Positions 1 to 64,000 of a stretch of DNA of 64,000 bases are shown here, piece by piece (position 1 is the first letter of the stretch; every line of letters begins with the position of its first letter). This DNA is from Alphaproteobacteria bacterium (lineage in GTDB: Bacteria > Pseudomonadota > Alphaproteobacteria > TMED109). The stretch spans positions 513,206 through 577,205 of the forward strand of contig CBDBIK010000005.1 of NCBI GenBank assembly GCA_965206145.1, given 5' to 3'. The notes under the pieces are model-generated. The model had not been told where the DNA came from. It saw nothing but the letters and a program-made list of their open reading frames with translations, and made no database searches. Made by a program: the position numbers and the translations under genes.

Positions 1-95
1 CGCTCCCGCAGAACGGTTTCAACAAGTGTCGCGCAGTCGTGATCGCCCTCGAGATAAGGTCGGCCGACATAGGTTTCCGTCCAGTGCCCCGCCAT
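1..95 (-). CDS. tail-tip protein, NlpC/P60-like N-terminus (partial, runs off window)
   Basis: Manual translation from the ATG at 95 (minus) gives MAGHWTETYVGRPYLEGDHDCATLVETVLRE. The G-x-PY...DC pattern is typical of the catalytic-Cys region of lambda K-like NlpC/P60 tail proteins. The start shares 1 nt with the stop of the upstream gene. Confidence 0.45.
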   Translation of the reverse strand, partial: MAGHWTETYVGRPYLEGDHDCATLVETVLRE

Positions 96-580
96 CAGAA
101 AATCGCTGGACTCCGCTCGGGGTCGTGACGCCACAGCACCGCTGGCCTGTTGAGAAGTGGGTCGAAACCGAGCCGAACCGTTACCAGCCGCTGGTCGACC
201 CGCGTCGACAGCACGTCGAGCGTGAGCTCCCACTCGACGGCCGCATCGCCATCGACGTCGCGGACAAGGACCTGCATCACCCGGACGGTGCCGCCGGTGC
301 CGCCCTGCGCGAGTTCGATCCACTGGGTCAGGTCGCGGCCGATGTTGTCAACCGTGATCTCGGCTGAGGGCGCACGCCCTTCCACGTCGTCGACTAATCT
401 CGCCCGGAATGGCAGTCCCGGGTAACGCTCACCCTCGATCACGTGCTCGTGCGCATCGTTCACGGCACGCGCCGGAGTGGGAAGATCCGCGTGTGAAATC
501 TCAATCGCGTCCAGCACCACGTCACGCGGTGCGATTTCGCGCCGTGCGCGTTCATAGCTCGACGATGGCATCGATGGCAT
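95..580 (-). CDS. minor tail protein (DUF1833-like, memory-based)
   Basis: 161-aa ORF packed without gaps between neighbouring tail genes downstream of the tape measure. Sequence is reminiscent of DUF1833 phage proteins. Confidence 0.55.
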   Translation of the reverse strand: MPSMPSSSYERARREIAPRDVVLDAIEISHADLPTPARAVNDAHEHVIEGERYPGLPFRARLVDDVEGRAPSAEITVDNIGRDLTQWIELAQGGTGGTVRVMQVLVRDVDGDAAVEWELTLDVLSTRVDQRLVTVRLGFDPLLNRPAVLWRHDPERSPAIF

Positions 581-1147
581 CTAGCGGCCGTAACGGACGA
601 GGGCCATCCAGAAAAACCCCTCCCCCTCCCCGGTCGCCTCTGTATTCCGTCGCAGCGCGATCTCTCGCGACGTCTGGTTCCAAACCACATCGAGTTGCCC
701 AGCGGTACGAATTCCCCGAGCAGTGACAAGCTCACCGTCGCGGTAAGCATGAAATGAGCCGGCGCCGTCGCCGAATGAGCTGAGCGACAAGAGCGGGATA
801 GGAACCGTCTCGTGGACCGCCTCCTGCGCCTCCAGAATCGCGACGTATTCGAGGTTGTCGTAATCTCCGTAGTTCTCGGGAAGCTGGACCGTTTTGTGGG
901 CGTTGACGCCGTTCGTGCTATCCGTCGCCGAAGTCGCAGAGAAGTCGAGGATCACTTCGCGTTGATAGCCCTGCGACGCGCTTACGAGGTCGCCAAGTGC
1001 AGAAATGGGTACGGTTTGGAGTTTCAGCGCTCCAGTGCCCGCGTCATCGTCAGTGAAGCCGCCTGCCGGGAACACCAGAACCCGGTCGTCATCATCGGGG
1101 GCCTCCGCCACGTCGAGCCGGTTGATCTTGATCACGGGGGCCGTCAT
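581..1147 (-). CDS. hypothetical tail protein (188 aa)
   Basis: In-frame ATG at 1147 (MTAPVIKINRLDV...) forms an ATGA overlap with the stop of the upstream gene at 1144. The longer 581..1660 ORF is an N-terminal over-extension. Position is distal to the tape measure. Confidence 0.55.
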   Translation of the reverse strand: MTAPVIKINRLDVAEAPDDDDRVLVFPAGGFTDDDAGTGALKLQTVPISALGDLVSASQGYQREVILDFSATSATDSTNGVNAHKTVQLPENYGDYDNLEYVAILEAQEAVHETVPIPLLSLSSFGDGAGSFHAYRDGELVTARGIRTAGQLDVVWNQTSREIALRRNTEATGEGEGFFWMALVRYGR

Positions 1148-1584
1148 GACTGCCCCCACGCGAGATCGCGCGTTCCCCAGGCGAGAGCCACCGGGAGGCG
1201 CGCGATCCCCGAAGTCCCGGGGCGCACCTCGAGCTCGCAGGTCGCCGACCAGGTGACGGAGCCCGCAACGGCGCGCTCCTCGTAGCGAATACCACCGGCG
1301 CCGTCGACAACCCGCGCCTCGACCTGCGCGCCGCGCACCGGATCCGGGAACAGGAACCACGCGGCAGCGTTGCCCGCCGCCCATCCCTGGAACGCCTCGA
1401 GCTGTTCGCCGGTTCCGACCAATATCTGAACCGAGCGAGTATCGAGGGCCTCGGTGCGAACCCGCACCTGCCGAACAGCACCATCGTCGGCCTCGCTGCG
1501 AGCGACGTCGCTTCGGCGACCGGCCGCAAGCCCGTCGGCGACGATGCGCGCGTAGCCGGGCCAGACCGAGGACGCCACCGTCAT
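1144..1584 (-). CDS. hypothetical tail protein (146 aa)
   Basis: ORF track. ATGA overlap with the tape-measure stop (1581-1584) and with the next gene. Confidence 0.55.
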   Translation of the reverse strand: MTVASSVWPGYARIVADGLAAGRRSDVARSEADDGAVRQVRVRTEALDTRSVQILVGTGEQLEAFQGWAAGNAAAWFLFPDPVRGAQVEARVVDGAGGIRYEERAVAGSVTWSATCELEVRPGTSGIARLPVALAWGTRDLAWGQS

Positions 1585-4490
1585 GAAGACCTTCGTCGCA
1601 CGTCGAAGGCACCCTCGATCGCGCGCGCCGATGCGCCATTGCTGGCGATGTCCTCGACAATCGCGGTCACCACCACGCTGCGCCCGTCGAATGCCTGGCG
1701 CGTCGGCTCGGCGAGCCGTTGCGGTGTGCCGCGGTTTTCGAAGTTGACTGTGATCTGCGGCGGTGCGCCGAGTGCCGACATTTGTTCAGGCGTGAATACC
1801 CCTTCGCCGCGCCGAGCGATGATGGGGATCTCGCCGGGGCCCAGACCGGAACCGAAGCCGCCGACCAGGCCGCCGCCGTGATAGCGACCGGCACCGGCAA
1901 ACGTCGCCGGCGAAACCCCGGTCCGACGGGTGCCGCTGGCGACACCAGCGATCAGGCCGGCGTGCCCCACGTTGTAGGGGAAGCCGCTGGCGGCGGATCC
2001 ACCGCCATCCGTGCCGCCGTCATCCGTTTCACCGAAGATGTCGCCCAGCGCGCCGGCGAGCGGCGCCGTGATCGACCTCCGGATCGAGATCCGGACCAGA
2101 TCAGCGATGATGCTGTTCGCGAGGTCCCGGAAGCGGAGCTTGCCGGTGGAGGCGAATCGAACGAGCGCCTCCTCGGCACCCTGGAAGGCATTCGCAATCG
2201 CCTCTTTGGCAGCGGAGGCACTGCCGTCCGCCTCCGCCTGGATGTCCCGGAACGCCCGCACCGCGCCGTCTCGGAACTCGGTGCTCTCCCGGAGGCGGCG
2301 TTCCTGTTCCTCTTCCTCGATCGCCCGAATGCGAGTGACGTAGACGTCTTCGACCTGCGCCGCGAGCGCGTCGTAGCCGTCGCTCACGTCGTCTAGGGCC
2401 AACAGTGTTTCAGTCTTCCAGGTCTCCGCCGCCGCCCGCGCCTGCTCGTAGGGACTGAGCTGCCCGCGAACCGCAACAGCAAGACCTTTGAGAGCCGAGC
2501 GCTCGGCCTCGAGAAGCCGTGCTGCCCGGTCCTGGCGGATCTCGTGCTCGCGGTCGAGTTGCTCCTGCAGGGCGATCTCACGCTCCTGAAATGCTCGCTC
2601 TCGCACAGCCGCGATGGCAGCTTGCAGCCGTTCCTCGGCAACCCCCTCCGCGCCGCGAAGATCCTCGAGCCCGCGGAGCGCTTTGGCCTCCTTTCGGTCA
2701 ATCAGAGCAATCCGCGACAAGGTGAGCCGCGCGATCGTGTCCTGGGACGCAGCGATGATCCGTTCAATCTCTGTCGCCGCGGCAGAGACCGACTCAGCAG
2801 GTCCGTCGCCGACCTTCGTAGCCGCAGCGGAGGCCTGCTCGGCTGCTTTCCCGAGGCCATATTCCACATCGGCCATGGCGATGCCGGCGGCTTTGCCGAG
2901 ATCGGTCAACGCAGCCCGCAGCCGCTCGATCTCGGCCCGGAGCTCCGCAATCCGGGGATCGCCCCCGATGGCTGAAAACTCGCCGAGAGCATCACGTCGC
3001 GCCGCTTGAGCCTCAGCGACGGCGAGCTCAGCTTCGGCTTGCCGAAGCAGCGCATCGATGGCCAGACGGCTCTTGCCTGCGAGCTCGTCGGTCGCATCCG
3101 CCGCGTCCTCTGTCGAGATGATCATGGCGGCGAGAGCGCCGCCCACGGCCGCCACCCCTGAAGCGACGAGAAAGGCCGGATTCGCGCGCATCGCTGCGTT
3201 CAGGGCGAGCATGGCGCCGCTCAGTGTCCCCACGCCCCGTACCGCAACGATCGCGCCCGCTCCTGCCCCCGCCAGCACCAGGCCCAGCTTGTAGCCGACA
3301 AGAATGCCGACGGCGGCAACGACCAGTCGAAGATTCTCGGCGAGCAACTCGACAGCAGCGGCCATACTGGGGAGCAGTTCCGATCCGATTTGAATACCTT
3401 GGGCTTCCATGTCCCTCAGTGCCGCGTTGAAACGAAACTCAATGCTGTCGGCTGCCACTTTGAAAGCGGTATCCAGGTCCGCCACTCCCGACATGGCCAG
3501 GGACTGGAAAATTTCCGCCACGGTCTCCCCCTGGTCACTGAGCAACGTCAGCACGCCAACCAGCCCTTCCGTATCCGGGAAGATCTTGCTGATCGCATCT
3601 TGATTCTCACCGAGCGCGTCGCGAATCTTGAGCAACGTCGAGAGGAGACCCTCTTCCGAGAGACTGCGCCGCAGGTCCTCGACACTCAGCTGATGGTCTT
3701 TCATGGCTTTCCGGGCCTGCTCCGAGGGCCGGATGAGCTGCGTGAAAATCCCGCGCAGCGCCGTGGACGCGTTTGCAGCGTTGAACCCCGAGCGGCTGAG
3801 CACTGCCAGTCCGGCACCGACCTCGTGAAACTCGACGCCCAACTGCTTTGCCAGCGGCAGCAACGGCCCGATTTGTGGTGCCAGGGACGCGGCGTCGAGT
3901 TTCCCCTCCCGGACGGTGGCGATCAGTGTCCCGATGGCATCGCCGGCCGCGAGGGTTTCTGCCCCGTAGGTGTTCATCGCCGACGTCGCAGCATCAGCGA
4001 TCGCCGTTGTGTCACCCAGACCCGAAGCGGCAGCTTTCGCCGACTGCCGAAGGATGTCGAGCGCCTCTGCGCCCTCGGCACCTGCCGAGGCGATAAAAAA
4101 GAGGGCATCGCCAAGCTCATTGACGCCGCGGCCGGTCTCCTTCGGGAGCTTCAGAATCTCCGCGCGGTACTTTTCCACCTCCTCCTTCGCGGTTCCCACC
4201 AAACCGGTGATCCGCGACAGCGAGGTGTCGAAATCCTGTGCCTTGCCAACCAGACGCCCTGCCTGCGCGACCGACACGTAGGCGGCTGCCATCAACCCGA
4301 GCTGTGTGACCATGTTCCGCGCGGCACCGCGCGCGCGATCGAGACCCCGTCCAAGCTCTCGCGCCTGGCGCCCACCCGCCGTCGAAGAGGTGCCGAGCTT
4401 CGTTACCTCGCCCCGAAGACCGCGCAGCTCGCGCAGCGCGCCATCGAGGTCGGTGCGGATCCGCAGCGCGAGATCGAGATCACCCGGCAT
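1581..4490 (-). CDS. tail tape measure protein
   Basis: 969 aa, Ala/Leu/Gly-rich with long coiled-coil stretches and a central hydrophobic block. Sits immediately after the chaperone pair. Longest ORF of the structural module. Confidence 0.85.
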   Translation of the reverse strand: MPGDLDLALRIRTDLDGALRELRGLRGEVTKLGTSSTAGGRQARELGRGLDRARGAARNMVTQLGLMAAAYVSVAQAGRLVGKAQDFDTSLSRITGLVGTAKEEVEKYRAEILKLPKETGRGVNELGDALFFIASAGAEGAEALDILRQSAKAAASGLGDTTAIADAATSAMNTYGAETLAAGDAIGTLIATVREGKLDAASLAPQIGPLLPLAKQLGVEFHEVGAGLAVLSRSGFNAANASTALRGIFTQLIRPSEQARKAMKDHQLSVEDLRRSLSEEGLLSTLLKIRDALGENQDAISKIFPDTEGLVGVLTLLSDQGETVAEIFQSLAMSGVADLDTAFKVAADSIEFRFNAALRDMEAQGIQIGSELLPSMAAAVELLAENLRLVVAAVGILVGYKLGLVLAGAGAGAIVAVRGVGTLSGAMLALNAAMRANPAFLVASGVAAVGGALAAMIISTEDAADATDELAGKSRLAIDALLRQAEAELAVAEAQAARRDALGEFSAIGGDPRIAELRAEIERLRAALTDLGKAAGIAMADVEYGLGKAAEQASAAATKVGDGPAESVSAAATEIERIIAASQDTIARLTLSRIALIDRKEAKALRGLEDLRGAEGVAEERLQAAIAAVRERAFQEREIALQEQLDREHEIRQDRAARLLEAERSALKGLAVAVRGQLSPYEQARAAAETWKTETLLALDDVSDGYDALAAQVEDVYVTRIRAIEEEEQERRLRESTEFRDGAVRAFRDIQAEADGSASAAKEAIANAFQGAEEALVRFASTGKLRFRDLANSIIADLVRISIRRSITAPLAGALGDIFGETDDGGTDGGGSAASGFPYNVGHAGLIAGVASGTRRTGVSPATFAGAGRYHGGGLVGGFGSGLGPGEIPIIARRGEGVFTPEQMSALGAPPQITVNFENRGTPQRLAEPTRQAFDGRSVVVTAIVEDIASNGASARAIEGAFDVRRRSS

Positions 4491-4493
4491 CGT

Positions 4494-5146
4494 TCAGCCT
4501 TCCGGGCCCAGAAGACGCGCAAGCGCGCCCGCGAACGCCGCCGCGTCGTCCGCCCGGCGTCGAAGGTCGACTGCCGCGAAAAGACGCATCTGCCTAAGCG
4601 TCAGCCGCTCGCAGACGTCGTGATGGCCGGTTGCGTGGCCGGCGCGGACAAGTCCGTCGAGGACTTCTGCGATGCCGACAGGCTCGCCAGCATCTCCCGC
4701 CCCTGGAGAGCCCCGACGATCCTGCCCAAGATAAAATTTCGGTTTGCCGTCCACATCGCCGCCGACACGGACGTCGCGTCCGAGGCACCAAGGCGGCCGA
4801 CCCAGGCAACCTCGCGGTCGCACGCCCGGGCAATGAGCGCAAGCCATGTGTCAGCGTGCTCGGACAACACCTGGTCGATGACGTCAAGATCTTTCACCGG
4901 ACCCTCGCACCCGCCGGCAATGTCGGTCAGCGCATCAAGCAGCGGCTTCGATCGCCCCTGCAGCTCCAGCGCCTCGCGGAACCGGAACTCACGGACCGTG
5001 ATTCGTGTCATCTTCCCGGTGTCGGGATCGCGAACGTCAACGTCGACGTCCGGAAAGAGAATTGCCGCCGCCTCGTCGTCGTCCGGGGCCGGGGAGTCCG
5101 TCCCGCCGTTGGAAGCCGTCACGGTCGCGTCGCTGGTCGTCGGCAT
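4494..5146 (-). CDS. tail assembly chaperone, predicted -1 frameshift product (GT-like, about 217 aa)
   Basis: The -1 frame is open from 4847 down to a stop at 4494, just 4 nt before the tape-measure ATG. The heptamer A_AAT_TTT at 4739..4733 (minus) is correctly phased with the G frame. Confidence 0.5.
4601..5146 (-). CDS. tail assembly chaperone (G-like)
   Basis: In-frame ATG at 5146 (MPTTSDATV...) overlaps the major tail gene stop by 1 nt. Acidic protein located between the major tail gene and the tape measure. Confidence 0.7.
   Translation of the reverse strand: MPTTSDATVTASNGGTDSPAPDDDEAAAILFPDVDVDVRDPDTGKMTRITVREFRFREALELQGRSKPLLDALTDIAGGCEGPVKDLDVIDQVLSEHADTWLALIARACDREVAWVGRLGASDATSVSAAMWTANRNFILGRIVGALQGREMLASLSASQKSSTDLSAPATQPAITTSASG
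4733..4739 (-). promoter_or_regulatory. candidate -1 programmed ribosomal frameshift slippery heptamer AAATTTT
   Basis: The zero-frame codons read cgA AAT TTT atc, which is the X_XXY_YYZ pattern. The -1 frame continues KFYLGQDRRG..., matching ORF 4494..4847. Confidence 0.5.
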
Positions 5147-5964
5147 CAGCCGACAGACTCGCCGTCGATGACCAGAGCGGGCGCGCCTCCACCCGGCTCC
5201 TGGATCGCTGCAGTGAGCGGAATTTGCTGCTCGGCCGAGCGGCTCATCAACTGCATCTCGCCACTCGCAGCAAGACTGCATTTTCCTGCGTAAATGTCCC
5301 GCCCCTGCGCCCCGCGCTTCGCGCTCTCCAGGTAGCGCACCGCGACTAGTGTCGCCTGCGGGATCGTGTAGCTCTTCGCCTGCTGACGCTTTTTTGCCGC
5401 CGGCGTGTAATCGACGTAGATCGAGGAATCGTCGGCGATCCCCGTCGCATTCGGCTGGATGTAGACCCGCCCGCGAGACGCGTCCACCTCAAAGGATTCA
5501 TTGTTCGCGTTGGCGAGCGAATTTGCGTTCTTCTCCGTTGCCACGGCAACCGTGCTCTCCGTGACGGCACCGGCACCACGGGGGTTCTGGGCGGTCCGGC
5601 CAAGCTGATACCAGTGCCCGTGCTTGACCGCGATCTTCTCGTTGACGACCGCTGTGGTGTTCGCCGCCACCTCCGATGTCGTGCCGCCAACAAACAGCGC
5701 GAAGTTCTCGAGCGTCGTGTCGTGCAGCGTTAACCCCATCGTTCGGGTGATCTGCGTCAACTCATCGGCAAGCACCTGCGCCACTTCACCCGTCCCCGAG
5801 TAGATTTGTGTCCGCTCGCTCGTCACCGAAAGCGTCGCGCTGACGGCATCCCCCACGTAGCGCTCTCCAGTCGGGGCACTGTCGGCGTCGAGAACGTCGA
5901 TGAACAGTTCCCCTGAGCCCAGAACAATGTTGTTGGTGTGAATTTCAGGCGCGGTCTTCGACAT
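5146..5964 (-). CDS. major tail protein
   Basis: ATG at 5964 is preceded by GGGAGG (MSKTAPEIHTNNIVLGSGELF...). 272 aa, located immediately upstream of the chaperone pair. The upstream part of ORF 5146..6102 is an over-extension. Confidence 0.7.
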   Translation of the reverse strand: MSKTAPEIHTNNIVLGSGELFIDVLDADSAPTGERYVGDAVSATLSVTSERTQIYSGTGEVAQVLADELTQITRTMGLTLHDTTLENFALFVGGTTSEVAANTTAVVNEKIAVKHGHWYQLGRTAQNPRGAGAVTESTVAVATEKNANSLANANNESFEVDASRGRVYIQPNATGIADDSSIYVDYTPAAKKRQQAKSYTIPQATLVAVRYLESAKRGAQGRDIYAGKCSLAASGEMQLMSRSAEQQIPLTAAIQEPGGGAPALVIDGESVG

Positions 5965-6133
5965 GGCTACCTCCCTTTCTGGACGCGGACGCAGTGGACA
6001 CGAACTGCCCCTGCTCCTCGAGCCTCCGCACCTGCTCGGTGCTGAGCGTGACCTTCTCGCCCACCTCGTGCCGCTTGCCCTCCTGGACAAGCGGTTTCGC
6101 AAGCGTGCGGGTCACCAGTTTCGGTTCAGACAT
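5945..6133 (-). CDS. small hypothetical head-tail protein (62 aa)
   Basis: ORF track. GGAG lies upstream of the ATG at 6133. Short overlaps with both neighbours. Confidence 0.45.
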   Translation of the reverse strand: MSEPKLVTRTLAKPLVQEGKRHEVGEKVTLSTEQVRRLEEQGQFVSTASASRKGGSHVEDRA

Positions 6134-6575
6134 GAGCTACTCCTTCTCCCCCGGAAATCACCGTCCGGGTGCGGTACTCCTCGAGCCAGGCGACCCGACT
6201 CATTTCGATTTCCAGAAGCCGGCCGCGGACAAGACGGAACGGCTCCTCACAATCCTCCGGCGTCCACCCGAGGATCGCTCCGCGCGTGACCTCGATGGCA
6301 GCCGCGAGCTCGCCGCCGGCCTTCTCGCCGTGCGGATCGTCCGGAGCCGGAATCGACAAAGCCACGTTCGCAGTCAAGCGGACGTTCTGGATGGCTCCCG
6401 CACGACCGGCGAGGTTCTCGCCCGAATCGTCGAACGCCGGATACACGACCGCAGCCGGTTTTCCGAACTCGCGTTCCACCGCCGATGCTTCCAGGGCACC
6501 GAACACTTCGCCGAAGTAGCCCGTCTCCCGAAGACGCACGATCACACGCTCGATTACCGAGACACTGCCGGTCAT
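6126..6575 (-). CDS. head-tail joining/tail completion protein (hypothetical, 149 aa)
   Basis: In-frame ATG at 6575 (MTGSVSVIERV...) overlaps the upstream stop by 1 nt. Position is between the head-completion genes and the tail genes. Confidence 0.55.
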   Translation of the reverse strand: MTGSVSVIERVIVRLRETGYFGEVFGALEASAVEREFGKPAAVVYPAFDDSGENLAGRAGAIQNVRLTANVALSIPAPDDPHGEKAGGELAAAIEVTRGAILGWTPEDCEEPFRLVRGRLLEIEMSRVAWLEEYRTRTVISGGEGVAHV

Positions 6576-7087
6576 CACCGGCCCTCCCCGAGATGCTGGC
6601 TCACCACGCGGGCGATCATCGCCCGATCGTCCCTGGAGATGCCGAGGAACGGTCGCGCCGGGATTTCGCTTCCAGGATGCTCGACCTTCTTTACCGGATG
6701 GCGCGCACCCGGCCAGTAGAGCGCCTTGCGGCGCTTCGGCCGGATCGTCCGCGGCGGCGTCTTGCCGCCAAATTGATGAATCGCCGCGTAGACCACGTTG
6801 GTTCCGACCTCCACAGCGTCTGCCTGGAGACTGTGGGTGATCGAAGCGCGAAGCCGACCGGTGCCCGTGAGCGTCTGCCCGTTCTCGGCCTGCGCACGCC
6901 CCGACTTCGGCCACGGGGCACCGTCCGGGCCGTGCTCCAGCTCGAAGCGCCGCTCGACCGACAGCACCAGGCGACCGCCGATCTCGTCCAGGATCGGTGA
7001 GGGGTCTTCGATTTTCCCGACAAGGCGGCCAAACTGCGACCGGAACTCTTTGTCATCGAACCGGATTTCAACCCCCGCTCCAGCCAT
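6575..7087 (-). CDS. phage virion morphogenesis protein (Mu G-like / tail-S-like)
   Basis: Start at 7087 (MAGAGVEIRFDDKEF...). The stretch GTGRLRASIT...VGTNVVYAAIHQFGG...PARPFLG is typical of this family (memory-based). Confidence 0.65.
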   Translation of the reverse strand: MAGAGVEIRFDDKEFRSQFGRLVGKIEDPSPILDEIGGRLVLSVERRFELEHGPDGAPWPKSGRAQAENGQTLTGTGRLRASITHSLQADAVEVGTNVVYAAIHQFGGKTPPRTIRPKRRKALYWPGARHPVKKVEHPGSEIPARPFLGISRDDRAMIARVVSQHLGEGR

Positions 7088-7491
7088 TAGACTCCCTCCA
7101 GGTTGGTGGCGGTCATCACCGGAGCGTCCGGACATGTGCTGTCACGGACCTGGCGCACCGGGATCTCTACGCCTTGCTCGTCAAAGAGTGTCACGCTCCC
7201 GTCAACCAGGCCCTTGAGGGTTTTCCGCGCCTGGCGCGCGCGATCCCGCACGACGTCAGGCAGCTCACGGCCGTAAAGCCTCGCGCGTGCAATGTCGCAC
7301 GCAATCAGTCGCAACTGCGGATGCTCGTCACCGGCAAGCGGCAGAGCGAACGTCGAAGCGAGTTTGCCGTCGAGCTCGGCGTGCGTGTCCGCAAGCGCCG
7401 TCATCACCCGGCCGGACCTCGTATCGTCCAAACGTTGGATCTCGTCGGCCGAGAAACGAGCCTCCAAGTCCTCGCGGGTCGCATACGGCAC
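7087..7491 (-). CDS. DUF1320-like head protein (Mu gp36-like)
   Basis: 134 aa, MPYATREDLEARFSADEIQRL... is the typical DUF1320 N-terminus. Lies directly after the capsid gene. Confidence 0.65.
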   Translation of the reverse strand: MPYATREDLEARFSADEIQRLDDTRSGRVMTALADTHAELDGKLASTFALPLAGDEHPQLRLIACDIARARLYGRELPDVVRDRARQARKTLKGLVDGSVTLFDEQGVEIPVRQVRDSTCPDAPVMTATNLEGV

Positions 7492-7500
7492 CGCTAGGCC

Positions 7501-8445
7501 TCAGGCAACCGCGTTCTTGAAGTGGTATCCCGCTGCTTTCCAGGCGACGAGTTCCTTGACGCACTCCGTGACTTTGACGATCTCCGCACCGGCAACGCCA
7601 ATCGAATCGTCGTGGTAGGTCATCACCTGACGACCCATCCACTCCGCTGTGAAGCAGTAAGTGGGTTGTGCGCTCATGGCCCCGGAAACCGCAGGGTTCA
7701 GGTGGACCAGAGAGGCATGCTTACCCCATAGCCGCGTGTGGCTCGCATTCTGCCCCTTCGCCGCCGAGTTGTGGAAAGATCGTCCAATAATTATCCGGTC
7801 GAGCTCGAACAGCTCCGCCACCGCATCGCGCATCGCAAGGCCAGCAGCACCAGTGCCCGCACCCGAGCGCGCCGTAGCCTCGACGATCTTCGGGTGGCGC
7901 CGCAACGCCGTCCAAGAGGACTGCCCCAGCACCAGCGCGTTCGGCCTCAGTAACGGTTTGTCCATCGCCTCGGCGATCGATTTGATCGGGTCGCTGTTTG
8001 AATGCGACCACTGCGATGTGCCCGACAGCGTCGCTTGATGAGCTGTCTCGTAATTTCCAGCCGCAAACACCAGGTCTGCCACCCGTTTCTCGCGCGCCAG
8101 CGCCACCAGCGTCGAGGTATTCATCGTCGCCTCAGCCAGCGGATCCCAACTCGTCGAGCCGCTGCGGGCGACGTGGACGTCTTTCACCGGCACCGAGTCC
8201 TCAAGGCCGTGGTCTTCGGTCGATTCGGTCACGTGATCCGTGCCAAATTCCACCTGATTGGCTCGCGAACGGCGGCCGATCAGGGTTTCGGGAATCTTGT
8301 GAGTCTCGCCCGGGCGGCCCCGGGCGTATGTGAATTTCTCCGCGGGCACCATCACCCGCGGACACACCTCATCGGCGATCAGGCCCTCGGGTTTCACCGT
8401 CATCGCGATTTGGGTGAGGCGGGTTTCGATTGCAAAGGGGGGCAT
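7501..8445 (-). CDS. major capsid protein
   Basis: 314 aa. Position after protease/scaffold and the DUF2190 gene. Sequence resembles major capsid families of Mu-like and lambda-E-like phages (memory-based). Confidence 0.8.
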   Translation of the reverse strand: MPPFAIETRLTQIAMTVKPEGLIADEVCPRVMVPAEKFTYARGRPGETHKIPETLIGRRSRANQVEFGTDHVTESTEDHGLEDSVPVKDVHVARSGSTSWDPLAEATMNTSTLVALAREKRVADLVFAAGNYETAHQATLSGTSQWSHSNSDPIKSIAEAMDKPLLRPNALVLGQSSWTALRRHPKIVEATARSGAGTGAAGLAMRDAVAELFELDRIIIGRSFHNSAAKGQNASHTRLWGKHASLVHLNPAVSGAMSAQPTYCFTAEWMGRQVMTYHDDSIGVAGAEIVKVTECVKELVAWKAAGYHFKNAVA

Positions 8446-8463
8446 GTGCTTGTTCTCCTAGCT

Positions 8464-8826
8464 CTAGTAGCGCAGCGGTCGGACGTGAGCGCTGCCAATG
8501 TCGCCGGTCACACCGGCTCGATCGGCAACGCCAACGCACCAGTCGTTGGCCGTCGTTGTTGAAACGGCCTTGCCGTCGGCGGTCGCCTTCAAGCAGTCGC
8601 CGGCCGCGACAGTGCCGCCGTACTCGATCTCGGCGATGCCCTCGCGGTGCACGTCGAGACGGGCGTCGTCGGCAGCATCGATCGCGTGCGAGACCCCGAT
8701 TGGCGGCTTCGTCGCGTCCGAGGCCTCCTTTGCTTGGCCGGCCTTGGCACCGTGGATCACGATCCGGTGCGCCTTTACGGCACCGTCCGCAACGTGATTA
8801 GTGATCAGTGTGTCGTGTCGTGGCAT
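8464..8826 (-). CDS. DUF2190-like head decoration/cement protein
   Basis: 120 aa, located between the scaffold/protease gene and the capsid gene. Gly/Ala-rich beta-type sequence typical of DUF2190. Confidence 0.65.
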   Translation of the reverse strand: MPRHDTLITNHVADGAVKAHRIVIHGAKAGQAKEASDATKPPIGVSHAIDAADDARLDVHREGIAEIEYGGTVAAGDCLKATADGKAVSTTTANDWCVGVADRAGVTGDIGSAHVRPLRY

Positions 8827-10095
8827 CTAAGCCTCCCTCGTGTTGGTGTCGGCATTGGCGCGAACAGCATCGACCGCGGCGGCATACGTCACCGTCTCGT
8901 CGCGCTCGCGCGCCGTCTTCATGTAGGCCCGGGCCCGCGCAGCAACCCGCTCGTTAGCCAAGCGGTCGTCGGCAAGGGCACCGTCTTCGGACGGTGTGCG
9001 GGCAGGGTTCGAACGTTCGGCGTAGTCGACCCGCTTGTTGAGGCCGCCAACAAACTCGAGGAACCACTCACGCGGCGATGTTTCGATCCGGCCAGCGTCG
9101 GCCCCCGCGAACGAGAGCGTCGTCGCTCCGTCCCCGTCGCCGAGCGAGGTCAGGAACGCTACCGCCCCCGCCTTCTCACGCGGCAGAAGTCGCCCGTCCG
9201 AGATAGCTTTCTCGATCTCGGCTTCCGCCGCCGCGGTGCGCTCGCGCTCCGCGAACGCGGTCTCCTTCTCTGCGAGTCCCTTCTCGCGGGCGTCCAGTTC
9301 AGCCGTCCGCTCCTTGAGCGCGGCACTGGACGGTGAATCTTCCCGGCCTCCGGCCGGAGTCTTGTCGTCTTCGGGCATTTCTGCCTCCTTGTTGGTGTCG
9401 GTGATGTTATTGGTGTCGGTAGCCGGCGCTGCAGGTCCCCCCTCCGGGAGGTCAACGCGCTCGGAAAAATTGGTCGTCGCGTCGCCGGACACGTCGTCGT
9501 GGCCGTCCTCGCGGGCGGATGGTTCAATGCCCTCCAGTTGCCATGCGGGCACGATCCTGTCGGCCGTCTCCAGATCGTTGCTGTCGATGATCCACTCGCG
9601 CACGCTGCGCAACACCGCAGCAATCCGCCGGATCCCGTCCCGGAGGACGCCCTCGCTGGAGGCGAACTCGTAAGTCGCAAATGATGCAGGCGCCGCGAAC
9701 CGCGTCGGCGCCAGGCCGCTTACAGCCGGTGCCGCACCGCCCAGGAAGCCGATATGCCGCAGCGAGAAAGTGCCGTCCTGGCCCTTGAGTAGCGCCACCG
9801 AACGGCCGGCGTATCGACCCTCCTCGACCGCCTCGCGGAACGCCGGCGCAATGTCACGAAGTCGCGCCTGGAGGCGGTCGCCGACGCGTCGAATTCGATC
9901 GACCCAGCCGTAGGCCGGTGCGTCGTCCTCGGGGTGCCCGACGACAACCGGGACCGGATCCTGATCAGCGTAGTTGGAGACGATCCCGTCGAGAGTCGCC
10001 GCGTCAAAACTGTTTTTGGAGCCGCGCATGTCGGTGTGGGTGCCCGCTCGGAACACATCGAACCACCCATCAAGTGCGCTGAACTTCGCAGGCAT
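8827..10095 (-). CDS. head maturation protease / scaffold protein (Mu I-like)
   Basis: 422 aa. The N-terminal domain (FDVFRAGTHTDMRG...VVVGHPEDDAPAYGWV) resembles Mu I/GPO-type proteins. The middle is acidic and the C-terminal half is helical. First gene of the minus-strand late arm. Confidence 0.7.
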   Translation of the reverse strand: MPAKFSALDGWFDVFRAGTHTDMRGSKNSFDAATLDGIVSNYADQDPVPVVVGHPEDDAPAYGWVDRIRRVGDRLQARLRDIAPAFREAVEEGRYAGRSVALLKGQDGTFSLRHIGFLGGAAPAVSGLAPTRFAAPASFATYEFASSEGVLRDGIRRIAAVLRSVREWIIDSNDLETADRIVPAWQLEGIEPSAREDGHDDVSGDATTNFSERVDLPEGGPAAPATDTNNITDTNKEAEMPEDDKTPAGGREDSPSSAALKERTAELDAREKGLAEKETAFAERERTAAAEAEIEKAISDGRLLPREKAGAVAFLTSLGDGDGATTLSFAGADAGRIETSPREWFLEFVGGLNKRVDYAERSNPARTPSEDGALADDRLANERVAARARAYMKTARERDETVTYAAAVDAVRANADTNTREA

Positions 10096-10100
10096 CGATC

Positions 10101-10121
10101 CGCCTCCGATGGTCGGAGGCG
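10101..10121 (-). promoter_or_regulatory. perfect 9-bp hairpin that sequesters the Shine-Dalgarno of the protease/scaffold gene
   Basis: The mRNA reads CGCCUCCGA-CCA-UCGGAGGCG followed by GAUCG-AUG. The GGAGG sits in the 3' arm and pairs with CCUCC in the 5' arm. Confidence 0.5.
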
Positions 10122-10150
10122 AATCGTGAGAGAGAACTAAGTGGACGTAA

Positions 10151-10167
10151 AGGTGACAGGTGTCACA
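10151..10167 (-). promoter_or_regulatory. 17-bp late-operon motif TGTGACACCTGTCACCT (copy 1), putative activator site/late promoter element
   Basis: Identical 17-mer, in the same orientation relative to the downstream genes as the copy at 20466..20482. Contains the dyad GTGACA-N2-TGTCAC. There are 55 nt between the motif and the protease/scaffold ATG. Confidence 0.5.
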
Positions 10168-10447
10168 GGAAGAACAAGCCCGATCGAACAGCCTGACGGG
10201 GTGGAAACGTCTGCGATTTCAGTTCATTCAGACCAGCGTTTCACGTTGCTCTCCCGGAACCAGAAGAAGCGAGAACCAGTCATCGTTGTAGAAGCAAGGA
10301 GAGCAACAAGTAGTCAATCCCGGAGTCCGAACCCCGACCGCATGGAGGAACCCTCAACCAGCATGTGGAGGATTTGAACGCGCTTATCTAGGGGCAATCC
10401 GTCCATACCTCTATGTGAAATTATTTGCTTACCTTCAAGAAAAATGT

Positions 10448-11641
10448 TCACTTAATACGCGGTTCAAAGTCGGGGGTGGGGTAGATCTCATCGTTCGTGG
10501 CGAACGAAATTCCGATTAGCTGCTCCAATGTCTCATCCGAAAGTGCGATGTCAGATTTAAATTCATCAACCCTGTATCGCCCACTTTCGAAAACTAGCTC
10601 AGCAACCCGCCGCAGCAACATTGGTTCCTCAAACGGTAAAGCACGCTGCCCCTTATCCAGGGGCTCAACAGTGCGCCACCTCTTATATGAAATTTGCTTG
10701 TAAACATTTGTGATCTGCTGTTCATCGAATAGCCCCAAATTTTTGCAGCGATAAACCATCGCTTGAATCGACACCTTCCACCTGGCCTTAAGGTCAACGA
10801 AAGCTTCTGCTTTGGGCGCGTAAACTTCGTTTGGAAACGATTTTCTAGGAAGCAGAAACGCTCCGGCAAAATGATCTGCCTCTGTCTCTATTTGCTTAAG
10901 TCGATCTTTATCCTCGATCTCTTCACGGCCGACCCATCGATGCAAACAAAGGTGCCCGAGTTCATGAGCGGCATCGAACCTAGCCCGCGCTGCGCTTTCT
11001 TTGTCAGATGCCAAAAATACAAATGGGCGGTCGCCAGCCCAATAGGAAAACGCCTCCACTTTTTCACCGGTCATCCGGAACCGGCAGGTAATGACGCCCT
11101 TCGATTCAATCAGGCGGAGTACATTGGAAATAGGGCCGAGTCCTAATCCAAAGTGCTTTCTAGTCTCCTCTGCCATACCCTCGATTTCTTCCTCGGTATA
11201 GGCCGAGGAAGTCGAATCATGCGGCTCAAACTGAGGAATATCGATGGGGGGAAAGTTGGCGATTTCGTTGAATGCATATGCAACGCTGGAAAACCAATCC
11301 GCCAATACCTCGCACGCTCGATTCCTCCGCTTGGTATCAGGTCCGATTTTTCGAAAAAAATTGGCACTATGTTCTCCGAAGGTCCAACGCTCACTTCTTG
11401 TAAAAAATGCTACCGGTTGCCCCAAAGCATCTGCCATTTTCCCCATAGTGTTCGGCACAGGGAATTTGGTCCCACGCTCATAAGCGGACACCGCCTGACG
11501 GCTTACGCCAATTCGATTAGCAAGCTCTGTTTGTGTAAGGAGCGCCACTTGCCGAGCTTCGGTGAGGCGCTGCGGAATCAAAAGCCGCCCAGAAGCGCTT
11601 CCTTGAGCGGCGTTCGGGAAGTGGACGATATTGTTAGCCAT
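10448..11641 (-). CDS. XRE-family HTH fused to ImmA/IrrE (COG2856) zinc metallopeptidase
   Basis: Start taken at ATG 11641 (MANNIVHFPN...), which overlaps the upstream stop as ATGGCTAA. HTH segment is QTELANRIGVSRQAVSAYERG. HExxH motif is AAHELGHLCLH, with a downstream EADHFAGAFLLP. Lies in the low-GC island. Confidence 0.85.
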   Translation of the reverse strand: MANNIVHFPNAAQGSASGRLLIPQRLTEARQVALLTQTELANRIGVSRQAVSAYERGTKFPVPNTMGKMADALGQPVAFFTRSERWTFGEHSANFFRKIGPDTKRRNRACEVLADWFSSVAYAFNEIANFPPIDIPQFEPHDSTSSAYTEEEIEGMAEETRKHFGLGLGPISNVLRLIESKGVITCRFRMTGEKVEAFSYWAGDRPFVFLASDKESAARARFDAAHELGHLCLHRWVGREEIEDKDRLKQIETEADHFAGAFLLPRKSFPNEVYAPKAEAFVDLKARWKVSIQAMVYRCKNLGLFDEQQITNVYKQISYKRWRTVEPLDKGQRALPFEEPMLLRRVAELVFESGRYRVDEFKSDIALSDETLEQLIGISFATNDEIYPTPDFEPRIK

Positions 11642-12353
11642 CGCCGTTATCCCGCCGCCACTTCTCAATGTCCTCTTTAAGCAACTCAAGATCATCTAGG
11701 GCAGAATCGGTATCCTCTGTGGCTGGCCCGTCCGACAAAATTTCGTGCGGAATATTCATTAGATTCGGAGAACGCCAAGAGTACCGTGTTTTCGAAACAT
11801 GAGACGGAACGGCGAAATGCGCAAAATTTAGCGTCTGATGACCATGGATAAGCAGAAAGTGCGGCAAGCCAGCAATTATCTTTTCTTCTTCAAATTCCGG
11901 CAGATCGAATGCGGGCTGGTTGTTTAGCCGTGCGTTCTCCCGAAACACAACATTTCGCGGCTGCCGGGCGGGATTCGCGACTTGACTCACTGAGGCCGTC
12001 GAATGCGAAAACCGCAGTTCGAGAAAGCGGCCAGTGGGACTTGCAAAATCTCGCCAACGGAAATCGCAATCCAAGGCACCAGTCTCGATAGCCCGGAGTA
12101 AAGACCAATCAACTGCATACGAAATCACGCGTCCCTTGTTATCCTGAGCACTTTCCACTTGGAGAATTGGGCTGTCTTTTACGAGTTCATCCACGGCGGT
12201 ATAAGCCGACGTCAAAACGGTAGGTATCACAGGCCATTGTGACTGCGGAACTTGGTCTTTGATGAAATCTTCGAGCCTCGTCACGGCTATTCCTCGAATT
12301 GGTTGCTTAGAATTGGTTGCTTGAGTCCATGCGCAACTGTATACGATTTTCAA
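11634..12353 (-). CDS. hypothetical protein, 239 aa, no recognisable domain
   Basis: ORF track. Same low-GC composition as the downstream gene and translationally coupled to it. I could not identify any motif. Confidence 0.65.
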   Translation of the reverse strand: MKIVYSCAWTQATNSKQPIRGIAVTRLEDFIKDQVPQSQWPVIPTVLTSAYTAVDELVKDSPILQVESAQDNKGRVISYAVDWSLLRAIETGALDCDFRWRDFASPTGRFLELRFSHSTASVSQVANPARQPRNVVFRENARLNNQPAFDLPEFEEEKIIAGLPHFLLIHGHQTLNFAHFAVPSHVSKTRYSWRSPNLMNIPHEILSDGPATEDTDSALDDLELLKEDIEKWRRDNGDG

Positions 12354-12439
12354 TATCTTTTGTCAACTAACTCTTCTTTCCCCACCTCTTTTCTGCCGCT
12401 TTCGCGGCCTTACTTCTTGCCGTCGTCCGGGGCTACGTC

Positions 12440-13183
12440 TCAGCCCAGAGTCTTCGCCATCCACACAACCTCGCCAATCACGTCGGCGTCGCGAGGCCAC
12501 GGTAGGTCCTTCCACGCCGGATGGTCGCTAACGAGCAGCCAGGACTTGCCATCCTTTCGTGCCCTCTTGACTATCAGTCCGTCTTCCGTGCGCACCACGA
12601 AGATGTGCTTGTCCCGACGCCGGTTGCGATGCTTCGCGACGAGAATCGAGCACTTGTCCGGAAGCGTCGGCTCCATCGACTCGCCGCGCACTCGGATGAC
12701 CACGCATTCCGACGCGATCAGCGCGTGCAGGTTGAGCCAGGCGCGCCGGAACGCGAGGCGCCCTCGGACTGGAGCGTCCTCAATGTGAGAGCCCCCGCCG
12801 GCGGAAGGCTCCACCTCCAGCATCTCAATGTAGCGTTTGCTCGGATCCTCCTCACCGCTCCCGTCAACCGGCGCCACCATGGATTTGGTCGCTGCCAATG
12901 CCTGCCCATGGAGGCGATCGAGTTCAGCTCGCACCTCGCTAAGCCGGTCGTTTAGCGCGGCTCCGGGTTCCTCGCGGGGGGGACCAACGTAAAGTTCGAG
13001 CCCTAATGCATCGCAGATCTCAGCTGTCCGTACGAGTGAGGGAATATGCCCCTCTAGCGCACTTTGAACGCTACGAGTGGGAAGCTTGCTCCGAATCGCC
13101 AATGCACGCACGGATAGCCCTTGCCTATCTAACGCGGCGCGGGCCGTGGTTACGAATTTCTGATAGGCATTCACAGTAGGCAA
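12440..13183 (-). CDS. CI/LexA-like prophage repressor (HTH + S24 peptidase domain)
   Basis: N-terminal HTH (LSVRALAIRSKLPTRSVQSALEG). C-terminal S24 signature VRGESMEPTLPDKCSILV...LIVKR. Divergent from the early operon. TTG (13183) or GTG (13174) start. Confidence 0.85.
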   Translation of the reverse strand: MPTVNAYQKFVTTARAALDRQGLSVRALAIRSKLPTRSVQSALEGHIPSLVRTAEICDALGLELYVGPPREEPGAALNDRLSEVRAELDRLHGQALAATKSMVAPVDGSGEEDPSKRYIEMLEVEPSAGGGSHIEDAPVRGRLAFRRAWLNLHALIASECVVIRVRGESMEPTLPDKCSILVAKHRNRRRDKHIFVVRTEDGLIVKRARKDGKSWLLVSDHPAWKDLPWPRDADVIGEVVWMAKTLG

Positions 13184-13228
13184 TATCTAGCCCATATCGC
13201 AGAGAGTCCATGCTTGGCCATATTTCGC

Positions 13229-13263
13229 TTGACACGGGCGAATGATTGCCTAATTTTGGCAAT
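13229..13263 (+). promoter_or_regulatory. putative early promoter (TTGACA-16 nt-TAATTT) with overlapping operator-like inverted repeat ATTGCC-N7-GGCAAT
   Basis: -35 at 13229-13234 and -10 at 13251-13256. Inverted repeat at 13245-13250 / 13258-13263. Further GGCAAT/GGCCAT copies lie at about 13179 and 13215. The predicted TSS falls at or next to the ATG at 13264. Confidence 0.4.
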
Positions 13264-13551
13264 ATGTCGCCCACAGATTTGACTCGATTGATCGAACTCA
13301 TGGCCACCAGGCTGCAACGCAGTCCGGGGACGATCGGCCGCTGGGTCGGAACCAGCGGTGATTTCTACGGGCGTCTCAAGAGCGGTCACGACATCACCAC
13401 GAACCGTGCCGAACGCATCGTGCAGAAGCTTTCCGAACTCTGGCCGGAGGAGCTCTCGTGGCCCTCCGACATTCCTCGCCCCGTGATTCGTCCATCCGCC
13501 GGCAAACCTCGCCGTTCGGACGCGTCCAGGCAAGCGAGGAAAGTCGCCTGA
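13264..13551 (+). CDS. small early protein, putative Ner/Cro-analogous regulator (by position)
   Basis: Internal ATG of ORF 13246..13551 (MSPTDLTRLIELMATRLQRSPGTIGRWVG...). First gene of the rightward early operon, opposite the repressor. Confidence 0.5.
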   Translation: MSPTDLTRLIELMATRLQRSPGTIGRWVGTSGDFYGRLKSGHDITTNRAERIVQKLSELWPEELSWPSDIPRPVIRPSAGKPRRSDASRQARKVA

Positions 13552-13567
13552 TGGCGCGGCGGACGGC

Positions 13568-13879
13568 ATGACCACTACCGGGAAGATGCATGCGGTGGCA
13601 GATCCAGCAGCGTCCTCACCCGACCGGGATGCGTGGATCGCGCGGGGCAAACGTCTTTCCGAATCCGGCTCGGAGCGGCAGTGGGAGTTTGCTGACTGGG
13701 CGTTTGAGGGGATGGGGGCATTCGGATCGGAGACGGTCCGGGAGATCGCCTCCCGTCTTGGAATATCCCCTGGATTTTTGAGCACATGTACTGCCATATC
13801 AAGAGCTTACCCTTTGTTTCGCCGGCGAAACACCCTTGGATTTTCACAGACGAAGCTCCGCCGGTGGCCCGCGCGATGA
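13568..13879 (+). CDS. HTH protein, truncated paralogue of the 14160..14864 gene (possibly decaying)
   Basis: WEFADWA...ETVREIASRLGISPGFLSTCTAISRAY..RRR.TLGFS aligns with WELGDLA...SLRETARRIGMSPEKLIRFSSTAKAF..RRRFTLAIS of the downstream gene. Stops 16 codons after the palindrome-encoded RRR motif. Confidence 0.5.
   Translation: MTTTGKMHAVADPAASSPDRDAWIARGKRLSESGSERQWEFADWAFEGMGAFGSETVREIASRLGISPGFLSTCTAISRAYPLFRRRNTLGFSQTKLRRWPAR
13815..13832. repeat. palindrome TGTTTCGCCGGCGAAACA (variant member of the early-region palindrome family)
   Basis: Read directly. Encodes the FRRRN segment of the 13568 gene. Followed by CCCTTGGATTTTC, similar to the flanks of the other copies. Confidence 0.7.
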
Positions 13880-13912
13880 GCGCGGGCTCCCGCCGTGTTG
13901 TCGTCATCGACG

Positions 13913-13957
13913 GGTCCGGAGGTGAATCGCCGGCGATTCACCCCCTGGAAATCCGGA
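13913..13957. repeat. about 45-bp direct repeat, copy A, containing the perfect 22-bp palindrome GGTGAATCGCCGGCGATTCACC (13921-13942)
   Basis: Read directly. Matches 14111..14155 with about 4 mismatches. Lies 17 nt upstream of the tRNA-like gene. Confidence 0.85.
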
Positions 13958-13974
13958 GAGTTCTTTCTCCGATC

Positions 13975-14053
13975 GCCCAGGTAGCTCAGCTGGTAGAGCA
14001 CGCGGGCTCATGCGCCTGCGGTGTCGGCGGTTCGATCCCGCCCCTGGGCACCA
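13975..14053 (+). tRNA. tRNA-like gene with CAU in the anticodon loop and a non-canonical (3 nt too long) anticodon arm
   Basis: Hand fold. Acceptor GCCCAGG/CCTGGGC is perfect. U8 is present. D arm GCTC-AGCTGGTA-GAGC. T arm GGCGG-TTCGATC-CCGCC. Discriminator A and an encoded CCA. The anticodon arm CGCGGGC-TCATGC-GCCTGCG is 20 nt instead of 17. Confidence 0.55.
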
Positions 14054-14110
14054 TCCCGCCGCCGCCGGACTCTCTCGGAAAATCTGTCTCCTTGACCAAC
14101 GTTGTCAGTG

Positions 14111-14155
14111 GGTCAGAGGGTGAATCGCCGGCGATTCACCCCCTGGAAATTCGGA
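14111..14155. repeat. about 45-bp direct repeat, copy B, containing the 22-bp palindrome (14119-14140)
   Basis: Read directly. Lies 57 nt downstream of the tRNA-like gene and ends 5 nt before the start of the 14160 gene. Confidence 0.85.
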
Positions 14156-14159
14156 CCGC

Positions 14160-14864
14160 GTGAGCGTCCCCGCCCGCATTCTACGGGGCAGCCTGCTGGA
14201 TAAGCGGCTGGAGCGCTGCCGGCAGCTTGTCGGGTCGCGCCAGGCGGCTGCGTGGGAACTGGGCGACCTTGCCAACACCATTGCTGAGGAGGACGGCGTA
14301 TCGCTCCGGGAGACTGCCCGCCGGATCGGGATGTCCCCCGAGAAATTAATCCGGTTTTCAAGCACGGCCAAAGCTTTTGAGGTGAATCGCCGGCGATTCA
14401 CCCTTGCCATTTCGGTACATGCGGAGGTGCGCGGCCTGCCGGCATCAGAGGCCGACGTCTTCCTCGACCGGATCGAGGCGGGTGAGTTGTCCCGCTCGGA
14501 GCTGCGCGCTGCCGTCCAGGAGAGGACGACCCGGGGCCGCATCCAGGAGCTTGAGCGCGAATGCGCAGAGCTACGTCAGCGGGTATCGAGGGTGCCGGCA
14601 TCACCGGAGGAGGCGTCCGACATGGCGGCGGCGGCGCATTCCCGGGTCCGTTCGGCCTGCAAGCTCGTCCATCGCTCGTACCGCGACGCGGCGCGGATTG
14701 CCGCCGAGGTCGTGGGGAATACCGCTCTCATGGGAGCCCTTCACGGCAACCGGCGCAACGCCCTGCGCATGGCGCTGGAGCGCGAGTTCGATGGTGCTGC
14801 TGTTCGTCTTGAGGAGACGAGGCGGGAAATGCTCGCACCGCTGTTCGACGGGCCCGACCGGTGA
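14160..14864 (+). CDS. early HTH DNA-binding protein with coiled-coil C-terminus (ParB/KorB-like HTH...LxxSxHxE pattern)
   Basis: 234 aa. Contains GVSLRETARRIGMSPEKLIRF...RRRFTLAISVHAEV. GTGA overlap with the transposase start. Lies directly upstream of the transposase. Confidence 0.65.
   Translation: MSVPARILRGSLLDKRLERCRQLVGSRQAAAWELGDLANTIAEEDGVSLRETARRIGMSPEKLIRFSSTAKAFEVNRRRFTLAISVHAEVRGLPASEADVFLDRIEAGELSRSELRAAVQERTTRGRIQELERECAELRQRVSRVPASPEEASDMAAAAHSRVRSACKLVHRSYRDAARIAAEVVGNTALMGALHGNRRNALRMALEREFDGAAVRLEETRREMLAPLFDGPDR
14381..14402. repeat. 22-bp perfect palindrome GGTGAATCGCCGGCGATTCACC, copy C (inside the 14160 gene, encoding VNRRRFT)
   Basis: Read directly. Confidence 0.85.
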
Positions 14865-16723
14865 GGTCGTTGGCCTCGCTCCGGCCGGTCCTTGCAAGGT
14901 CGATGCAGGACATCTGCAATGGCCCTGCACCGGCTGTGCAGGAGCCTTGCGCGGCCCCGCAGGAGCTCCCCCAGGCATCGGCCTGGGAGAGTGCAACGGA
15001 CGCGGGCCGTGCCCGTGCCTACACCCGCCTGGACGCGGTCGCCCGTAGCGACGCACTCGTGACCGAAGGGCTACCTCGCAGTGCCGCCGATGTACAGGCG
15101 GCGCGCGAGCGCGGCGTGTCACGCTCGGCTCTCGCAGGCTGGCGCGGCCGCATCCGGGGTGTCGCCGTCGGCGAGCGCCTTGCCGCACTCCTCGACCGTC
15201 CAGGGCGGGGCCGTCCGCGGAAGAACGAGTGGGCAGGGCTGGGAGCCGATGAGCTCTGGCGCCACTGGTCCAGCGACTATCTCCGTGAGGAGGCTCCCGA
15301 CGCGGCGGCGGTGCACCGGCGGCTCATGCTAATCGCGAGTGAGCGCGGCTGGGGCTGTCCCTCGCTGCGGGCGTTCACGCGGAGGACGGAGCGCGAAATA
15401 CCGAAGGCGGAGCGGGTGCGTGCGCGCCAAGGCGCGGTCGCGGCTCTTGATCTTCATCCTTACCAAACCCGCACGGTCGCGGGCCTGAAGCCGCTTGAAA
15501 TCGTCAACGGTGATGGTCGGCGCCATGACGTCATCGTGCGCTTTCCCACCGGTCGTCAGGGGCGTCCCGTTGTCTGGATGTGGCAAGACATCCGCACCCG
15601 CCGAATTCTTTCCTGGAGGATCGGAGAGACAGAGTCGTCCGATCTCGTTCGAACTGCACTCCACGAGCTGATCGTGGCGCATGGCGTTCCCGAGCGACTT
15701 GTGGTCGACCAGACGCTGGCGGCGTCGTCGAAATTTCTCACCGGCGGCATGTCGGGGCGCAAAAGATGGCGTTCGACGGGCGAGGAGTTACTGGGGATCC
15801 TCGCGCTGCTGGAGATACAGTACAGCCCGACGGCGGTGGATACGGACGCAGGCGGCCGAGGGAAAGGCCGGGGACGTTCCAAACCCGTCGAACGTGCCTT
15901 TGGCGACCTCGCGCGGCAGGTTGACACGCACCCGCTGTTGGTTGGTGCTTACACCGGCCGCTCGACCCAGGACCGGCCTGAGACGCACCGCACCAACGTC
16001 GTCGCCCTCGAGACTTTCGCGACGGTGCTCACGGCGGCGGTTGCCGAACACAATGCCCGCCCGGGCCGGCGGACCGAAGCTGCGGCGGGACGCAGCTTCG
16101 ACCAGGTCTGGGCCGAGGAGATCAAGGGCGCGGCCGTGCGCCGCATGACGCAGGCGCAGGCGTCGGTACTGCTACTCGCCGCCGAGGACGTGACGGTCAA
16201 CGCGGACGGCACATTCACACTTCGGTGCGGGCGTGGGGCGCGGATGCCAGTCAACCGCTACCACTCGCCCGCATTGGTCGAGCGGGCGGGCCAGAGCCTG
16301 GTTGCCCGCTTCGACCCGGGCGAGCTCCACGGCGCTGTCTACCTCCACGTCCGGGACGGCCGCTACATCGGCCGCGCGGAGTGCGTGCTCCCCGTTGGAT
16401 TCGCCGACGCTGGCACCGCTCGCCGGCACGAGGCGGCGCGCCGGGATCTCCGCCGCGCCGCCGAGCGTGGCCTTCGGGCGAGGCGCGACCTGGAGGAGCT
16501 CGCCCGGGCGCACCGGGACCTGCCGTCTCCGCCTGCGCCGAACGATCCTGCTTCAGGTGTTGTCCGCTTGGTCGCAAACGGTTCCCTTCCTCAGTTGCCG
16601 TCGCCAAATCCGGGATCGGATCCGGTGACGTCCGCCGCCACCAAGACGGCCCCGTCCCGTCCGCGGCGAGGAGTCGCGGCGGCTCTTCGCATCATTCAAT
16701 CCCAGAAGGACTCTGATTTATGA
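14861..16723 (+). CDS. Mu-type DDE transposase (MuA-like)
   Basis: 620 aa. Integrase-core-like region (EIVNGDGRRHDVIV..., VVDQTLAASSKF..., SKPVERAFGDL). C-terminal Mu-transposase-like region. Followed by a MuB-like gene with an ATGA overlap. Confidence 0.85.
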   Translation: MRSLASLRPVLARSMQDICNGPAPAVQEPCAAPQELPQASAWESATDAGRARAYTRLDAVARSDALVTEGLPRSAADVQAARERGVSRSALAGWRGRIRGVAVGERLAALLDRPGRGRPRKNEWAGLGADELWRHWSSDYLREEAPDAAAVHRRLMLIASERGWGCPSLRAFTRRTEREIPKAERVRARQGAVAALDLHPYQTRTVAGLKPLEIVNGDGRRHDVIVRFPTGRQGRPVVWMWQDIRTRRILSWRIGETESSDLVRTALHELIVAHGVPERLVVDQTLAASSKFLTGGMSGRKRWRSTGEELLGILALLEIQYSPTAVDTDAGGRGKGRGRSKPVERAFGDLARQVDTHPLLVGAYTGRSTQDRPETHRTNVVALETFATVLTAAVAEHNARPGRRTEAAAGRSFDQVWAEEIKGAAVRRMTQAQASVLLLAAEDVTVNADGTFTLRCGRGARMPVNRYHSPALVERAGQSLVARFDPGELHGAVYLHVRDGRYIGRAECVLPVGFADAGTARRHEAARRDLRRAAERGLRARRDLEELARAHRDLPSPPAPNDPASGVVRLVANGSLPQLPSPNPGSDPVTSAATKTAPSRPRRGVAAALRIIQSQKDSDL

Positions 16724-17724
16724 GCACTCAGAATCAATTCGATCATCAGGACGACGGTGGCAACATCGTCGCCCTGCCCGGCACCGGGCGGATCTCTCAA
16801 GCTTCGCTCGTCGCGGACTGCCGCGACGAGATGGAGGCTGCGGGACTGTCGATTCAGCAGGCAGCGCGGGAGATCGGTCGCGGTGTGAGCAGTGCCACCC
16901 TCTCCAAATGGCTCCGCGACAGATATGAGGGCGATGTGGGAGCGGTCTCGAAGCGCATCGAGACGTGGATCGAGACGCGGCGCGAGCGCGCTCGCCGGGC
17001 GATCGGCGGCGCGGGTCTCGACCGCCATGCATCCCTTCAAGTCACGGCCGACATCGAGGCCGTCCTCGGTCACGCTCAAGCCGCCGCCGACGTCGTCCTG
17101 GTTCACGGCCGGAGTGGTGCCGGTAAGAGCTGGGCGAGCCGTCGCTACTGCGGATCTCGCACCGCTGCCCACTTTGTCGTCGCGACGGGGGCGGTGACGA
17201 CGCTCTCCGGTCTTCTTGGCCGGGTCGCCGACGCGGTCGGTGGAGGCGCACGTCACGTCTCAGCCCTGGCGGCCGAGAGCGTGGCGGTCGCCCGCCTCAG
17301 GGACCGCGGTGCCCTCCTCGCAGTCGACGAGGCGCATCACCTGTCCGCTCGCCTCTTGGACGAGCTCCGTTGCATCCGTGACATGGCGGGATGCGGCCTC
17401 GCCCTGATTGGCGGCGACGAGTTGTGGACGCGGTTGGCATCCTCGCCGCATTGCGACCAGATCGTCGGGCGAATTGGGATTCGCCTACCGGTGGGCAGGG
17501 TCTCGGAGACCGACGTCCGAGAGCTAGGCGGGGCGGTCCTGGGCCGCGAGACCGCGGCACGAGAGACGCGCCTCCTACTCGCTTCGGCGCAGGCCGCCGG
17601 TGGGCTGCACGCGCTGCGCCGACTCCTTGTACGTGCGTGGATTCATGCCAAGGCAGAGGGTCGCGCCACCACCGTCCAGGCAGAAGACCTGACGGCGGCC
17701 GCCGAGGAAGGAGGCGCGCCATGA
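16720..17724 (+). CDS. MuB-like AAA+ ATPase (DNA transposition protein B)
   Basis: N-terminal HTH (LSIQQAAREIGRGVSSATLSKWL). Walker A is VHGRSGAGKS and Walker B-like is LLAVDEAHHL. Confidence 0.8.
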   Translation: MSTQNQFDHQDDGGNIVALPGTGRISQASLVADCRDEMEAAGLSIQQAAREIGRGVSSATLSKWLRDRYEGDVGAVSKRIETWIETRRERARRAIGGAGLDRHASLQVTADIEAVLGHAQAAADVVLVHGRSGAGKSWASRRYCGSRTAAHFVVATGAVTTLSGLLGRVADAVGGGARHVSALAAESVAVARLRDRGALLAVDEAHHLSARLLDELRCIRDMAGCGLALIGGDELWTRLASSPHCDQIVGRIGIRLPVGRVSETDVRELGGAVLGRETAARETRLLLASAQAAGGLHALRRLLVRAWIHAKAEGRATTVQAEDLTAAAEEGGAP

Positions 17725-18014
17725 TCGTGCTACGCGAAAACGGTGCAGACCGCAGGATCGAGGCTGCGGTGTCCGGCGCGGACCTTCTCGTTCTGCGCCG
17801 GCTCGCGGACCGGCCGGCGGAGGCGGTGGTATCGACTGTCGAATTGGCCAGACCTGCGGACACAAGTCCGGCCCGGATGCTGGTTCGCCTGCGCAAGCTC
17901 GAGAAGGAGTTTCTGGTCAGCAGCATATCGCTATCAGGCGGCCTGGGGGTCGGCTGGACGTTGACGAATCTCGGCCAAACAGTTGTCGGCCGAGCCGAGG
18001 AGGCCGGAGCATGA
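17721..18014 (+). CDS. small winged-helix-like protein (97 aa)
   Basis: ATG at 17721 forms an ATGA overlap with the MuB-like stop (MIVLRENGADRR...LVRLRKLEKEFLVSS). Internal start of ORF 17391..18014. Confidence 0.5.
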   Translation: MIVLRENGADRRIEAAVSGADLLVLRRLADRPAEAVVSTVELARPADTSPARMLVRLRKLEKEFLVSSISLSGGLGVGWTLTNLGQTVVGRAEEAGA

Positions 18015-18259
18015 GCGGCCCGCATGTCGCGGGGCCCCCGCCGGGCGCACGGATTCGTTCCTGGATCGCAGACCAGCGCCTCGAGTTCAACACTCCGACG
18101 GAGCGGGTGGAGTGGGTCGAAAAGTGTGCTGCACTGTTCGAGCTCGCCGATGAGCTGGACTCCGTCGAAGAGATCCCCGACGGCGGCCCCAGTAGGCCGC
18201 CCATCCCTGATCGGGAGCAGGTTCTTGCCTTTCGACCTTTCGACGGGAGATCCAAATGA
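18011..18259 (+). CDS. hypothetical early protein (82 aa)
   Basis: ORF track. ATGA overlap with the upstream gene. Confidence 0.45.
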   Translation: MSGPHVAGPPPGARIRSWIADQRLEFNTPTERVEWVEKCAALFELADELDSVEEIPDGGPSRPPIPDREQVLAFRPFDGRSK

Positions 18260-18356
18260 GCGTGACTCTTGAACGCCGCCGTCGTCGTCGCTGTCGCTGC
18301 TTCGTCGCTCGTCAGATCCGTTGGTGGCTCCGCATCACTTTGAGGAGGAGGAGCTC

Positions 18357-18878
18357 ATGAGCGGCACAAAGATTGCCCTTGGCGAGGTCGCCGACCTCGC
18401 CAAGACCTACGCCAGGGAGCGCGGTGCGCTCCAGGACGTGGTTGACGACATCCACGACGATCAGCGTGCGATTCTCCGAGCCCGCAAGAGGTCCCTGCAA
18501 GCAGCGGTGGTGCGCGCCTCGGCCGCGAAGGACGCGCTCCGTACCGCAATCGATGGATCGCGGGCGCTCTTTGAGAGACCTCGGACGCAGACCTGCGACG
18601 GGGTGAAGTTTGGGTTGCGAAAGTTGCCCGGGCGGATCGATCTTGGCGATGAAGCGCAGGTCATCACCCGCATCCGCAGGAAGCTACCGAACCGCGCGGA
18701 CGACCTTGTAAGAGTACGCGAATCATTGGCCAAGCCAGCCCTGCGCAACCTTGATGCCCGCTCGCTCGCCGCGATCGGGGTGCAGATCGATGATGTCGCA
18801 GACGAGATCATCATCGCCGCGGCGAGCGACGATCTCGACAAGCTGGTGGCAGCTTTGCTGCCAGACGAGGAGGTCTGA
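18357..18878 (+). CDS. Gam-like host-nuclease inhibitor (memory-based similarity to Mu Gam architecture)
   Basis: ATG at 18357 preceded by GGAGGAGGAG. N-terminal coiled coil, then GVKFGLRKLPGRIDLGD...VRVRESLAKPAL...GVQIDDVADEIII, which parallels the Mu Gam C-terminal half. Confidence 0.55.
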   Translation: MSGTKIALGEVADLAKTYARERGALQDVVDDIHDDQRAILRARKRSLQAAVVRASAAKDALRTAIDGSRALFERPRTQTCDGVKFGLRKLPGRIDLGDEAQVITRIRRKLPNRADDLVRVRESLAKPALRNLDARSLAAIGVQIDDVADEIIIAAASDDLDKLVAALLPDEEV

Positions 18879-18880
18879 GC

Positions 18881-19153
18881 GTGAGCGGCAGCGGTCCCAC
18901 CCGGGATGCCGTACTCGCTTCGCTTGCGGCGGGACGCTTCTGCTCCTCCTTGATCGCCCGCGAGCTGGGTTGCCGTGAGAGCGAGCTGCTGGGCATCCTT
19001 TTCGCGCTTGAGCGCGATGGTCTCGTCCGCTACGTCAAGACAAAACTCGGCCCGCACTTCCTCGTTACTTGGTCAGAGGTTCCGGAGACGGGAGGGGCGG
19101 CGGCGACGCAGCCCAAGTCGGCACGCCCGCCCGAGTGGCGGCGGAAGTTCTGA
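18881..19153 (+). CDS. small winged-helix-like protein (90 aa)
   Basis: ORF track (GTG start). Contains LIARELGCRESELLGILFALERDGLVRYV. Confidence 0.45.
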   Translation: MSGSGPTRDAVLASLAAGRFCSSLIARELGCRESELLGILFALERDGLVRYVKTKLGPHFLVTWSEVPETGGAAATQPKSARPPEWRRKF

Positions 19154-19860
19154 TGCCGGAACCGACGACCGACCCCGGGCGTGGGCGGATGATCCGGCTG
19201 GTGCACGTCGGTGCCCGCGCGCTCGGCCTCGACGACGACGCCCGCCACCACCTGCAGCTTCGCGTCACCGGGAAACGCTCGCTCACGGCGATGGATGGCG
19301 ACGATCTCCGCTCGGTGGTGGACGAAATGCGGCGGCTCGGGTTCGAGCCGCAGGCCTCTCGCGGGGAGGGGTTGCGAGATCGGCTGCCGAACGGCCCGCA
19401 GACCTCGAAATTGCGAGCACTCTGGATCTCCGCCTGGCATCTGGGCGTCATCGACGACAACTCAGACACCGCATGTGCCCGATTCGTGCGACGCCAACTC
19501 GGGATCGACTCCGCTCGCTGGGCGAGCGGCGGCAACGACATGACCAGGGTCATCGAGGCGCTGAAACTCTGGCTCGCAAGGCCCGCGAAGGAGGGCGGTG
19601 CCGGCGTCGACTGGTCACCCTACGCGTCGACGCAGGGTCCGTTCCATGCGCCGCGCGCGCGGGTGCTTGAAGCGCAGTGGCGGATCATGCACGGGCTCGG
19701 ACTGGTGGAGATCGCCGACACGGGAGCACTCTCCAGCTACGCCGCCCGCGTCCTCGGGATCAGTCGGCGGGGCCTCTCCGCACTTCCTGCCGCAGACGCC
19801 GACAAACTCATCCGCACCTTCGGCAAGAGGATCCGCACGGCGCGCAAGGAAGCGGCGTGA
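19153..19860 (+). CDS. Mu gp16/GemA-like protein (DUF1018-like)
   Basis: ATG at 19153 overlaps the upstream TGA. MIRLVHVGARALGLDDDARHHL...GKRSLTAMDGDDLRSVVDEMRRLGF is typical of the family (memory-based). Confidence 0.6.
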   Translation: MPEPTTDPGRGRMIRLVHVGARALGLDDDARHHLQLRVTGKRSLTAMDGDDLRSVVDEMRRLGFEPQASRGEGLRDRLPNGPQTSKLRALWISAWHLGVIDDNSDTACARFVRRQLGIDSARWASGGNDMTRVIEALKLWLARPAKEGGAGVDWSPYASTQGPFHAPRARVLEAQWRIMHGLGLVEIADTGALSSYAARVLGISRRGLSALPAADADKLIRTFGKRIRTARKEAA

Positions 19861-20129
19861 GACACGCGGCCGACGTCGAGGAGGCGGTGCTCCGCCGCCG
19901 CCGCTGCCAGATCCACGCGGCAAGGCGCGCCGGCGAACGCGGGTTCACGGATCTCGACACCGCCGCCCTCGAGGAGAGGCTCCGGCGAATGCGGCCGGCA
20001 TTCGAGCGCAACGGCCGCCGACGCCACGAAATCATCATCCGGCGCGCCCGGGAGCGGATCACCGCCGTCTACGACACCTCTCTTGATTGCCTGGTCACGG
20101 TGTACCCCCTTGAGCGGAGGAGCCGATGA
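19857..20129 (+). CDS. hypothetical protein (90 aa)
   Basis: GTG at 19857 forms a GTGA overlap with the upstream stop. Ends in an ATGA overlap with the Mor-like gene. Confidence 0.4.
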   Translation: MRHAADVEEAVLRRRRCQIHAARRAGERGFTDLDTAALEERLRRMRPAFERNGRRRHEIIIRRARERITAVYDTSLDCLVTVYPLERRSR

Positions 20130-20461
20130 CGGAGGATGTCGTCGGTCGAAACAGCATTGATCTGGACGATCTCGAAGCCATCGCCGGCATTGATGCGGCT
20201 TTGGCCTTTGTTGAGCGTCACGGGGGGCGATCGATCTACATCGCCAAGCTCAGCCAATTCCGCAACGACAACCGCCTGATCGAGGGGCGCGATGCGGCGA
20301 TCCAGCTGGCCATGCAATATGGTGGGCAATCGTATTACGTGGCCCAGTCCCGGCATCGGCGCGCACACATCTATGCCAGGCGCGGCCTCGACCTTGGCGA
20401 AATCGCCCGGCGGCTAGGGACAACGCCCCGCAGCGTCCGTCGCTATCTGGCAACGACGTAA
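20126..20461 (+). CDS. Mor-family transcriptional activator
   Basis: 111 aa. Contains GGRSIYIAK... and a C-terminal HTH (LGEIARRLGTTPRSVRRYL). Last gene before the late motif. Confidence 0.65.
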   Translation: MTEDVVGRNSIDLDDLEAIAGIDAALAFVERHGGRSIYIAKLSQFRNDNRLIEGRDAAIQLAMQYGGQSYYVAQSRHRRAHIYARRGLDLGEIARRLGTTPRSVRRYLATT

Positions 20462-20465
20462 AACA

Positions 20466-20482
20466 TGTGACACCTGTCACCT
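20466..20482 (+). promoter_or_regulatory. 17-bp late-operon motif TGTGACACCTGTCACCT (copy 2)
   Basis: Identical to the reverse complement of 10151..10167. Begins 4 nt after the Mor-like stop, with 34 nt between the motif and the ATG at 20517. Confidence 0.5.
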
Positions 20483-20516
20483 GTTCTTGCGCGCGCGGTC
20501 GCGGCACCATCAGCTC

Positions 20517-20948
20517 ATGTCCCGTGCTGATCTCATCCGTGATGTTTCTTCCGACCACGGCACGCTCGGCGTGCTGCTGGTGGATGGCGAACCGCTTGCC
20601 CACACCATGGAGCCGCCCTGGCGCGACAACGCGCGGGGCCGGTCCTGCATCCCCGCCGGCGAGTACCGAACAGTCTGGCACCGGAGCCCCCGCTACGGCG
20701 AGTGCTATCTGGTTACCGACGTGCCGGGTCGCAGTCACATCCTCATTCATTCCGGCAACGTCGGCGGCGACCCCGACCAGGGACTACACACCCATACGCA
20801 GGGCTGCGTTCTTCTTGGGCGCAGGCGCGGCGAGCTCGCGGTCCGCGATCGCCGCCAGCGCGCGGTCCTGGTGTCGCGGCCGACGTTGCGGGCTTTTACC
20901 GCGGCGATGGCAGGCGAGACCTTCAACCTTGCGGTGCAAGCCCCATGA
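20517..20948 (+). CDS. DUF5675-like protein; candidate cell-wall hydrolase (YkuD-like His...Gly-Cys motif)
   Basis: Internal ATG (MSRADLIRDVSSDHGTLGVLLVDGEPLAHTMEPPWRDN...SCIPAGEY...ILIHSGN...THTQGCVLLG). First gene of the plus-strand late arm, followed by membrane proteins. Confidence 0.55.
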   Translation: MSRADLIRDVSSDHGTLGVLLVDGEPLAHTMEPPWRDNARGRSCIPAGEYRTVWHRSPRYGECYLVTDVPGRSHILIHSGNVGGDPDQGLHTHTQGCVLLGRRRGELAVRDRRQRAVLVSRPTLRAFTAAMAGETFNLAVQAP

Positions 20949-21012
20949 AACGGCCTTGCAAGTGCCCCGAACGGGGTCTGCAACGGGTCGGAGGAAACTG
21001 ACAATCGAATCC

Positions 21013-21555
21013 GTGTTTGACATCCTCCAGTTGGTTCTCGGTGGCGGCGCGACCGGTATCCTCGGTACTCTGATCTCGCGCGGCGTTGGCCTCTTCCAGA
21101 AACGCCAAGACCTCACGCACGAACTGGCGTTGCGCGAGCTCGATCTCAGGCACATTGCCGCCGAGGCCGAGGTTGGTGCGACGCTCCGGGCACACGAGCT
21201 TGAGAGCGATCGCATCGAGGCGGCGGCCCGCGAGCGCACCGCCGAGCACGACGCACTGCTCACATCGATCAAGGCTGACCGGGCGGCTTATGCGACACAT
21301 GGCCTCACCCCTGCCCAGAACTGGCTGATGGTGATCGTTGACTTCGTCCGCGGCCTCATGCGGCCCGCGCTCACCGTTGCCCTCGTCGCTCTTGCCTGGA
21401 CGATCGTCGTGCGGACTCCGACGGGGAGCGATCCGGGTGCCGCCGGCATGGTCATCCTCTACCTCGCCATCTCCTGCGTCACGTGGTGGTTCTGCGACCG
21501 GGCTGCGGCGAAAATGGCGCAGGCGTTCCTGCCGGGCTCGAAGGGCACCGCGTGA
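21013..21555 (+). CDS. holin-like membrane protein (start uncertain)
   Basis: Part of ORF 20467..21555. Hydrophobic segments are ILQLVLGGGATGILGTLI, WLMVIVDFVRGLMRPALTVALVALAWTIVV and MVILYLAISCVTWWF. GTG at 21013 is the first plausible start. Confidence 0.4.
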   Translation: MFDILQLVLGGGATGILGTLISRGVGLFQKRQDLTHELALRELDLRHIAAEAEVGATLRAHELESDRIEAAARERTAEHDALLTSIKADRAAYATHGLTPAQNWLMVIVDFVRGLMRPALTVALVALAWTIVVRTPTGSDPGAAGMVILYLAISCVTWWFCDRAAAKMAQAFLPGSKGTA

Positions 21556-21857
21556 ACGCCGAAGTCTTCGTCGAGTGGGTGGCCCGGGCGGTTGTCGTTG
21601 CCACGGTCGGTGCTGTGACAACGCTCTTTGTGCGTCTGCGCAGGGTTGAGGCAGAGAATGCCGTCATCGAGGAGACGGTCCGCCAGATCGCGGGAAGCAA
21701 CGTCGGAGAGGAACTCCACAAACTGCGTCTGTGCATCGCCGAGAGCTACGTAAGGCGCGACGACTACGTCCAGCAACTCTCGCTGATCCAGTCGAAGCTG
21801 GACTCGCTTGGAACCCTCGTCGCCCGCGTCGACGAGAGGACCAGGAACGGAGGCTAA
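21552..21857 (+). CDS. membrane-anchored coiled-coil protein (possible lysis accessory/spanin-like)
   Basis: GTG at 21552 forms a GTGA overlap. N-terminal TM segment (FVEWVARAVVVATVGAVTTLFV) followed by a helical region. Confidence 0.45.
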   Translation: MNAEVFVEWVARAVVVATVGAVTTLFVRLRRVEAENAVIEETVRQIAGSNVGEELHKLRLCIAESYVRRDDYVQQLSLIQSKLDSLGTLVARVDERTRNGG

Positions 21858-21860
21858 AGC

Positions 21861-22193
21861 ATGAACGAGACAGCCGAGAGGATGGAGCACACTCGCCTCG
21901 AGAGCGGACGTTGGGAGATGCTCCGTGTGATGCATGTTGCTGGCCATCTTGGCGCCACCGAAACCATGATGCTTTCCACGCTTCGCGCGATGTGGATGCA
22001 GACCACACGGGAGTGGATCCGCGACCAGCTTGCCTACCTCGAGGACCGCAAACTCGTGAAGGTCGAGCGTCACGAGATCAAGGAATGGTGCTCCACCCTG
22101 ACCCGACACGGTGTGGACGTCGCCACCTACACCGTCGACTGCGAGCCGGGAATCTCCCGCCCGCGGAAGTACTGGGGCAGCGCGGCCTCCTGA
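21861..22193 (+). CDS. hypothetical protein (110 aa)
   Basis: ORF track. Tightly packed between the lysis genes and the terminase genes. Confidence 0.45.
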   Translation: MNETAERMEHTRLESGRWEMLRVMHVAGHLGATETMMLSTLRAMWMQTTREWIRDQLAYLEDRKLVKVERHEIKEWCSTLTRHGVDVATYTVDCEPGISRPRKYWGSAAS

Positions 22194-22194
22194 C

Positions 22195-22731
22195 ATGCCG
22201 GCGCGGTCCAAGGTCTCGACCCTGCCAGACGACGTGCGCGCGGAACTCGATCGCCGCCTCGTAGAGGGCGGCTTCGGCGGTTACGTCGAACTTTCGGAAT
22301 GGCTTGCCGGTCGGGGTTGCCACGTTTCCAAATCGTCGCTCCAGCGCCACGGTGCCACCCTGGAGCGACGCATAGAACAGACCAGGATCGCGACAGAGAG
22401 TGCGCGCACCCTGGTCGAGGCGGTGCCCGACGACGCGGGCGCAATGTCGCTCGCTACGCTTCGTATGGCGCAGCAAAGGATCTTTGATCTCCTGCTTGCC
22501 GCCGAGGACGGCAGTCTCCAGGACGTCTCCCGCGCCGCACGCGCTGTGGCCGAGCTGGGCCGCGCCACGGGGAGCGTCCAGCGGGACCGCCGCGCGATCC
22601 TCGCTGAGGCTGCCGATCGGGCCGAATCTGCCGCGCTCGCCGAGAGCGAGAAGGCCGGACGGAAACTCTCACCGGCTTCACTTCGGACAATCAGAGAACA
22701 GGTCTACGGGATCGTGGGCGAGGCCGCATGA
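22195..22731 (+). CDS. small terminase subunit (DUF3486 / Mu gp27-like)
   Basis: ATG at 22195 (MPARSKVSTLPDDVRAELDRRLVEGGFGGYVELSEWLAGRGCHVSKSSLQRHG) is the typical DUF3486 N-terminus. ATGA overlap with the large terminase. Confidence 0.65.
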   Translation: MPARSKVSTLPDDVRAELDRRLVEGGFGGYVELSEWLAGRGCHVSKSSLQRHGATLERRIEQTRIATESARTLVEAVPDDAGAMSLATLRMAQQRIFDLLLAAEDGSLQDVSRAARAVAELGRATGSVQRDRRAILAEAADRAESAALAESEKAGRKLSPASLRTIREQVYGIVGEAA

Positions 22732-24113
22732 GCCCTGCCGTCACGCTCCTGCCCTACCAGCAACGCTGGTTCCAGGACCGTTCGCGCTTCAAGCTCGGGC
22801 GCTGGAGCCGCCAGACCGGCAAGACCTTCACCACCACCCTTGAGATCGTTGACGACGTCCACGAGGCGATGACGCAGGGCCGGCGGGCGCGATGGATCAT
22901 TCTCTCCCGCGGCGAGCGCCAGGCGAAAGAGGCGATGCAAGGCGCCCTCATCCCCCACGCCAAGGCATACGGAGCCGCGATTCGCGAGATCGAGGGTGAG
23001 TTCGCAACCGCCGAGGGCACCACCTTCCGCGCTGTCGAGGTCGAGTTCGAGAACGGATCGCGCGTCTCCGCGTTGCCCGCCAACCCCGACACTGCGCGCG
23101 GCTTCTCTGCAAACGTCTTTCTCGATGAGTTCGCCTGGCATCAGGACGCACGGGCGATTTGGGCCGCTCTTTTCCCCGCCGTCTCCGCCGGTCATCGCCT
23201 CGTTGTTGCCTCCACGCCGCGCGGCAAGGGCAACCGGTTCTACGAGCTCGCCACTGACAGGTCCGGCCGATGGTCGGTTCATCTCGTCACCATTCACGAT
23301 GCCGTTCGCGACGGGCTTGCGCGCGATGTCGCAGAGCTCCGTGACGCGCTTGGCGACGACCAGCTGTGGCGTCAGGAATACGAGTGCGAGTGGCTCGACG
23401 AAGCCAGCGCCTGGCTCTCCTTCGATCTGATCGATGGCTGCGAGCACGACGACGCAGGCCGGCCCGAGAGCTTCCAGGGCGGATCCGTCTACATCGGCAA
23501 CGACATCGCCCGCCGCCATGACCTGTGGGTCGCCTGGGTCATCGAGATCGTGGGCGATGTCGCCTGGACGCGCGAGATCGCGACGCTTCGCGGCGCGACA
23601 TTCGCCCAGCAGGACGCCGAGCTCGACCGTCTGATCGAGAACTACAACCCGGTTCGCGTCGCCATGGACCAGACCGGCATGGGCGAGAAGCCCGTCGAGG
23701 ACGCGCAACACCGCCACGGCAGCATGATCGAGGGCGTCATCTTCACGGGGCCCCGCAGGCTCGCACTCGCTACCGCGCTGCGCGAACGCCTCGAGGATCG
23801 CACGATCCGCATCCCCGCCGGCGATCGTCGGCTCCGCGATGACCTCCACGCCGTCGGCAAGACGGTTGGTCCCACCGGAGCACCGCGGCTCATTGGCGGC
23901 CGTTCCGGCGACAGCCACGCTGATCGCTTCTGGGCGGCGGCCCTCGCCGCCGGTGCCGCTGCCGATGGCCTGCCTGCCTTCGAAGCGACCGTCACCGCCC
24001 GCCGCAGCGCATGGGACGCCGAGCTTCCCATGCCCGGAACACCCCTCCACGCGATTGACCACCGGAACGGGATCGTTCGAAGCGCATTTGCCAACGGGCT
24101 CGGGAGAAGCTGA
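22728..24113 (+). CDS. large terminase subunit (Mu gp28-like)
   Basis: 461 aa. LLPYQQRWFQDRSRFKLGRWSRQTGKTF (Walker A-like) and a nuclease half further downstream. Position is before the portal. Confidence 0.85.
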   Translation: MSPAVTLLPYQQRWFQDRSRFKLGRWSRQTGKTFTTTLEIVDDVHEAMTQGRRARWIILSRGERQAKEAMQGALIPHAKAYGAAIREIEGEFATAEGTTFRAVEVEFENGSRVSALPANPDTARGFSANVFLDEFAWHQDARAIWAALFPAVSAGHRLVVASTPRGKGNRFYELATDRSGRWSVHLVTIHDAVRDGLARDVAELRDALGDDQLWRQEYECEWLDEASAWLSFDLIDGCEHDDAGRPESFQGGSVYIGNDIARRHDLWVAWVIEIVGDVAWTREIATLRGATFAQQDAELDRLIENYNPVRVAMDQTGMGEKPVEDAQHRHGSMIEGVIFTGPRRLALATALRERLEDRTIRIPAGDRRLRDDLHAVGKTVGPTGAPRLIGGRSGDSHADRFWAAALAAGAAADGLPAFEATVTARRSAWDAELPMPGTPLHAIDHRNGIVRSAFANGLGRS

Positions 24114-25606
24114 TGGACGAAGCTGCCCCCAGAAGAAAGCCCGAGTTCGACGAGATCTCCGGCCTCACCGACGTTTCCTCGATCGCCAGCTCCTACATCG
24201 GCGAGCTCGGCCCCGACCCGCGCGTCTGGCAGCGCTACCGCCAGACCCTTGGCGACGACAGGCAGGTCCTCAAGCTCTACCGGGAAACACTTCGAGATGA
24301 ACGCGCCATGGCCGCCCTCGATCAGAGGCTTGATGCCGCCGTGTCGCGGCCCTGGGACGTCGAGCCCGGCGGCGATTCCAGCTCCGCTGCCGATACCGCC
24401 GCTGCCGATCACCTCCGGGTGCAGATCCGCGGCCTTCGATTCAATCGGATTTGCCGCCAGACGCTCTTTTCCCACCTCTGGTTCGGCTTCGCCGTCGCCG
24501 AAGTGCTTTGGGCACCCGGCGATGAGCACGTCGGCATCGCCGACATCCGCGTGCGCGCGCCCGATCGCTTCTTGTGGTCTGCCGCCTGCGATCCCCTCCT
24601 GGTGACCCGGTCCCACCCGCGCGGCGAGGAGCTGTCTGCGGCAAAGTTCGTGGTCCTTACTCGTCCCGGCGAGCACGGCGACACCCCTTATGGCCCCGGC
24701 CTCGGGCGTTGGTGCTTCTGGCCTGTGTGGTTCAAGAGGCACGGGCTGAAGTTCTGGGCTGTCGCACTTGAGCGGTTCGGATCCCCCACCGGCATGGGGA
24801 CGTATCGTCAGGGCGCCACTGAATCGGAGGTCGGCCAGCTCGTCTCCAAGCTCGAATCCCTTGCTACCGCTTCCGGCATCGCCTTGCCGGAAGGCCAGAC
24901 CATCCAGCTCCTTGAGGCACGCCAACGGACCGGTGGCGACTTTGAAGCTTACTGCGGCTACCTCGACCGCATGCTCGCCACCACCATCCTCGGACAGAGC
25001 TCGACCACCGACCAGGGACCGTGGCGAGGCACCGCCGAAGTCCAGCAAGACGTCCGCAACGAAGTCGTCGCCGCCGATTGCCGCACCCTCAACGAAGCGT
25101 TGAGCTCCTCGGTCGCGAGGTGGCTTACCGCTTGGAATTTCCCCGGAGCCGCGACGCCGAAGATCGTTCGCGACGTCGAGCCGCCCGAGAACCTTGATGC
25201 CCGTGCCGAACGCGAGGAGCGGATCGCCCGGACTTCTGGACTGCGGCCTACGCGCGAGCACATCGAAAAGACCTATGGCGGCCGCTGGGAGGAGATACCC
25301 GTGGCAACACCTCCTGCGCCTGGCGCGCTTGAGCACGCGCTCCGGTTCGCCGCCGATGACGGCGACGCGATCTCCCGCGCCGCCGACCTCGCAGGCGACG
25401 ACTGGGAGCCGCTCATGGAGCCGAACCTCCTGCCGTTGCTCGCCGCCGCCGACGCTGCTCTTGAGCGCGGCGAAAGCCTCGCCGGGTTCAGGAACCGGAT
25501 CGCACGTCTGATCGAGGAGATGGACGAAGACATCTTCGCCGGGCGGCTTCACCGCAACGCGTTCTCCGCCACGATCTCCGGAGCCGCGGACGAGACGGAA
25601 AAATGA
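24113..25606 (+). CDS. portal protein (DUF935 / Mu gp29-like)
   Basis: 497 aa, positioned between terminase and MuF. Sequence is typical of DUF935 portals (memory-based). Confidence 0.85.
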   Translation: MDEAAPRRKPEFDEISGLTDVSSIASSYIGELGPDPRVWQRYRQTLGDDRQVLKLYRETLRDERAMAALDQRLDAAVSRPWDVEPGGDSSSAADTAAADHLRVQIRGLRFNRICRQTLFSHLWFGFAVAEVLWAPGDEHVGIADIRVRAPDRFLWSAACDPLLVTRSHPRGEELSAAKFVVLTRPGEHGDTPYGPGLGRWCFWPVWFKRHGLKFWAVALERFGSPTGMGTYRQGATESEVGQLVSKLESLATASGIALPEGQTIQLLEARQRTGGDFEAYCGYLDRMLATTILGQSSTTDQGPWRGTAEVQQDVRNEVVAADCRTLNEALSSSVARWLTAWNFPGAATPKIVRDVEPPENLDARAEREERIARTSGLRPTREHIEKTYGGRWEEIPVATPPAPGALEHALRFAADDGDAISRAADLAGDDWEPLMEPNLLPLLAAADAALERGESLAGFRNRIARLIEEMDEDIFAGRLHRNAFSATISGAADETEK

Positions 25607-25744
25607 ACGGATTCGCCGCCTTGGGAAGTTTCCGGAGATTCCCGCCGTTCGGTCGGGTCGGCACGGCGATCCGCGTCGTCGTCACGAAGGGACCGGCCAT
25701 TCCCGACAGGGACCGCGACGGAGAACGCTCCAGCGCAGGCTTCG

Positions 25745-27028
25745 ATGACATCTTCGGGATGGCTTGATCCCGTGCTCATTGACACCAAACCCGAGGTCCT
25801 CGACGTCCCGCCCAAGGAGGCGATCGAGCACTTCCAGCGAAAGGGCGCGCACTTCGGATTCGACTGGCGGGAAACCTCGGCGTCGCTTCACGCCAGTTCC
25901 TTCACCGTTGCCAAGGCAATGCAGGCGGACGTGCTGAACGACATCCGCCGTGCCGTCGACGAGGCGATTGCCGCCGGCGAAACCTTCGAGACCTTCCGGG
26001 ACCGGCTGGAGCCCCTGCTAGTGAAGAAGGGATGGTGGGGCCAGAAGAGGATGATTGATCCCCTCACCGGCAAGGAGCGTGTGGTGCGACTCGGATCCGC
26101 ACGCCGCCTCCGAACGATCTTCGACACCAATATCCGGACCAGCTACGCAAGCGGCAAGTGGGAGAGGATCCAGCGCCTCAAGGAACGGATGCCCTTCCTC
26201 CGCTACGTCGCCGTCCAGGACAACCGGACCCGGGATCGGCATCGCGTCTGGCACGGTACCGTGCTGCCCGTCGACCATTCCTTCTGGAGGACACACTTTC
26301 CGCCGAACGGATGGATGTGCCGGTGCACCGTCCAGCAGATGGACCGGCACGACCTCGAGCGCTTTGGCTATGAGGTTTCACCGGACCCGAAAGTCCGGAC
26401 CAGGACGTGGGTCAACCGGCGTACCGGAGAGAAGCGGAAGGTTCCGGTCGGGATTGATGCCGGCTTCGACCACAACGTCGGCAGCGTGCCCCCCGCCACC
26501 AAGGCGCAGAGAATCCTGCGGGCGAAGGTGGCTGCCGGCAACGAGGAGGTGGCCCGTGCCACTGTCCGGAACATCGTTGCGGACCCGGTTTTCGAGGAGC
26601 AGTTCGCGGAAGGGAACCTCAGGGAGTGGCTGGTCGGCGTCATTCCACGGGATCTCGTTCCCGCAAAGGCCGGAAGGGACAACTGGATCGGTCCGGTCAT
26701 CGACGACATTCATCCCAGGAAACTCAGAACGAAGCATCCGGAGATCCGGCTGGAGGACTATCGCGAATTCCAGACAGCAATCGAACAAGGCGAAGTCGTG
26801 CTTCAGGAGCGGGACAAGGATCTGCCGACGCTTCTATTCCACATGACACTGTCCGAAGAGCACCGGGCGGAGATTCGAGAACTGCTGAAGAAAGACAAGC
26901 GATGGATGCGTTGGGTGGTGAAACTTCACCCGGAAACCGGGCCGAAACTCACCACGATCTATTCGGTAGGGAGGGACGAGAAAGGGCCAATTCCCAATTC
27001 GGTTCGTTTGCGATCCGAAGAGGGGTAG
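25745..27028 (+). CDS. MuF-like head morphogenesis protein with about 170-aa C-terminal extension
   Basis: MuF hallmarks are FTVAKAM..., TNIRTSYASGKWERIQ, VQDNRTRDRHRVWHG, PPNGWMCRCTV and GIDAGFDHNVG. Extra C-terminal domain lies from about 26507. Confidence 0.85.
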   Translation: MTSSGWLDPVLIDTKPEVLDVPPKEAIEHFQRKGAHFGFDWRETSASLHASSFTVAKAMQADVLNDIRRAVDEAIAAGETFETFRDRLEPLLVKKGWWGQKRMIDPLTGKERVVRLGSARRLRTIFDTNIRTSYASGKWERIQRLKERMPFLRYVAVQDNRTRDRHRVWHGTVLPVDHSFWRTHFPPNGWMCRCTVQQMDRHDLERFGYEVSPDPKVRTRTWVNRRTGEKRKVPVGIDAGFDHNVGSVPPATKAQRILRAKVAAGNEEVARATVRNIVADPVFEEQFAEGNLREWLVGVIPRDLVPAKAGRDNWIGPVIDDIHPRKLRTKHPEIRLEDYREFQTAIEQGEVVLQERDKDLPTLLFHMTLSEEHRAEIRELLKKDKRWMRWVVKLHPETGPKLTTIYSVGRDEKGPIPNSVRLRSEEG

Positions 27029-27429
27029 GAAAAGTGAGGCCCGGGGGTTCGTAACCTCCCCGCTGCTTGCGCAGGTACATCTGACTCGGGCCTCGGGGCC
27101 ATGGTCGCTCCACGAACGCTTGCCGTCAACTCTCCGCTTTCGTCAAACACTTCACCCGTCGTCCAGGAACCCAGCGCGGGCGGACGGCGCGAGGCTCCGG
27201 GAACAAGGCCATTGGCGGCGGTCGGCAATTTGCTGGCCCCGGTGTCGTCTCGGTCCGGTTGCCGCCGGAGCGAACCGAATGTTCCCCCGATAACGTCACG
27301 TCCCCGTCGATGCGATATCGTCCGTTCTCCGCCCACGTCGACCCGTGCCGCCGGAAGAGATGGAGAAATTGGAGGGCGAGATTCGCAGGACGGGCCTGCC
27401 GGACGGCCTGACGGAGGCAAGGATATTGC

Positions 27430-27669
27430 TCGGTGATTCCGGGTGCAGAATTCGGAAGATTTTTCGGCCCGAAAAGGGCTCGTAAAACGCCGGGAAAATT
27501 CCGCTTTATGGACCCTTCAAGGCCTCAGCCGGACAAATTTCCAGTTATTTTTTACGGGAAGAGAGCCGATCAACATCACCTCAAAATGCCTGATTCCATG
27601 GGCGTCAGCCCGTTTCTTCCCGGATAAACCCGGCTCTTCCCAGAATCCAGTTATTTTCGGTTCCCCACA
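27430..27669. repeat. putative Mu-type right end (transposase-binding repeats, terminal ...CACA)
   Basis: AT-rich block. CCAGTTATTTT occurs at 27541 and 27647. CGGGAAGAGAGCCG (27555) is inverted relative to CGGCTCTTCCC (27631). CGAAAA-type motifs lie at 27460-27500. Read from the end inward it starts TGTGGGGAACCGAAAATAACTGG. Host-like coding sequence resumes at 27670. Confidence 0.45.
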
Positions 27670-27828
27670 ATGGTGATGAGCGCGGCGATTTTTGTCGTCG
27701 CAGTCGCGATGCTCGTGCCGGTTTTCGGCAATCACGGGCTGTGGGGGGCGTACCTGCTGTTCATGGTCGCCAGAGCGGCGACTCTCGGGGCTGCCTATCC
27801 CGCACTCGAGCGGGCTTTGGGGAGGTAG
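27670..27828 (+). pseudogene. C-terminal remnant of a MATE-family efflux transporter gene (interrupted by the prophage)
   Basis: Manual translation gives MVMSAAIFVVAVAMLVPVFGNHGLWGAYLLFMVARAATLGAAYPALERALGR*, which resembles the last TM helices of MATE/DinF-type proteins. There is no N-terminal part on this side. Confidence 0.5.
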
Positions 27829-27843
27829 GAACGAGGCTTGGCT

Positions 27844-28614
27844 TCAGGCCTTTCGGGGCTTCCCTCGCATTGTGGATCGGGGTCGAGGCTGGTGAAGAGA
27901 ATCGCTGATTTCCCAGCCGAAATGGAGCAACGGCCCTGCGGCTGCGGCCATGTCGCAGATCGCGTAAATGAGGCTGCGGGACTGTGCCAATCGATCCGTG
28001 ATTTCTCGCCTGACCATGCAGCTTTTCCAGCGCAGGTATTCCTCGACAAGGCTGTCGGCGTGATCTTTGAAGCCTCTCGGCATTGTTTTGAGGGGTTCGC
28101 CTCGCTGGACGAGTCGGTGCTTTGTACGCGAGTTCAGGAGTGGCTCGACAATCTTCAGGAACGTCTCCGGGTCCTCGGCGATGCGTGTTCGCCAGGCGAG
28201 AAGAAACTCAGGAGCCATCGCAAAAAAACCTGCGGCAAGGAAGGATTTCCCCGGTTGGACGTGGGCGTAAAGGAAGCCGGGTTCGCCCTTGTTCCCCGTG
28301 CGTGTGAGCACCATCCCTGCGTGTGTTTTGTAGGGCAGCTTGTCCCTAGAGAAGCGTACGTCACGGTAGATCCGGAACAGGCCGCGTTTCGGGTGTCCTT
28401 GGAGGGGAAAGCCCTTGAGTCTTGCCGATGTGGTGAACTCGGCGAGCAAACACTCGGCCGCGAATTTTATTTCTGAATCGTAAACGTCCTTGCGCTTGAC
28501 GAACCAGTCGCGGCGATTGTTGTGCGCAAGGCTCAAGAGGAAGGAGAACGCTTCCTTTGAAAATCCCTGGAAGTCAGGGCGAACGTCGTCGGGCAGGCCC
28601 TCGGGTCTTCTCAT
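27844..28614 (-). CDS. DUF2461 (TIGR02453) family protein
   Basis: Contains FLLSLAHNNRRDWFVKRKDVYDS...FRIYRDVRFSRDKLPYKTHAG. Start taken at the internal ATG 28614 to avoid overlapping msrA. Confidence 0.75.
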   Translation of the reverse strand: MRRPEGLPDDVRPDFQGFSKEAFSFLLSLAHNNRRDWFVKRKDVYDSEIKFAAECLLAEFTTSARLKGFPLQGHPKRGLFRIYRDVRFSRDKLPYKTHAGMVLTRTGNKGEPGFLYAHVQPGKSFLAAGFFAMAPEFLLAWRTRIAEDPETFLKIVEPLLNSRTKHRLVQRGEPLKTMPRGFKDHADSLVEEYLRWKSCMVRREITDRLAQSRSLIYAICDMAAAAGPLLHFGWEISDSLHQPRPRSTMRGKPRKA

Positions 28615-28634
28615 AGCGGAGGAAGGTCCCGGTG

Positions 28635-29099
28635 TCAGACGGCGGGGCGTCTCTTTTTCTCCTCGTATTGTTGGTGGTAATCCTCGGCGATCCAAAAGTT
28701 CTCGCCTTCGATAATTTCTGTGGTGATTGGGTCTGCGAAGCGTTTCTCGCGCTTGACCTTCTGGTAGATCGAATCAGCAAGGAGTCGCTGGCCGAAGTCG
28801 GCGGCGAAAATTGCCGAGCGGTACTGGCTACCGATGTCGGGTCCTTGTCGGTCGCCTTGGGTCGGATCGTGAATCGACCAGAAGATTTCCAGGAGATCCT
28901 CGTAGGAGATCTGTTCCGGGTCGAACTCAACCTTCACGGTCTCGGCGTGGCCGGTATTTCTGGTGCACACCTCTTCGTAGGTGGGGTTGTTTTTTGATCC
29001 ACCCATGTATCCGACGGACGTTGCAGTGACGCCCTCGACTTTCCGGAACTGCGATTCAACGCCCCAAAAACACCCTGCGGCGAAATAAGCGACAGTCAT
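28635..29099 (-). CDS. msrA: peptide-methionine (S)-S-oxide reductase
   Basis: Contains AYFAAGCFWGVESQF...GHAETVKVEFDP...DPTQGDRQGPDIGSQYRSAIF. ATG at 29099 is preceded by GGAGGAAGC. Confidence 0.9.
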   Translation of the reverse strand: MTVAYFAAGCFWGVESQFRKVEGVTATSVGYMGGSKNNPTYEEVCTRNTGHAETVKVEFDPEQISYEDLLEIFWSIHDPTQGDRQGPDIGSQYRSAIFAADFGQRLLADSIYQKVKREKRFADPITTEIIEGENFWIAEDYHQQYEEKKRRPAV

Positions 29100-29246
29100 G
29101 CTTCCTCCTCTCAAGGCCCTTCTCTATCCGCCGACCATCGTTGCCCGTGTCGGCCCGTGCGTCAATTGACCCTCTCGTTTGCGAGCCGGGAGGCTTTGTG
29201 AAAGAATCTCGAGCGTTTTGGAAAACGGGGCAAGGGGTCCGAAAAC

Positions 29247-31256
29247 ATGGAATCGATTTGGGGCGCTGGTTTCGTTGACCAGATTCTAGCCAGCTCGAAG
29301 ATGATCTGGCTCACCGTTTTTGTCGCGCTCTATTGGGGATATTGCATTTTCTGCGGGGTGAAGGGAGCAATGTCGGCCCGGACCGCGAGCGATTACTTCA
29401 TCGCCGGCCGCTCCATTTCGATTTTTGTGTTCGTGCTGGCTGCGACGGCCACTTCCTTTTCTGGTTGGACCTTCATGGGACATCCCGGACTTATCTACCG
29501 GGATGGGTTCCCCTACGCCTATGCTTCGTTCTACGCCATCACGATTCCCTTCACCGGCGTGCTCTTCCTGAAGCGCCAATGGATGCTCGGTAAGCGCTTC
29601 GGCTTCGTGACGCCGGGCGAGATGCTCTCCACTTATTTCCGCTCCGATGCCATCCGAGTCCTCGTGGTCATCGTGGCTTTGGTGTTCTCAATTCCCTACC
29701 TCGGGGTTCAGCTTCGCGCGTCGGGTTTCTTGTTCAACGTGCTGACCGATGGACTGCTCGGGGTCAATGTTGGCATGTGGCTGCTTTCGCTGGTGGTGCT
29801 CATTTACGTGGCTTCCGGTGGTCTCAGAGCCGTGGCTTACGTGGACACGGTGCAATGCGTCCTGCTCGCCGGCGGCATTACCATCATTGGTGCCATCACT
29901 CTTTTCTACATCGGCGGTTTGGGCAATCTCATTGACGGGATCCAGGCGCTTAGCGAAAGCGACGTAAACCTCACCCCAGACGGTTACAGCCACTACATCG
30001 CCATTCCCGGCGTGATCCAGTGGGTTGAATCCGGCCCTGGTGCCACGGGCGGAGCCTGGACCGGCATCATGGTCCTCACTTACATGTTTGCGCTGATGGG
30101 AATTCAGGCAGCTCCCGCCTTCACCATGTGGGCGTTTTCCAACCGCGACCCGAAGCCATTCGCCCCGCAGCAGGTGTGGGCCTCCTCCTTCGGGATCGGC
30201 GCGATTTTGTTCACGTTCACCGCTATCCAGGGGATCGGTGGCCATCTTCTCGGTGGGGATGCGACCCTGCTGGCAGCGAACCCCGGTGTGGTCAACGATC
30301 TGCTGGGCGAGCATCTCGTCACGGGCGACCTCATGACTGAGGCAGGCAAGCAGGGAATGCTGGTTCCACAGCTGATCAACTTGCTGGAGACGTCGGCTCC
30401 GTGGCTGCTAGCACTTCTTTCGGTGTGTGCGCTTGCGGCGATGCAGTCGACGGGTGCCGCGTACATGTCGACCGCCGGCGGCATGATCACGCGTGATCTC
30501 ATCAAGCGGTATTTCATTCCGTCTGCTGGCCACACGGCCCAGAAAGCGTTCGGCCGATTGGGCGTGTTGGTAATCGTGCTTGCTGCCCTGATCGTGGCCA
30601 CGATTTCGCAGGATGCTCTGGTTCTCCTGGGCGGCCTTGCCGTCGCCTACGGATTCCAGATGTGGCCGTCCTTGATTGCGGTGTGCTGGTGGCCCTGGCT
30701 TACGCGCGCAGGTGTTGTCACCGGGCTCATCGTCGGGCTCATCGCCGTGACGCTTACTGAAAACATGGGGAGAGATTGGTTCGGTATCCAGGCATGGGGG
30801 CGCTGGCCGCTCACCATTCACTCGGCGGGCTGGGGCATCCTTTTCAACCTGGGCGTGGCGATCATCGTCTCCTTCTTTACCCAGAATGAGGGAGAAACCC
30901 GCCATCGCATGACTTACCACGAATTCCTGCGCGAGCATGCAGGTCTACCCGCCGAGAAGCGACGCTTGGTGCCTACCGCGTGGATCGTGACGTTGCTCTG
31001 GTTCTTTTTCGGAATCGGACCGGGTGCGGTGATCGGGAACTGGATCTTCGGTGACCCGAACACTCCGACCGAGTGGATCTTTGGAATTCCGTCGATCTGG
31101 GCCTGGCAGATTCTGTTCTGGGCGATCGGCGTCTACATGATGTGGATGCTGGCCTACCGGATGGAGCTCTCTACAGCACCGAAGGAAGCAGTGCAGCCAA
31201 TCACGGATGACATTCAGGATCCGGCATTGGCCATGCACCCCACCTCGGATTCTTGA
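29247..31256 (+). CDS. sodium:solute symporter family transporter
   Basis: 669 aa, multi-pass membrane protein. Contains DYFIAGRSIS...GGLRAVAYVDTVQ, typical of the SSF family. Confidence 0.85.
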   Translation: MESIWGAGFVDQILASSKMIWLTVFVALYWGYCIFCGVKGAMSARTASDYFIAGRSISIFVFVLAATATSFSGWTFMGHPGLIYRDGFPYAYASFYAITIPFTGVLFLKRQWMLGKRFGFVTPGEMLSTYFRSDAIRVLVVIVALVFSIPYLGVQLRASGFLFNVLTDGLLGVNVGMWLLSLVVLIYVASGGLRAVAYVDTVQCVLLAGGITIIGAITLFYIGGLGNLIDGIQALSESDVNLTPDGYSHYIAIPGVIQWVESGPGATGGAWTGIMVLTYMFALMGIQAAPAFTMWAFSNRDPKPFAPQQVWASSFGIGAILFTFTAIQGIGGHLLGGDATLLAANPGVVNDLLGEHLVTGDLMTEAGKQGMLVPQLINLLETSAPWLLALLSVCALAAMQSTGAAYMSTAGGMITRDLIKRYFIPSAGHTAQKAFGRLGVLVIVLAALIVATISQDALVLLGGLAVAYGFQMWPSLIAVCWWPWLTRAGVVTGLIVGLIAVTLTENMGRDWFGIQAWGRWPLTIHSAGWGILFNLGVAIIVSFFTQNEGETRHRMTYHEFLREHAGLPAEKRRLVPTAWIVTLLWFFFGIGPGAVIGNWIFGDPNTPTEWIFGIPSIWAWQILFWAIGVYMMWMLAYRMELSTAPKEAVQPITDDIQDPALAMHPTSDS

Positions 31257-31280
31257 CGGGCCGCTCCCGGGGGAGCGGCG

Positions 31281-31511
31281 GTGACCTCGTACGATGCGAT
31301 GAGCACGGTCGTGCTTGCCGCCCTTCTCTACTTCCCGGTATCCCGCATGGTGTGGGTGTTGAGTGTGCGCAGGCTTGAGCGTCGTCGGGGCGAGCACCTG
31401 GACGAAAAGGAGCGTATTGGCCAGCGCAACCGGGCCCGTTTCATCGCCGTGTTGATCACCCTTCCTTTCTCGGCACTGTTCAATCTTTGGATTCACTCCG
31501 TCAGTGCGTGA
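31281..31511 (+). CDS. small membrane protein (76 aa)
   Basis: ORF track. Two hydrophobic segments. Directly follows the symporter. Confidence 0.4.
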   Translation: MTSYDAMSTVVLAALLYFPVSRMVWVLSVRRLERRRGEHLDEKERIGQRNRARFIAVLITLPFSALFNLWIHSVSA

Positions 31512-32079
31512 TCCCGTTTATCGTTGGCTCGCGAAAATTGCGATCGTGCTTGCGGTTGTGACGGCTGCTTGGCTGGTACATGACCACATCTTTGGTGGAA
31601 AACCGGGCCGCTCTGATTACCGCTCCGCCAACACCGCTTTCACCGATGCTCGTTATGAGGAGGCTTTGCGTCGCTATCGGGAAGCCCTCGAGCTTGACCC
31701 CGCCAACGTTTATGCCGCAGAGGGAATCGCCCGCAGTCTCCAGCGGCTTGGCTACGATCAGGAGGCACTTGCGGCGTTTGAGGAGACGCTTGCAGTTGAT
31801 CCGGATTTTGCGCCCGCGCACGCCAACCTAGGGATCCTGCTCGACACCATAGGCCGACACGAGGAGGCGCTCGCTGCCTACCGCTTTGCTCTTGAACTCG
31901 ATCCTGAGCTTTCGGAAGGAATGCACTGGATCGATCGGCTTCTCTACAACGTGCAGGAGCGCCCTCCGACGATTGCGGATCGCAAGGCCTACCTGGAGGA
32001 CCAGTTCCTCCTGCCCCCCAATGAGCGGGTGCTAAGGGTCCCTGAGCAAGACGCCACGCAGCGCCCTTACGAACGCTGA
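31504..32079 (+). CDS. TPR-repeat protein
   Basis: N-terminal TM segment plus repeated YEEALRRYREALELDP / QEALAAFEETLAVDP / HEEALAAYRFALELDP units. Confidence 0.7.
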   Translation: MRDPVYRWLAKIAIVLAVVTAAWLVHDHIFGGKPGRSDYRSANTAFTDARYEEALRRYREALELDPANVYAAEGIARSLQRLGYDQEALAAFEETLAVDPDFAPAHANLGILLDTIGRHEEALAAYRFALELDPELSEGMHWIDRLLYNVQERPPTIADRKAYLEDQFLLPPNERVLRVPEQDATQRPYER

Positions 32080-32080
32080 T

Positions 32081-32302
32081 TTATCCGAGGAAGATGTCGA
32101 GACCGAGAACGTCGACGAGCAGGACCCGCAACGCGAACATCAAGGCGATGCACCCAAACAGGAGACGAACCCAGTCGCGCTCTCCTTCCTCGTCACGCCA
32201 GGTAAGCCCGTGCCAGGCGATGGCGCCTGCCACGGCGAGAAAGATCCAGTCAAGAAGAGGCGTCACCGCAAGCCTGTTCAGTAGCAGGGTGGGAAGAGGC
32301 AT
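32081..32302 (-). CDS. small membrane protein (73 aa)
   Basis: ORF track. Two hydrophobic helices. Confidence 0.4.
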   Translation of the reverse strand: MPLPTLLLNRLAVTPLLDWIFLAVAGAIAWHGLTWRDEEGERDWVRLLFGCIALMFALRVLLVDVLGLDIFLG

Positions 32303-32682
32303 TCACGCGGAAGCTCACCCCCGGTCGCTGCGATGTAAGCGAGTGCGAGTGCGAGCAGCACCAGCATGAGGGCAAGAATTCCGACTCGGATGGCGGGTGC
32401 TCGGTGCTGGATTTCGTTCTCCAAATGGGGAACGGGCCCAGGGCCCAGGCCCTGTACTTGTCGGGCCAGATATCGAACCCAAATCGGCACTCGGCAAGCG
32501 AACATGTAAGCGAGGTAGGCGCGCTCAACGACGAAATACGCATGCCCGTTGCCGAACCAGCAGCGGTGAGCGATCTCGAAGAAACGGAATTCTGGAATAT
32601 CAAGGCGTGCGGAAGCCTTGGCGACGAGGTCGATGTCGCCGGTTTTGCTTTGTGCACGTCGACGTTTCACGATCCATCGCAT
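32278..32682 (-). CDS. hypothetical membrane protein
   Basis: Internal ATG at 32682 (MRWIVKRRRAQSK...). C-terminal TM helix. The upstream extension of the ORF looks non-coding. Confidence 0.4.
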   Translation of the reverse strand: MRWIVKRRRAQSKTGDIDLVAKASARLDIPEFRFFEIAHRCWFGNGHAYFVVERAYLAYMFACRVPIWVRYLARQVQGLGPGPVPHLENEIQHRAPAIRVGILALMLVLLALALAYIAATGGELPRECLFPPCY

Positions 32683-33316
32683 GGCGCTTCCCGACCTTCT
32701 TTTCACAGGCCCTGAGAATACATCTCTAGTTGTGGTTCTAGCCCACGGCGCAGGCCTTGGCATGAACAACCCCGTGCTCGAAGCCCTGGCCAAGGGACTT
32801 GGAGATGCAGGCGTCCGGGTCGCCCGCTTCGAGTTTCCCTATATGCGAAAAGCGCGCGTGTCGCTGAGGCGCAGACCTCCCGATCCCATGGCGAGGCTTG
32901 AGGAGGCATACCGCGATGTGATTTCTCGTATCGGCCCACCCGAGACCTTGGTCCTCGGGGGCTTTTCGATGGGCGGCCGGGTGGCAAGCCGGATCGTCGA
33001 TGCGGAGCGGGCAAGGGCGTTGGTCTGTGTGAGTTATCCGTTCCATCCACCCGGTCACCCTTCAAGGCTCCGCACGGAGCATTTGCAATCCTTGCGTACG
33101 CGGGCCCTTTTCGTGCAGGGAACACGGGATCGGTTCGGTACGCCAGGAGAAGCGCAGGGATTCGGGTTGTCTTCGTCGATTTCGTTTCATTTGGTCGCTG
33201 ATGGAGGTCACGATTTGGTGCCTCGAAAATCCTCAGGGAGAACCCTTGCGGATAACCTTGCGGAAGCCACGCTCGCCGTGGACGCGTTCCTGCGGGGCCT
33301 GCCCTCGCAGAAGTGA
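32681..33316 (+). CDS. alpha/beta-fold hydrolase (KANL3/Tex30-like)
   Basis: ATG at 32681 (MALPDLLFTGPENTSLVVVLAHGAGLGMNNP...). Nucleophile elbow is GGFSMGGR. Confidence 0.7.
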   Translation: MALPDLLFTGPENTSLVVVLAHGAGLGMNNPVLEALAKGLGDAGVRVARFEFPYMRKARVSLRRRPPDPMARLEEAYRDVISRIGPPETLVLGGFSMGGRVASRIVDAERARALVCVSYPFHPPGHPSRLRTEHLQSLRTRALFVQGTRDRFGTPGEAQGFGLSSSISFHLVADGGHDLVPRKSSGRTLADNLAEATLAVDAFLRGLPSQK

Positions 33317-34669
33317 TCAGAATGGGGGTGGCAGGCCTACTGCTTTCAGAACTTTTGTCTGCTCACGGGCAAGGCTCTTGACATCGAATCCATCGACGAT
33401 TCCCTCGATCACCCGGTGCCAGTTGATCTCGGCCTTGATGCTTGTGAAGACGAACCCCAGCCCCACGGAGGCACGGTCGAGAAGCACGAACTCTCGCGGT
33501 GGCTGGATTCCACCGAGGCGTCGAACCTCCTTGTAAACCTTGCCGACCAGTTTTCTTCCCTCGATCATGGAATGCTCCGCCTTGAGGGGTCTCACCCGAT
33601 CTTCGAGGATTGGCGCGTACAGGTAGTCTGCCCACAGATTGAGGGTTGCGAGCATTTCCTTTGACAGATGCTCGAATCCCCAACCCCTGTAGGCTTCGAC
33701 AGCCAGTTCCGGATCTCCGTCTCTTTTTGCCTTGTAGAGGTTGAGTACAGCTTCCACGAAGGTGGGTGGGAACACCCGGACACAGCCGAAATCGAGAAGA
33801 TTGATGATGCCGTCCTCGGTTACGGAGTAGTTCCCGGGATGGGGGTCCCCGTGGATGATTCCATGTCGGTAGAAAGGGATGTACCAAGCGCTGAAAAGTC
33901 GGCTGGCGGCTTTGTTGCGGAATTTTTGTCCCATTTTCTCAGTGTCCCTGAGACGCATCCCATCGAGCCAGGTCATCGTGAGCAGACTGTTCGTGGAGAG
34001 ATCCTCGACTGGTTCGGGAATGTGGATACCGTCCGTGGGGCTGAGCATGTGTCGATAGGCGCGCATGTTTTGCGCTTCGTGCACGTAGTCGAGTTCCTCG
34101 TCGAGACGCGCTTCCATTTCTTCGTAAATTTTGTCTGTCTTAATCGCCTTGTCGACGCGCCGGTAGAGATTCAGGAAAAGTCTGAGCTGGCGTAGATCTG
34201 CTTTCACCACAGAGGTCATATCGGGGTATTGGAGTTTGCAGGCCAGCTCCTGTCCCCGTGCCCGGGTGCGATGAACCTGCCCGATGGAAGCGGCATGGGC
34301 CGCTTCGCGCTCGAAAGATTCGAAATGTTTTTGCCAGTCATCTCCCAGTTCCGAACGCATCCTGCGGCGCACAAAAAGCCATCCCATAGAAGGTGCATCT
34401 GCCTGCAGGTTGGCGAGACGCTCCTGGTATTTCGGTGGCAGCACGCCGGGAACCAGGGAGAGCATTTGTGCGATCTTCATGACCGGCCCTTTGAGCTCAC
34501 CCAGCGCATCAACGAGGTCCTTGGCCCCCTTGTCACTACCGCCGTCACGGCCGAGGGCGCGTCTCGCAAGGTAGCGTGAGGCAATGCGGCCAGCTTCCAG
34601 GCTTACCCGAGTGTGACGACGCGTCTGACCCGCGATGCGTGGATCGTCCCTTTTCCCGTTCTTTGGCAT
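33317..34669 (-). CDS. ABC1/UbiB-family atypical kinase
   Basis: Contains KGPVMKIAQMLS...AASIGQVH...IHGDPHPGNY. Confidence 0.8.
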   Translation of the reverse strand: MPKNGKRDDPRIAGQTRRHTRVSLEAGRIASRYLARRALGRDGGSDKGAKDLVDALGELKGPVMKIAQMLSLVPGVLPPKYQERLANLQADAPSMGWLFVRRRMRSELGDDWQKHFESFEREAAHAASIGQVHRTRARGQELACKLQYPDMTSVVKADLRQLRLFLNLYRRVDKAIKTDKIYEEMEARLDEELDYVHEAQNMRAYRHMLSPTDGIHIPEPVEDLSTNSLLTMTWLDGMRLRDTEKMGQKFRNKAASRLFSAWYIPFYRHGIIHGDPHPGNYSVTEDGIINLLDFGCVRVFPPTFVEAVLNLYKAKRDGDPELAVEAYRGWGFEHLSKEMLATLNLWADYLYAPILEDRVRPLKAEHSMIEGRKLVGKVYKEVRRLGGIQPPREFVLLDRASVGLGFVFTSIKAEINWHRVIEGIVDGFDVKSLAREQTKVLKAVGLPPPF

Positions 34670-34751
34670 GCCACATGGTAGCCGTAAGCGCACGGGTCCC
34701 GTCGCTTTCGCCGACGGTATGGCGGGCTTATAGTCCCCTGTCCCGAGGAGC

Positions 34752-34826
34752 GGGCGCGTAGCTCAGCGGGAGAGCACTACGTTGACATCGTAGGGGTCGC
34801 TGGTTCAATCCCAGCCGCGCCCACCA
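34752..34826 (+). tRNA. tRNA-Val (anticodon GAC)
   Basis: Hand fold. Acceptor GGGCGCG/CGCGCCC. D arm GCTC-AGCGGGA-GAGC. Anticodon arm CTACG-TTGACAT-CGTAG. T arm GCTGG-TTCAATC-CCAGC. ACCA 3' end. Confidence 0.9.
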
Positions 34827-34871
34827 CTCGGCTGTTTCGAGCCATATTCTTTTCGTTTTCCGGCCTTGCGG

Positions 34872-36134
34872 TCAGGTTACGAGAAATGTGCGGAAATCGT
34901 TCACGTTGGTGCGGGTAGGTTTTGTTGTGACGAGGTCGCCGAGAGCATCGAAAAAGCTGCGTGAATCTTGCCGTGCCAGGAATTCTCTGGGATCAAGCTC
35001 CAATTGAGTGGCTCTGTCGGCCGTGGTCGGGTCAATAATGGCTCCCGCGTGTCCGCCGTCTCCGTCGATCCCGTCCGTGTCGCAGGCGATCGCGTAGATC
35101 CTTTCGCCTGCAAGCGCGGTGGCCGCAGCGAGAAGAAATTCCGTATTTCGTCCGCCGCTGCCGGATCCCCGCAGTGTGACCGTGGTCTCGCCGCCCGACA
35201 ATAGGACGAGTGGGGGCGGTGCCGGTTGGCGGTAGCGAATTACCTGTCGGACGATCGCTGCGTGCGCAAGGGCCGCGTCGGTCGCCTCGCCCTCGAGGGA
35301 ATCGGAGAGGATCATGGGGAAGAAACCCGCTTCTCTTGCCACCTTTGCCGCTGCCTCCAGAGCATCCTGTGGTCGGGCAATAATGATGTTTTCGGCATGG
35401 TGCAGGGCATCCGGCGTCGGGGTCTCGGGTGCATTTCCCTCCAAGCACGCCTGGACGCGTGCAGGCCCGCGGATCCGGTACTTGGCCAGAATCTTGCGAG
35501 CTTGGGCGAAGGTCGTTGGATCGCCCACGGTGGGGCCGGAACCGATCACGGACGGATCGTCGCCGGGCACATCGGAAATCATGAGGGTGACGACACGGGC
35601 CGGTTGGGCGGCAAGGGCAAGCTGGCCTCCCTTGATTGCAGAGAGGTGTTTGCGCACACAGTTGATTTCCGAAATCGTGGCACCCGACCGGAGAAGCGCC
35701 TTGGTGACGGCTCGTTTGTCCCTGAGGTGCACGCCGGGAGTGGGAACGGTCAGCAGTGCTGAGGCTCCCCCCGAAATTAGGAACAGCAGTAGGTCATCGT
35801 GGCCCAGTTTTTCCACGAGCGCGAGGATGCGTCGGGCGGCCCGGCTGCCGGCCGAATCGGGTACCGGGTGGGAGGCCTCGATAACTTCAATTCGCTTGCA
35901 TGGGACTCCGTGCCCGTAAGGTACTGTTACGAGCCCATCGAGGGGGCCATCCCAGGCCTCTTCGACAGCCGCTGCCATGGCCCCGGCAGCCTTGCCCACG
36001 CCCGCGACGAGCGTGCGTCCCCGGGGCGGTTCGGGGAGGTGGCGCTGGATGGAAGCGGTGGGACGAACCGCATCGATGCCGGCGTGAAACATCCCCAAAA
36101 GGAGCGCGCGATAACGTGCGCAATCGGAGGTCAA
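34872..36134 (-). CDS. glycerate 2-kinase / hydroxypyruvate reductase-type protein (DUF4147 + MOFRL)
   Basis: 420 aa. Contains VGKAAGAMA...LISGGASALL...LLSGGETTV.... Confidence 0.8.
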   Translation of the reverse strand: MTSDCARYRALLLGMFHAGIDAVRPTASIQRHLPEPPRGRTLVAGVGKAAGAMAAAVEEAWDGPLDGLVTVPYGHGVPCKRIEVIEASHPVPDSAGSRAARRILALVEKLGHDDLLLFLISGGASALLTVPTPGVHLRDKRAVTKALLRSGATISEINCVRKHLSAIKGGQLALAAQPARVVTLMISDVPGDDPSVIGSGPTVGDPTTFAQARKILAKYRIRGPARVQACLEGNAPETPTPDALHHAENIIIARPQDALEAAAKVAREAGFFPMILSDSLEGEATDAALAHAAIVRQVIRYRQPAPPPLVLLSGGETTVTLRGSGSGGRNTEFLLAAATALAGERIYAIACDTDGIDGDGGHAGAIIDPTTADRATQLELDPREFLARQDSRSFFDALGDLVTTKPTRTNVNDFRTFLVT

Positions 36135-37114
36135 AGGCCGTGGTATTCGCGGTACCAGGAAACGAAGCGGGGCAGTCCCTCTTCGAGGGAGGTTCGGGGC
36201 TCGAAACCAAGATCCCGGCGGGATTCCGTGATGTCGGCGCAGGTCTCGAACACGTCCTCGGGTGGTTTCGGCAGGAGGCAGAGTTCAGCCTTCAAGCTCG
36301 TGATTTCCTCCAGGATCGCGATGAAGTGCAGTAGGCTCACGGAGCTTTCGTTGCCGATATTGTAGACGCGGTGCGACACCTCGTCATTTCCGGTTTTGGC
36401 CGGGCGGTCGAGGCTTGCGAGGATCGCGGCGGCTACGTCATCGACGTAAGTGAAGTCGCGTTTGAGTTTTCCATAGCCGAACACCTGGAGGGGCCGTCGT
36501 TCAAGGAGAGCGCTTGTGAATAGCCAGGGAGCTGCATCAGGCCGACCCCATGGACCGTAGACGGTGAAAAAACGCAAACCTGTCGCTCGCAAACCGTAGA
36601 GGTGGGAATACACTCGCGTCATGAGTTCATCGGCACGCTTGGTTGCCGCATAAAGTGAGATCGGTTGTTCGACAGCATCGAAGATCGAGGAAGGAACCTT
36701 GTCGTTTTCGCCGTAAACTGCGCTGGTGCTGGCGTAAACGAGGTTTTGAATCTCACGTTCACGACAAAGTTCCAACACTTCAGCATGGCCTACAAGGTTC
36801 GCGCGGGCCTGGAAGCGAGCGTGTTTTTCGGCGCTGCGAACGCCCGGATGGGCGGCCAAGTGTACGATTGCCGATATCTCGGTGCCGCCCAGAGCCTCAC
36901 CGATTGCATTCGGGCCGATGATATCGAGCTCGAGGCAGGAGAAACGGCCGGAGGGATGCTCGGAAACGTGACGAGCACGGTCACGTTTCAGTCTGGCCAG
37001 CCCGTCCTCGTCACCGAAGTGGTCCACGCCGATCACCTCCTCGTTGCGGTCAAGGAGGGTCTTGGCAATGCTCGTGCCGATAAAACCGGCGGCACCGGTG
37101 AGCAGGATCGCCAT
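36131..37114 (-). CDS. NAD-dependent epimerase/dehydratase (UDP-sugar 4-epimerase-like)
   Basis: Contains ILLTGAAGFIGTS...YASTSAVYG...YAATKRADE. ATGA-type overlap with the downstream gene. Confidence 0.85.
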   Translation of the reverse strand: MAILLTGAAGFIGTSIAKTLLDRNEEVIGVDHFGDEDGLARLKRDRARHVSEHPSGRFSCLELDIIGPNAIGEALGGTEISAIVHLAAHPGVRSAEKHARFQARANLVGHAEVLELCREREIQNLVYASTSAVYGENDKVPSSIFDAVEQPISLYAATKRADELMTRVYSHLYGLRATGLRFFTVYGPWGRPDAAPWLFTSALLERRPLQVFGYGKLKRDFTYVDDVAAAILASLDRPAKTGNDEVSHRVYNIGNESSVSLLHFIAILEEITSLKAELCLLPKPPEDVFETCADITESRRDLGFEPRTSLEEGLPRFVSWYREYHGL

Positions 37115-37417
37115 CGGTCACGATTCCCGTGGATAAAGGGCAGGAGGAGGCCAGTGCTGTTTGTCTTGCTGATGCTAGTGGCCGGTCCTCACCTTGGCAA
37201 AAACCTTTGAAAAAAGTGCATTTCTTGCACCGAAAGGGCCGAGGAAGTAAACTTCGGCCAACATAGGGAAGGTTTCCTGACAGAGAGAAGCGTTCTTTCT
37301 GGTGGTTTGGGGGCGCTTCTTTGTCTGCGGGCCGTGGCCTCGGGGTACGGCTCAAGCGCTGGTCGGGTGCGAGCGAACCGCTGTCCGGTGAGCAGGAACG
37401 TGGGAGAGGAGCCGCCT

Positions 37418-40400
37418 GTGGCGCTTGCCGCTGTCAAGCTTGACGACAAGTACGAACTCGAAAACGGGCGTGTTTATCTAACAGGAACGCAAGCTTTAGT
37501 GCGTCTGCCGCTGATGCAGCGCCGACGGGACCGTGCGAACGGCCTCAACACCGCAGGTTTCATTTCCGGATATCGAGGCTCTCCACTGGGAGCCTACGAC
37601 CAGGCCTTGTGGAGTGCGCGCCAATTCCTTGCCAACGGAGATATCCGCTTCCAGCCCGGCCTCAACGAGGATTTGGCGGCAACGGCGATTTGGGGCACGC
37701 AACAGATCAATCTCCGGACCAAACCGAAATACGATGGTGTTTTCAGCATCTGGTACGGCAAGGGCCCGGGCGTCGATCGGAGTGGCGATGCACTTACGCA
37801 CGCCAACGTGGCCGGTACGGCCCCCCACGGCGGAGTGTTGGCGCTACTCGGCGATGACCACCTCGCGAAATCCTCCACGATTGCCCATCACAGCGAATTG
37901 GCGATGGTGCACTCCCAGATCCCGGTACTGAACCCAGCCAACGTCCAGGACCTTCTCGATTTCGGATTACACGGCTGGGCGATGTCCCGCTTCAGCGGGC
38001 TGTGGGTTTCGCTTAAATGTGTGACTGCGACCATCGACAGTGCAGCTTCGATTTATGTGGAATCGGACCGTGCGATGCCCCGCATTCCGGCTGATTTCCC
38101 GATGCCTGAGGACGGCCTCGCGATTCGCTGGCCAGATGACATTCTCGAGCAGGAACGCCGGATGGCACAGTACCGAATTCCAGCTGCGCAGGCGTACTGC
38201 CGGGAGAACGGGATTGACCGTCTGGAATGGAGCGGGGTTTCGGACCGCATCGGTATCGCCGCCACTGGCAAGGGTTATGCAGAATTGCGGGAAGCCTTGG
38301 CGATGCTGGGAATTGATGAGGAGCGTGCTCGCTCGCTGGGCATTCGTCTCTGGAAGGTCGGGATGAGTTGGCCGCTCGAAACACAGGGCGCACAAACCTT
38401 TCTCGACGGTCTCGAAGAGGTGGTGGTGATCGAGGAGAAACGCGCCTTGGTCGAGGATCAGCTCAAGAATTTGGCATTTAATTCCAGCAAACGTCCGCAT
38501 CGCATCGTTGGTAAGAACGACGAGGAGGGACGGCCACTCCTGCCTTCGTCGGGACAGCTCACCGCCGAAGACGTGGCGCTTGTTTTGGGTAGCCGCCTTG
38601 CCCGTGCCGGGGTGGAGGGAATCGAGGAACGCCTCACGCGGTTGCGAGGAGACAACGCCGAGCCCAGTGCACCTGCTCCCGTCGAGCGGACACCGTATTT
38701 TTGCTCGGGCTGCCCTCACAATAGTTCGACGAAGATCCCCGAAGGCAGCATGGCCATGGCAGGAATCGGCTGTCACTACATGGCGGTGTGGACCGATCGC
38801 AGCACGCACCTCTATACGCACATGGGCGCCGAAGGGGCGAACTGGACTGGCATCGAGCCCTTCGTCGAGGAGTCCCATGTCTTCCAGAACCTGGGCGACG
38901 GCACCTACCAGCATTCGGGAATCCTGGCCATCCGGGCTGCGGTTACGGCCGGTGCCCGCATGACCTTCAAAATCCTTTTCAACGACGCGGTGGCGATGAC
39001 AGGTGGGCAGCCCGTCGACGGGATGCTGAGTCCGGAACAGATCACCCGCCAGATCCGGGCCGAGGGCGTGGAGCGGATCGCGGTGGTTACCGACGAGCCG
39101 GACAAGTACGAGGTGGGCCGCGTGTTTGCCGACGGCGTGACGGTCCACCACCGTGATGATCTCGACGTCGTGCAGAAGGAACTCCGTCGTTGGTCAGGAG
39201 TGTCGGCGATGGTTTACGACCAAACCTGTGCCGCTGAGAAGCGCCGCCGCCGCAAGCGCGGGCTGATGGTGGATCCTGACGAGCGCGTCTTCATCAACGA
39301 GCTGGTGTGCGAGGGTTGCGGTGATTGTTCTCGAGCCTCGAATTGCCTTTCGGTTGAGCCTCTTGAGACGGAATTTGGCCGCAAGCGTCGCATCAATCAG
39401 TCGAGCTGCAACAAGGATTTTTCGTGTCTGAATGGGTTCTGTCCAAGTTTCGTAACCATTGAAGGTGCTGCGGTCCGCCGCTCCTCTCCTACCCACGACA
39501 GCGGACGTCTTGGTGCCCTCTTCGCCAAACTACCTGCCCCGACCCCGCCTGTTCTCGAGACTCCCTGCAACATCGTGATTACCGGAATTGGCGGCACTGG
39601 CGTCGTCACGGTGGGCGCTGTGATCGGAATGGCCGCCCACCTCGAAGGCAAAGGTGTGAGTGTTCTCGACCAGGTGGGCCTCTCCCAGAAGGGTGGTGCC
39701 GTGGTGAGCGATGTGCGCATAGCGAACACCCCCGAAGAGCTGTACTCGATCGAAGTCGGAACGGGCAGAGCTGATCTCCTGCTCGGCTGTGACATGGTGG
39801 TGTCGGCGAGTGCCCCCGTCCGCGAAAAACTCTCACCTACGGTCACGGCGGCGGTAGTGAACGCTCACCGTGCTCCCACTGCGCAGTTTGTTCTTGACCC
39901 TGACATTTCGTTCGGAGCGCGGCGGATGGTTGAGATGGTTACCGCAATCTCGAAGCCCAATTCCGTCTTTTTTGTGGACGTGTCAGCACTGGCTGTGAAG
40001 CTGTTCGGCGACAACATTGCAGGCAACATTATGTTACTTGGCTATGCCGTCCAGAAGGGCCACGTTCCGGTTTCCCCGGAAGCCATCGAAAGGGCGATCG
40101 AGCTCAACGGTGTCGCAGTCACCATGAATCGGGATGCTTTCCGGTGGGGGCGGGTTGCAGCTTACGACGACGAGGCCGTGCGAAGGTTGGTCGTTCCGGA
40201 CGTAAGCCAGGCGGAGCCGGAGGAAAAGAGCATTGATGACCTGACCGAGCACCGAGCTGAATTTCTTCGGAAATATCAGAACCGACGTTGGAGTCAGCGT
40301 TATCGCTCTGAGGTTGAGCGGGTTCGCGAGGTTGAGCATGTGCATGGTGCGGAGAGCGAGGAACTTTCGAAAATGGTTGCGCGCAATCTCTTCAAGCTGA

Positions 40401-40891
40401 TGTCTTACAAGGATGAATACGAGGTTGCGCGGCTCTACACGGAAGGAACCTTCCACCACCGCCTCAAGGAGACGTTCGAGGGTAAATTCAAAATCCGCTA
40501 CCATCTCGCCCCGCCGCTCTTTGCGCCGAAAGATCCCGTAACGGGACAGCTGAAGAAGGTCACCTTTGGGCCGTGGATGATGGGCGCTTTTCGCCTGCTT
40601 GCCTGCTTTAGTTTCCTGCGCGGGACATGGTTTGATCCCTTCGGCTGGACAGCGGAGCGCCGTCGAGAGCGCCGCCTGATTGCCGAATACAGAGTCACTC
40701 TTTCCGAAGTCTGTGAAGGACTTCAGCCTTCGAATCACGCCGCTGCGGTGGAACTTGTTTCCGTTCCGGAACGGATCCGCGGCTTCGGGCACGTCAAGGA
40801 GGAAAGCATACGGGACGCCGAGCGGGTGCAGACAGAACGGTTGGAAGCGTTCCGCACCTCGAGCATCAGGGAGCCTGCAGAGGCGGCATGA
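37418..40891 (+). CDS. indolepyruvate:ferredoxin oxidoreductase family protein (fused alpha/beta)
   Basis: The LDDKYELENGRVYLTGTQALVRLPL N-terminus is typical. 4Fe-4S motif CEGCGDC. The GTG at 37418 with GGAG upstream is a more plausible start than the ORF-track start at 37307. Confidence 0.85.
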   Translation: MALAAVKLDDKYELENGRVYLTGTQALVRLPLMQRRRDRANGLNTAGFISGYRGSPLGAYDQALWSARQFLANGDIRFQPGLNEDLAATAIWGTQQINLRTKPKYDGVFSIWYGKGPGVDRSGDALTHANVAGTAPHGGVLALLGDDHLAKSSTIAHHSELAMVHSQIPVLNPANVQDLLDFGLHGWAMSRFSGLWVSLKCVTATIDSAASIYVESDRAMPRIPADFPMPEDGLAIRWPDDILEQERRMAQYRIPAAQAYCRENGIDRLEWSGVSDRIGIAATGKGYAELREALAMLGIDEERARSLGIRLWKVGMSWPLETQGAQTFLDGLEEVVVIEEKRALVEDQLKNLAFNSSKRPHRIVGKNDEEGRPLLPSSGQLTAEDVALVLGSRLARAGVEGIEERLTRLRGDNAEPSAPAPVERTPYFCSGCPHNSSTKIPEGSMAMAGIGCHYMAVWTDRSTHLYTHMGAEGANWTGIEPFVEESHVFQNLGDGTYQHSGILAIRAAVTAGARMTFKILFNDAVAMTGGQPVDGMLSPEQITRQIRAEGVERIAVVTDEPDKYEVGRVFADGVTVHHRDDLDVVQKELRRWSGVSAMVYDQTCAAEKRRRRKRGLMVDPDERVFINELVCEGCGDCSRASNCLSVEPLETEFGRKRRINQSSCNKDFSCLNGFCPSFVTIEGAAVRRSSPTHDSGRLGALFAKLPAPTPPVLETPCNIVITGIGGTGVVTVGAVIGMAAHLEGKGVSVLDQVGLSQKGGAVVSDVRIANTPEELYSIEVGTGRADLLLGCDMVVSASAPVREKLSPTVTAAVVNAHRAPTAQFVLDPDISFGARRMVEMVTAISKPNSVFFVDVSALAVKLFGDNIAGNIMLLGYAVQKGHVPVSPEAIERAIELNGVAVTMNRDAFRWGRVAAYDDEAVRRLVVPDVSQAEPEEKSIDDLTEHRAEFLRKYQNRRWSQRYRSEVERVREVEHVHGAESEELSKMVARNLFKLMSYKDEYEVARLYTEGTFHHRLKETFEGKFKIRYHLAPPLFAPKDPVTGQLKKVTFGPWMMGAFRLLACFSFLRGTWFDPFGWTAERRRERRLIAEYRVTLSEVCEGLQPSNHAAAVELVSVPERIRGFGHVKEESIRDAERVQTERLEAFRTSSIREPAEAA

Positions 40892-42708
40892 ACGCCCCGA
40901 AGCGGGAGTCGAGTGGGAGCGTCCGCATGGATTGGCCCAATCTCGTCTCGATGCTCTTCTCCCAAGCGCAAACCCGCGCCGACCAACCATTCTTCTGGGC
41001 TCGCAGGGCAGAATCTTGGGAGCCGGTTACGTGGGATGGAGTTGCGCGCCAGGTTTCAGCACTCGCCTGCGCTTTCCGTGATGCAGGTCTCAATCCCGGC
41101 GATCGGGTGTTCCTACTTGCCGACAACAGTCCCGAATGGGCGATCGCCGACTTCGCCGTGATGGCGGCGGGAGGTGTCACCGTTCCCGGCTACACCACGA
41201 GTGCTGTTCCCGACATCCGCCATGTGATCGATGATTCAGGCGCGCGTTTTGCGGTTGTGGGGGACGGCGTATGCCGCGAACGTTTCCTAGAGGCGACGCG
41301 AGAAGAATCGCTGATGGAACGGGCGATCGTGATCGGGGATCCGCAGGCGCATGCGTCTTTCCCTTTCCCAGTTGAGTATTGGGCGCATGCGCTTGAACGG
41401 GGCGCACGTGCAGGCGGCGATGCCCAGTCATGGGCGGACGATATCAGTGAGGGTGATCTTGCCTGTCTTATCTATACATCCGGCACCGGCGGAATGCCCA
41501 AGGGAGTGATGCTGAGCCATCGGGCCGTGCTTACGAACTGTCGGGGCGCGCTGCAGGTTTTGGAAGGCGTCGGTGTGGGGCACGAGATCATCCTGTCGTT
41601 TCTTCCCTTGAGCCATGCCTACGAGCACAGCTGCGGTCTCATGTTTTCGGTTGCGATAGGGGCGGAGGTTTATTACGCCGAAAGTCTCGACACGCTTGTT
41701 CGGGATTTTGCGGAGGTAAAACCCACCATCCTTCTGGTCGTTCCCCGCCTGCTAGAGGTGATGAGGCAGAAAATTCTCACGGCGATCGACAAGGCTGGCG
41801 GGTTTAAAGCCTGGTTGTTCGGCAAGGCTCTCGACACCGGAAAACGAAGATTTGAGGGCAAGCGGCTTGGTATTGTCGACGGGATTCTCGATGCCGTGGC
41901 GGAGCTACTCGTTCGCCGCAAGGTTCGGGCCCGTTTCGGGGGGCACCTCAAGGCGATGGTCTCGGGTGGCGCGCCGCTCGCCTACGAGGTGGGGATGTTC
42001 TACGCCTCGCTGGGTCTGCGCCTTCTCCAAGGTTATGGGCAAACCGAGGCCGCACCCGTGATCAGCTGCAACCAGGTGGATCAGATCAAGCTCGCCACTG
42101 TAGGCCCGCCGCTCGTGGACGTGGAGGTGAAGATTGCAGATGACGGGGAGATTCTCGTCCGTGGCCCACTCCTGATGGACGGCTACTGGAACCTCCCTGA
42201 AGTGAGCGCCGAGACGATCCGGGACGGATGGCTGCACACCGGCGACATCGGACACCTCGACGAGGATGGTCATTTGGAGATCACTGACAGAAAGAAAAAC
42301 ATCATCGTGATCACTGGTGGTGACAACATTGCTCCGCAGCGGATTGAAGGAATTCTCACTCTGCAGCCCGAGATCGAGCAGGCGATGGTGATTGGCGATG
42401 CGCACCCGCACTTGGTGGGACTTGTCGTTCCGGAGCCGACGTTTGCACAAACCTGGGCGCGTGAGAATGGGATGGATCCTTATGCACTCAGCGAGAATGA
42501 GGAATTCCACAAGGTGATGTCTGCTGCGGTCGCGCGAGCGAGCGAGGCCTTTTCCCAGCACGAGAAGGTGCGCCGCTTCGTTCTTGCCGATGAGCCGTTC
42601 ACCGTCGACAACGCAATGATGACGCCGACCATGAAGATTCGCCGTTCGCAGGTACTTGAGCGTTACGGAGAACGCCTGGAGGCGCTCTACGCCCGAAGTT
42701 CCGATTGA
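40888..42708 (+). CDS. long-chain-fatty-acid--CoA ligase (AMP-dependent synthetase)
   Basis: AMP-binding motif is IYTSGTGGMPKGVMLSH; also GYGQTE. The true start may be the internal ATG near 40927. Confidence 0.85.
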   Translation: MNAPKRESSGSVRMDWPNLVSMLFSQAQTRADQPFFWARRAESWEPVTWDGVARQVSALACAFRDAGLNPGDRVFLLADNSPEWAIADFAVMAAGGVTVPGYTTSAVPDIRHVIDDSGARFAVVGDGVCRERFLEATREESLMERAIVIGDPQAHASFPFPVEYWAHALERGARAGGDAQSWADDISEGDLACLIYTSGTGGMPKGVMLSHRAVLTNCRGALQVLEGVGVGHEIILSFLPLSHAYEHSCGLMFSVAIGAEVYYAESLDTLVRDFAEVKPTILLVVPRLLEVMRQKILTAIDKAGGFKAWLFGKALDTGKRRFEGKRLGIVDGILDAVAELLVRRKVRARFGGHLKAMVSGGAPLAYEVGMFYASLGLRLLQGYGQTEAAPVISCNQVDQIKLATVGPPLVDVEVKIADDGEILVRGPLLMDGYWNLPEVSAETIRDGWLHTGDIGHLDEDGHLEITDRKKNIIVITGGDNIAPQRIEGILTLQPEIEQAMVIGDAHPHLVGLVVPEPTFAQTWARENGMDPYALSENEEFHKVMSAAVARASEAFSQHEKVRRFVLADEPFTVDNAMMTPTMKIRRSQVLERYGERLEALYARSSD

Positions 42709-42714
42709 TCGGGG

Positions 42715-44019
42715 TTAGTTCGTCGTGAACGGATCGGTCCGCCCGACCGCTGCCCAGACGATCTGCTCTGCATTGAGAAGGCGCTTGGCCACCCGGCGGA
42801 CATCGTCGGCGGTGACCGCTTCGATGAGCTCGTTGCGGCGCTCCAGGTAGTCGATGCCGAGGTTTTCGGTTTGCATGACAACGAGGAAGTTGGCGATCTC
42901 GGAGATGCTGTCGAGCGAGAGGCCGAACGATCCGGTGAGGTAGAGCTTCGCGGTTTCGATCTCTTCTTCTGTTGCGCCCTTTTCGGCCATTTTCGCGATT
43001 TCGTTACGGATCACCTCGATGGTCGTATCCGCCTCCTCACTCCGCGTGGCGGTGACTCCGAGGAGGAGTGGGGCCTTTTCGGTGACGGAGAGGTAAGTGT
43101 AGATGGAGTAAGTGAGGCCACGCTGCGTGCGCACTTCTTCCTCCAAGCGGGCGTCGGGCGAGGCACCGCCGAGGATCGCGTTCATGACGAAGGCGGGGAA
43201 GAAATCAGGATCATTCCGTTCAAGGCCGGGAAGGCCGAAGATGATTTCCGTTTGGCCGATTTCCATCGGCACGTGGAGGAACTGCCCCTCGAAGACACCA
43301 GGTTCTGGCGTCACCTCGGGCGGAGCATGTGCGGGCAGACCGCCGAAGGCGCGATCGAGGAACCGGCCAAGCGTGTCGGCGTCCATGTCGCCGGCGACGC
43401 CGATATGGAGATCGTTTCTGCTTAGATGCTGTTGTGCGACGGCGCGGAGGTCATCCACCTCCAGTGCGGCGAGAGTTTCGGCGGTTCCGTAGGAAGTGCG
43501 TCCGTAGGCACTGTCGCCGAAAACGAGTTCGAACCATGCTTTTCTCGCCACGTATGAGGCACGGTTCATTAGTTGGGAACGTTGCGCTTCGAGTTGCTGG
43601 CGAACCCGCATCACCGCTTCGTCGTCGAGCCGGGGCCGGGTCAGGGTATCCCCCAGCAACCTGGACGCTTCATCGAGGTTCTCCCGGAGTGTCTCAACGG
43701 ATCCTGAAATCTGGTTGCGGCCGGTCGAAAAAGAGAGACGAATTGCCCGATCCTCAAGGCGACGACGGAAGGCGATCGCATCAAGTTCGCCCGCTCCTTC
43801 GTCCAGCAGGGCGACCATGAAACGGGTGCGCCCCTCCAAGCCTTCAGGATCAACGGCACTCCCGCTTCCCAGCGAGAAGGCGATTGAAACGATGGGAAGC
43901 GAGAAATCTTGCAGGAGCCAAGCCTCGATTCCGCTCGGCGATACGACTCGCTCAGGCGCCGCCGTGCCTACGCTTGTCCATAGGAACACGACAGGCAGAA
44001 CGAACCATGCTCTTCTCAC
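42715..44019 (-). CDS. M16-family peptidase, non-catalytic-type subunit
   Basis: Signal peptide and M16 fold-like sequence without HxxEH. 4-nt overlap with the upstream M16 gene. Confidence 0.8.
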   Translation of the reverse strand: MRRAWFVLPVVFLWTSVGTAAPERVVSPSGIEAWLLQDFSLPIVSIAFSLGSGSAVDPEGLEGRTRFMVALLDEGAGELDAIAFRRRLEDRAIRLSFSTGRNQISGSVETLRENLDEASRLLGDTLTRPRLDDEAVMRVRQQLEAQRSQLMNRASYVARKAWFELVFGDSAYGRTSYGTAETLAALEVDDLRAVAQQHLSRNDLHIGVAGDMDADTLGRFLDRAFGGLPAHAPPEVTPEPGVFEGQFLHVPMEIGQTEIIFGLPGLERNDPDFFPAFVMNAILGGASPDARLEEEVRTQRGLTYSIYTYLSVTEKAPLLLGVTATRSEEADTTIEVIRNEIAKMAEKGATEEEIETAKLYLTGSFGLSLDSISEIANFLVVMQTENLGIDYLERRNELIEAVTADDVRRVAKRLLNAEQIVWAAVGRTDPFTTN

Positions 44020-45356
44020 GTACCCTCCTCCGTTGCCGGGCGCAGGATGCCTGTCACGCTCGCGGGTGTGCTGAAGAGTTCTCGTGCGGCTGCATCGATA
44101 TCGGCTGCTTCCAGGCCACGGACGACATCAGTGAAGGAATCAAGCTCTTCGAGCGTGCCGCCGTTCACAAGCGTCCTACCGATCAGATCGGCGATCGTCT
44201 CAAGGTTATCCCGGGCGTAAATCGTACCGGCGAAAAATTGGTAAGCCGTGCGTTGCACGTCTTCGATATCGGTTCCCTCTTCGAGCAGTCGCTGAATTTC
44301 TTCGTCTACGGCATTGGCAACCTCGTCGATGCTTATTCCGGGTGCAGGCGTGGCGTGGAGGATGAACGTGCCTTCATCGCGCTGCGAGCCGGAGAAATGA
44401 GCTCCTGCGGAAAGGGCGATTTCGCGGTCGTGGACGAGGGAGCGAGATAGCCGGCCCGTCGATCCACCGAAGAGTTCGGCCAAAACGTCGAGGGCGGCGA
44501 TCTTCTCGATCGGACCCGTAAAGTAGCTGGGCGCGCGAATACTCCGGGACCAGCGGGCGTTGGCAACCCGTGTATCCGACATCTCGACGAGGATGTCGGT
44601 TCGATGCGGCGGCTCTGTCGGTCTGGGTGGAGGCGGCTTGCCGCCGGAAGGAACTTGTCCGAAGGTGCGCTCGGCAAGCGGGCGGAGTTCATCGGCGTCG
44701 ATGTCCCCGACAACGACGAGGATGGCGTTGCTGGGGCCGTAATGACGACGGTAGAACGCTTCGACCTGCTCCATGTTGAGCGCCTCGATTTCGTGACGCC
44801 ATCCGATGACGGGACGACCGTAAGGGTGTGAGCGCCGCGTCGCAGCCACGAGTTCTTCACGGAAGAGAGCGGAGGGATTGCGTTCGGTCCGCGTCAGGCG
44901 TTCTTCGAGTACGACCTGGCGTTCAGCCTCGAAGTTTTTCCGCTCGAATAGCGTGCCGGTCATGCGGTCAGCTTCGAGCTCCATCACGCGTTCGAGCCGG
45001 TCGCGGGCGATGGTGGCAAAATAGGCGGTGACGTCAGAGGAAGTATAGGCGTTGGAGCGTCCTCCGTTGCGGGCGACGATGCGGCTGTATTCGCCGTCCG
45101 CGAGGGTTGCGGAGACGTTGAACATGAGATGTTCAAGAAAATGGGAGATCCCAGACTGTCCGAAGGGATCATCGGCGGCACCGATGCGGTAGTAAACGGC
45201 GTGATGGACGACGGGAGCGCGGCGGAACGGCACGGCGACGATGCGCATGCCATTGTCGAGAGTGAAGGCCTGAGCTCCGAAACCCTCTTCGTTTGCGAGA
45301 GACGGCACCGCGACCATGCTCGCTACCGTGGCGGCGAGTATCGTCGCGCGGATCAC
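44016..45356 (-). CDS. M16-family zinc peptidase (HxxEH)
   Basis: GISHFLEHLMF inverted zinc motif. Signal peptide present. Confidence 0.85.
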   Translation of the reverse strand: MIRATILAATVASMVAVPSLANEEGFGAQAFTLDNGMRIVAVPFRRAPVVHHAVYYRIGAADDPFGQSGISHFLEHLMFNVSATLADGEYSRIVARNGGRSNAYTSSDVTAYFATIARDRLERVMELEADRMTGTLFERKNFEAERQVVLEERLTRTERNPSALFREELVAATRRSHPYGRPVIGWRHEIEALNMEQVEAFYRRHYGPSNAILVVVGDIDADELRPLAERTFGQVPSGGKPPPPRPTEPPHRTDILVEMSDTRVANARWSRSIRAPSYFTGPIEKIAALDVLAELFGGSTGRLSRSLVHDREIALSAGAHFSGSQRDEGTFILHATPAPGISIDEVANAVDEEIQRLLEEGTDIEDVQRTAYQFFAGTIYARDNLETIADLIGRTLVNGGTLEELDSFTDVVRGLEAADIDAAARELFSTPASVTGILRPATEEGT

Positions 45357-45817
45357 TGTGCGGAGTCCGAGCTCTCCTGTTCGGCATCCCCGGCTTCGCC
45401 GTCTGCAGGCATGCTCTCGGATTCCTCCTCGTCGTTGGAGAACAGGGAAGCGAAGAATCCTTTCTCCTTCTCCTCCTCTTCCTGGGTAGCCAGGCGTTCG
45501 AGGCTTTCGCGGATCGCAGGATCGTTTGCCGAGGTTTCCGCACCTTGGAGGAGTGCGGTCTCTCCCGCTGACAGGTTCTCGTTTGCCGAGGGTGCGGGTT
45601 CTTCTCCGGCCCTGACGGCCGCGATGGCTTGGGTTTCCGAAGGCGGACGGAGCTCCAGGTCAGGAGGCACTGCCATGGGATCGTGTTTGATTACCCGAAG
45701 GGCATTGGGGGAAGTTTTCCCCAGACCGACATAGTTTCGAACATTTGCGCAACTGCCCAAACCTATAAAGACGAATGACAGGATTCCAAGCATGAAAATT
45801 CGTTGAAACGTCATCAA
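45353..45817 (-). CDS. lipoprotein (DUF3035-like)
   Basis: Lipobox is FIGLGSC. Low-complexity acidic C-terminus. Confidence 0.6.
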   Translation of the reverse strand: MMTFQRIFMLGILSFVFIGLGSCANVRNYVGLGKTSPNALRVIKHDPMAVPPDLELRPPSETQAIAAVRAGEEPAPSANENLSAGETALLQGAETSANDPAIRESLERLATQEEEEKEKGFFASLFSNDEEESESMPADGEAGDAEQESSDSAQ

Positions 45818-46323
45818 TTATCCAGTTTCCCCCCTGAACGTGAGCACACTTTAGCAAGCATCTTTCTTGGCGGCAAAGCACCGATGATCAGGACCACAGC
45901 GCCGAGCGTGATCGCAGAATCAGCGACATTGAAAGCTGGCCAATGCCATCCCAGGGCATGCAGATCGACGAAATCGACAACGCTGCCACGCCAAAGGCGG
46001 TCAATGGCGTTGCCGATGGCACCGCCGGCAATGGCGGAGGCAGCGAGTGCGGATGTGCGGTCAAATTGCCTTTCCTGCCAGACGAGAAAAAAGGCGGCAA
46101 TGACGAGGGCAAAGCCCGCAAGCAGGAGACGGGCTACGTCACTGCCTGAAGCAAAGAGGCCAAAACTTACCCCAGTGTTGCGAACATGGACGAGATTAAG
46201 GAACGAAAGAAGGGTCTCCGAGGTGCCGGGGGCAGGATGGCGGATCAAGAGCCATGCCTTGGTGGCATGGTCGAGAACGACGACAATACCTGCCGTTGCC
46301 AGACCTCGGGCGATCCTGGTCAA
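45814..46323 (-). CDS. lspA: lipoprotein signal peptidase
   Basis: Contains VRNTGVSFGLF...GNAIDRL...FNVADSAI. Confidence 0.85.
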   Translation of the reverse strand: MTRIARGLATAGIVVVLDHATKAWLLIRHPAPGTSETLLSFLNLVHVRNTGVSFGLFASGSDVARLLLAGFALVIAAFFLVWQERQFDRTSALAASAIAGGAIGNAIDRLWRGSVVDFVDLHALGWHWPAFNVADSAITLGAVVLIIGALPPRKMLAKVCSRSGGKLDN

Positions 46324-49124
46324 ACGGCCTCCCGGCAGCGGATGCAGAGGTCAGGGTGTCCATCCCCCACTTCCTGCAGGATCTTCCAGCACCGTGCACA
46401 TTTTTGACCCTTTGCTGGGCGCACCACCACGGCGATATCCGCAAGGCCCTCCTCACGATGGGCATCCGCAGGTGCGGTCGCGTCGTCCGTCTCAGCGACG
46501 GAGGCGATCGAAAGTTCGGCAAGGTTGTGTCCGCCGAGAAGGGTCAGCGTGTCCGCATCAGCATGCACGACGATGTGCGCTTCCAAGCTTGATCTGATCC
46601 GTTTTTCCTTGCGCTCGATCTCGAGTGCTCCGGTGATCGCATTTCGGATTTTTCTCACAGCGTCCCATTCGGCGCCGAGGGCGTTATCCCGCCAAGTATC
46701 GGGCACGCTGGGGAATATCCGAAGGTGGACGCTCGTATCCGATCCCTCCGGCTGTCGCTCCAGCCAGGCCTCCTCGGCGGTGAAGCAAAGTACCGGGGCA
46801 AGCCAAGCAGTGAGGCAGTCGTGGAGCGTGTCCAAGATCGTTCGTGCTGCTCGGCGCGTTTTCGAAGTAGCGCGGTCACAGTAAAGGGCGTCCTTACGCA
46901 CATCGAGATAGAAGGAGGAAAGGTCGCTCGTACAGAAATTGTGGAGTTCCCGATAAAAGGTCTGAAAGGCGAGGCCCTCGAAAGCTGATTTCCGCAAGGA
47001 ATCGAGAGTAGAGAGCCGGTGAAGCACCCAGCGTTCCAATGAAGGCATCTCGACAGGATCAAGCCGTTCCTTGTTTTCGAAGTCCTGGAGATTGCCGAGG
47101 ATGAATCGGAGCGTATTGCGGAACCGGCGATAGGCGTCTCCCACGCCTCGGAGGGCTTCTTCCCCGATGCGGAGATCCTCGGTGCTGTCGCTGGTCGCCA
47201 CCCACAGACGCAGAACGTCGGCACCGTGCTTGTCGGTCACCTCCTGGGGGCTGATGACATTGCCCGCGCTCTTCGACATCTTCCGGCCCTCGTCGTCGAG
47301 AACGAAGCCGTGTGTAAAGACGTTCCGGAAGGGAGCACTTCCCCGGGTCCCGCAGGCCTCGAGAAGCGAACTGTGGAACCATCCTCTGTGTTGGTCGGTC
47401 CCCTCCAGGTAGAGATCGGCAGGCCATTGTTGGGTTTCGTCCCCCTCCAAAACGAAAGCGTGGGTGGAGCCCGAGTCGAACCAAACATCGAGAATGTCGG
47501 TGACCTGCTCATAATCGCCCGCCTTGCGCCCGGGCCCGAGAAACTCTTCGGCTGGACGGGTGAACCAGGCATCCGCACCCTCGCGTTCGACGGCGTCGGC
47601 CACACGGTTGATCACCTCGGCATCGCGCAGGGGTTCGCCGTTTGCCCGGTCCACGAATACAGGGATCGGAACGCCCCATGAACGCTGGCGCGAGACGCAC
47701 CAATCAGGGCGGGCCTCGATCATGCCTCGGATGCGATTCTTGCTGCTACCGGGAACCCAGCGTGTTGCGTCGATAGCCTTGAGGGCGCGTTTGCGTAACC
47801 CGTTCATTTCCATGCTGATGAACCACTGAGGCGTTGCCCGGTAGATGATCGGCTTTTTTGAACGCCACGAGTGGGGGTAGCTGTGGAGGTGCCGTTCCGA
47901 GGCTAGTAGGCGGTTCTCGGTCTTGAGCACCTCCAAGACGGGCCCTGCGGCTTTGAAAACGTGCGTACCGGCGAATTCTGGCACTGATTCGGCGAAGACA
48001 CCATTGTCGAGGACCGTCTCGGGCATGGGCAGTCCTGCCGCCTGGCCGAGGAGGTAGTCGTCGTCTCCGTGGGCAGGTGCCACGTGGACGAGACCGGTTC
48101 CCTGGTCGGTACCGACGAAGTCCCCGGCGAGAAGTGGCACCTCGAAGTCGTAGCCTTTCGCGGCCAAGGGGTGGCAGCAGACTGTGCTTGCAAGTTCAGC
48201 ACCGGGGAAACGCGCACGCTCTTCCCAAGAGGAAATTCCAACAGCCCTCTGTACCGCGTCCGCGCGCTTCGCCGCCAGCACGAGGCGATCGCCGGGGGTG
48301 GCCGATGCTCCGTCTTCGATTCCGGTGACCTCTAGAACGACGTAGTCGATCTCGGCACCGAAAGCGATCGCGCGGTTGCCGGGAAGGGTCCATGGCGTGG
48401 TGGTCCAGATCGTCACATCGGTCCCCGCCACCGCATCGAGAGACGTCGATGCGACGGGGAAGCGGACAAACACCGCTGTTGATTCGATGTCGCGGTATTC
48501 GACTTCTGCTTCGGCGAGCGCGGTGCGCTCGACCGGGGACCACATCACCGGTTTCAATCCCCGATATAGGCTTCCATCGAGCAGGAAGCATCCGATTTCC
48601 CTCACGATCTGCGCCTCGGCACTGAAATCCATCGTGAGGTAGCGCCTTTCCCAATCGCCAAGGACGAAGATCCGCTGGAAATCTTCCATCTGCACACCGA
48701 TCCACTTGTCGGCGAACTCGCGACATTCGCGGCGAAACCGATCTATGGGGATGTCCTCACGGCGCTTTCCCTTTTTTCGGTAGCTCTCCTCGATGCGCCA
48801 CTCGATGGGAAGGCCGTGGCAATCCCATCCGGGGACGTAATGGGCATCAAATCCATCCATTTGGCGCGTGCGATTGACGAGATCTTTGAGGATTTTGTTG
48901 AGCGCGGTGCCGATGTGGATGGGGCCGTTCGCATAGGGGGGGCCGTCGTGGAGGATGTATTTCGTGCCTCCCTCGGACGCTTTCCGCAGGCGCTTCCACA
49001 GGTTCATATTTTCCCATCGCGCGATCATTTCCGGCTCGCGCTCGGGCAGGCGCGCGCGCATGGCGAACTCCGTTTGGGGAAGAAAAAGCCCTGCGCGGTA
49101 GTCGGCCTCGCGTTCTGCCATCAT
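46320..49124 (-). CDS. ileS: isoleucine--tRNA ligase
   Basis: Contains PPYANGPIHIGTALN (HIGH) and KMSKSAGN (KMSKS), plus a C-terminal Zn motif. Start taken at 49124, where it overlaps the ribF stop. Confidence 0.95.
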   Translation of the reverse strand: MMAEREADYRAGLFLPQTEFAMRARLPEREPEMIARWENMNLWKRLRKASEGGTKYILHDGPPYANGPIHIGTALNKILKDLVNRTRQMDGFDAHYVPGWDCHGLPIEWRIEESYRKKGKRREDIPIDRFRRECREFADKWIGVQMEDFQRIFVLGDWERRYLTMDFSAEAQIVREIGCFLLDGSLYRGLKPVMWSPVERTALAEAEVEYRDIESTAVFVRFPVASTSLDAVAGTDVTIWTTTPWTLPGNRAIAFGAEIDYVVLEVTGIEDGASATPGDRLVLAAKRADAVQRAVGISSWEERARFPGAELASTVCCHPLAAKGYDFEVPLLAGDFVGTDQGTGLVHVAPAHGDDDYLLGQAAGLPMPETVLDNGVFAESVPEFAGTHVFKAAGPVLEVLKTENRLLASERHLHSYPHSWRSKKPIIYRATPQWFISMEMNGLRKRALKAIDATRWVPGSSKNRIRGMIEARPDWCVSRQRSWGVPIPVFVDRANGEPLRDAEVINRVADAVEREGADAWFTRPAEEFLGPGRKAGDYEQVTDILDVWFDSGSTHAFVLEGDETQQWPADLYLEGTDQHRGWFHSSLLEACGTRGSAPFRNVFTHGFVLDDEGRKMSKSAGNVISPQEVTDKHGADVLRLWVATSDSTEDLRIGEEALRGVGDAYRRFRNTLRFILGNLQDFENKERLDPVEMPSLERWVLHRLSTLDSLRKSAFEGLAFQTFYRELHNFCTSDLSSFYLDVRKDALYCDRATSKTRRAARTILDTLHDCLTAWLAPVLCFTAEEAWLERQPEGSDTSVHLRIFPSVPDTWRDNALGAEWDAVRKIRNAITGALEIERKEKRIRSSLEAHIVVHADADTLTLLGGHNLAELSIASVAETDDATAPADAHREEGLADIAVVVRPAKGQKCARCWKILQEVGDGHPDLCIRCREAV

Positions 49125-50068
49125 GAATTCTCCGGTGGCGCACTTGTGTTTTCCAGCATTGCCCGGACCTTGCGCGCGTCCTCGGCAATCATCGCAGCAA
49201 GGGCGTCCTCGTCGGCGCACTCCTGTTCCGGGCGTAGTCTCTTGACGAAAGCAACGCGCAACAAGCGTCCATAAAGATTGCCGTCGAAGTCCAGAAGATG
49301 GGCCTCAAGGGTGCGCGCTCCGCCGCCGAAGTGAGGACGCACACCGGTACTGACAGCCGCAATGTGCCAGTGCGTGCGCTCGCCGTCGATGATTCCGGCC
49401 CACGCGGAGTAAATCCCATCGGCGGGCGGGAGATGGACACCGTACGAAAGGTTCGCCGTCGGGAAGCCGAGCTTGCGTCCGCGCATTTCTCCCCGGCGCA
49501 CCCGGCCCTCCACCTCCCAGAGCCTACCGAGGGCTCGTGCAGCGTCTTCGGTTTTCCCGGCCTTGACTAGGGCTCGGATCGCGGTTGAGGCGTAAGTCTC
49601 GCCCTTGGCGTCGGTAACTGGATCGACGACGGTGAGATTGAAAAGTCCTGCTTTGGCCAGGGTGCTGGCATCACCCTTGCGGCCCGACCCGAACTGAAAA
49701 TCACGGCCCACCACCACATGGCGTGCACCGAGTTGGGACTTGAGGGTTTGCTGGACGAATTCTTCGGCCGTCTGTGCGGCGAACTTCATGGAGAAACGCT
49801 GCACGTAGAGGGTCTTGATTCCTGCAGCGCACAGCTTGCGCACTTTGCCCCGAAGCGTCGTCAATCTTCGGGGCTCCCACCCGGGGCGCAGCACCTGTGC
49901 TGGTGGTGGTTCAAAGGTGAGCACGGCAGGTCCGGTCGTGCCCTCCGCCCGAGCGGTAGCGTCAAGCAGGTGTCGGTGTCCGAGGTGGACTCCGTCGAAG
50001 TTACCGATGGCAACAGCGCGCCCCCGGAGCGTTTCCGGGAGAGAGTCGCAAAGGCGGACGATGTGCAT
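49121..50068 (-). CDS. ribF: bifunctional riboflavin kinase / FMN adenylyltransferase
   Basis: Internal ATG at 50068 (MHIVRL...AIGNFDGVHLGHRHLL...) and a GFPTANL kinase motif. Confidence 0.9.
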   Translation of the reverse strand: MHIVRLCDSLPETLRGRAVAIGNFDGVHLGHRHLLDATARAEGTTGPAVLTFEPPPAQVLRPGWEPRRLTTLRGKVRKLCAAGIKTLYVQRFSMKFAAQTAEEFVQQTLKSQLGARHVVVGRDFQFGSGRKGDASTLAKAGLFNLTVVDPVTDAKGETYASTAIRALVKAGKTEDAARALGRLWEVEGRVRRGEMRGRKLGFPTANLSYGVHLPPADGIYSAWAGIIDGERTHWHIAAVSTGVRPHFGGGARTLEAHLLDFDGNLYGRLLRVAFVKRLRPEQECADEDALAAMIAEDARKVRAMLENTSAPPENS

Positions 50069-50198
50069 GGACGCCTCAAGAATGGAAGCGAAGGAGCCCC
50101 AGCGGAGGCAGGGGTACCTGTATATCAATATATATTGTGAGTCCGAGAACGCGTCCGGACGCGGTCTGCGCCGTGTCTGCCCACGCTCTTGCAGAAGG

Positions 50199-50951
50199 AT
50201 GCGCATGCCCGCCGAACGCGCTTTCGTGATCATCCCGGCCCGGATGGCTTCCCGTCGTCTTCCCGGGAAACCGCTTGCTGACATCGCCGGCGAGCCGATG
50301 GTGGTTCACGTTCTTCGACAGGCAAAGGAAGCAGGGATCGGCCCGGTGGCGGTCGCCTGTTGCGAGATTGAGGTGGCCGAGGCAGTCCAAGCGGCAGACG
50401 GCGTCGCCATTCTTACTCGTCCTGACCATCTGTCCGGATCCGACAGGGTTTTCGAGGCACTGGAAAATGCCTTCCCGGGCGAGAAGCGGGACATCGTGAT
50501 CAACCTCCAGGGAGATCTCCCGGACATTGATCCAAAAATGATCCGTCAGGCCATGATCGTTGCTTCCATCAAGGGAACCGATATCGCGACCCTCGTCGCT
50601 CCTCTCAAGGAGGGAGAGAAAGAGGATCGGGACGTGGTGAAGGCATTGATTGATCCTGGCTTTGCTCCGCCCGCTGTCCGTACGGCACCCATCCTCGATT
50701 TTCGCCGCGACATCCCGAAACGAATAAAGGCCTGTCCTTGGCACCACATTGGTCTTTATGCCTATCGGCGTGAGGCTCTTGCACGGTACGTAGCGTTGCC
50801 TGCGAGCACACGCGAGACCGCCGAGCGGCTTGAGCAGTTGCGCGCCCTTGAGAACGGGATGTGCATCGCGGCTGCGTTCGTTGACACGATTCCAGTCGGA
50901 GTCGACACTCTCGATGACCTCGTGCGGGTGCGCCGCCGCTTCGGTACCTGA
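50199..50951 (+). CDS. kdsB: 3-deoxy-manno-octulosonate cytidylyltransferase
   Basis: Contains IIPARMASRRLPGKPLADIAGEPMV...NLQGDLP...EQLRALENG. Confidence 0.85.
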   Translation: MRMPAERAFVIIPARMASRRLPGKPLADIAGEPMVVHVLRQAKEAGIGPVAVACCEIEVAEAVQAADGVAILTRPDHLSGSDRVFEALENAFPGEKRDIVINLQGDLPDIDPKMIRQAMIVASIKGTDIATLVAPLKEGEKEDRDVVKALIDPGFAPPAVRTAPILDFRRDIPKRIKACPWHHIGLYAYRREALARYVALPASTRETAERLEQLRALENGMCIAAAFVDTIPVGVDTLDDLVRVRRRFGT

Positions 50952-50984
50952 CGCCCTGTGCCCCACGTGACAAGGAGATTTCCG

Positions 50985-51839
50985 ATGCCTGCCGAAGGGC
51001 CGCAGCGTGTCGCTTTCCAGGGAAAGATGGGCGCGTATTCCCACATGACGTGTCGGGAGGCATTCCCCGACAGCGAACCAATTCCTTGCGCAACCTTTGA
51101 GGAGTGCTTCCTTGCGGTCTTGGAAGCGCGCGCCGATTCGGCGCTGATTCCAGTTGAAAACACTATCGCCGGTCGGGTTGCCGACGTGCATCGACTCCTG
51201 CCCCAGTCGGGCTTGCGCGTAACAGGTGAGCATTTCTCCCACATTCATCATCACCTTCTTGTCCCGAAGGGCGGAACGCTTGCTGGGGTGAAGGAGGCTT
51301 CAAGCCATTTCCATGCGCTCAGCCAATGTCGACGGTTCTTGGCTGAGCACGAGATTCGTCCGTTCCTGTGCGGCGACACAGCCGGCGCGGCCGAGGAAAT
51401 CGCAGACGGGGGGAATCTCTCCCGAGCTGCGATCGCCTCTGAGTTGGCGGCTGAGCTCTACGGGCTCGATATCGTTGCACGCGACATTGAGGACGAGGAG
51501 GCGAACACGACACGTTTCTTGGTATTGAGGGAGGAAGCGGTGGAGCCGGATCCGGACGATCCGAACGTGGTGACGACCCTAGTGTTCCGGGTTCGCCACA
51601 TTCCATCCTCGCTTTATAAGGCGCTCGGTGGATTCGCGACGAACCGCGTCAACATCCTGAAGCTCGAAAGCTCCATCATTGACCGTTCCTTTTCCTCGGC
51701 GGAATTTTACGTCGACGTGGAGGGGCATCCCACGCAACCGAACGTTGCTCTTGCTCTTGAGGAACTAGGCTTTTTCTCCCGGCACGTGCACGTGCTCGGG
51801 GTCTATAATTCCTCGGATTACCGCCGAACGGAATCCTGA
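50985..51839 (+). CDS. pheA: prephenate dehydratase
   Basis: ATG at 50985 preceded by AGGAG. Contains VAFQGKMGAYSH...ALIPVENTIAGRV...TRFLVL, followed by an ACT-like C-terminus. Confidence 0.85.
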   Translation: MPAEGPQRVAFQGKMGAYSHMTCREAFPDSEPIPCATFEECFLAVLEARADSALIPVENTIAGRVADVHRLLPQSGLRVTGEHFSHIHHHLLVPKGGTLAGVKEASSHFHALSQCRRFLAEHEIRPFLCGDTAGAAEEIADGGNLSRAAIASELAAELYGLDIVARDIEDEEANTTRFLVLREEAVEPDPDDPNVVTTLVFRVRHIPSSLYKALGGFATNRVNILKLESSIIDRSFSSAEFYVDVEGHPTQPNVALALEELGFFSRHVHVLGVYNSSDYRRTES

Positions 51840-51844
51840 CCTTC

Positions 51845-52759
51845 TCAATCTTCGGCGAGCCATTCTTCGATCAGTCGCCGGGCAATGGAAACCTTTCCGG
51901 GCAGGCGGAATTCTTCGTTTTCAGGACTGACCCGGAGTTCGGCGCGCGTAAACCACGCTGCCCGTTCAAGTTCATTGGTGTCGACTCGGAGCGAATCCTC
52001 AAGGGCTTCCGCCCGAAAACCGAGCATTAGGGAGGATGGGAACGGCCACGGTTGCGAGTGCTGGTACTCGGGCCGGCCGATGCGGATTCCGACCTCCTCG
52101 TGCACTTCACGGATCACTGTTTCCTCGAGACTCTCCCCGATTTCGGCGAAACCGGCGAGCGTGGAATGCATCCCGATCGGCCAGAGTGCCTGCCGCCCGA
52201 GAATGCATCTGTCGCCCCGTACGATCAGCATGATCACGGCTGGATCAACGCGTGGGAAGAAGCGCTCGCCGCATTCTTTGCTACTGCAGGCCCGGGAGTG
52301 TCCGGCATCGGTCACCTTCGTGGGGGCACCGCATTTGCCACACCACAGTGCCCTCCGGTGCCACCAGATGAGTCCGCGCGCAAACGCCATCACCGAGCCG
52401 TCGTCCGGGGCAAGGGTTGGTGCGATCTGGCGGAGATCGCTGAACACACCGCCCTGCTGCCCGAGCCATCCGTCTTGGGGCGCGATCTGGGCGGAGATAT
52501 CGCACGCGAAGTGAAAAATTCCTTTCCGCTCGCCGAGGAACACCGAGAGTTCGGCCTCCTCGATCAGGGTTTTGGCACGTTTCCCTGATTGCCAAAGTGG
52601 GAGCGGAGTGTCCTCGCAGGAAACGAGGGGCTGGTGTCGCCAGACGGGCAGTGCGCGTGCTTCGCCCGAGGCAACGCGTGCGGCGAGGTGGTCTGAATCC
52701 TGGCGATGATGATGGGCACGATCGAGGGGTAGCCCGCTGTAGAAGTTGGTTGTAGGCAC
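51845..52759 (-). CDS. nudC: NAD(+) diphosphatase (Nudix, zinc-ribbon)
   Basis: Zinc ribbon is CGKCGAPT...C..KEC. Nudix box is GFAEIGESLEETVIREVHEEVGI. Confidence 0.8.
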   Translation of the reverse strand: MPTTNFYSGLPLDRAHHHRQDSDHLAARVASGEARALPVWRHQPLVSCEDTPLPLWQSGKRAKTLIEEAELSVFLGERKGIFHFACDISAQIAPQDGWLGQQGGVFSDLRQIAPTLAPDDGSVMAFARGLIWWHRRALWCGKCGAPTKVTDAGHSRACSSKECGERFFPRVDPAVIMLIVRGDRCILGRQALWPIGMHSTLAGFAEIGESLEETVIREVHEEVGIRIGRPEYQHSQPWPFPSSLMLGFRAEALEDSLRVDTNELERAAWFTRAELRVSPENEEFRLPGKVSIARRLIEEWLAED

Positions 52760-52886
52760 GACTCAAGCCTAACGGATAAAGATTTTCTGTGACGTTGGCG
52801 GGGTCTGTTCGGGGGTTTTTCTCTCCGACAAGGAGGGATGCGAATCGCTATAGTCCAGTCTCGTGCACGGGTAGCAGGGAGGCGAA

Positions 52887-54602
52887 ATGAGTGGCGAAAC
52901 CGGCCTCTTTTCCGATGCCGAGGCTTCTTCTGAGAATGTCCAGGCGCAGTACTTGGTCTTGGCCCGAAAATACCGTCCCACCGTTTTCGAGGATCTGCTC
53001 GGTCAGGACGTGCTGGTGCGCACGCTTACCAATGCCTTCGGGCAGGGCCGCATCGCTCACGCTTTCCTGTTCGTGGGGGTGCGAGGCGTAGGCAAGACAA
53101 CCGCGGCCCGCATCGTTGCTCGGGGCCTCAATTGCATGGCGAGCAGCGGGCCGACGGTGCGCCCCTGCGGGGAGTGCGATTCCTGCAAGGCCGCCCTTGT
53201 CGATCGGCACCTCGACATCCTCGAGATTGATGCCGCCAGTCACACGGGCGTGGACGACGTGCGTGAGATTACCGATGCTGGCCGCTATCGCCCTAGCATG
53301 GGTCGCTACAAGGTCTACATCGTGGACGAGGTTCACATGTTGTCGACCTCGGCGTTCAATGCGTTGCTCAAGACTCTTGAGGAGCCGCCTGAGCACCTCA
53401 TTTTCATCTTTTGCACCACCGAATTTCGCAAAGTACCAGTTACGGTGCTTTCGCGCTGTCAACGTTTCGACCTGCCGCGAATTCCCCACGCGACACTCGT
53501 TGAGCATTACGGCAGAGTCGCAAAGGCCGAAGAAGCGATGGCCGATGATGAGGCACTCGCGATGATTGCCCGTGCGGCCGACGGCTCGGTCCGGGACGGT
53601 CTCTCGATCCTTGACCAGGCGATCAGCTACCAGGCAGGTTCGGTGACGGCGGAAGCGACGCGGGAGATGCTGGGGCTTGCTGACCGTTCCGGAATTCTGG
53701 ACCTGTTTGGGCTACTCATGGTCGGCAAAACAGCCTCCGCGCTTGCCCGCCTGGAGGAGCTTTTTGATGCAGGTGCCGACCCGTTGGTGGTCCTTGAGGA
53801 TTTGCTCGGAGTCGCGCACCGGCTCTCCCGAATCAAGGCGGGTCCGGAGGGGGCGAACGCTCCGAAAATTTCGGATTCGGAAGCTGCGCGGGCAAAGGAA
53901 ATAGCGGAAAAACTTTCTGTACCAACGCTGGGGAGGGCCTGGCAGATGCTTCTCAAAGTGCTCGACGAGGCCCGCCAGGCTCCCGATGCACGCTCGGCCG
54001 CCGAAATGGGGATGATTCGTCTCTGCCATGTCGCTGATCTTCCTGATCCCGCCGCACTCGTTCGTCAACTCGCCGACACTGGCACGAAAACACCAACGAC
54101 CGGGGCAGCATTTGCAGGAACGCCTCCTTCTACCGCTCTTGATGCGCCCGAGCCCGCTCGTCCCCGCGCGGCGGGAGCGCAGGTGGCTGCAGCCACGCAA
54201 GTCGCCTCGCCGGACACGGATATCAAGACGTTCGAGGATCTTTTGGCATATCTGGGCGAGCGCCGTGAGACCGTGCTCCAGCACGCTCTGGAGAACTACA
54301 TTCATCTGGTGGATTTCATGTCGGGGCACATCAAGATCCGGCCTGCCAAAAACGCTCCCAGGGGATTTGTGAATGATCTGTCGTCTCGTCTTCGAGAGAA
54401 GACGGGAATGCGGTGGATCATCTCCATCGTCAAGGAAGGCGGTGCGCCGCCGGTGCGCGAACAGAGGCGACAGGCCGAGGAGAAAAGAAAGCAGGCGTTT
54501 TTGGACGGGTCCAGGTTGGCGACCATGCGCAAGGTGTTTCCTAAGGCACAGCTGAAGGGGATCCGGCCCACGGGGGCGACTCTGAAGGAATTGGATCCGT
54601 GA
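52887..54602 (+). CDS. dnaX: DNA polymerase III subunit gamma/tau
   Basis: Contains ARKYRP..F.DLLGQ...GVRGVGKTT...CGECDSC...VYIVDEVHMLS. Confidence 0.9.
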   Translation: MSGETGLFSDAEASSENVQAQYLVLARKYRPTVFEDLLGQDVLVRTLTNAFGQGRIAHAFLFVGVRGVGKTTAARIVARGLNCMASSGPTVRPCGECDSCKAALVDRHLDILEIDAASHTGVDDVREITDAGRYRPSMGRYKVYIVDEVHMLSTSAFNALLKTLEEPPEHLIFIFCTTEFRKVPVTVLSRCQRFDLPRIPHATLVEHYGRVAKAEEAMADDEALAMIARAADGSVRDGLSILDQAISYQAGSVTAEATREMLGLADRSGILDLFGLLMVGKTASALARLEELFDAGADPLVVLEDLLGVAHRLSRIKAGPEGANAPKISDSEAARAKEIAEKLSVPTLGRAWQMLLKVLDEARQAPDARSAAEMGMIRLCHVADLPDPAALVRQLADTGTKTPTTGAAFAGTPPSTALDAPEPARPRAAGAQVAAATQVASPDTDIKTFEDLLAYLGERRETVLQHALENYIHLVDFMSGHIKIRPAKNAPRGFVNDLSSRLREKTGMRWIISIVKEGGAPPVREQRRQAEEKRKQAFLDGSRLATMRKVFPKAQLKGIRPTGATLKELDP

Positions 54603-54913
54603 ACTTCTCCGAATTGATCAAGACCGCGGGCGATCTGCAAGCTCGCGCCGAGAGGGCGAAGAAGCGACTTTCGGAGATGGAGGTGACGGGAGAGGCCGGT
54701 GGCGGGTTGGTCAAGGTTCGTATGGATGGCTCCGGAAAAGTGAAAAGGGTGAAGATCGATCCCTCGCTCACATCTGATCTCGCGATGATGGAAGATCTCG
54801 TGGTCACGGCGATTTTCAACGCCCAGGGCAAGGCTGAGCAGGTTTCGCAGGACGCGATGCGCGAGGCGTTGGGCGGTCTTTCCCTTCCTCCAGGCGTCAA
54901 GTTTCCTTTCTGA
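54599..54913 (+). CDS. ybaB: YbaB/EbfC-family nucleoid-associated protein
   Basis: 104 aa, contains EVTGEAGGGLVKVRMDGSGKVKRVKIDP. GTGA overlap with dnaX. Confidence 0.85.
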   Translation: MNFSELIKTAGDLQARAERAKKRLSEMEVTGEAGGGLVKVRMDGSGKVKRVKIDPSLTSDLAMMEDLVVTAIFNAQGKAEQVSQDAMREALGGLSLPPGVKFPF

Positions 54914-54920
54914 GGCAGAA

Positions 54921-55574
54921 ATGGCGTCTTCCCCCATAAAAACCTTGGCCGAACGGCTTGCTCGTCTTCCGGGGCTTGGGCCTCGTTCGGCGCGCCGGGT
55001 CGCACTCCATCTCCTGAAGCGCAGAACAACCGAACTTCCCGCCGTTATCGAAGCACTCAGAACGGCGGCCGAAAGCGTGTGCTTGTGCAGCCAGTGCAAC
55101 AGCCTCGACACGACGGATCCGTGCGGCATCTGTACTGATCCCGACCGGGGAACGAGGGAGATTTGCGTCGTCGAGGACGTGGCCGATGTCTGGGCCCTTG
55201 AGCGGGCCAGTGAATTTTCGGGTCGCTACCACGTGCTGGGCGGGACGCTGAGCGCGATCGATGGCGTTGGTCCCGATGACTTGACGATTCCCTCGCTGGT
55301 GTCGCGCGTCACTGGCGATGGCGTACGCGAAGTGATTCTCGCCCTGCCGACGACGGTCGAAGGGCAGACCACGGCTCACTATGTCGCGGAGCGTCTGGCC
55401 GATGCGAAAGTCGCGATCACGCGGCTTGCACAAGGAGTCCCCTTCGGGGGAGAGCTTGATTATCTGGACGAGGGAACGCTGGGAGCCGCGATCCGTGCGC
55501 GTCGTGGCATCGAAGACGACTTGATCCCTCCTTTAACCCTTTCTATGCCCGAAAGTTCGGAGGACCGGGATTAA
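54921..55574 (+). CDS. recR: recombination protein RecR
   Basis: Contains LPGLGPRSARRVALHLL. Cys4 motif is CSQCNSL...CGIC. Toprim region present. Confidence 0.9.
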   Translation: MASSPIKTLAERLARLPGLGPRSARRVALHLLKRRTTELPAVIEALRTAAESVCLCSQCNSLDTTDPCGICTDPDRGTREICVVEDVADVWALERASEFSGRYHVLGGTLSAIDGVGPDDLTIPSLVSRVTGDGVREVILALPTTVEGQTTAHYVAERLADAKVAITRLAQGVPFGGELDYLDEGTLGAAIRARRGIEDDLIPPLTLSMPESSEDRD

Positions 55575-55653
55575 CACTTCTTCCTCCCGGTCTGGATCCG
55601 GTCTTCTGAGAGTTCTTTCCGGGGAGACGGTTTCGCCACCGCCGATCTGGCTC

Positions 55654-56622
55654 ATGCGTCAGGCGGGCCGCTACCTTCCGGAATTTCGGGATCTTCGGAA
55701 ACGGACGGGATCATTTCTTGATTTGTGCGGCAACCCGGAAGCCTCCGCCGAGGCGACCTTGCAGCCGCTCAAGCGTTTCCCGCTTGATGCGGCAATCGTG
55801 TTCTCCGACATCCTTGTCGTCTTGCAAGCGTTGGGGCTTCCGGTCGACTTTGTGGAGGGGAGCGGGCCGGTGGTGGGACGACTTTCAGGGCCGAATGCGA
55901 TCCGGGGATTGCCAAGGGACATTGATGAAATCCCCCTTGAACCGGTCAGGCGGACGCTTGCCATGGTGCGCGCAGAATTGCCAGCATCGGTTGCCGTTCT
56001 TGGCTTCGCAGGTGCCCCGTGGACGCTCGCTGCCTATGCGGTCGAGGGCGGGACGAGCAGAAACTTCCGACGGGTTCTGGATCTCGCTAGCACTGATGAG
56101 GACGCTTTTTCTTTTCTCATTGGGCGTCTTGCGGTCGTAGTGGCGGACCATCTTCTTGCTCAGCTCGAGGCAGGAGCCGATGCGGTGCAAATCTTCGACA
56201 GCCATGCGGGTGTTTTGGACGACGAGGGTTTCCGTCGCTGGTCGGTTGCGCCGGTGCGGGCGGTGGTGGAACGGGTACGGGCACGATGTCCCGATGCTCG
56301 AATCATCGGCTTTCCGCGTGGTGCGGGCGCCGGCTACAAAATGTTTTCTCTCGAAACGGGGGTGAGCGCAGTCTCGGTGGATCAGCATATTGCACCGGAC
56401 AAGATCGCCGAGAATCTCCAGAAACACCTTCCCGTGCAGGGCAATCTTGATCCCGCTCGACTAGTGGAGGGGGGCGAGATTATGCGGAATGCCGTGCAGG
56501 AAATCGTGACGTCTTTGGGCAAGGGATCGTTGATATTCAATCTTGGCCACGGTGTTGTGCCTGAGACACCGCCGGAACATGTCTCCGAACTTGTCGATCT
56601 GGTACACGGAATCAGTGGATGA
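55654..56622 (+). CDS. hemE: uroporphyrinogen decarboxylase (ATG-defined minimal ORF; conserved N-terminus continues upstream without a canonical start)
   Basis: MRQAGRYLPEF... is the typical HemE sequence. The in-frame upstream sequence LLRVLSGETVSPPPIWL also looks like HemE. Confidence 0.85.
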   Translation: MRQAGRYLPEFRDLRKRTGSFLDLCGNPEASAEATLQPLKRFPLDAAIVFSDILVVLQALGLPVDFVEGSGPVVGRLSGPNAIRGLPRDIDEIPLEPVRRTLAMVRAELPASVAVLGFAGAPWTLAAYAVEGGTSRNFRRVLDLASTDEDAFSFLIGRLAVVVADHLLAQLEAGADAVQIFDSHAGVLDDEGFRRWSVAPVRAVVERVRARCPDARIIGFPRGAGAGYKMFSLETGVSAVSVDQHIAPDKIAENLQKHLPVQGNLDPARLVEGGEIMRNAVQEIVTSLGKGSLIFNLGHGVVPETPPEHVSELVDLVHGISG

Positions 56623-57635
56623 GACGCGCCGTCGTTCTTTTCAATCTTGGCGGCCCGGATAACCCGGATGCGATCCGCCCGTTTCTCGAAAACCTTTTTG
56701 GCGATCCTGCGATTCTTCGGATTCCCCGTTTTCTTCGAGGGCTCCTTGCCCGCTTGATCGCACGGAAAAGGACACCGAAAGCGATGAAAATTTATGCCCG
56801 TTTAGGCGGTGCTTCGCCGCTTCTTCCCCAGACCAAAAGTCAGGCGGCGGCGCTTGAGACGGAACTCAGTCGCGATGAGGGCACAGAGACGAAGGTGTTC
56901 GTTGCCATGCGCCACTGGCACCCGCGTGCATCCGAAGTTGTCCGGGCCGTAAAGGCGTTCGGCCCCGACGAGACGGTTCTTGTCCCGCTTTCCCCACAGT
57001 TCTCTACCACCACGGCCGGTTCCTGGATCGCCGACTGGCGAATTGCCGCCCACGTGGAGGGGCTTTCCTGTGTTGAGAGGGCAGTGTGTTGCCATTTTCT
57101 AGATGAGAATTTCGTAAAGGCGCATGCCGACATGATTCGCAAAACGTGTCAGGCCTCCGAGAGGCCGGTTCGCATCCTTTTTTCCGCGCACGGCCTCCCC
57201 CAGAAGATCGTCGAGGCGGGCGATCCGTATCAGTCGCATGTGGAGAGGACGGTCGCTGCGGTTGTGCGCAAACTTGACGATAAAACTTGCGATCACGTTA
57301 TCTGCTACCAATCTCGCGTGGGACCCCTGCGCTGGCTTGGGCCATCGACGCTGGATGCGGTCGAAGAGGCTGGCAACGAGGGTGTCAGCGTGGTGGTGGT
57401 GCCGATTTCGTTCGTTTCCGAGCACGTAGAGACGTTGGTGGAACTTGATGAAGAGGTGCGCGAGGCAGCACTTAGAGCAGGTGTTCCTAGTTATGCACGC
57501 GTGCCCGCTCTGGGGGTTCACCCGCTCTATATTCGCGCGCTCGCAGGCCTGGTGAAGGGTGCGGTTGCAGGCACGGGTCCCCCAGGCGGGAAGAGGCTCT
57601 GTTCTCATAAATTCCGGGACTGCCCTGTTTCATGA
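56619..57635 (+). CDS. hemH: ferrochelatase
   Basis: Contains VVLFNLGGPD...IRPFLENLF...FSAHGLP...ISFVSEHVETL. Confidence 0.9.
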   Translation: MRRAVVLFNLGGPDNPDAIRPFLENLFGDPAILRIPRFLRGLLARLIARKRTPKAMKIYARLGGASPLLPQTKSQAAALETELSRDEGTETKVFVAMRHWHPRASEVVRAVKAFGPDETVLVPLSPQFSTTTAGSWIADWRIAAHVEGLSCVERAVCCHFLDENFVKAHADMIRKTCQASERPVRILFSAHGLPQKIVEAGDPYQSHVERTVAAVVRKLDDKTCDHVICYQSRVGPLRWLGPSTLDAVEEAGNEGVSVVVVPISFVSEHVETLVELDEEVREAALRAGVPSYARVPALGVHPLYIRALAGLVKGAVAGTGPPGGKRLCSHKFRDCPVS

Positions 57636-58075
57636 GTGGCGACGTGTTTCTCTGGGTGAAGGTCTTCCACGTATTTGCGGCGATTGCTTGGATGGCCGGA
57701 CTTTTCTATCTGCCCCGGCTTTTCGTCTATCACGCCTCTTCGACTCCGGGCAGCGAGCAATCCGAAACGTTTAAGCTCATGGAGCTTCGTCTTGCGCGGG
57801 CAATCATGCTGCCGGCAGTGGTCGTGACTTGGATTTTTGGCCTGGTGCTGGTTTTTTACCCCGACAGCTCCGTGTATCCCATCGAGGGATGGTTTGCCCT
57901 TAAAGGTGCAGCAGTGGTTGCATTGACCCTCTACCACGTGTTCTTGGAGAGGACACTTGGCCTGTTTGTCGCGGGTCGCAATGTGCGTTCTCCCCGGTAT
58001 TGGAAGATTGTCAACGAAGTTCCGACACTCCTTCTTCTTGTGGTTCTCGTCGCAGTCATCGTTCGACCGTTCTGA
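57632..58075 (+). CDS. hemJ: protoporphyrinogen oxidase HemJ-type membrane protein
   Basis: Contains WVKVFHVFAAIAWMAGLFYLPRLFVYH. About 147 aa with 4 TM segments. ATGA overlap with hemH. Confidence 0.75.
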   Translation: MSGDVFLWVKVFHVFAAIAWMAGLFYLPRLFVYHASSTPGSEQSETFKLMELRLARAIMLPAVVVTWIFGLVLVFYPDSSVYPIEGWFALKGAAVVALTLYHVFLERTLGLFVAGRNVRSPRYWKIVNEVPTLLLLVVLVAVIVRPF

Positions 58076-58279
58076 ACAACAACCGGGCCGGTTGACTCGG
58101 GTTTCGGGCCGGACTAGCGTTGGGGGAAGCGGTGCCCTTCCCCACGGGGCGAGGTGTTGGCCCGGTTACGGGTTTTTGCTGCGAACTTTCGAGGACATTC
58201 CGGCGAGCTTGGCTGTGTTACGGCCGGGAGATGCCCGGGGAACGTTCCCCGCATATTTTCAATTCACGGACCCGAGGCC

Positions 58280-59536
58280 ATGCACCTCCAGGAACTCAAG
58301 CAAAAATCCCCCGCCGATTTACTGGCCTTAGCCGAGGAAGAAGGCGTTGAGAACGCTGGTAGCCTTCGTAAGCAGGACATCATGTACGCGGTCCTGCGCT
58401 CCCTTGCCGATAAGGATGTTCCCATTTCCGGCGGCGGGGTCATCGAAGTGGCGCAGGACGGTTTCGGCTTTTTACGCTCGCCGGAATCGAACTACCTTCC
58501 CGGTTCCGACGATATTTATGTCTCACCTGCACAGATCAAGCGTCTGGGCCTACGCACCGGCGACACGGTGGAAGGTGAGGTTAGCCAACCCGAGGAAGAT
58601 GAGCGCTATTTCTCGCTTCTCAAGCCGGGACTGGTCAATTTCAAGAAACCTGATGAGGCACGTCATAGGGTTAATTTCGACAATCTTACGCCGCTCTACC
58701 CCGACCAGCAGATCCGCCTTGAGGGCGAGAATGACGAGCGTGGGGACAAATCGTGTCGGGTGATCGAGCTGGTTGCCCCCTTGGGTAAGGGTCAGCGTGG
58801 CCTTATCGTTGCCCCGCCCCGCACGGGCAAGACCGTCATCCTTCAGAACATTGCCCATTCGATCGAGGCGAACCATCCTGAAATCTTCCTGATCGTCCTT
58901 CTCATCGATGAACGCCCCGAGGAGGTCACCGACATGCGCCGCTCGGTCAAGGGCGAAGTGATCAGTTCCACGTTCGATGAACCGGCGACGCGGCACGTTC
59001 AGGTGACGGAAATGGTGAGCCGCAAGGCGAAGCGGCTCGTCGAGCAGGGTATGGACGTGGTGATCCTTCTGGATTCGATCACCCGGCTTGCACGTGCCTA
59101 CAACACGGTCGTCCCTAGCTCAGGCAAGGTGCTGACCGGTGGCGTTGACTCCAACGCGCTTCAGCGTCCGAAGCGTTTCTTCGGCGCGGCGCGGAACATC
59201 GAAGCAGGTGGATCGCTCACGATCATTGCGACCGCACTCATTGAGACAGGGTCCAGGATGGATGAGGTAATTTTCGAGGAATTCAAGGGAACTGGAAACT
59301 CGGAGATTGTTCTCGACCGCAAGTTGGCCGACAAGCGGGTATTCCCCGCCATCGACATCCCGAAATCGGGCACGCGCAAGGAAGAGCTTCTGGTCGACAA
59401 GGACGAGCTCTCGAAAATGTGGGTTCTACGCCGAATTCTCTCACCCATGGGAGCATCGGATGCGATGGAATTCCTGCTCGAAAAACTCCGCTCGACAAAG
59501 AATAACAACGAATTTTTTGGCAGTATGAACCAGTAG
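58280..59536 (+). CDS. rho: transcription termination factor Rho
   Basis: ATG at 58280 ([20 protein letters not shown]...). Walker A is [11 protein letters not shown]-binding domain contains GFGFLR. Confidence 0.95.
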
Positions 59537-59543
59537 AAAACCT

Positions 59544-59558
59544 CCTCCAAAGTGGAGG
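59544..59558. terminator. small hairpin CCTCCA-AAG-TGGAGG between convergent rho and the oxidoreductase gene (weak intrinsic terminator candidate)
   Basis: Read directly. Followed by CTTTGCATT on the plus strand and preceded by an A-rich run, which is T-rich on the minus strand. Confidence 0.35.
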
Positions 59559-59570
59559 CTTTGCATTGGG

Positions 59571-60548
59571 CTACGGCTGGAAGATGATCGAGCCGGTTGT
59601 TTTCCTTGCCTCGAGATCGCGGTGTGCCTGCCCGGCTTCCGAGAGCGGATAGCGATGGTTGATCTCGATCTTCACCTTCCCGGATCCGACCATCCCGAAA
59701 AGTGCATTGGCGCTGTCCACGAGATCCTGACGAGCAGCGGTGTAGGTCATGAGCGTGGGGCGCGTTAAATAATAGGAGCCCTTGGCAAGGATGCCGGGAT
59801 CGATCGGGCTAACCCCTCCTGAGGATTGCCCGAAAAGTGCGACCGTACCATGCATGGCAAGACACTCGATCGATTTTTCGAAGGTGGATTTGCCGACACT
59901 GTCGTATACGACAGGGACACCCTTACCGTCGGTGATTTCCATCACGCGATCCACCCAATTGTCTGAGGTGTAAAGAATCGGGTGGTGGCAGCCGTGCGCC
60001 TTGGCGAGGTCGGCCTTCTCCTCAGTTCCGACGGTGCCAATCACGGTTGCACCGATGGCGTTGAGCCATTGACAGGCGATGAGACCCACACCTCCGGCGG
60101 CGGCATGGAAAAGCACGGTCATACCGGGTTCGACCTTGAAAGTGCGCTGGACGAGGTACTCGACCGTCATGCCCTTGAGCATCATTGCGGCCGCTTCCTC
60201 GTCGCTCACCGAATCGGGAACCTTGACCACGCGGCCCACGGGCATGCGGCGAGCCTGGCTGTAGGCACCAACAGGAGGTGCAGCGTAGGCAATGCGATCA
60301 CCCTTCTTCACCTCCGCGACGCCATCAGAGACGTCTTCGACGACACCTGCCCCTTCAAGCCCGATCGGGCAAGGCAGGTCCGGAAGAGGGTACATGCCGG
60401 AACGCATGTAGGTGTCGATGTAGTTTAAGCCTACTGCCGTGTGGCGGACAAGGATTTCTCCTTCCTTGAGATCGCCAATGGGAGATTCCTCCCATTTCAA
60501 AACTTCAGGTCCTCCTGTTTCGTGCATCCGCACGGCCATGTTTGTCAT
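59571..60548 (-). CDS. NADPH:quinone oxidoreductase (zinc-type ADH superfamily)
   Basis: ATG at 60548 preceded by GGAGGA (MTNMAVRMHETGGPEVL...). Contains AAAGGVG. Confidence 0.85.
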   Translation of the reverse strand: MTNMAVRMHETGGPEVLKWEESPIGDLKEGEILVRHTAVGLNYIDTYMRSGMYPLPDLPCPIGLEGAGVVEDVSDGVAEVKKGDRIAYAAPPVGAYSQARRMPVGRVVKVPDSVSDEEAAAMMLKGMTVEYLVQRTFKVEPGMTVLFHAAAGGVGLIACQWLNAIGATVIGTVGTEEKADLAKAHGCHHPILYTSDNWVDRVMEITDGKGVPVVYDSVGKSTFEKSIECLAMHGTVALFGQSSGGVSPIDPGILAKGSYYLTRPTLMTYTAARQDLVDSANALFGMVGSGKVKIEINHRYPLSEAGQAHRDLEARKTTGSIIFQP

Positions 60549-61294
60549 GATTCTTCCTCCGTTTGGGGGATAGCGTTGGGTGGTGGATTGGGGAGGAGAT
60601 AGCGGGAGAGATGCGTAAGTGTGAGCTTCTCGGCCGCCAGTGCTGCCTCTTGGTTGAAATGTTCGCCGCCGGGTCGAGCAAACGCGTGCTCGCAAGCCGG
60701 GTAATCGGCGATTTCTACCCTGGCGTGGCCATCGAGTGTCTCGCGGATGACCTTCTGCGCCTCGGGCGGGCAGAATTTGTCCTGGCCTGCGACATGCAAC
60801 AGCAGGGGCCCGCGAATGGCCCGAGCCTGATCGAGGGCATCCTCGATCCCGACGCCGTAGTAACCGACAGCGCATTCGATATCGAGATGACAGGCGGCGA
60901 GATAAGAAAGTTTTCCGCCGAGACAGAAGCCCAGCGTGGAAGAGGTTCCGGTGCACTCGTCACGCTCCCGGAGCCAGCGAAGCGTGATGGCGATGTCCTC
61001 AAGGCCCTTGTTCTCGTCGAAGCCCTCGTAGAGTTCGAAGGCTCGGGACATTTCTTCCTTGGTTGTGTCGGTGATCTCGACGGCGGGCTCCTGTCGCCAG
61101 AAAAGGTCGGGGATCGCTACCGCGAACCCGAACGAACAAAGCCGCTCGGCAATGGCGCGCATCGCCGGGTTGATTCCAAAAATTTCCTGGATGACCACGA
61201 CCCCCGGTGACACTTTGCCAGGCGGTGCGGTGAAGTAGACGAGAAACGGATCGCCCTCGCGTGAGGGAATCTCGAAATAGTGGGAGGGCATCAA
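60545..61294 (-). CDS. dienelactone hydrolase family protein
   Basis: Contains VVVIQEIFGIN...GFCLGG.... ATGA overlap with the downstream oxidoreductase gene. Confidence 0.8.
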   Translation of the reverse strand: MMPSHYFEIPSREGDPFLVYFTAPPGKVSPGVVVIQEIFGINPAMRAIAERLCSFGFAVAIPDLFWRQEPAVEITDTTKEEMSRAFELYEGFDENKGLEDIAITLRWLRERDECTGTSSTLGFCLGGKLSYLAACHLDIECAVGYYGVGIEDALDQARAIRGPLLLHVAGQDKFCPPEAQKVIRETLDGHARVEIADYPACEHAFARPGGEHFNQEAALAAEKLTLTHLSRYLLPNPPPNAIPQTEEES

Positions 61295-61320
61295 TCGCTC
61301 CGGGAGTGCCGGTTCGCACC

Positions 61321-63363
61321 CTAGCTGAGAATCGAACCGTTTTCCAAGGTTTTCGCAAGTTCCGAGGTGTGAGGATTTGCGAGTAGCCTACGGAGTTGCT
61401 CGGGCTCGTGCACCGGTAGGGAGCAAGATCTTTCCCGGCACACATAGGCTTGCGCACCTTTTGCTTTTTCGTTGTGTGGTGAGAGAGGAAACGTTTCCCC
61501 TTCCTCAAGAATCCGAATGACACATCCGATTGGAGAGTCCATGCGAGCCGTGCGGGCAAGGGTGCGTGCACCGTCTCCGTCACCACCCGGCACAATCGCC
61601 ACCTGCACGGCACTGCGCAAGGTATCGGCGGCTGATAGCACGGAGGGAAAGGCGATGGGCGCTCGCCGGACAGCTCCCATGAAGGAACCAATAATGTGCT
61701 CAGCAGATTCACGCCAACGGTCCTCGCCAGTGAGAAGCCACAGCCGAGCTTGTACCTCGGCCGCCACTCCGCCACCGGCGGGAGTGGCGTCGTCCGTGCC
61801 CGCACGGGAGCGGGCCACCAACGCTTCGCCATCATCGGCGGTACGCCAGTAGCCTCCGTCGCCGGTGGAAAAGTGTTTATCGAGAATCTCCATCCATTCG
61901 ATGGCATGGTCGAGGGTTCCCGCGGTGCGGCCGGCGTCATGGAGGGCAAGGCTTGCATCCGCCATGAAAACATAATCGTCGAGCATTCCCTTGTGGCGGG
62001 CCCGTCCGTCGCGCCAGGAATGGAAGAAGCGCCCGCCCTCTGTCATTTTCGAGACGATGAACCAGAAAGCTTGCTCCGCTGCGTCCACCCAGTTTTCTTC
62101 ATCGCAGCTGCCTCCTGCCTCGGCGAGTGCCGCGATGGCAAGGCCGTTCCAGTCGGCGAGCACTTTGTCATCGAATCCGGGGCGGACACGCGCGTCCCTT
62201 CGGGAGAGCAGTACATCCCGGAGTGGACGGAGACGGGCATCTTCCTTTTTGTCAAAAGGGGCGGCATCAAGGCGGTTGGGGATGTTGCTCCCTTCCCAGT
62301 TTCCCTGCTCGGAAATTCCGTACGCTTCTCGGAAAACTCCTGCGTCCGTTCCCAGGGTCTCGTCGATCTGGTCCGCAGACCACACGTAATAACGCCCCTC
62401 TGTACCTTCGCTGTCGGCGTCAAGAGAGCTTGCGAAGCCGCCTCCATCCATGCGCATCTCGCGCAGCATCCAAGAGATGGTCTCGTCCATTCGCGCCCGG
62501 TATAGCGGCTCAGGTTCGCTTCTCCAGACACGCGCAAGCAGGCGCACGTACTGGGCATTGTCGTAAAGCATTTTTTCGAAATGCGGGACGAGCCAGCGAT
62601 CATCCACCGAGTAACGCGCGATACCGCCGCCGATGTGGTCGTAAATCCCCCCTTCGGACATGCCATTAAGCGTGGCGATGACGCGCTCGGATGCAGGACC
62701 TGCATCTGAGCGGCCCTTCCGTCGCCAGAGAAAATCAAGAGACGGGCAGTTCGGGAATTTCGGCGCACCGAAGAAACCTCCCCGAGTGGGATCAATCGCC
62801 TCACCGATGCGCGTAGCGGCCGCGTCGAGGAATTCCTGATCGGGAGCTTCGCCCGGCTGTGCAGCGCCGAGTCCGCTCAGGCTCTTTTCGATTGCCTCGG
62901 CGTTGGCGCGAATCCGCGCCGGATCGGAAAAAAAGGTATCGCTGACCGCTCTCAGGACATCGGGAAAGCCTGGGTGTCCGTGCCGCGTTTCAGGCGGGAA
63001 ATAGGTGCCGCCCCAGAAGGGTTTGCGGTTAGGATCGAGGAACATGGTGAGTGGCCAGCCACCGTGCTGGCCAAGCGAATGGAGCGAAGACATGTAGACG
63101 TGATCCACGTCGGGACGCTCCTCACGGTCAACCTTGATGTTGACGAAGAGCCGGTTCATGAGTTCGGCGGTCTCAGGGTTTTCGAAGGATTCGTGTGCCA
63201 TCACGTGGCACCAATGGCAGGCGGCGTAGCCGATGGAGAGAAGGACGGGCTTTCTTTCCCGGGCAGCCACTTCGAAGGCCTCGTCGCACCAGGGCCACCA
63301 ATGGACGGGGTTGTCCTTGTGCTGGAGGAGATAGGGACTTGTCTCGTCGCCGAGGCGGTTCAT
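61321..63363 (-). CDS. thioredoxin-domain protein (DUF255/YyaL-like, N-acylglucosamine-epimerase-like C-terminus)
   Basis: ATG at 63363 ([25 protein letters not shown]...[12 protein letters not shown]). The longer ORF 61321..63921 is an over-extension. Confidence 0.8.
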
Positions 63364-63501
63364 GCGGGTCTCCAGAAGGTTTCCGGGTTTTGCAGCTCGG
63401 CTTTTATTATGGAGTAGGAGGTGTGCAGCCGTTCGGCTTTCCCGGAATTCGCTCCGAGCGGGTATAAGACGAACCGGTGAGTCACGCCCCTGGGATGGAT
63501 C

Positions 63502-63840
63502 GTGGAGAAGGCGAGGATGCAACCCTACTATCGCGCGCACGTGTTTTGCTGCACCAACATTCGAACACCTGGACACGAACGCGGGTGTTGTCACGACCGC
63601 GAAGGTGCCAGACTGCGCAACTACATGAAGGCGCGGGCGAAGGAAATGAAGCTTGGCGACGTGCGTATAAATGCCTCCGGGTGTCTTGACCGGTGTGAGC
63701 TGGGCCCGGTGATGGTCGTCTATCCTGATGCCATCTGGTACTCGTGCCGAACGACAAAAGACGTGGATGAGGTTCTCGAATCGCATGTGAAGAACGGCAA
63801 GCCAGTGGAAAGACTGTTTCTTCCGCCCCGTGAGGGCTAG
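63502..63840 (+). CDS. thioredoxin-like [2Fe-2S] ferredoxin
   Basis: Contains HVFCCTN...GCC...[18 protein letters not shown]. Confidence 0.7.
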
Positions 63841-63850
63841 GAATAGGCCC

Positions 63851-64000
63851 ATGCCCGCTAGTGATACGATCGTTGCCCTGGCAAGCGGGCTTCCGCCGGC
63901 GGGCGTTGCTGTCGTGCGCATCTCGGGATCTCTCGCAAAAGAGACGATGACCCTCCTCGTGGACGTCCCCTTTCCCGCCAGGCGGATGGTCCGGGCAAGA
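63851..64000 (+). CDS. mnmE: tRNA modification GTPase MnmE (N-terminal fragment, runs off window)
   Basis: Manual translation gives [33 protein letters not shown]..., the typical MnmE N-terminus. Confidence 0.7.

Follow-up and report, generated by a model that had tools for sequence, protein, structure and literature searches.

A RosmerTA pair in the remnant of an IS1-family transposon behind the repressor gene of a Mu/B3-like prophage

Features of the Locus

The window (the whole 64,000-nt stretch of alphaproteobacterial DNA that was analysed) contains, directly 3' of the S24 repressor gene of a prophage and in the same orientation, a low-G+C island with two minus-strand genes, rmrT and rmrA (Table 1). 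The start of rmrA overlaps the stop of rmrT by 8 nt (ATGGCTAA). This position and arrangement had already been read in a first-pass annotation of the same DNA; both open reading frames were found again here, and the overlap was confirmed in the sequence.

Table 1. Features of the island and its immediate surroundings in the window
Feature	Coordinates	Strand	Remarks
Spacer, 239 bp, from transposase stub to start codon of head-protease gene	10096..10334	.	Probable rearrangement junction
Imported low-G+C segment	10335..12432	-	Cargo slot of IS1-family transposon plus stubs of the two flanking genes
5' remnant of IS1-family transposase gene, first 24 codons (MDGLPLDKRVQILHMLVEGSSMRS)	10335..10406	-	Gene follows rmrA in complete elements
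rmrA, predicted antitoxin/regulator, 397 aa	10448..11641	-	PADLOC RmrA PDLC03952; Pfam HTH_3 + Peptidase_M78
rmrT, predicted toxin/effector, 216 aa	11634..12284	-	GTG start (most likely); PADLOC RmrT PDLC03938
Candidate RmrA operator	12296..12337	-	GTTGC-N12-GCAAC palindrome 12337-12316, overlapped by a tandem duplication
Cassette's own sigma-70-type promoter	12338..12366	-	-35 TTGACA 12366-12361, 17-nt spacer, -10 TATACA 12343-12338
3' remnant of small transposon gene, 21 codons (ending ...SKAAKAAEKRWGKKS before the stop codon)	12367..12432	-	Small gene precedes rmrT in complete elements
CI/LexA-type repressor, N-terminal HTH + Peptidase_S24	12440..13183	-	Pfam Peptidase_S24 E 2.7e-16; phrog_4 E 2e-24

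The G+C content of positions 10380-12439 is 0.499, compared with 0.647 for 5000-10100 and 0.662 for 12440-17500, and at third codon positions it amounts to 0.51 in rmrT and rmrA versus 0.69-0.76 in the repressor, capsid, and MuA genes, the repressor gene being phage-like with a value of 0.69. The contrast of about 15 points bears out the dip originally noticed by hand counting, the absolute values of which were a few points too low. The island that had been placed at 10380-12439 is real, but its limits have to be shifted, since homology to imported DNA runs from about 12432 to exactly 10335. On the left, DNA homology to the complete elements of three related loci (L006, L007, and L019) stops exactly at 10335/10336, and the right limit corresponds to the extent of the remnant of the small transposon gene. 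The rmrT-rmrA pair also has a lower G+C content than its own flanks in 19 of 20 related loci. Judging from composition and homology, the 10335-12432 island is horizontally acquired, as had been proposed.

Identity and Conservation of the Pair

The downstream protein, RmrA, consists of an XRE-type HTH (residues ~22-80; Pfam HTH_3, E 2.1e-09), an M78 Zn-peptidase domain (~179-300; Peptidase_M78, E 4.2e-21) with the HELGH motif at residues 226-230, and about 100 uncharacterised C-terminal residues, in agreement with the 397-aa XRE-HTH::ImmA/IrrE peptidase fusion recognised initially. A longer ORF reaches 11695; the start at 11641 was preferred because a public protein collection holds a called gene product identical to the 397-aa form. 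RmrA matched the PADLOC profile PDLC03952 with an E-value of 4.7e-184 (profile positions 3-383 of 395) and phrog_2439 with an E-value of 9e-101.

The upstream protein, RmrT, matched PDLC03938 with an E-value of 2.9e-95 over profile positions 4-214 of 215, and two further PADLOC RmrT profiles more weakly. Searches of Pfam, PHROGs, and NCBIfam gave no match, nor did a profile search of PDB sequences. The initial remark that this protein shows no known domain therefore holds for Pfam, PHROGs, and NCBIfam but not for PADLOC, which names it RmrT.

The description of RosmerTA as a defence system whose antitoxin contains a Zn-peptidase dates from 2022 (bioRxiv 10.1101/2022.05.11.491447), and RmrA-type antitoxins pair with diverse RmrT toxins (PMC10440598). 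The window locus has a Zn-peptidase antitoxin with an XRE HTH, a recognised RmrT partner, and an adjacent, co-oriented, conserved arrangement of the two. The pair is this catalogued system, found at once by standard defence-annotation profiles, and not a new one, and in all likelihood the island holds an intact RosmerTA module composed of a soluble 216-aa effector, RmrT, and a co-translated XRE/ImmA-IrrE-type Zn-peptidase partner, RmrA. For the original finding the outcome is mostly a correction: the architecture, a translationally coupled effector and XRE-HTH::ImmA/IrrE-type peptidase, and its reading as a toxin-antitoxin or defence unit hold, but the label 'candidate novel' falls with the full-length matches to both PADLOC profiles and the description of 2022. 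Being already catalogued, the pair is not to be taken forward as a novel module.

Linkage of the two genes proved to be strict. RmrA lies directly 3' of RmrT in all 27 genomic RmrT loci, all of them in Alphaproteobacteria, which answers positively the earlier question of whether homologues of the first protein co-occur with XRE-ImmA fusions. The same adjacency was seen in L030, L031, and a Zymomonas plasmid, where a 33%-identical pair is located beside Abi and TA genes. Comparison with the closest relatives yielded a dN of 0.12 with saturated dS, by which measure rmrT-rmrA is under purifying selection. None of the 27 related loci, mostly situated outside prophages, has the S24 repressor next to the pair, and a conserved link between pair and repressor was rejected.

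Start Codon and Predicted Fold of RmrT

The longest rmrT ORF begins at TTG 12353 and encodes 239 aa, and the gene had initially been given these limits (11634..12353). This start was rejected, as it falls within the spacer of the cassette's own promoter and the homologues are shorter, 212-219 aa, and aligned from residue 1. The PADLOC profile match begins at residue 26 of the 239-aa form, and a Shine-Dalgarno sequence, GAGGA (12295-12291), lies 6 nt 5' of GTG 12284, which is most likely the true start, giving a product of 216 aa.

The AlphaFold model of RmrT (pLDDT 90) has an alpha/beta fold. With a pI of 5.0 and no hydrophobic segment (maximum Kyte-Doolittle 0.94), RmrT is predicted to be a soluble protein. 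Foldseek searches with two models against PDB and one against BFVD gave no significant match (best E-values of 0.16 and 0.045, respectively), and its activity therefore cannot be named. PD-(D/E)xK nucleases were recurrent among the sub-threshold Foldseek matches. The residues conserved family-wide are Y28, D/E59, S/T98, S100, Q101, P109-R110, F114-R115, H147-G148, and F154; since no D...(D/E)xK triad is found among them, assignment to the PD-(D/E)xK class was rejected and RmrT is not called a nuclease. The RmrT subfamily comprises 262 clusters at 50% identity. Its confidently predicted fold lacks a solved relative, and so the subfamily may possess a new toxin activity; it is this combination of a high-confidence model without solved relatives and a candidate activity that gives the subfamily its worth.

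Promoter and Candidate Operator

The cassette carries its own sigma-70-type promoter. All 25 related upstream regions have TTGACA, at a distance of 63-82 nt to the start codon and mostly with a 17-nt spacer, the conserved form being TTGACA-17-TATNNN. The automatic promoter scan overlooked this site because it demanded T at the last -10 position. Next to it, the GTTGC-N12-GCAAC palindrome is overlapped by a tandem duplication of AAGCAACCAATTC at 12322-12310 and 12308-12296; a G(G)TTGC-N(about 12)-GCAAC palindrome occupies the same position in 17 of the 25 upstream regions. We regard it as a candidate RmrA operator, and together with the conserved promoter it provides a concrete predicted autoregulation site for an RmrA protein. 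No intrinsic terminator was found on the minus strand between the repressor gene and the pair. Transcription from the repressor promoter could extend into the pair but is not needed: given its own conserved promoter and palindrome, the pair need not rely on the repressor transcript.

The Carrier Transposon

About half of the related loci carry the pair as cargo of an IS1-family transposon of 3.2-3.4 kb. Both ends bear its terminal inverted repeat, GGTAGTGNNTCAGTTTGAAA, in 12 of 27 loci, and at least one end does so in 18 of 27; perfect 8-bp target duplications were found in five (L003, L004, L007, L022, and L024) as well as in about 19 metagenome elements. One complete element occupies 9373-13657 of L007 (Mesorhizobium sp. 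M0587). The ORF upstream of the pair ends in ...KGGxARAxxLTPExRxEIAxKAAxKRW in at least 13 related loci. The ORFs of ~294 aa located 3' of rmrA scored 26.5-32.5 bits with Pfam DDE_Tnp_IS1 (gathering score 24.1) and reached an E-value of 1.5e-19 with the NCBIfam IS1 model, which is below the cut-off of that model, and the window keeps only 24 codons of this gene. In tblastn searches, the stub showed 75-86% identity to the N-termini of these ORFs in L006, L007, L009, and L019 and 53-81% identity in eight or nine further loci.

As the comparison shows, rmrT-rmrA evidently came as cargo of an IS1-family transposon. No terminal inverted repeat within 3 mismatches is present in the window, and the copy there is therefore no longer a transposon: its inverted repeats are gone, as are most of the small gene upstream and, except for 24 codons, the transposase gene. 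Through this decay the cargo became fixed just after the repressor stop codon in the Mu/B3-like prophage.

Sister elements hold AbiD, GmrSD/HEC-06, SoFic, PD-Lambda-2, or another RmrA in place of the pair. With somewhat less than even confidence, we propose that the island is a decayed copy of an undescribed family of small IS1-type transposons with a swappable slot for anti-phage or TA cargo. The layout of such a family might be GGTAGTGNNTCAGTTTGAAA, a small 'KRW-tail' gene, the cargo slot, an IS1-family transposase gene, and the second repeat, with 8-bp duplications. Equally tentatively, the slot could accommodate two RosmerTA variants, PD-Lambda-2-like systems, AbiD, GmrSD/HEC-06, SoFic, and P63C-domain proteins, and the family could include MITE-like derivatives, which are short and keep the repeats but not the genes. 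The literature searched contained no description of an IS1-family element of ~3 kb with a single defence slot. If the proposal is true, these elements would be a minimal vehicle moving single defence systems among chromosomes, plasmids, and phages, and an IS1-family carrier of this kind would account for the spread of single defence systems into phages and plasmids.

The Host Prophage

Mu-type functions encoded in the window include a transposase with DDE_2 (E 1.4e-48), HTH_Tnp_Mu_2, and Mu-transpos_C domains, a transposition protein of phrog_296, and a Gam-like protein. Transposase A, ATPase B, Gam, and a repressor divergent from the early operon are thus all present, and by gene content the host element is a Mu/B3-like prophage. 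Neither its MuA transposase nor its head protease brought up a relative in scans of IMG/VR. No tRNA attachment site was found near the island; the tRNA predicted at 13975-14053, with its 4-base anticodon, is probably a false call.

In B3, the order terminase-portal-F-protease-scaffold-capsid-tail is encoded on a single strand. This order is not kept in the window, where the protease through tail genes occupy the minus strand from 10095 to 95, and gene F (25745-27028) lies on the plus strand and is followed by host-type genes. The prophage looks rearranged and may be defective. A late head-tail promoter near 10150 had been named as the left border of the island; the automatic scan detected neither a sigma-70-type late promoter there nor any promoter-like site in the 10096-10334 spacer, and the head-tail genes depart from the B3 order in both side and strand. 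The position looks instead like a rearrangement breakpoint. Apart from a local hairpin at 10096-10126, the spacer resembles neither the related loci nor other parts of the window. Around 10.1 kb and 27.1 kb, where an inversion is presumed to have had its breakpoints, neither a further copy of the transposon nor terminal repeats nor common sequence turned up, and an IS1-mediated inversion is therefore offered only as a model.

Possible Function of the Pair

One phage-borne RosmerTA gives protection against coliphages (PMC10440598), RosmerTA is one of the systems for which phage genomes show enrichment, and rmrA is essential in several species. By extrapolation from RosmerTA members with unrelated toxins, RmrT of the Alphaproteobacteria subfamily would be toxic, RmrA would neutralise it, and the pair would defend against phages. 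In the window, RmrA would bind the palindrome over the cassette promoter, resulting in low expression, and would keep RmrT harmless, as is shown for other family members; loss or inactivation of RmrA, lethal in other RosmerTA members, would presumably be so here. Phage infection or another stress could upset RmrA and free RmrT, whereby the cell or the phage would be halted before progeny arise, and the lysogen population and the element carrying the pair would be protected. Since the prophage looks rearranged and may be defective, such lysogen protection may now serve the host alone.

Alternatively, rmrT-rmrA could be mainly an addiction module, stabilising first the transposon and now the prophage by post-segregational killing. 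Travel of the pair in a transposon that has inverted repeats and makes target duplications, and the essentiality of rmrA wherever tested, would agree with such a role, as would the TA pairs integral to Tn3-family transposons (PMC7157771). We nevertheless consider it rather unlikely as the main role, given the measurable phage defence conferred by RosmerTA members and the presence of AbiD, GmrSD/HEC-06, SoFic, and PD-Lambda-2 in the same slot of sister transposons; classic defence genes in this slot point to defence as the selected function of the cargo. The two roles are not mutually exclusive.

The loss of both transposon ends, the disrupted gene order of the prophage, and the pseudogenised copies elsewhere (frameshifts in L020 and L027, rmrT split by ~4.2 kb in L024) could also mean that the cassette is an inactive relic, a silent transposon fragment stranded at a rearrangement junction. 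This is improbable, because both window ORFs are full length relative to the profiles, the HELGH motif, Shine-Dalgarno sequence, promoter, and palindrome are all intact, and a cell would not tolerate a toxin gene whose antitoxin no longer works.

It is very improbable that RmrA is a prophage switch, an anti-repressor like ImmR/ImmA or CapH/CapP for induction or for a neighbouring operon, with the upstream protein as a phage accessory factor: the pair adjoins the repressor, and RmrA has weak similarity to CapP in the peptidase region (PDB 7t5t, E 2.8e-04) and to ICEBs1 ImmR in the HTH (7t8i, E 0.003) as well as PADLOC matches to capP (E 8e-22) and capH (E 4e-04), but the RmrA profile (~5e-184) surpasses that of capP by about 160 orders of magnitude, the HTH and peptidase are fused, all 27 related loci, mostly outside prophages, lack the S24 repressor, and the pair is foreign to the phage by composition and has its own promoter and candidate operator.

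Comparison with Known Systems

Like RmrA, ImmR/ImmA of ICEBs1, DdrO/IrrE, and CapH/CapP combine an XRE-type HTH with an M78/COG2856 metallopeptidase into a switch that responds to stress. In those systems, however, repressor and protease are two distinct proteins and what they control is the transcription of a different operon, whereas RmrA of the window joins both domains in one polypeptide that is tied strictly to a single effector gene upstream; apart from rmrT, no effector operon under regulation was found at the locus.

With the RosmerTA systems described originally (bioRxiv 10.1101/2022.05.11.491447), the window pair shares the toxin-first two-gene operon, the Zn-peptidase antitoxin, and carriage by mobile elements. 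It differs in belonging to the ~216-aa Alphaproteobacteria RmrT subfamily and in lying within a decayed transposon 3' of the repressor gene of a Mu-like prophage. RosmerTA of Gordonia phage Kita, which provides narrow anti-phage defence, likewise has an RmrA-type ImmA-peptidase antitoxin with the toxin gene upstream (PMC10440598). [quoted passage not shown]

The antitoxin of RipAB (Spr1630/Spr1629) from Streptococcus pneumoniae also combines an XRE N-terminus with an ImmA-like C-terminus and shows an rmrA-like essentiality (PMC12795458). The window RmrA matched the NCBIfam model 'spr1629 family repressor/antitoxin' with an E-value of 2.8e-59, but its 201 bits are under the cut-off of 335. RipA targets the sliding clamp (DnaN) in a ClpX-dependent manner (PMC12795458), and no similarity was seen between it and the window RmrT.

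As for the carrier, defence or TA cargo is described on Tn7-like elements (PMC8649781) and Tn3-family transposons (PMC7157771). The proposed carrier would add a very small class to the known ones (Tn7-like elements, integrons, satellites, and prophages): unlike the Tn7-like and Tn3-family elements, it is an IS1-family transposon of ~3 kb with a single slot between the small gene and the transposase gene.

Identification of the Gene Pair as RosmerTA

The two proteins encoded by the low-G+C island downstream of the S24 repressor gene (12440..13183, minus strand) were compared with profile collections. The first gave an end-to-end match to the PADLOC RmrT profile PDLC03938 (E 2.9e-95), while the second matched the RmrA profile PDLC03952 (E 4.7e-184) and was assigned to phrog_2439 of PHROGs (E 9e-101). 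Since RosmerTA, comprising the toxin RmrT and the XRE-HTH::M78 peptidase antitoxin RmrA, has already been published, the pair is, by these matches, of a known kind and not the novel module proposed in the first-pass annotation, which had correctly read the architecture and guessed the right class (defence/TA). The statement that the first protein carries no known domain holds for the Pfam, PHROGs, and NCBIfam profiles, none of which matched RmrT, but not for PADLOC.

RmrT toxins are diverse, and their partner is an ImmA-protease antitoxin (Ernits et al. 2023, PMC10440598). RosmerTA of Gordonia phage Kita has been validated; its toxin depolarises the membrane and its anti-phage defence is narrow (PMC10440598). 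RipAB of S. pneumoniae is a Rosmer member whose toxin apparently targets DnaN (PMC12795458). In several Pectobacteriaceae rmrA is essential, and it is in the strains with RosmerTA that ClpX is essential; phage genomes are enriched in several systems, RosmerTA among them.

Both minus-strand ORFs reported at first reading are present (11634-12353 and 10448-11641/11695), and the stop of the first overlaps the start of the second in ATGGCTAA. The 397-aa length given for RmrA is supported by an identical called gene product in a public protein collection, which favours the start at 11641, and the claimed XRE-HTH::ImmA/IrrE fusion was recovered as HTH_3 plus Peptidase_M78, with HELGH at residues 226-230. 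The low G+C estimated by hand was borne out, being 0.499 (10380-12439) versus 0.647 (5000-10100) and 0.662 (12440-17500); third-position G+C is 0.51 in rmrT and rmrA versus 0.69-0.76 in the repressor, capsid, and MuA genes. The length of 239 aa for the first protein was revised, as a GTG start at 12284, yielding 216 aa, appears to fit better than TTG 12353. RmrT homologues range from 212 to 219 aa in length and can be aligned from their first residue on, the PADLOC match covers the 239-aa form from residue 26 onward, and GAGGA is located 6 nt 5' of the GTG. The TTG was rejected, lying within the promoter spacer and disagreeing with the homologue and profile ends.

The 160 nt 5' of rmrT are conserved in 25/25 regions examined. 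Each has TTGACA at a distance of 63-82 nt from its start codon, and in most a spacer of 17 nt separates this from a TAT-type -10; in 17 of the 25, a G(G)TTGC-N(about 12)-GCAAC palindrome directly follows the -10. On the strength of these conserved elements, the rmrTA cassette is predicted to possess its own promoter, which is probably autoregulated by RmrA. The automatic scan reported no promoter, as it demands T at the last -10 position. No terminator was found on the minus strand between the repressor gene and rmrT; read-through from the repressor promoter is possible, though not required.

Features of the cassette promoter and the surrounding prophage
Feature	Position	Strand	Basis
-35 TTGACA	12366-12361	-	sequence and conservation
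-10 TATACA	12343-12338	-	sequence and conservation
GTTGC-N12-GCAAC palindrome, candidate operator	12337-12316	-	sequence and conservation
Protease, scaffold, major head, adaptor, neck, tail tube, chaperone, tape measure, minor tail	10095 to 95	-	
MuA, MuB-like ATPase, Gam-like protein	right of repressor	+	MuA: DDE_2, E 1.4e-48
Small and large terminase, portal, MuF-like protein	right of repressor, MuF end 27028	+	
DUF2461, MsrA-like ORF, symporter (host-type genes)	past 27028		MsrA presumed from GCFWG motif

Linkage and Distribution

When one genome per species was scanned by pattern for RmrT relatives, 27 loci were obtained, without exception from Alphaproteobacteria. In 27/27 an RmrA homologue (50-69% identity) begins a few bases past the RmrT stop. 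The S24 repressor adjoins the pair in the window but in none of these 27 loci; this placement is peculiar to the window genome. The G+C of the pair is below that of its flanks in 19/20 loci. Grouped at 50% identity, the matches of an exhaustive RmrT profile search formed 262 clusters, nearly all of them stand-alone proteins of about 215 aa.

The closest relatives share 81% identity and occur in unrelated contexts; dN of 0.12 with saturated dS indicates purifying selection. In one of them (L031, 733-1809), the 81%-identical RmrTA immediately follows a TniB/AAA_22 ATPase gene, which suggests that there, too, the pair is carried as cargo, by an element of the Tn5053/Tn7 or Mu type. A pair with 33% identity on a Zymomonas plasmid adjoins Abi and RelBE genes. 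Decayed copies were also seen: in L024 (10001-14835) an insertion of about 4.2 kb splits rmrT, and in L020 and L027 fragmented tblastn matches to rmrT and/or rmrA suggest frameshifts.

Probable Origin of the Island from an IS1-Family Transposon

The cassette promoter is directly preceded by the closing 21 codons (...SKAAKAAEKRWGKKS*) of a small gene which in at least 13 related loci ends ...KGGxARAxxLTPExRxEIAxKAAxKRW, and rmrA is directly followed by the opening 24 codons (MDGLPLDKRVQILHMLVEGSSMRS) of a gene that encodes about 294 aa in about 12 related loci. The latter passes the Pfam DDE_Tnp_IS1 gathering score and matches NCBIfam IS1 with E 1.5e-19, under that model's cut-off. In related loci inverted repeats GGTAGTGNNTCAGTTTGAAA, spaced 3.2-3.4 kb apart, flank the four genes, and perfect 8-bp direct target duplications were found in L003, L004, L007, L022, and L024. 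IS1 ends start GGTGATG/GGTAATG, with target duplications of 8-9 bp. Homology to three complete elements ends exactly at 10335/10336, and a search of the window revealed neither the terminal repeat nor a second transposon copy. From the gene stubs on both sides, and the repeats present in related elements and absent from the window, we infer that the island is the cargo slot of an IS1-family transposon, trimmed on both sides and immobile.

In complete transposons a further pair of inverted repeats (TATGCTTAGCGnnAAGCA / TGCTTGACnCTAAGCATA) was seen, one arm preceding the small gene and the other located immediately 5' of the transposase gene (9439-9457 / 11808-11826 in L007 of Mesorhizobium sp. 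M0587; 9516-9533 / 11828-11845 in L004). These repeats may be a regulatory site common to both genes.

The layout of the family is terminal repeat GGTAGTGNNTCAGTTTGAAA, small gene, cargo slot, and transposase, with 8-bp target duplications; it includes genome loci L003, L004, L006, L007, L013, L018, L019, L021, L022, and L024 and metagenome loci L035, L054, L064, L065, L072, L109, L119, L120, L123, and L144. Scanning metagenomes for the terminal repeat revealed at least 120 loci, and among the matches listed about 19 repeat pairs have perfect flanking duplications of 8 bp (one of 9 bp); some of these are MITE-like, gene-less copies of 136-621 bp. Complete metagenome elements are 2.8-3.5 kb long and bear other cargo in the same slot, while a few genome copies exceed this size, that in L024 reaching 7.6 kb. 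The cargo comprises a distinct RmrA (E 3e-55) whose 208-aa partner is unrelated (L035); a HigB-like toxin together with PD-Lambda-2_B (E 1.6e-48) and a protein of 160 aa (L064); PD-Lambda-2_B (L120); a P63C-domain protein (L054) and a similar 365-aa ORF (L065); GmrSD/HEC-06 (E 5.5e-158, L109); AbiD (E 4.5e-73) in an element without transposase (L123); and SoFic (E 3.8e-45, L144). Gene-less elements of 136-910 bp with the same terminal repeats, most with perfect 8-bp duplications (L040, L053, L057, L069, L103, L105, L107, L113, L115), look like MITE derivatives of the family.

Published carriers of defence cargo include Tn7-like elements (Benler et al. 2021, PMC8649781), and TA pairs have been reported in Tn3 transposons (PMC7157771). 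The literature searched held no paper on IS1-family defence carriers; the carrier may be a new element class.

Organisation of the Host Prophage

Phage B3 has the same protease-to-tail order, but there it directly follows portal, F, and G on one strand, whereas the Mu/B3-like prophage of the window is split into early genes to F (13246-27028, plus strand) and protease to tail (95-10095, minus strand) on the repressor's far side. The junctions lie near 10100-10335 and 27029-27840, and past MuF the G+C falls to 0.57-0.61. This arrangement is consistent with inversion of a block of about 17 kb (approximately 10.1-27.1 kb) relative to the B3 order, and also with mis-assembly. The RosmerTA remnant sits at one breakpoint of the presumed inversion; intramolecular replicative IS transposition would leave a transposase stub facing the protease gene, as seen, so that an IS-mediated inversion with no second copy remaining could be proposed as a model. 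The prophage is probably defective.

A 46-nt repeat occurs three times (13912-13957, 14110-14155, 14372-14417; 0 expected by chance) in the early region separating the repressor gene from MuA and is absent from the rest of the 64 kb. Each copy includes a perfect 22-bp palindrome GGTGAATCGCCGGCGATTCACC; these are candidate operator or enhancer sites. An ARAGORN 'tRNA-???' call at 13975-14053 (plus strand), which has a 4-base anticodon and is flanked by two of these repeats, is probably a false positive due to them. The ORF just upstream of MuA (14160-14864, plus strand) matched an LmbU-family regulator model (E 2e-12, under cut-off), which is unusual among early genes of Mu-like phages.

Predicted Structure and Activity of RmrT

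The AlphaFold model of RmrT, built with 110 diverse sequences (pLDDT 90, pTM 0.79), has a bundle of helices at its N terminus and a helix at its C terminus; two three-stranded sheets and the helices between them make up the remainder. Foldseek found nothing significant in the PDB (best E 0.16, TM <=0.24) or BFVD (best E 0.045). Among the weak matches PD-(D/E)xK nucleases recurred (McrC, CinB, RecU, R.BspD6I, Kpn2I), but this assignment was rejected, as the family-wide conserved residues (Y28, D/E59, S/T98, S100, Q101, P109-R110, F114-R115, H147-G148, F154, E190, and K203) make no nuclease triad. Our best guess is that RmrT could be an enzyme of the cytosol whose substrate bears phosphate, e.g., a nucleotide or nucleic acid. 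With a pI of 5.0 RmrT is acidic, and it differs from the Kita toxin in having no membrane segment.

Follow-up and report, generated by a model that had tools for sequence, protein, structure and literature searches.

Palindromes within the codons of a ParB-fold early gene of Mu-like prophages as its probable own binding sites

The early operon of a Mu-like prophage carries an array of perfect palindromes, one of them written into the codons of an early gene, and these palindromes are probably (we put it at roughly 60%) cognate duplex-DNA sites of that gene's ParB-fold product (14160-14864), presumably bound by a dimer. Specifically, the DNA encoding an Arg-Arg-Arg loop is a dyad across the whole family of this protein, the arms of the dyad differ between phages, and a residue of the recognition helix co-varies with one base of the site, so that the palindrome within the gene is most likely the DNA to which its own product binds. 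A preliminary description, drawn from the letters alone, had offered as one of two readings that the palindromes are sites of HTH proteins embedded in their own genes; the fold, the family-wide dyad, the palindrome length and the helix-base co-variation all argue for such putative binding. The window referred to below is the whole 64,000-nucleotide stretch of alphaproteobacterial DNA analysed, and its relevant features are the following.

13568-13879, plus strand: truncated ParB-fold HTH paralogue of 103 aa, recognised by BLASTP to the 234-aa protein
13815-13832, no strand: perfect 18-bp palindrome TGTTTCGCCGGCGAAACA, encoding L-F-R-R-R-N-T of the truncated paralogue
13867-13887, plus strand: GC-rich hairpin with an 8-bp stem, whose loop GATGA contains the paralogue's stop codon
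13912-13957, plus strand: direct repeat 1, holding the extragenic 22-bp palindrome 13921-13942
13975-14053, plus strand: chimeric tRNA (ARAGORN 'tRNA-??? (catg)'; Rfam tRNA, 49 bits, gathering score 29)
14110-14155, plus strand: direct repeat 2, holding the extragenic 22-bp palindrome 14119-14140
14160-14864, plus strand: early gene for the 234-aa protein, in which a predicted ParB-fold HTH domain at about residues 25-110 precedes a long, helical C-terminal part
14381-14402, no strand: intragenic 22-bp palindrome, encoding V-N-R-R-R-F-T immediately past the recognition helix
14861-16723, plus strand: MuA-type transposase without the I-alpha enhancer-binding domain (Pfam DDE_2, HTH_Tnp_Mu_2, Mu-transpos_C)

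A sequence search confirmed what the preliminary description had reported of the locus: the perfect 22-bp palindrome GGTGAATCGCCGGCGATTCACC occurs three times in the window, at 13921, 14119 and 14381 (0 expected in shuffles), and the perfect 18-bp variant once, at 13815. The direct repeats around the 79-nt tRNA-like gene, itself recognised by both ARAGORN and Rfam, are likewise real (46 nt, 91% identical), and the open reading frame 13786-14163, already called an artefact there, reads GESPAIHPLEI twice and is an artefact because it runs straight across the tRNA. The claim that two of the palindromes lie at matching codon positions of paralogous HTH genes also held, with FRRRN aligned opposite NRRRF and the 18-mer occupying the codons at which the family carries its palindrome. 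The site at 14381-14402 is the ancestral, family-wide one; the surrounding intragenic segment (14372-14417) matches the direct repeats at 70%, and by this resemblance the extragenic copies look like duplicates of it. Altogether, a segment of the early operon about 0.5-0.7 kb long, directly upstream of the transposase genes, contains 3-4 sites, and no stray half-sites of the 22-mer occur elsewhere in the window. Among six copies of the tRNA cassette, 1 of 44 palindrome columns is variable against 16 of 97 spacer columns (p = 0.02).

The genome-wide search that the preliminary description had proposed finds the 22-mer to be phage-specific. Allowing up to two mismatches, it occurs at 14 places in the 2.18-Mb genome, in identical context and in four prophage copies (C2, C5, C6 and C9) that are sibling Mu-like prophages, and it is not found in 60 related genomes. 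A GC-rich, palindromic, multi-copy element might suggest a REP-like dispersed host repeat; with all 14 copies at one position in four sibling prophages, this idea is ruled out and can be given virtually no weight. The siblings also vary at the locus in the way that a comparison of related prophages, likewise proposed, could reveal: each carries 1 or 2 copies of a 198-bp cassette with the tRNA, and one extragenic site stands in front of each cassette. The extragenic sites in their ~46-nt repeats, the 198-bp cassette and the truncated paralogue are particular to this phage lineage. In the four-copy alignment, homology begins at the hairpin 13867-13887, which thus forms the left edge of the block common to all four prophages, and the truncated paralogue sits at a mosaic boundary. 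Present in the C5 and C6 prophages only, with 10 synonymous and 9 non-synonymous codon differences between the two copies, the paralogue is 31% identical to the 14160-14864 product over 83 aa (BLASTP, E 3e-8); what it preserves are the N-terminal helices with the HTH and RRR loop, and both the SHHxEV helix and the coiled coil are missing.

The 234-aa protein belongs to an unannotated family, with 312 relatives found by HMMER and no Pfam, PHROG or PDB sequence match. Its AF2 model (pLDDT 94) is predicted to have the DNA-binding fold of ParB, Spo0J, Noc and KorB, which bears out the ParB/KorB-like HTH proposed earlier: the best PDB matches in Foldseek are the DNA-binding domains 4umk, 1vz0, 6t1f, 6s6h, 6y93 and 1r71, with TM (target) of 0.5-0.68 and rmsd of 2-3 Å over about 110 residues at weak E-values of 0.02-0.5, and the viral structural matches are DUF3102 and ParB-like proteins. 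Close relatives elsewhere were not found: a word-index protein search returned only the protein itself, and neither the collection of viral contigs nor a tblastn search of the phage collection gave a match. The gene lies directly upstream of MuA, its stop codon overlapping the MuA start, among an S24 repressor, a Ner-like gene, a MuB-like AAA protein, Gam and GemA. The transposase itself shows no Pfam match to HTH_Tnp_Mu_1, and in alignment its residue 40 falls opposite residue 94 of Mu A.

Further evidence comes from the family as a whole. A perfect palindrome of 14-24 bp, its centre falling between the first and second bases of the middle Arg codon, encodes the x-Arg-Arg-Arg-x loop in 20 of the 23 distinct RRR-encoding homologues, whereas control CGN-CGN-CGN sites elsewhere in the same loci are palindromic in at most 2.4% of cases. 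Synonymous-codon resampling predicts about 3-4 bp (combined p 5e-23 over 28 sites); on these sequence statistics the dyad is shown to be far longer than codon choice alone gives and to be, by all appearances, under nucleotide-level selection. As the palindromic arms differ between phages, the residues flanking the loop are forced into complementary codon pairs (F..N, L..K, S..D/E, V..T, T..V and N..F/L, with N..F here). The helix varies in step with the loop: among 44 representatives, a helix Arg or Lys goes with S-RRR-D in 20 and with E in 0, and other helix residues go with E in 23 and with D in 1. On a maximum-likelihood tree, poorly resolved overall, there are about 13 helix-loop co-switches, of which at least 3 fall on branches with good support. 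At the DNA level, position -8, counted from the palindrome centre, is G with helix Arg and T with non-Arg at 12 of 12 loci. This co-variation suggests specific recognition, although it could conceivably reflect intramolecular coupling between Arg and Asp. Since the loop-encoding DNA is itself the dyad across the family, gene and site would move as a unit, with their specificities changing in concert.

The extragenic copies could instead serve as RNA hairpins flanking the tRNA. Applied to all the palindromes, this explanation has them delimit the tRNA precursor or shield its ends, and provide the HTH-A-B messenger with a stabilising 5' stem-loop, with the tRNA as processing 'punctuation'. The tRNA that they bracket is indeed conserved, one copy (14119-14140) ends 19 nt ahead of the GTG start codon of the 14160 gene, and, as a plus-strand scan found no useful separate promoter or terminator for the tRNA, it must be excised from the operon transcript. 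The intragenic copies of the family, however, are strictly Watson-Crick: all 185 palindrome pairs are of this kind, the first break is a G-T pair in only 2 of 20 palindromes, no more than chance, and G-U pairs are not in excess. Moreover, the symmetry continues through the centre, where a hairpin loop has no need of it, the arms co-vary with the DNA-reading helix residue, and most relatives have the palindrome without a tRNA. The strict pairing favours a dyad that acts as DNA, and the RNA explanation as a whole appears distinctly unlikely. If the dyad does act as DNA, its reader might still be another protein, such as the I-alpha-less MuA, a Ner-like protein, a methyltransferase or restriction enzyme, or a host factor. 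In the Mu-like branch the gene always adjoins MuA and MuB, distant homologues are fused to DNA methyltransferases, and the palindrome cores resemble restriction sites (CGCCGGCG, GGCGCC, GTCGAC, GACGTC). Yet those cores are largely dictated by the three CGN Arg codons, the dyad is kept in homologues from non-Mu contexts without a transposase, and the arms change between phages in step with the HTH of the same gene, which leaves a foreign reader equally improbable.

The second reading of the preliminary description, in which the palindrome acted as a recombination hot spot, fares well as history and poorly as function. Template-switch repair can preserve a short perfect palindrome even where selection does not act, and such quasi-palindromes might have no present role beyond promoting gene duplication, cassette capture and changes in copy number. 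The extragenic repeats do resemble the intragenic segment beyond the dyad, as duplicates would, the siblings hold one cassette or two, and the mosaic junction with the truncated paralogue lies beside the repeats. Against a mere hot spot, the dyad persists in relatives only about 30% identical and with many different arms, disappears exactly where the RRR motif is lost, and is linked to the helix residue; as an account of the family-wide dyad, this explanation is very doubtful.

The available data are compatible with a model in which the palindromes are the ParB-fold protein's own sites, the intragenic copy is ancestral and, in this lineage, the site was also copied out of the gene. The bound protein would form a nucleoprotein complex over the early-operon array, and this complex might gate early transcription into A and B, as a roadblock or by autoregulation; alternatively, it could be architectural, serving a MuA that has no enhancer-binding domain of its own. 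Unequal recombination between the repeats would shift the number of cassettes, and the truncated paralogue with its variant site may be a scar left when heteroimmune sibling phages exchanged modules. In most homologous phages the intragenic site is the only one, which says little about what the array does here; one locus (L024) parallels the two-site layout, with another copy lying about 251 bp ahead of its intragenic site, compared with 262 bp here. A broader and unlikely proposal is that the ParB-fold domain and the dyad in its own codons jointly make up a portable, self-addressed module. If so, it would provide a separate, phage-specific transposition enhancer or licensing element for phages with an I-alpha-less MuA, it would tether DNA methyltransferases in other phages, and the array would here also control the chimeric tRNA, which would itself be a functional product of the early genes, such as a recoding tRNA or one proof against anticodon nucleases.

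The tRNA is itself unusual. Outside the anticodon arm it is about 95% identical to the host tRNA-Phe(GAA), with CCA encoded, and it has the acceptor, D and T arms, tertiary-pair nucleotides and CCA end of a canonical elongator. It departs from one in lacking the 5-bp anticodon stem and 7-nt loop: the initiator-like arm, CGCGGG-CUCAUGC(G/A)-CCUGCG, can be drawn as a 6-bp stem with an 8-nt loop or as 7 bp with 6 nt, and at 20 nt against the canonical 17 it is 3 nt too long, so that the Rfam alignment holds 10 nt in place of the model's 7-nt loop. Only 3 of its 79 columns vary among the six copies, and all changes are structure-compatible. Capture along with host flanks was considered and rejected, as homology to the host tRNA-Phe ends exactly at G1 and at CCA+T; the 60 related genomes contain only their own tRNA-Phe, and the anticodon-arm pattern and the 20-mer have no match in the collection of viral contigs. 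Quadruplet decoding of CAUG was likewise rejected: every CATG in the window that has a long frame to either side is an ordinary gene junction or lies in a frame whose base composition is not coding-like, and the CATG near the paralogue's start opens into a 63-aa frame that does not look coding.

We found no published description of such an arrangement in the searchable literature. The locus offers a clear example, open to experiment, in which a binding site lies within the codons of the domain presumed to read it and selection on a DNA dyad visibly dictates the amino acids beside the Arg-Arg-Arg loop. As such, it suggests a concrete, testable activity for a conserved, unannotated early gene beside a Mu-type transposase and, as those transposases have no enhancer-binding domain, gives a hint of where to seek the missing enhancer function. 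The same domain stands at the head of phage DNA methyltransferases. Additionally, an unusual chimeric tRNA set within an array of sites presents a natural system for investigating how phages regulate or process embedded tRNAs.

Several known systems invite comparison. The yeast mitochondrial tRNA-Thr1 has an 8-nt anticodon loop (PMC3113583). Like it and the +1 frameshift-suppressor tRNAs sufD, SufB2 and SufJ, the chimeric tRNA can be drawn with an 8-nt loop (CUCAUGCR) and canonical acceptor, D and T arms; it differs from them in a stem one pair longer, a tRNA-Phe body and an initiator-like CAU loop, and the window contains no CAUG-dependent split gene on which a +1 suppressor could act. In BcepMu (NC_005882), gp10 likewise lies just ahead of the transposase and encodes an HTH, which is followed directly by a perfect 30-bp palindrome, and DUF3102 proteins match the 234-aa protein in structure. 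There is no significant sequence relationship to this DUF3102/BcepMu gp10 type (hhalign probability 0.4%): none of 25 family members reaches the DUF3102 (PF11300) Pfam cut-off, the best being one member with E 0.025. A DUF3102 search of 201 genomes of the class gave no matches anywhere, controls included, and is therefore uninformative. In contrast to gp10-type genes, the present locus has a true MuA-type transposase, an RRR-encoded dyad, extra extragenic copies and a tRNA cassette.

The internal activation sequence of phage Mu is also an early-region element near A, protein-bound in Mu and putatively so here. The Mu enhancer is an operator region read by MuA itself, through domain I-alpha, which the MuA here lacks; a role of the present sites in transpososome assembly is conjecture. 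Further parallels are ParB/Spo0J-parS, Noc-NBS and KorB-OB, which share the DNA-binding fold, a dyad of similar size and a site inside or next to the binder's gene; in B. subtilis, one parS lies within spo0J. Specific palindrome binding, which defines the ParB family, is putative here, from the helix-base co-variation. The parS resemblance noted in the preliminary description stands for the 18-mer, whose arms TGTTTC/GAAACA equal the outer arms of parS, with half-sites 2 bp further apart, and falls for the family, whose arms are highly variable. The 234-aa protein has no Pfam match to the ParB/Srx CTP-binding N-domain, with only two helices before the HTH in the model, and no ParA is among the early-region ORFs scanned, so that ParB-style spreading or partition is unlikely. 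The genomic context also differs, being an early transposition operon in place of a partition locus, and the site, which is different in nearly every phage, consists of three Arg codons and their neighbours in a constant position of the domain.

The early region of the prophage carries the perfect 22-bp palindrome GGTGAATCGCCGGCGATTCACC at 13921, 14119 and 14381 (start-to-start spacings of 198 and 262 bp; chance expectation 0) and an 18-bp relative, TGTTTCGCCGGCGAAACA, at 13815. The preliminary description had reported these four sites together with direct repeats of about 45 bp around a tRNA-like gene, and the observation is real and confirmed in both respects. The copy at 14381 lies within the HTH gene (14160-14864, plus strand), which encodes a 234-aa protein directly upstream of the transposase; the copies at 13921 and 14119 are extragenic. 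ORF 13786-14163, already called an artefact there, is one, its reading frame traversing the tRNA and both repeats. The features concerned are:

12440-13183, minus strand, S24 repressor (Pfam)
13912-13957 and 14110-14155, direct repeats of 46 nt each, 91% identical, each holding one extragenic palindrome
13975-14053, tRNA gene of 79 nt between the repeats, called 'tRNA-??? (catg)' by ARAGORN
14861-16723, plus strand, MuA-type transposase (Pfam)
16720-17724, MuB-like ATPase (Pfam)
Downstream of the MuB-like ATPase, Gam and GemA (Pfam)

The source genome (2.18 Mb, 59% G+C) contains four sibling Mu-like prophages, on contigs C2 (~538-563 kb), C5 (~506-541 kb, window -7180 to ~27700), C6 (~217-234 kb) and C9 (~1-31.5 kb), and contig breaks are located inside them. 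A whole-genome search, which the preliminary description had proposed for telling a phage-specific sequence from a host REP-like one, places every occurrence of the 22-mer at the identical position in one of these prophages; the 22-mer is thus phage-specific, and a host REP element is ruled out. The four prophages are 99% identical across most genes, with mosaic immunity regions and different MuF C-terminal ends. Their structural genes form two arms diverging from the central immunity/early region, namely protease, head and tail genes at 1-10171 (minus) and lysis, terminase, portal and MuF genes at 20466-27700 (plus), a layout that is identical in all four copies and unlike that of phage Mu. 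The block common to all four begins at a GC-rich hairpin (13867-13887) and takes in the cassette, the HTH gene and genes A and B. This hairpin, with an 8-bp stem and a GATGA loop containing the stop codon of a truncated paralogue of the HTH gene, is the exact left edge of the common sequence; upstream of it, the truncated paralogue is found in C5 and C6 and unrelated sequence in C2 and C9.

The 234-aa protein has no sequence match in Pfam, PHROG or PDB, and an exhaustive HMMER search retrieved 312 distant relatives sharing the motif YP-x-F-RRR-N-x-L-x-FSHHxEVAxLP. Its AlphaFold model (pLDDT 94) places a helical domain at the N terminus and long helices at the C terminus, without the ParB CTPase domain. 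In the PDB, the model comes closest to the DNA-binding domains of parS-bound Spo0J, ParB, Noc, KorB and SopB; among viral proteins, its best matches include DUF3102 and ParB-like proteins. Throughout the Mu-like branch of the family, the gene is flanked by a Ner-like gene on one side and MuA-MuB on the other. The adjacent transposase lacks the I-alpha enhancer-binding domain, since it aligns only from Mu A residue 94 onward, beginning at its own residue 40, and Pfam finds no HTH_Tnp_Mu_1 domain in it. In more distant relatives, the HTH region serves as the N-terminal domain in DNA methyltransferases of phages (N6_N4_Mtase, MT-A70); two such fusions (L035:3833-5014 and L048:3926-4903) keep palindromes of 22-24 bp at the RRR codons.

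Across relatives drawn from genomes, viral contigs and metagenomes, the DNA encoding x-Arg-Arg-Arg-x (RRR) forms a perfect palindrome of 14-24 bp in 20 of 23 distinct RRR-loop contexts, centred just past the first base of the middle Arg codon (for example GAGTTCCGCCGGCGGAACTC, GCGTTTCGCCGGCGAAACGC, TGTGCGCCGGCGCACA, ATTGTCCCGCCGGCGGGACAAT, GAACTTCACGGCGCCGTGAAGTTC and ATTTTCACGACGTCGTGAAAAT). Two of the three exceptions, L028 and L031, have the same kind of dyad with one mismatch, and relatives without RRR (RRH, RRV, NRHP) have no palindrome. An 8-bp core arises fairly easily from three CGN codons, but extending the dyad further requires wobble bases that match and neighbouring codons that are complementary, which is why the flanking residues occur solely in complementary pairs (F..N, L..K, S..D/E, V..T, T..V and N..L), the family's usual F..N being reversed to N..F in this phage. 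When synonymous codons are resampled according to local codon usage, the expected palindrome averages ~3-4 bp, far below the observed lengths (combined p = 5e-23, 28 sites). Furthermore, CGN-CGN-CGN runs elsewhere in these loci attain 14 bp in no more than 2.4% of cases, even counting family sites read on the opposite strand. Because the lengths exceed resampling, the flanking pairs are complementary and other such sites are rarely palindromic, these comparisons indicate that the dyad is under selection at the nucleic-acid level and thereby dictates part of the protein sequence.

Selection of this kind could act on DNA or on RNA. An RNA hairpin is the poorer fit, given that all 185 pairs of the 20 distinct dyads are Watson-Crick, that a G-T pair stands at the first break in 2 of 20 (not above chance), and that the symmetry continues through the centre; the data agree better with a symmetric dimer reading duplex DNA. 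As to the reader, one residue close to the beginning of the recognition helix varies together with the site. Specifically, helices with ...L-R-N pair with S-RRR-D, in which GAC gives each half-site a G at position 8 from the palindrome centre, and helices with A, M, T, Q or others at that position pair with S-RRR-E, which gives T. Among 44 representatives, 20 combine R/K with D, 23 another residue with E, one another residue with D, and none R/K with E; in the DNA itself, 12/12 loci follow this rule. Both states are scattered over the tree, with ~13 joint switches, at least three of them on well-supported branches, and no discordant switch among the sampled pairs. An Arg-guanine contact would explain why the conservative D/E choice follows the helix. 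From this co-variation, the best available evidence, we infer that the HTH gene's own product reads the dyad. Together with the family-wide dyad, it favours the earlier proposal that the palindromes are binding sites for the HTH paralogues within their own genes.

The alternative proposal, a recombination hot spot, is partly right as history but not as function, in that the intragenic segment appears to have been duplicated and the number of 198-bp units is one or two; of the two readings, binding sites is the one supported. All four palindromes have related 3' flanks, and the intragenic copy matches the 46-nt repeat at 70%, extending past the dyad. As the extragenic repeats still resemble the coding DNA that follows the intragenic dyad on its 3' side, they are most likely duplicates of that segment. 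Most relatives have the intragenic copy only and no tRNA. In one relative, the palindrome is repeated at L024:3953-3968, 251 bp upstream of its RRR counterpart and within the part of the gene that encodes the N terminus; this second copy reads V-S-P-A-K, and in the equivalent frame the extragenic copies of the present phage read G-E-S-P-A-I-H. Tandem 198-bp units of palindrome and tRNA number two in C2 and C6 and one in C5 and C9, which amplification or loss after duplication, via unequal recombination, would explain. Across the six cassette copies, 1/44 columns vary in the palindromes and 3/79 in the tRNA, against 16/97 in the spacers (p = 0.02 and p = 0.007, respectively).

ORF 13568-13879, of 103 aa, is paralogous to the N-terminal portion of the HTH gene (31% identity, E 3e-8), and its palindrome occupies the equivalent codons, as had been described. 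Its perfect 18-bp variant dyad, the differences between C5 and C6 (10 synonymous and 9 non-synonymous codons) and its end precisely at the mosaic-boundary hairpin fit a module-exchange leftover rather than a designed second regulator.

The tRNA matches the Rfam tRNA model at 49 bits, 10 nt taking the place of the model's 7-nt loop. It is a chimera, since outside the anticodon arm it is ~95% identical to host tRNA-Phe(GAA), with homology ending exactly at G1 and CCA+T, and the 5' half of its arm, CGGGCUCAU, is identical to that of the host initiator tRNA (C1:7286-7362). The arm, CGCGGG-CUCAUGC(G/A)-CCUGCG, folds into a 6-bp stem with an 8-nt loop or, in the G variant, 7 bp with 6 nt. The tRNA is conserved among the cassettes, its three changes affecting a base in a loop, position 60 of the T-loop and one pair that goes from G-C to G-U. 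It is missing from every related locus, nothing in the viral collection matches its anticodon arm, and no gene needing a +1 shift at CAUG was found in the window. It is possibly a CAU decoder charged by MetRS, an anticodon-nuclease-resistant tRNA or a processing mark in the operon transcript.

What is new is a self-carried site in RRR-encoded form, in a family associated with both MuA and methyltransferases, together with the imprint of a DNA site visible in protein sequence and the multiplication of that site around a chimeric tRNA cassette in this lineage. The protein and its site may serve autoregulation or a roadblock, or may be enhancer-like. A description of a self-carried site of this kind was not found in the searchable literature. 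The gene immediately upstream of the BcepMu transposase, gp10, is similar in having a perfect 30-bp palindrome directly after its HTH (TTCAAAAGCGGCGTTAACGCCGCTTTTGAA, NC_005882 7035-7064), although its sequence relationship to the 234-aa protein is not significant, and the 234-aa family does not match the Pfam DUF3102 model. Finally, although two defining ParB traits are absent here, the CTPase domain and, among the early-region ORFs scanned, a ParA partner, the system resembles ParB-parS, Noc-NBS and KorB-OB in its predicted fold, in its dyad site and in the location of that site in or beside the gene of its putative binder.
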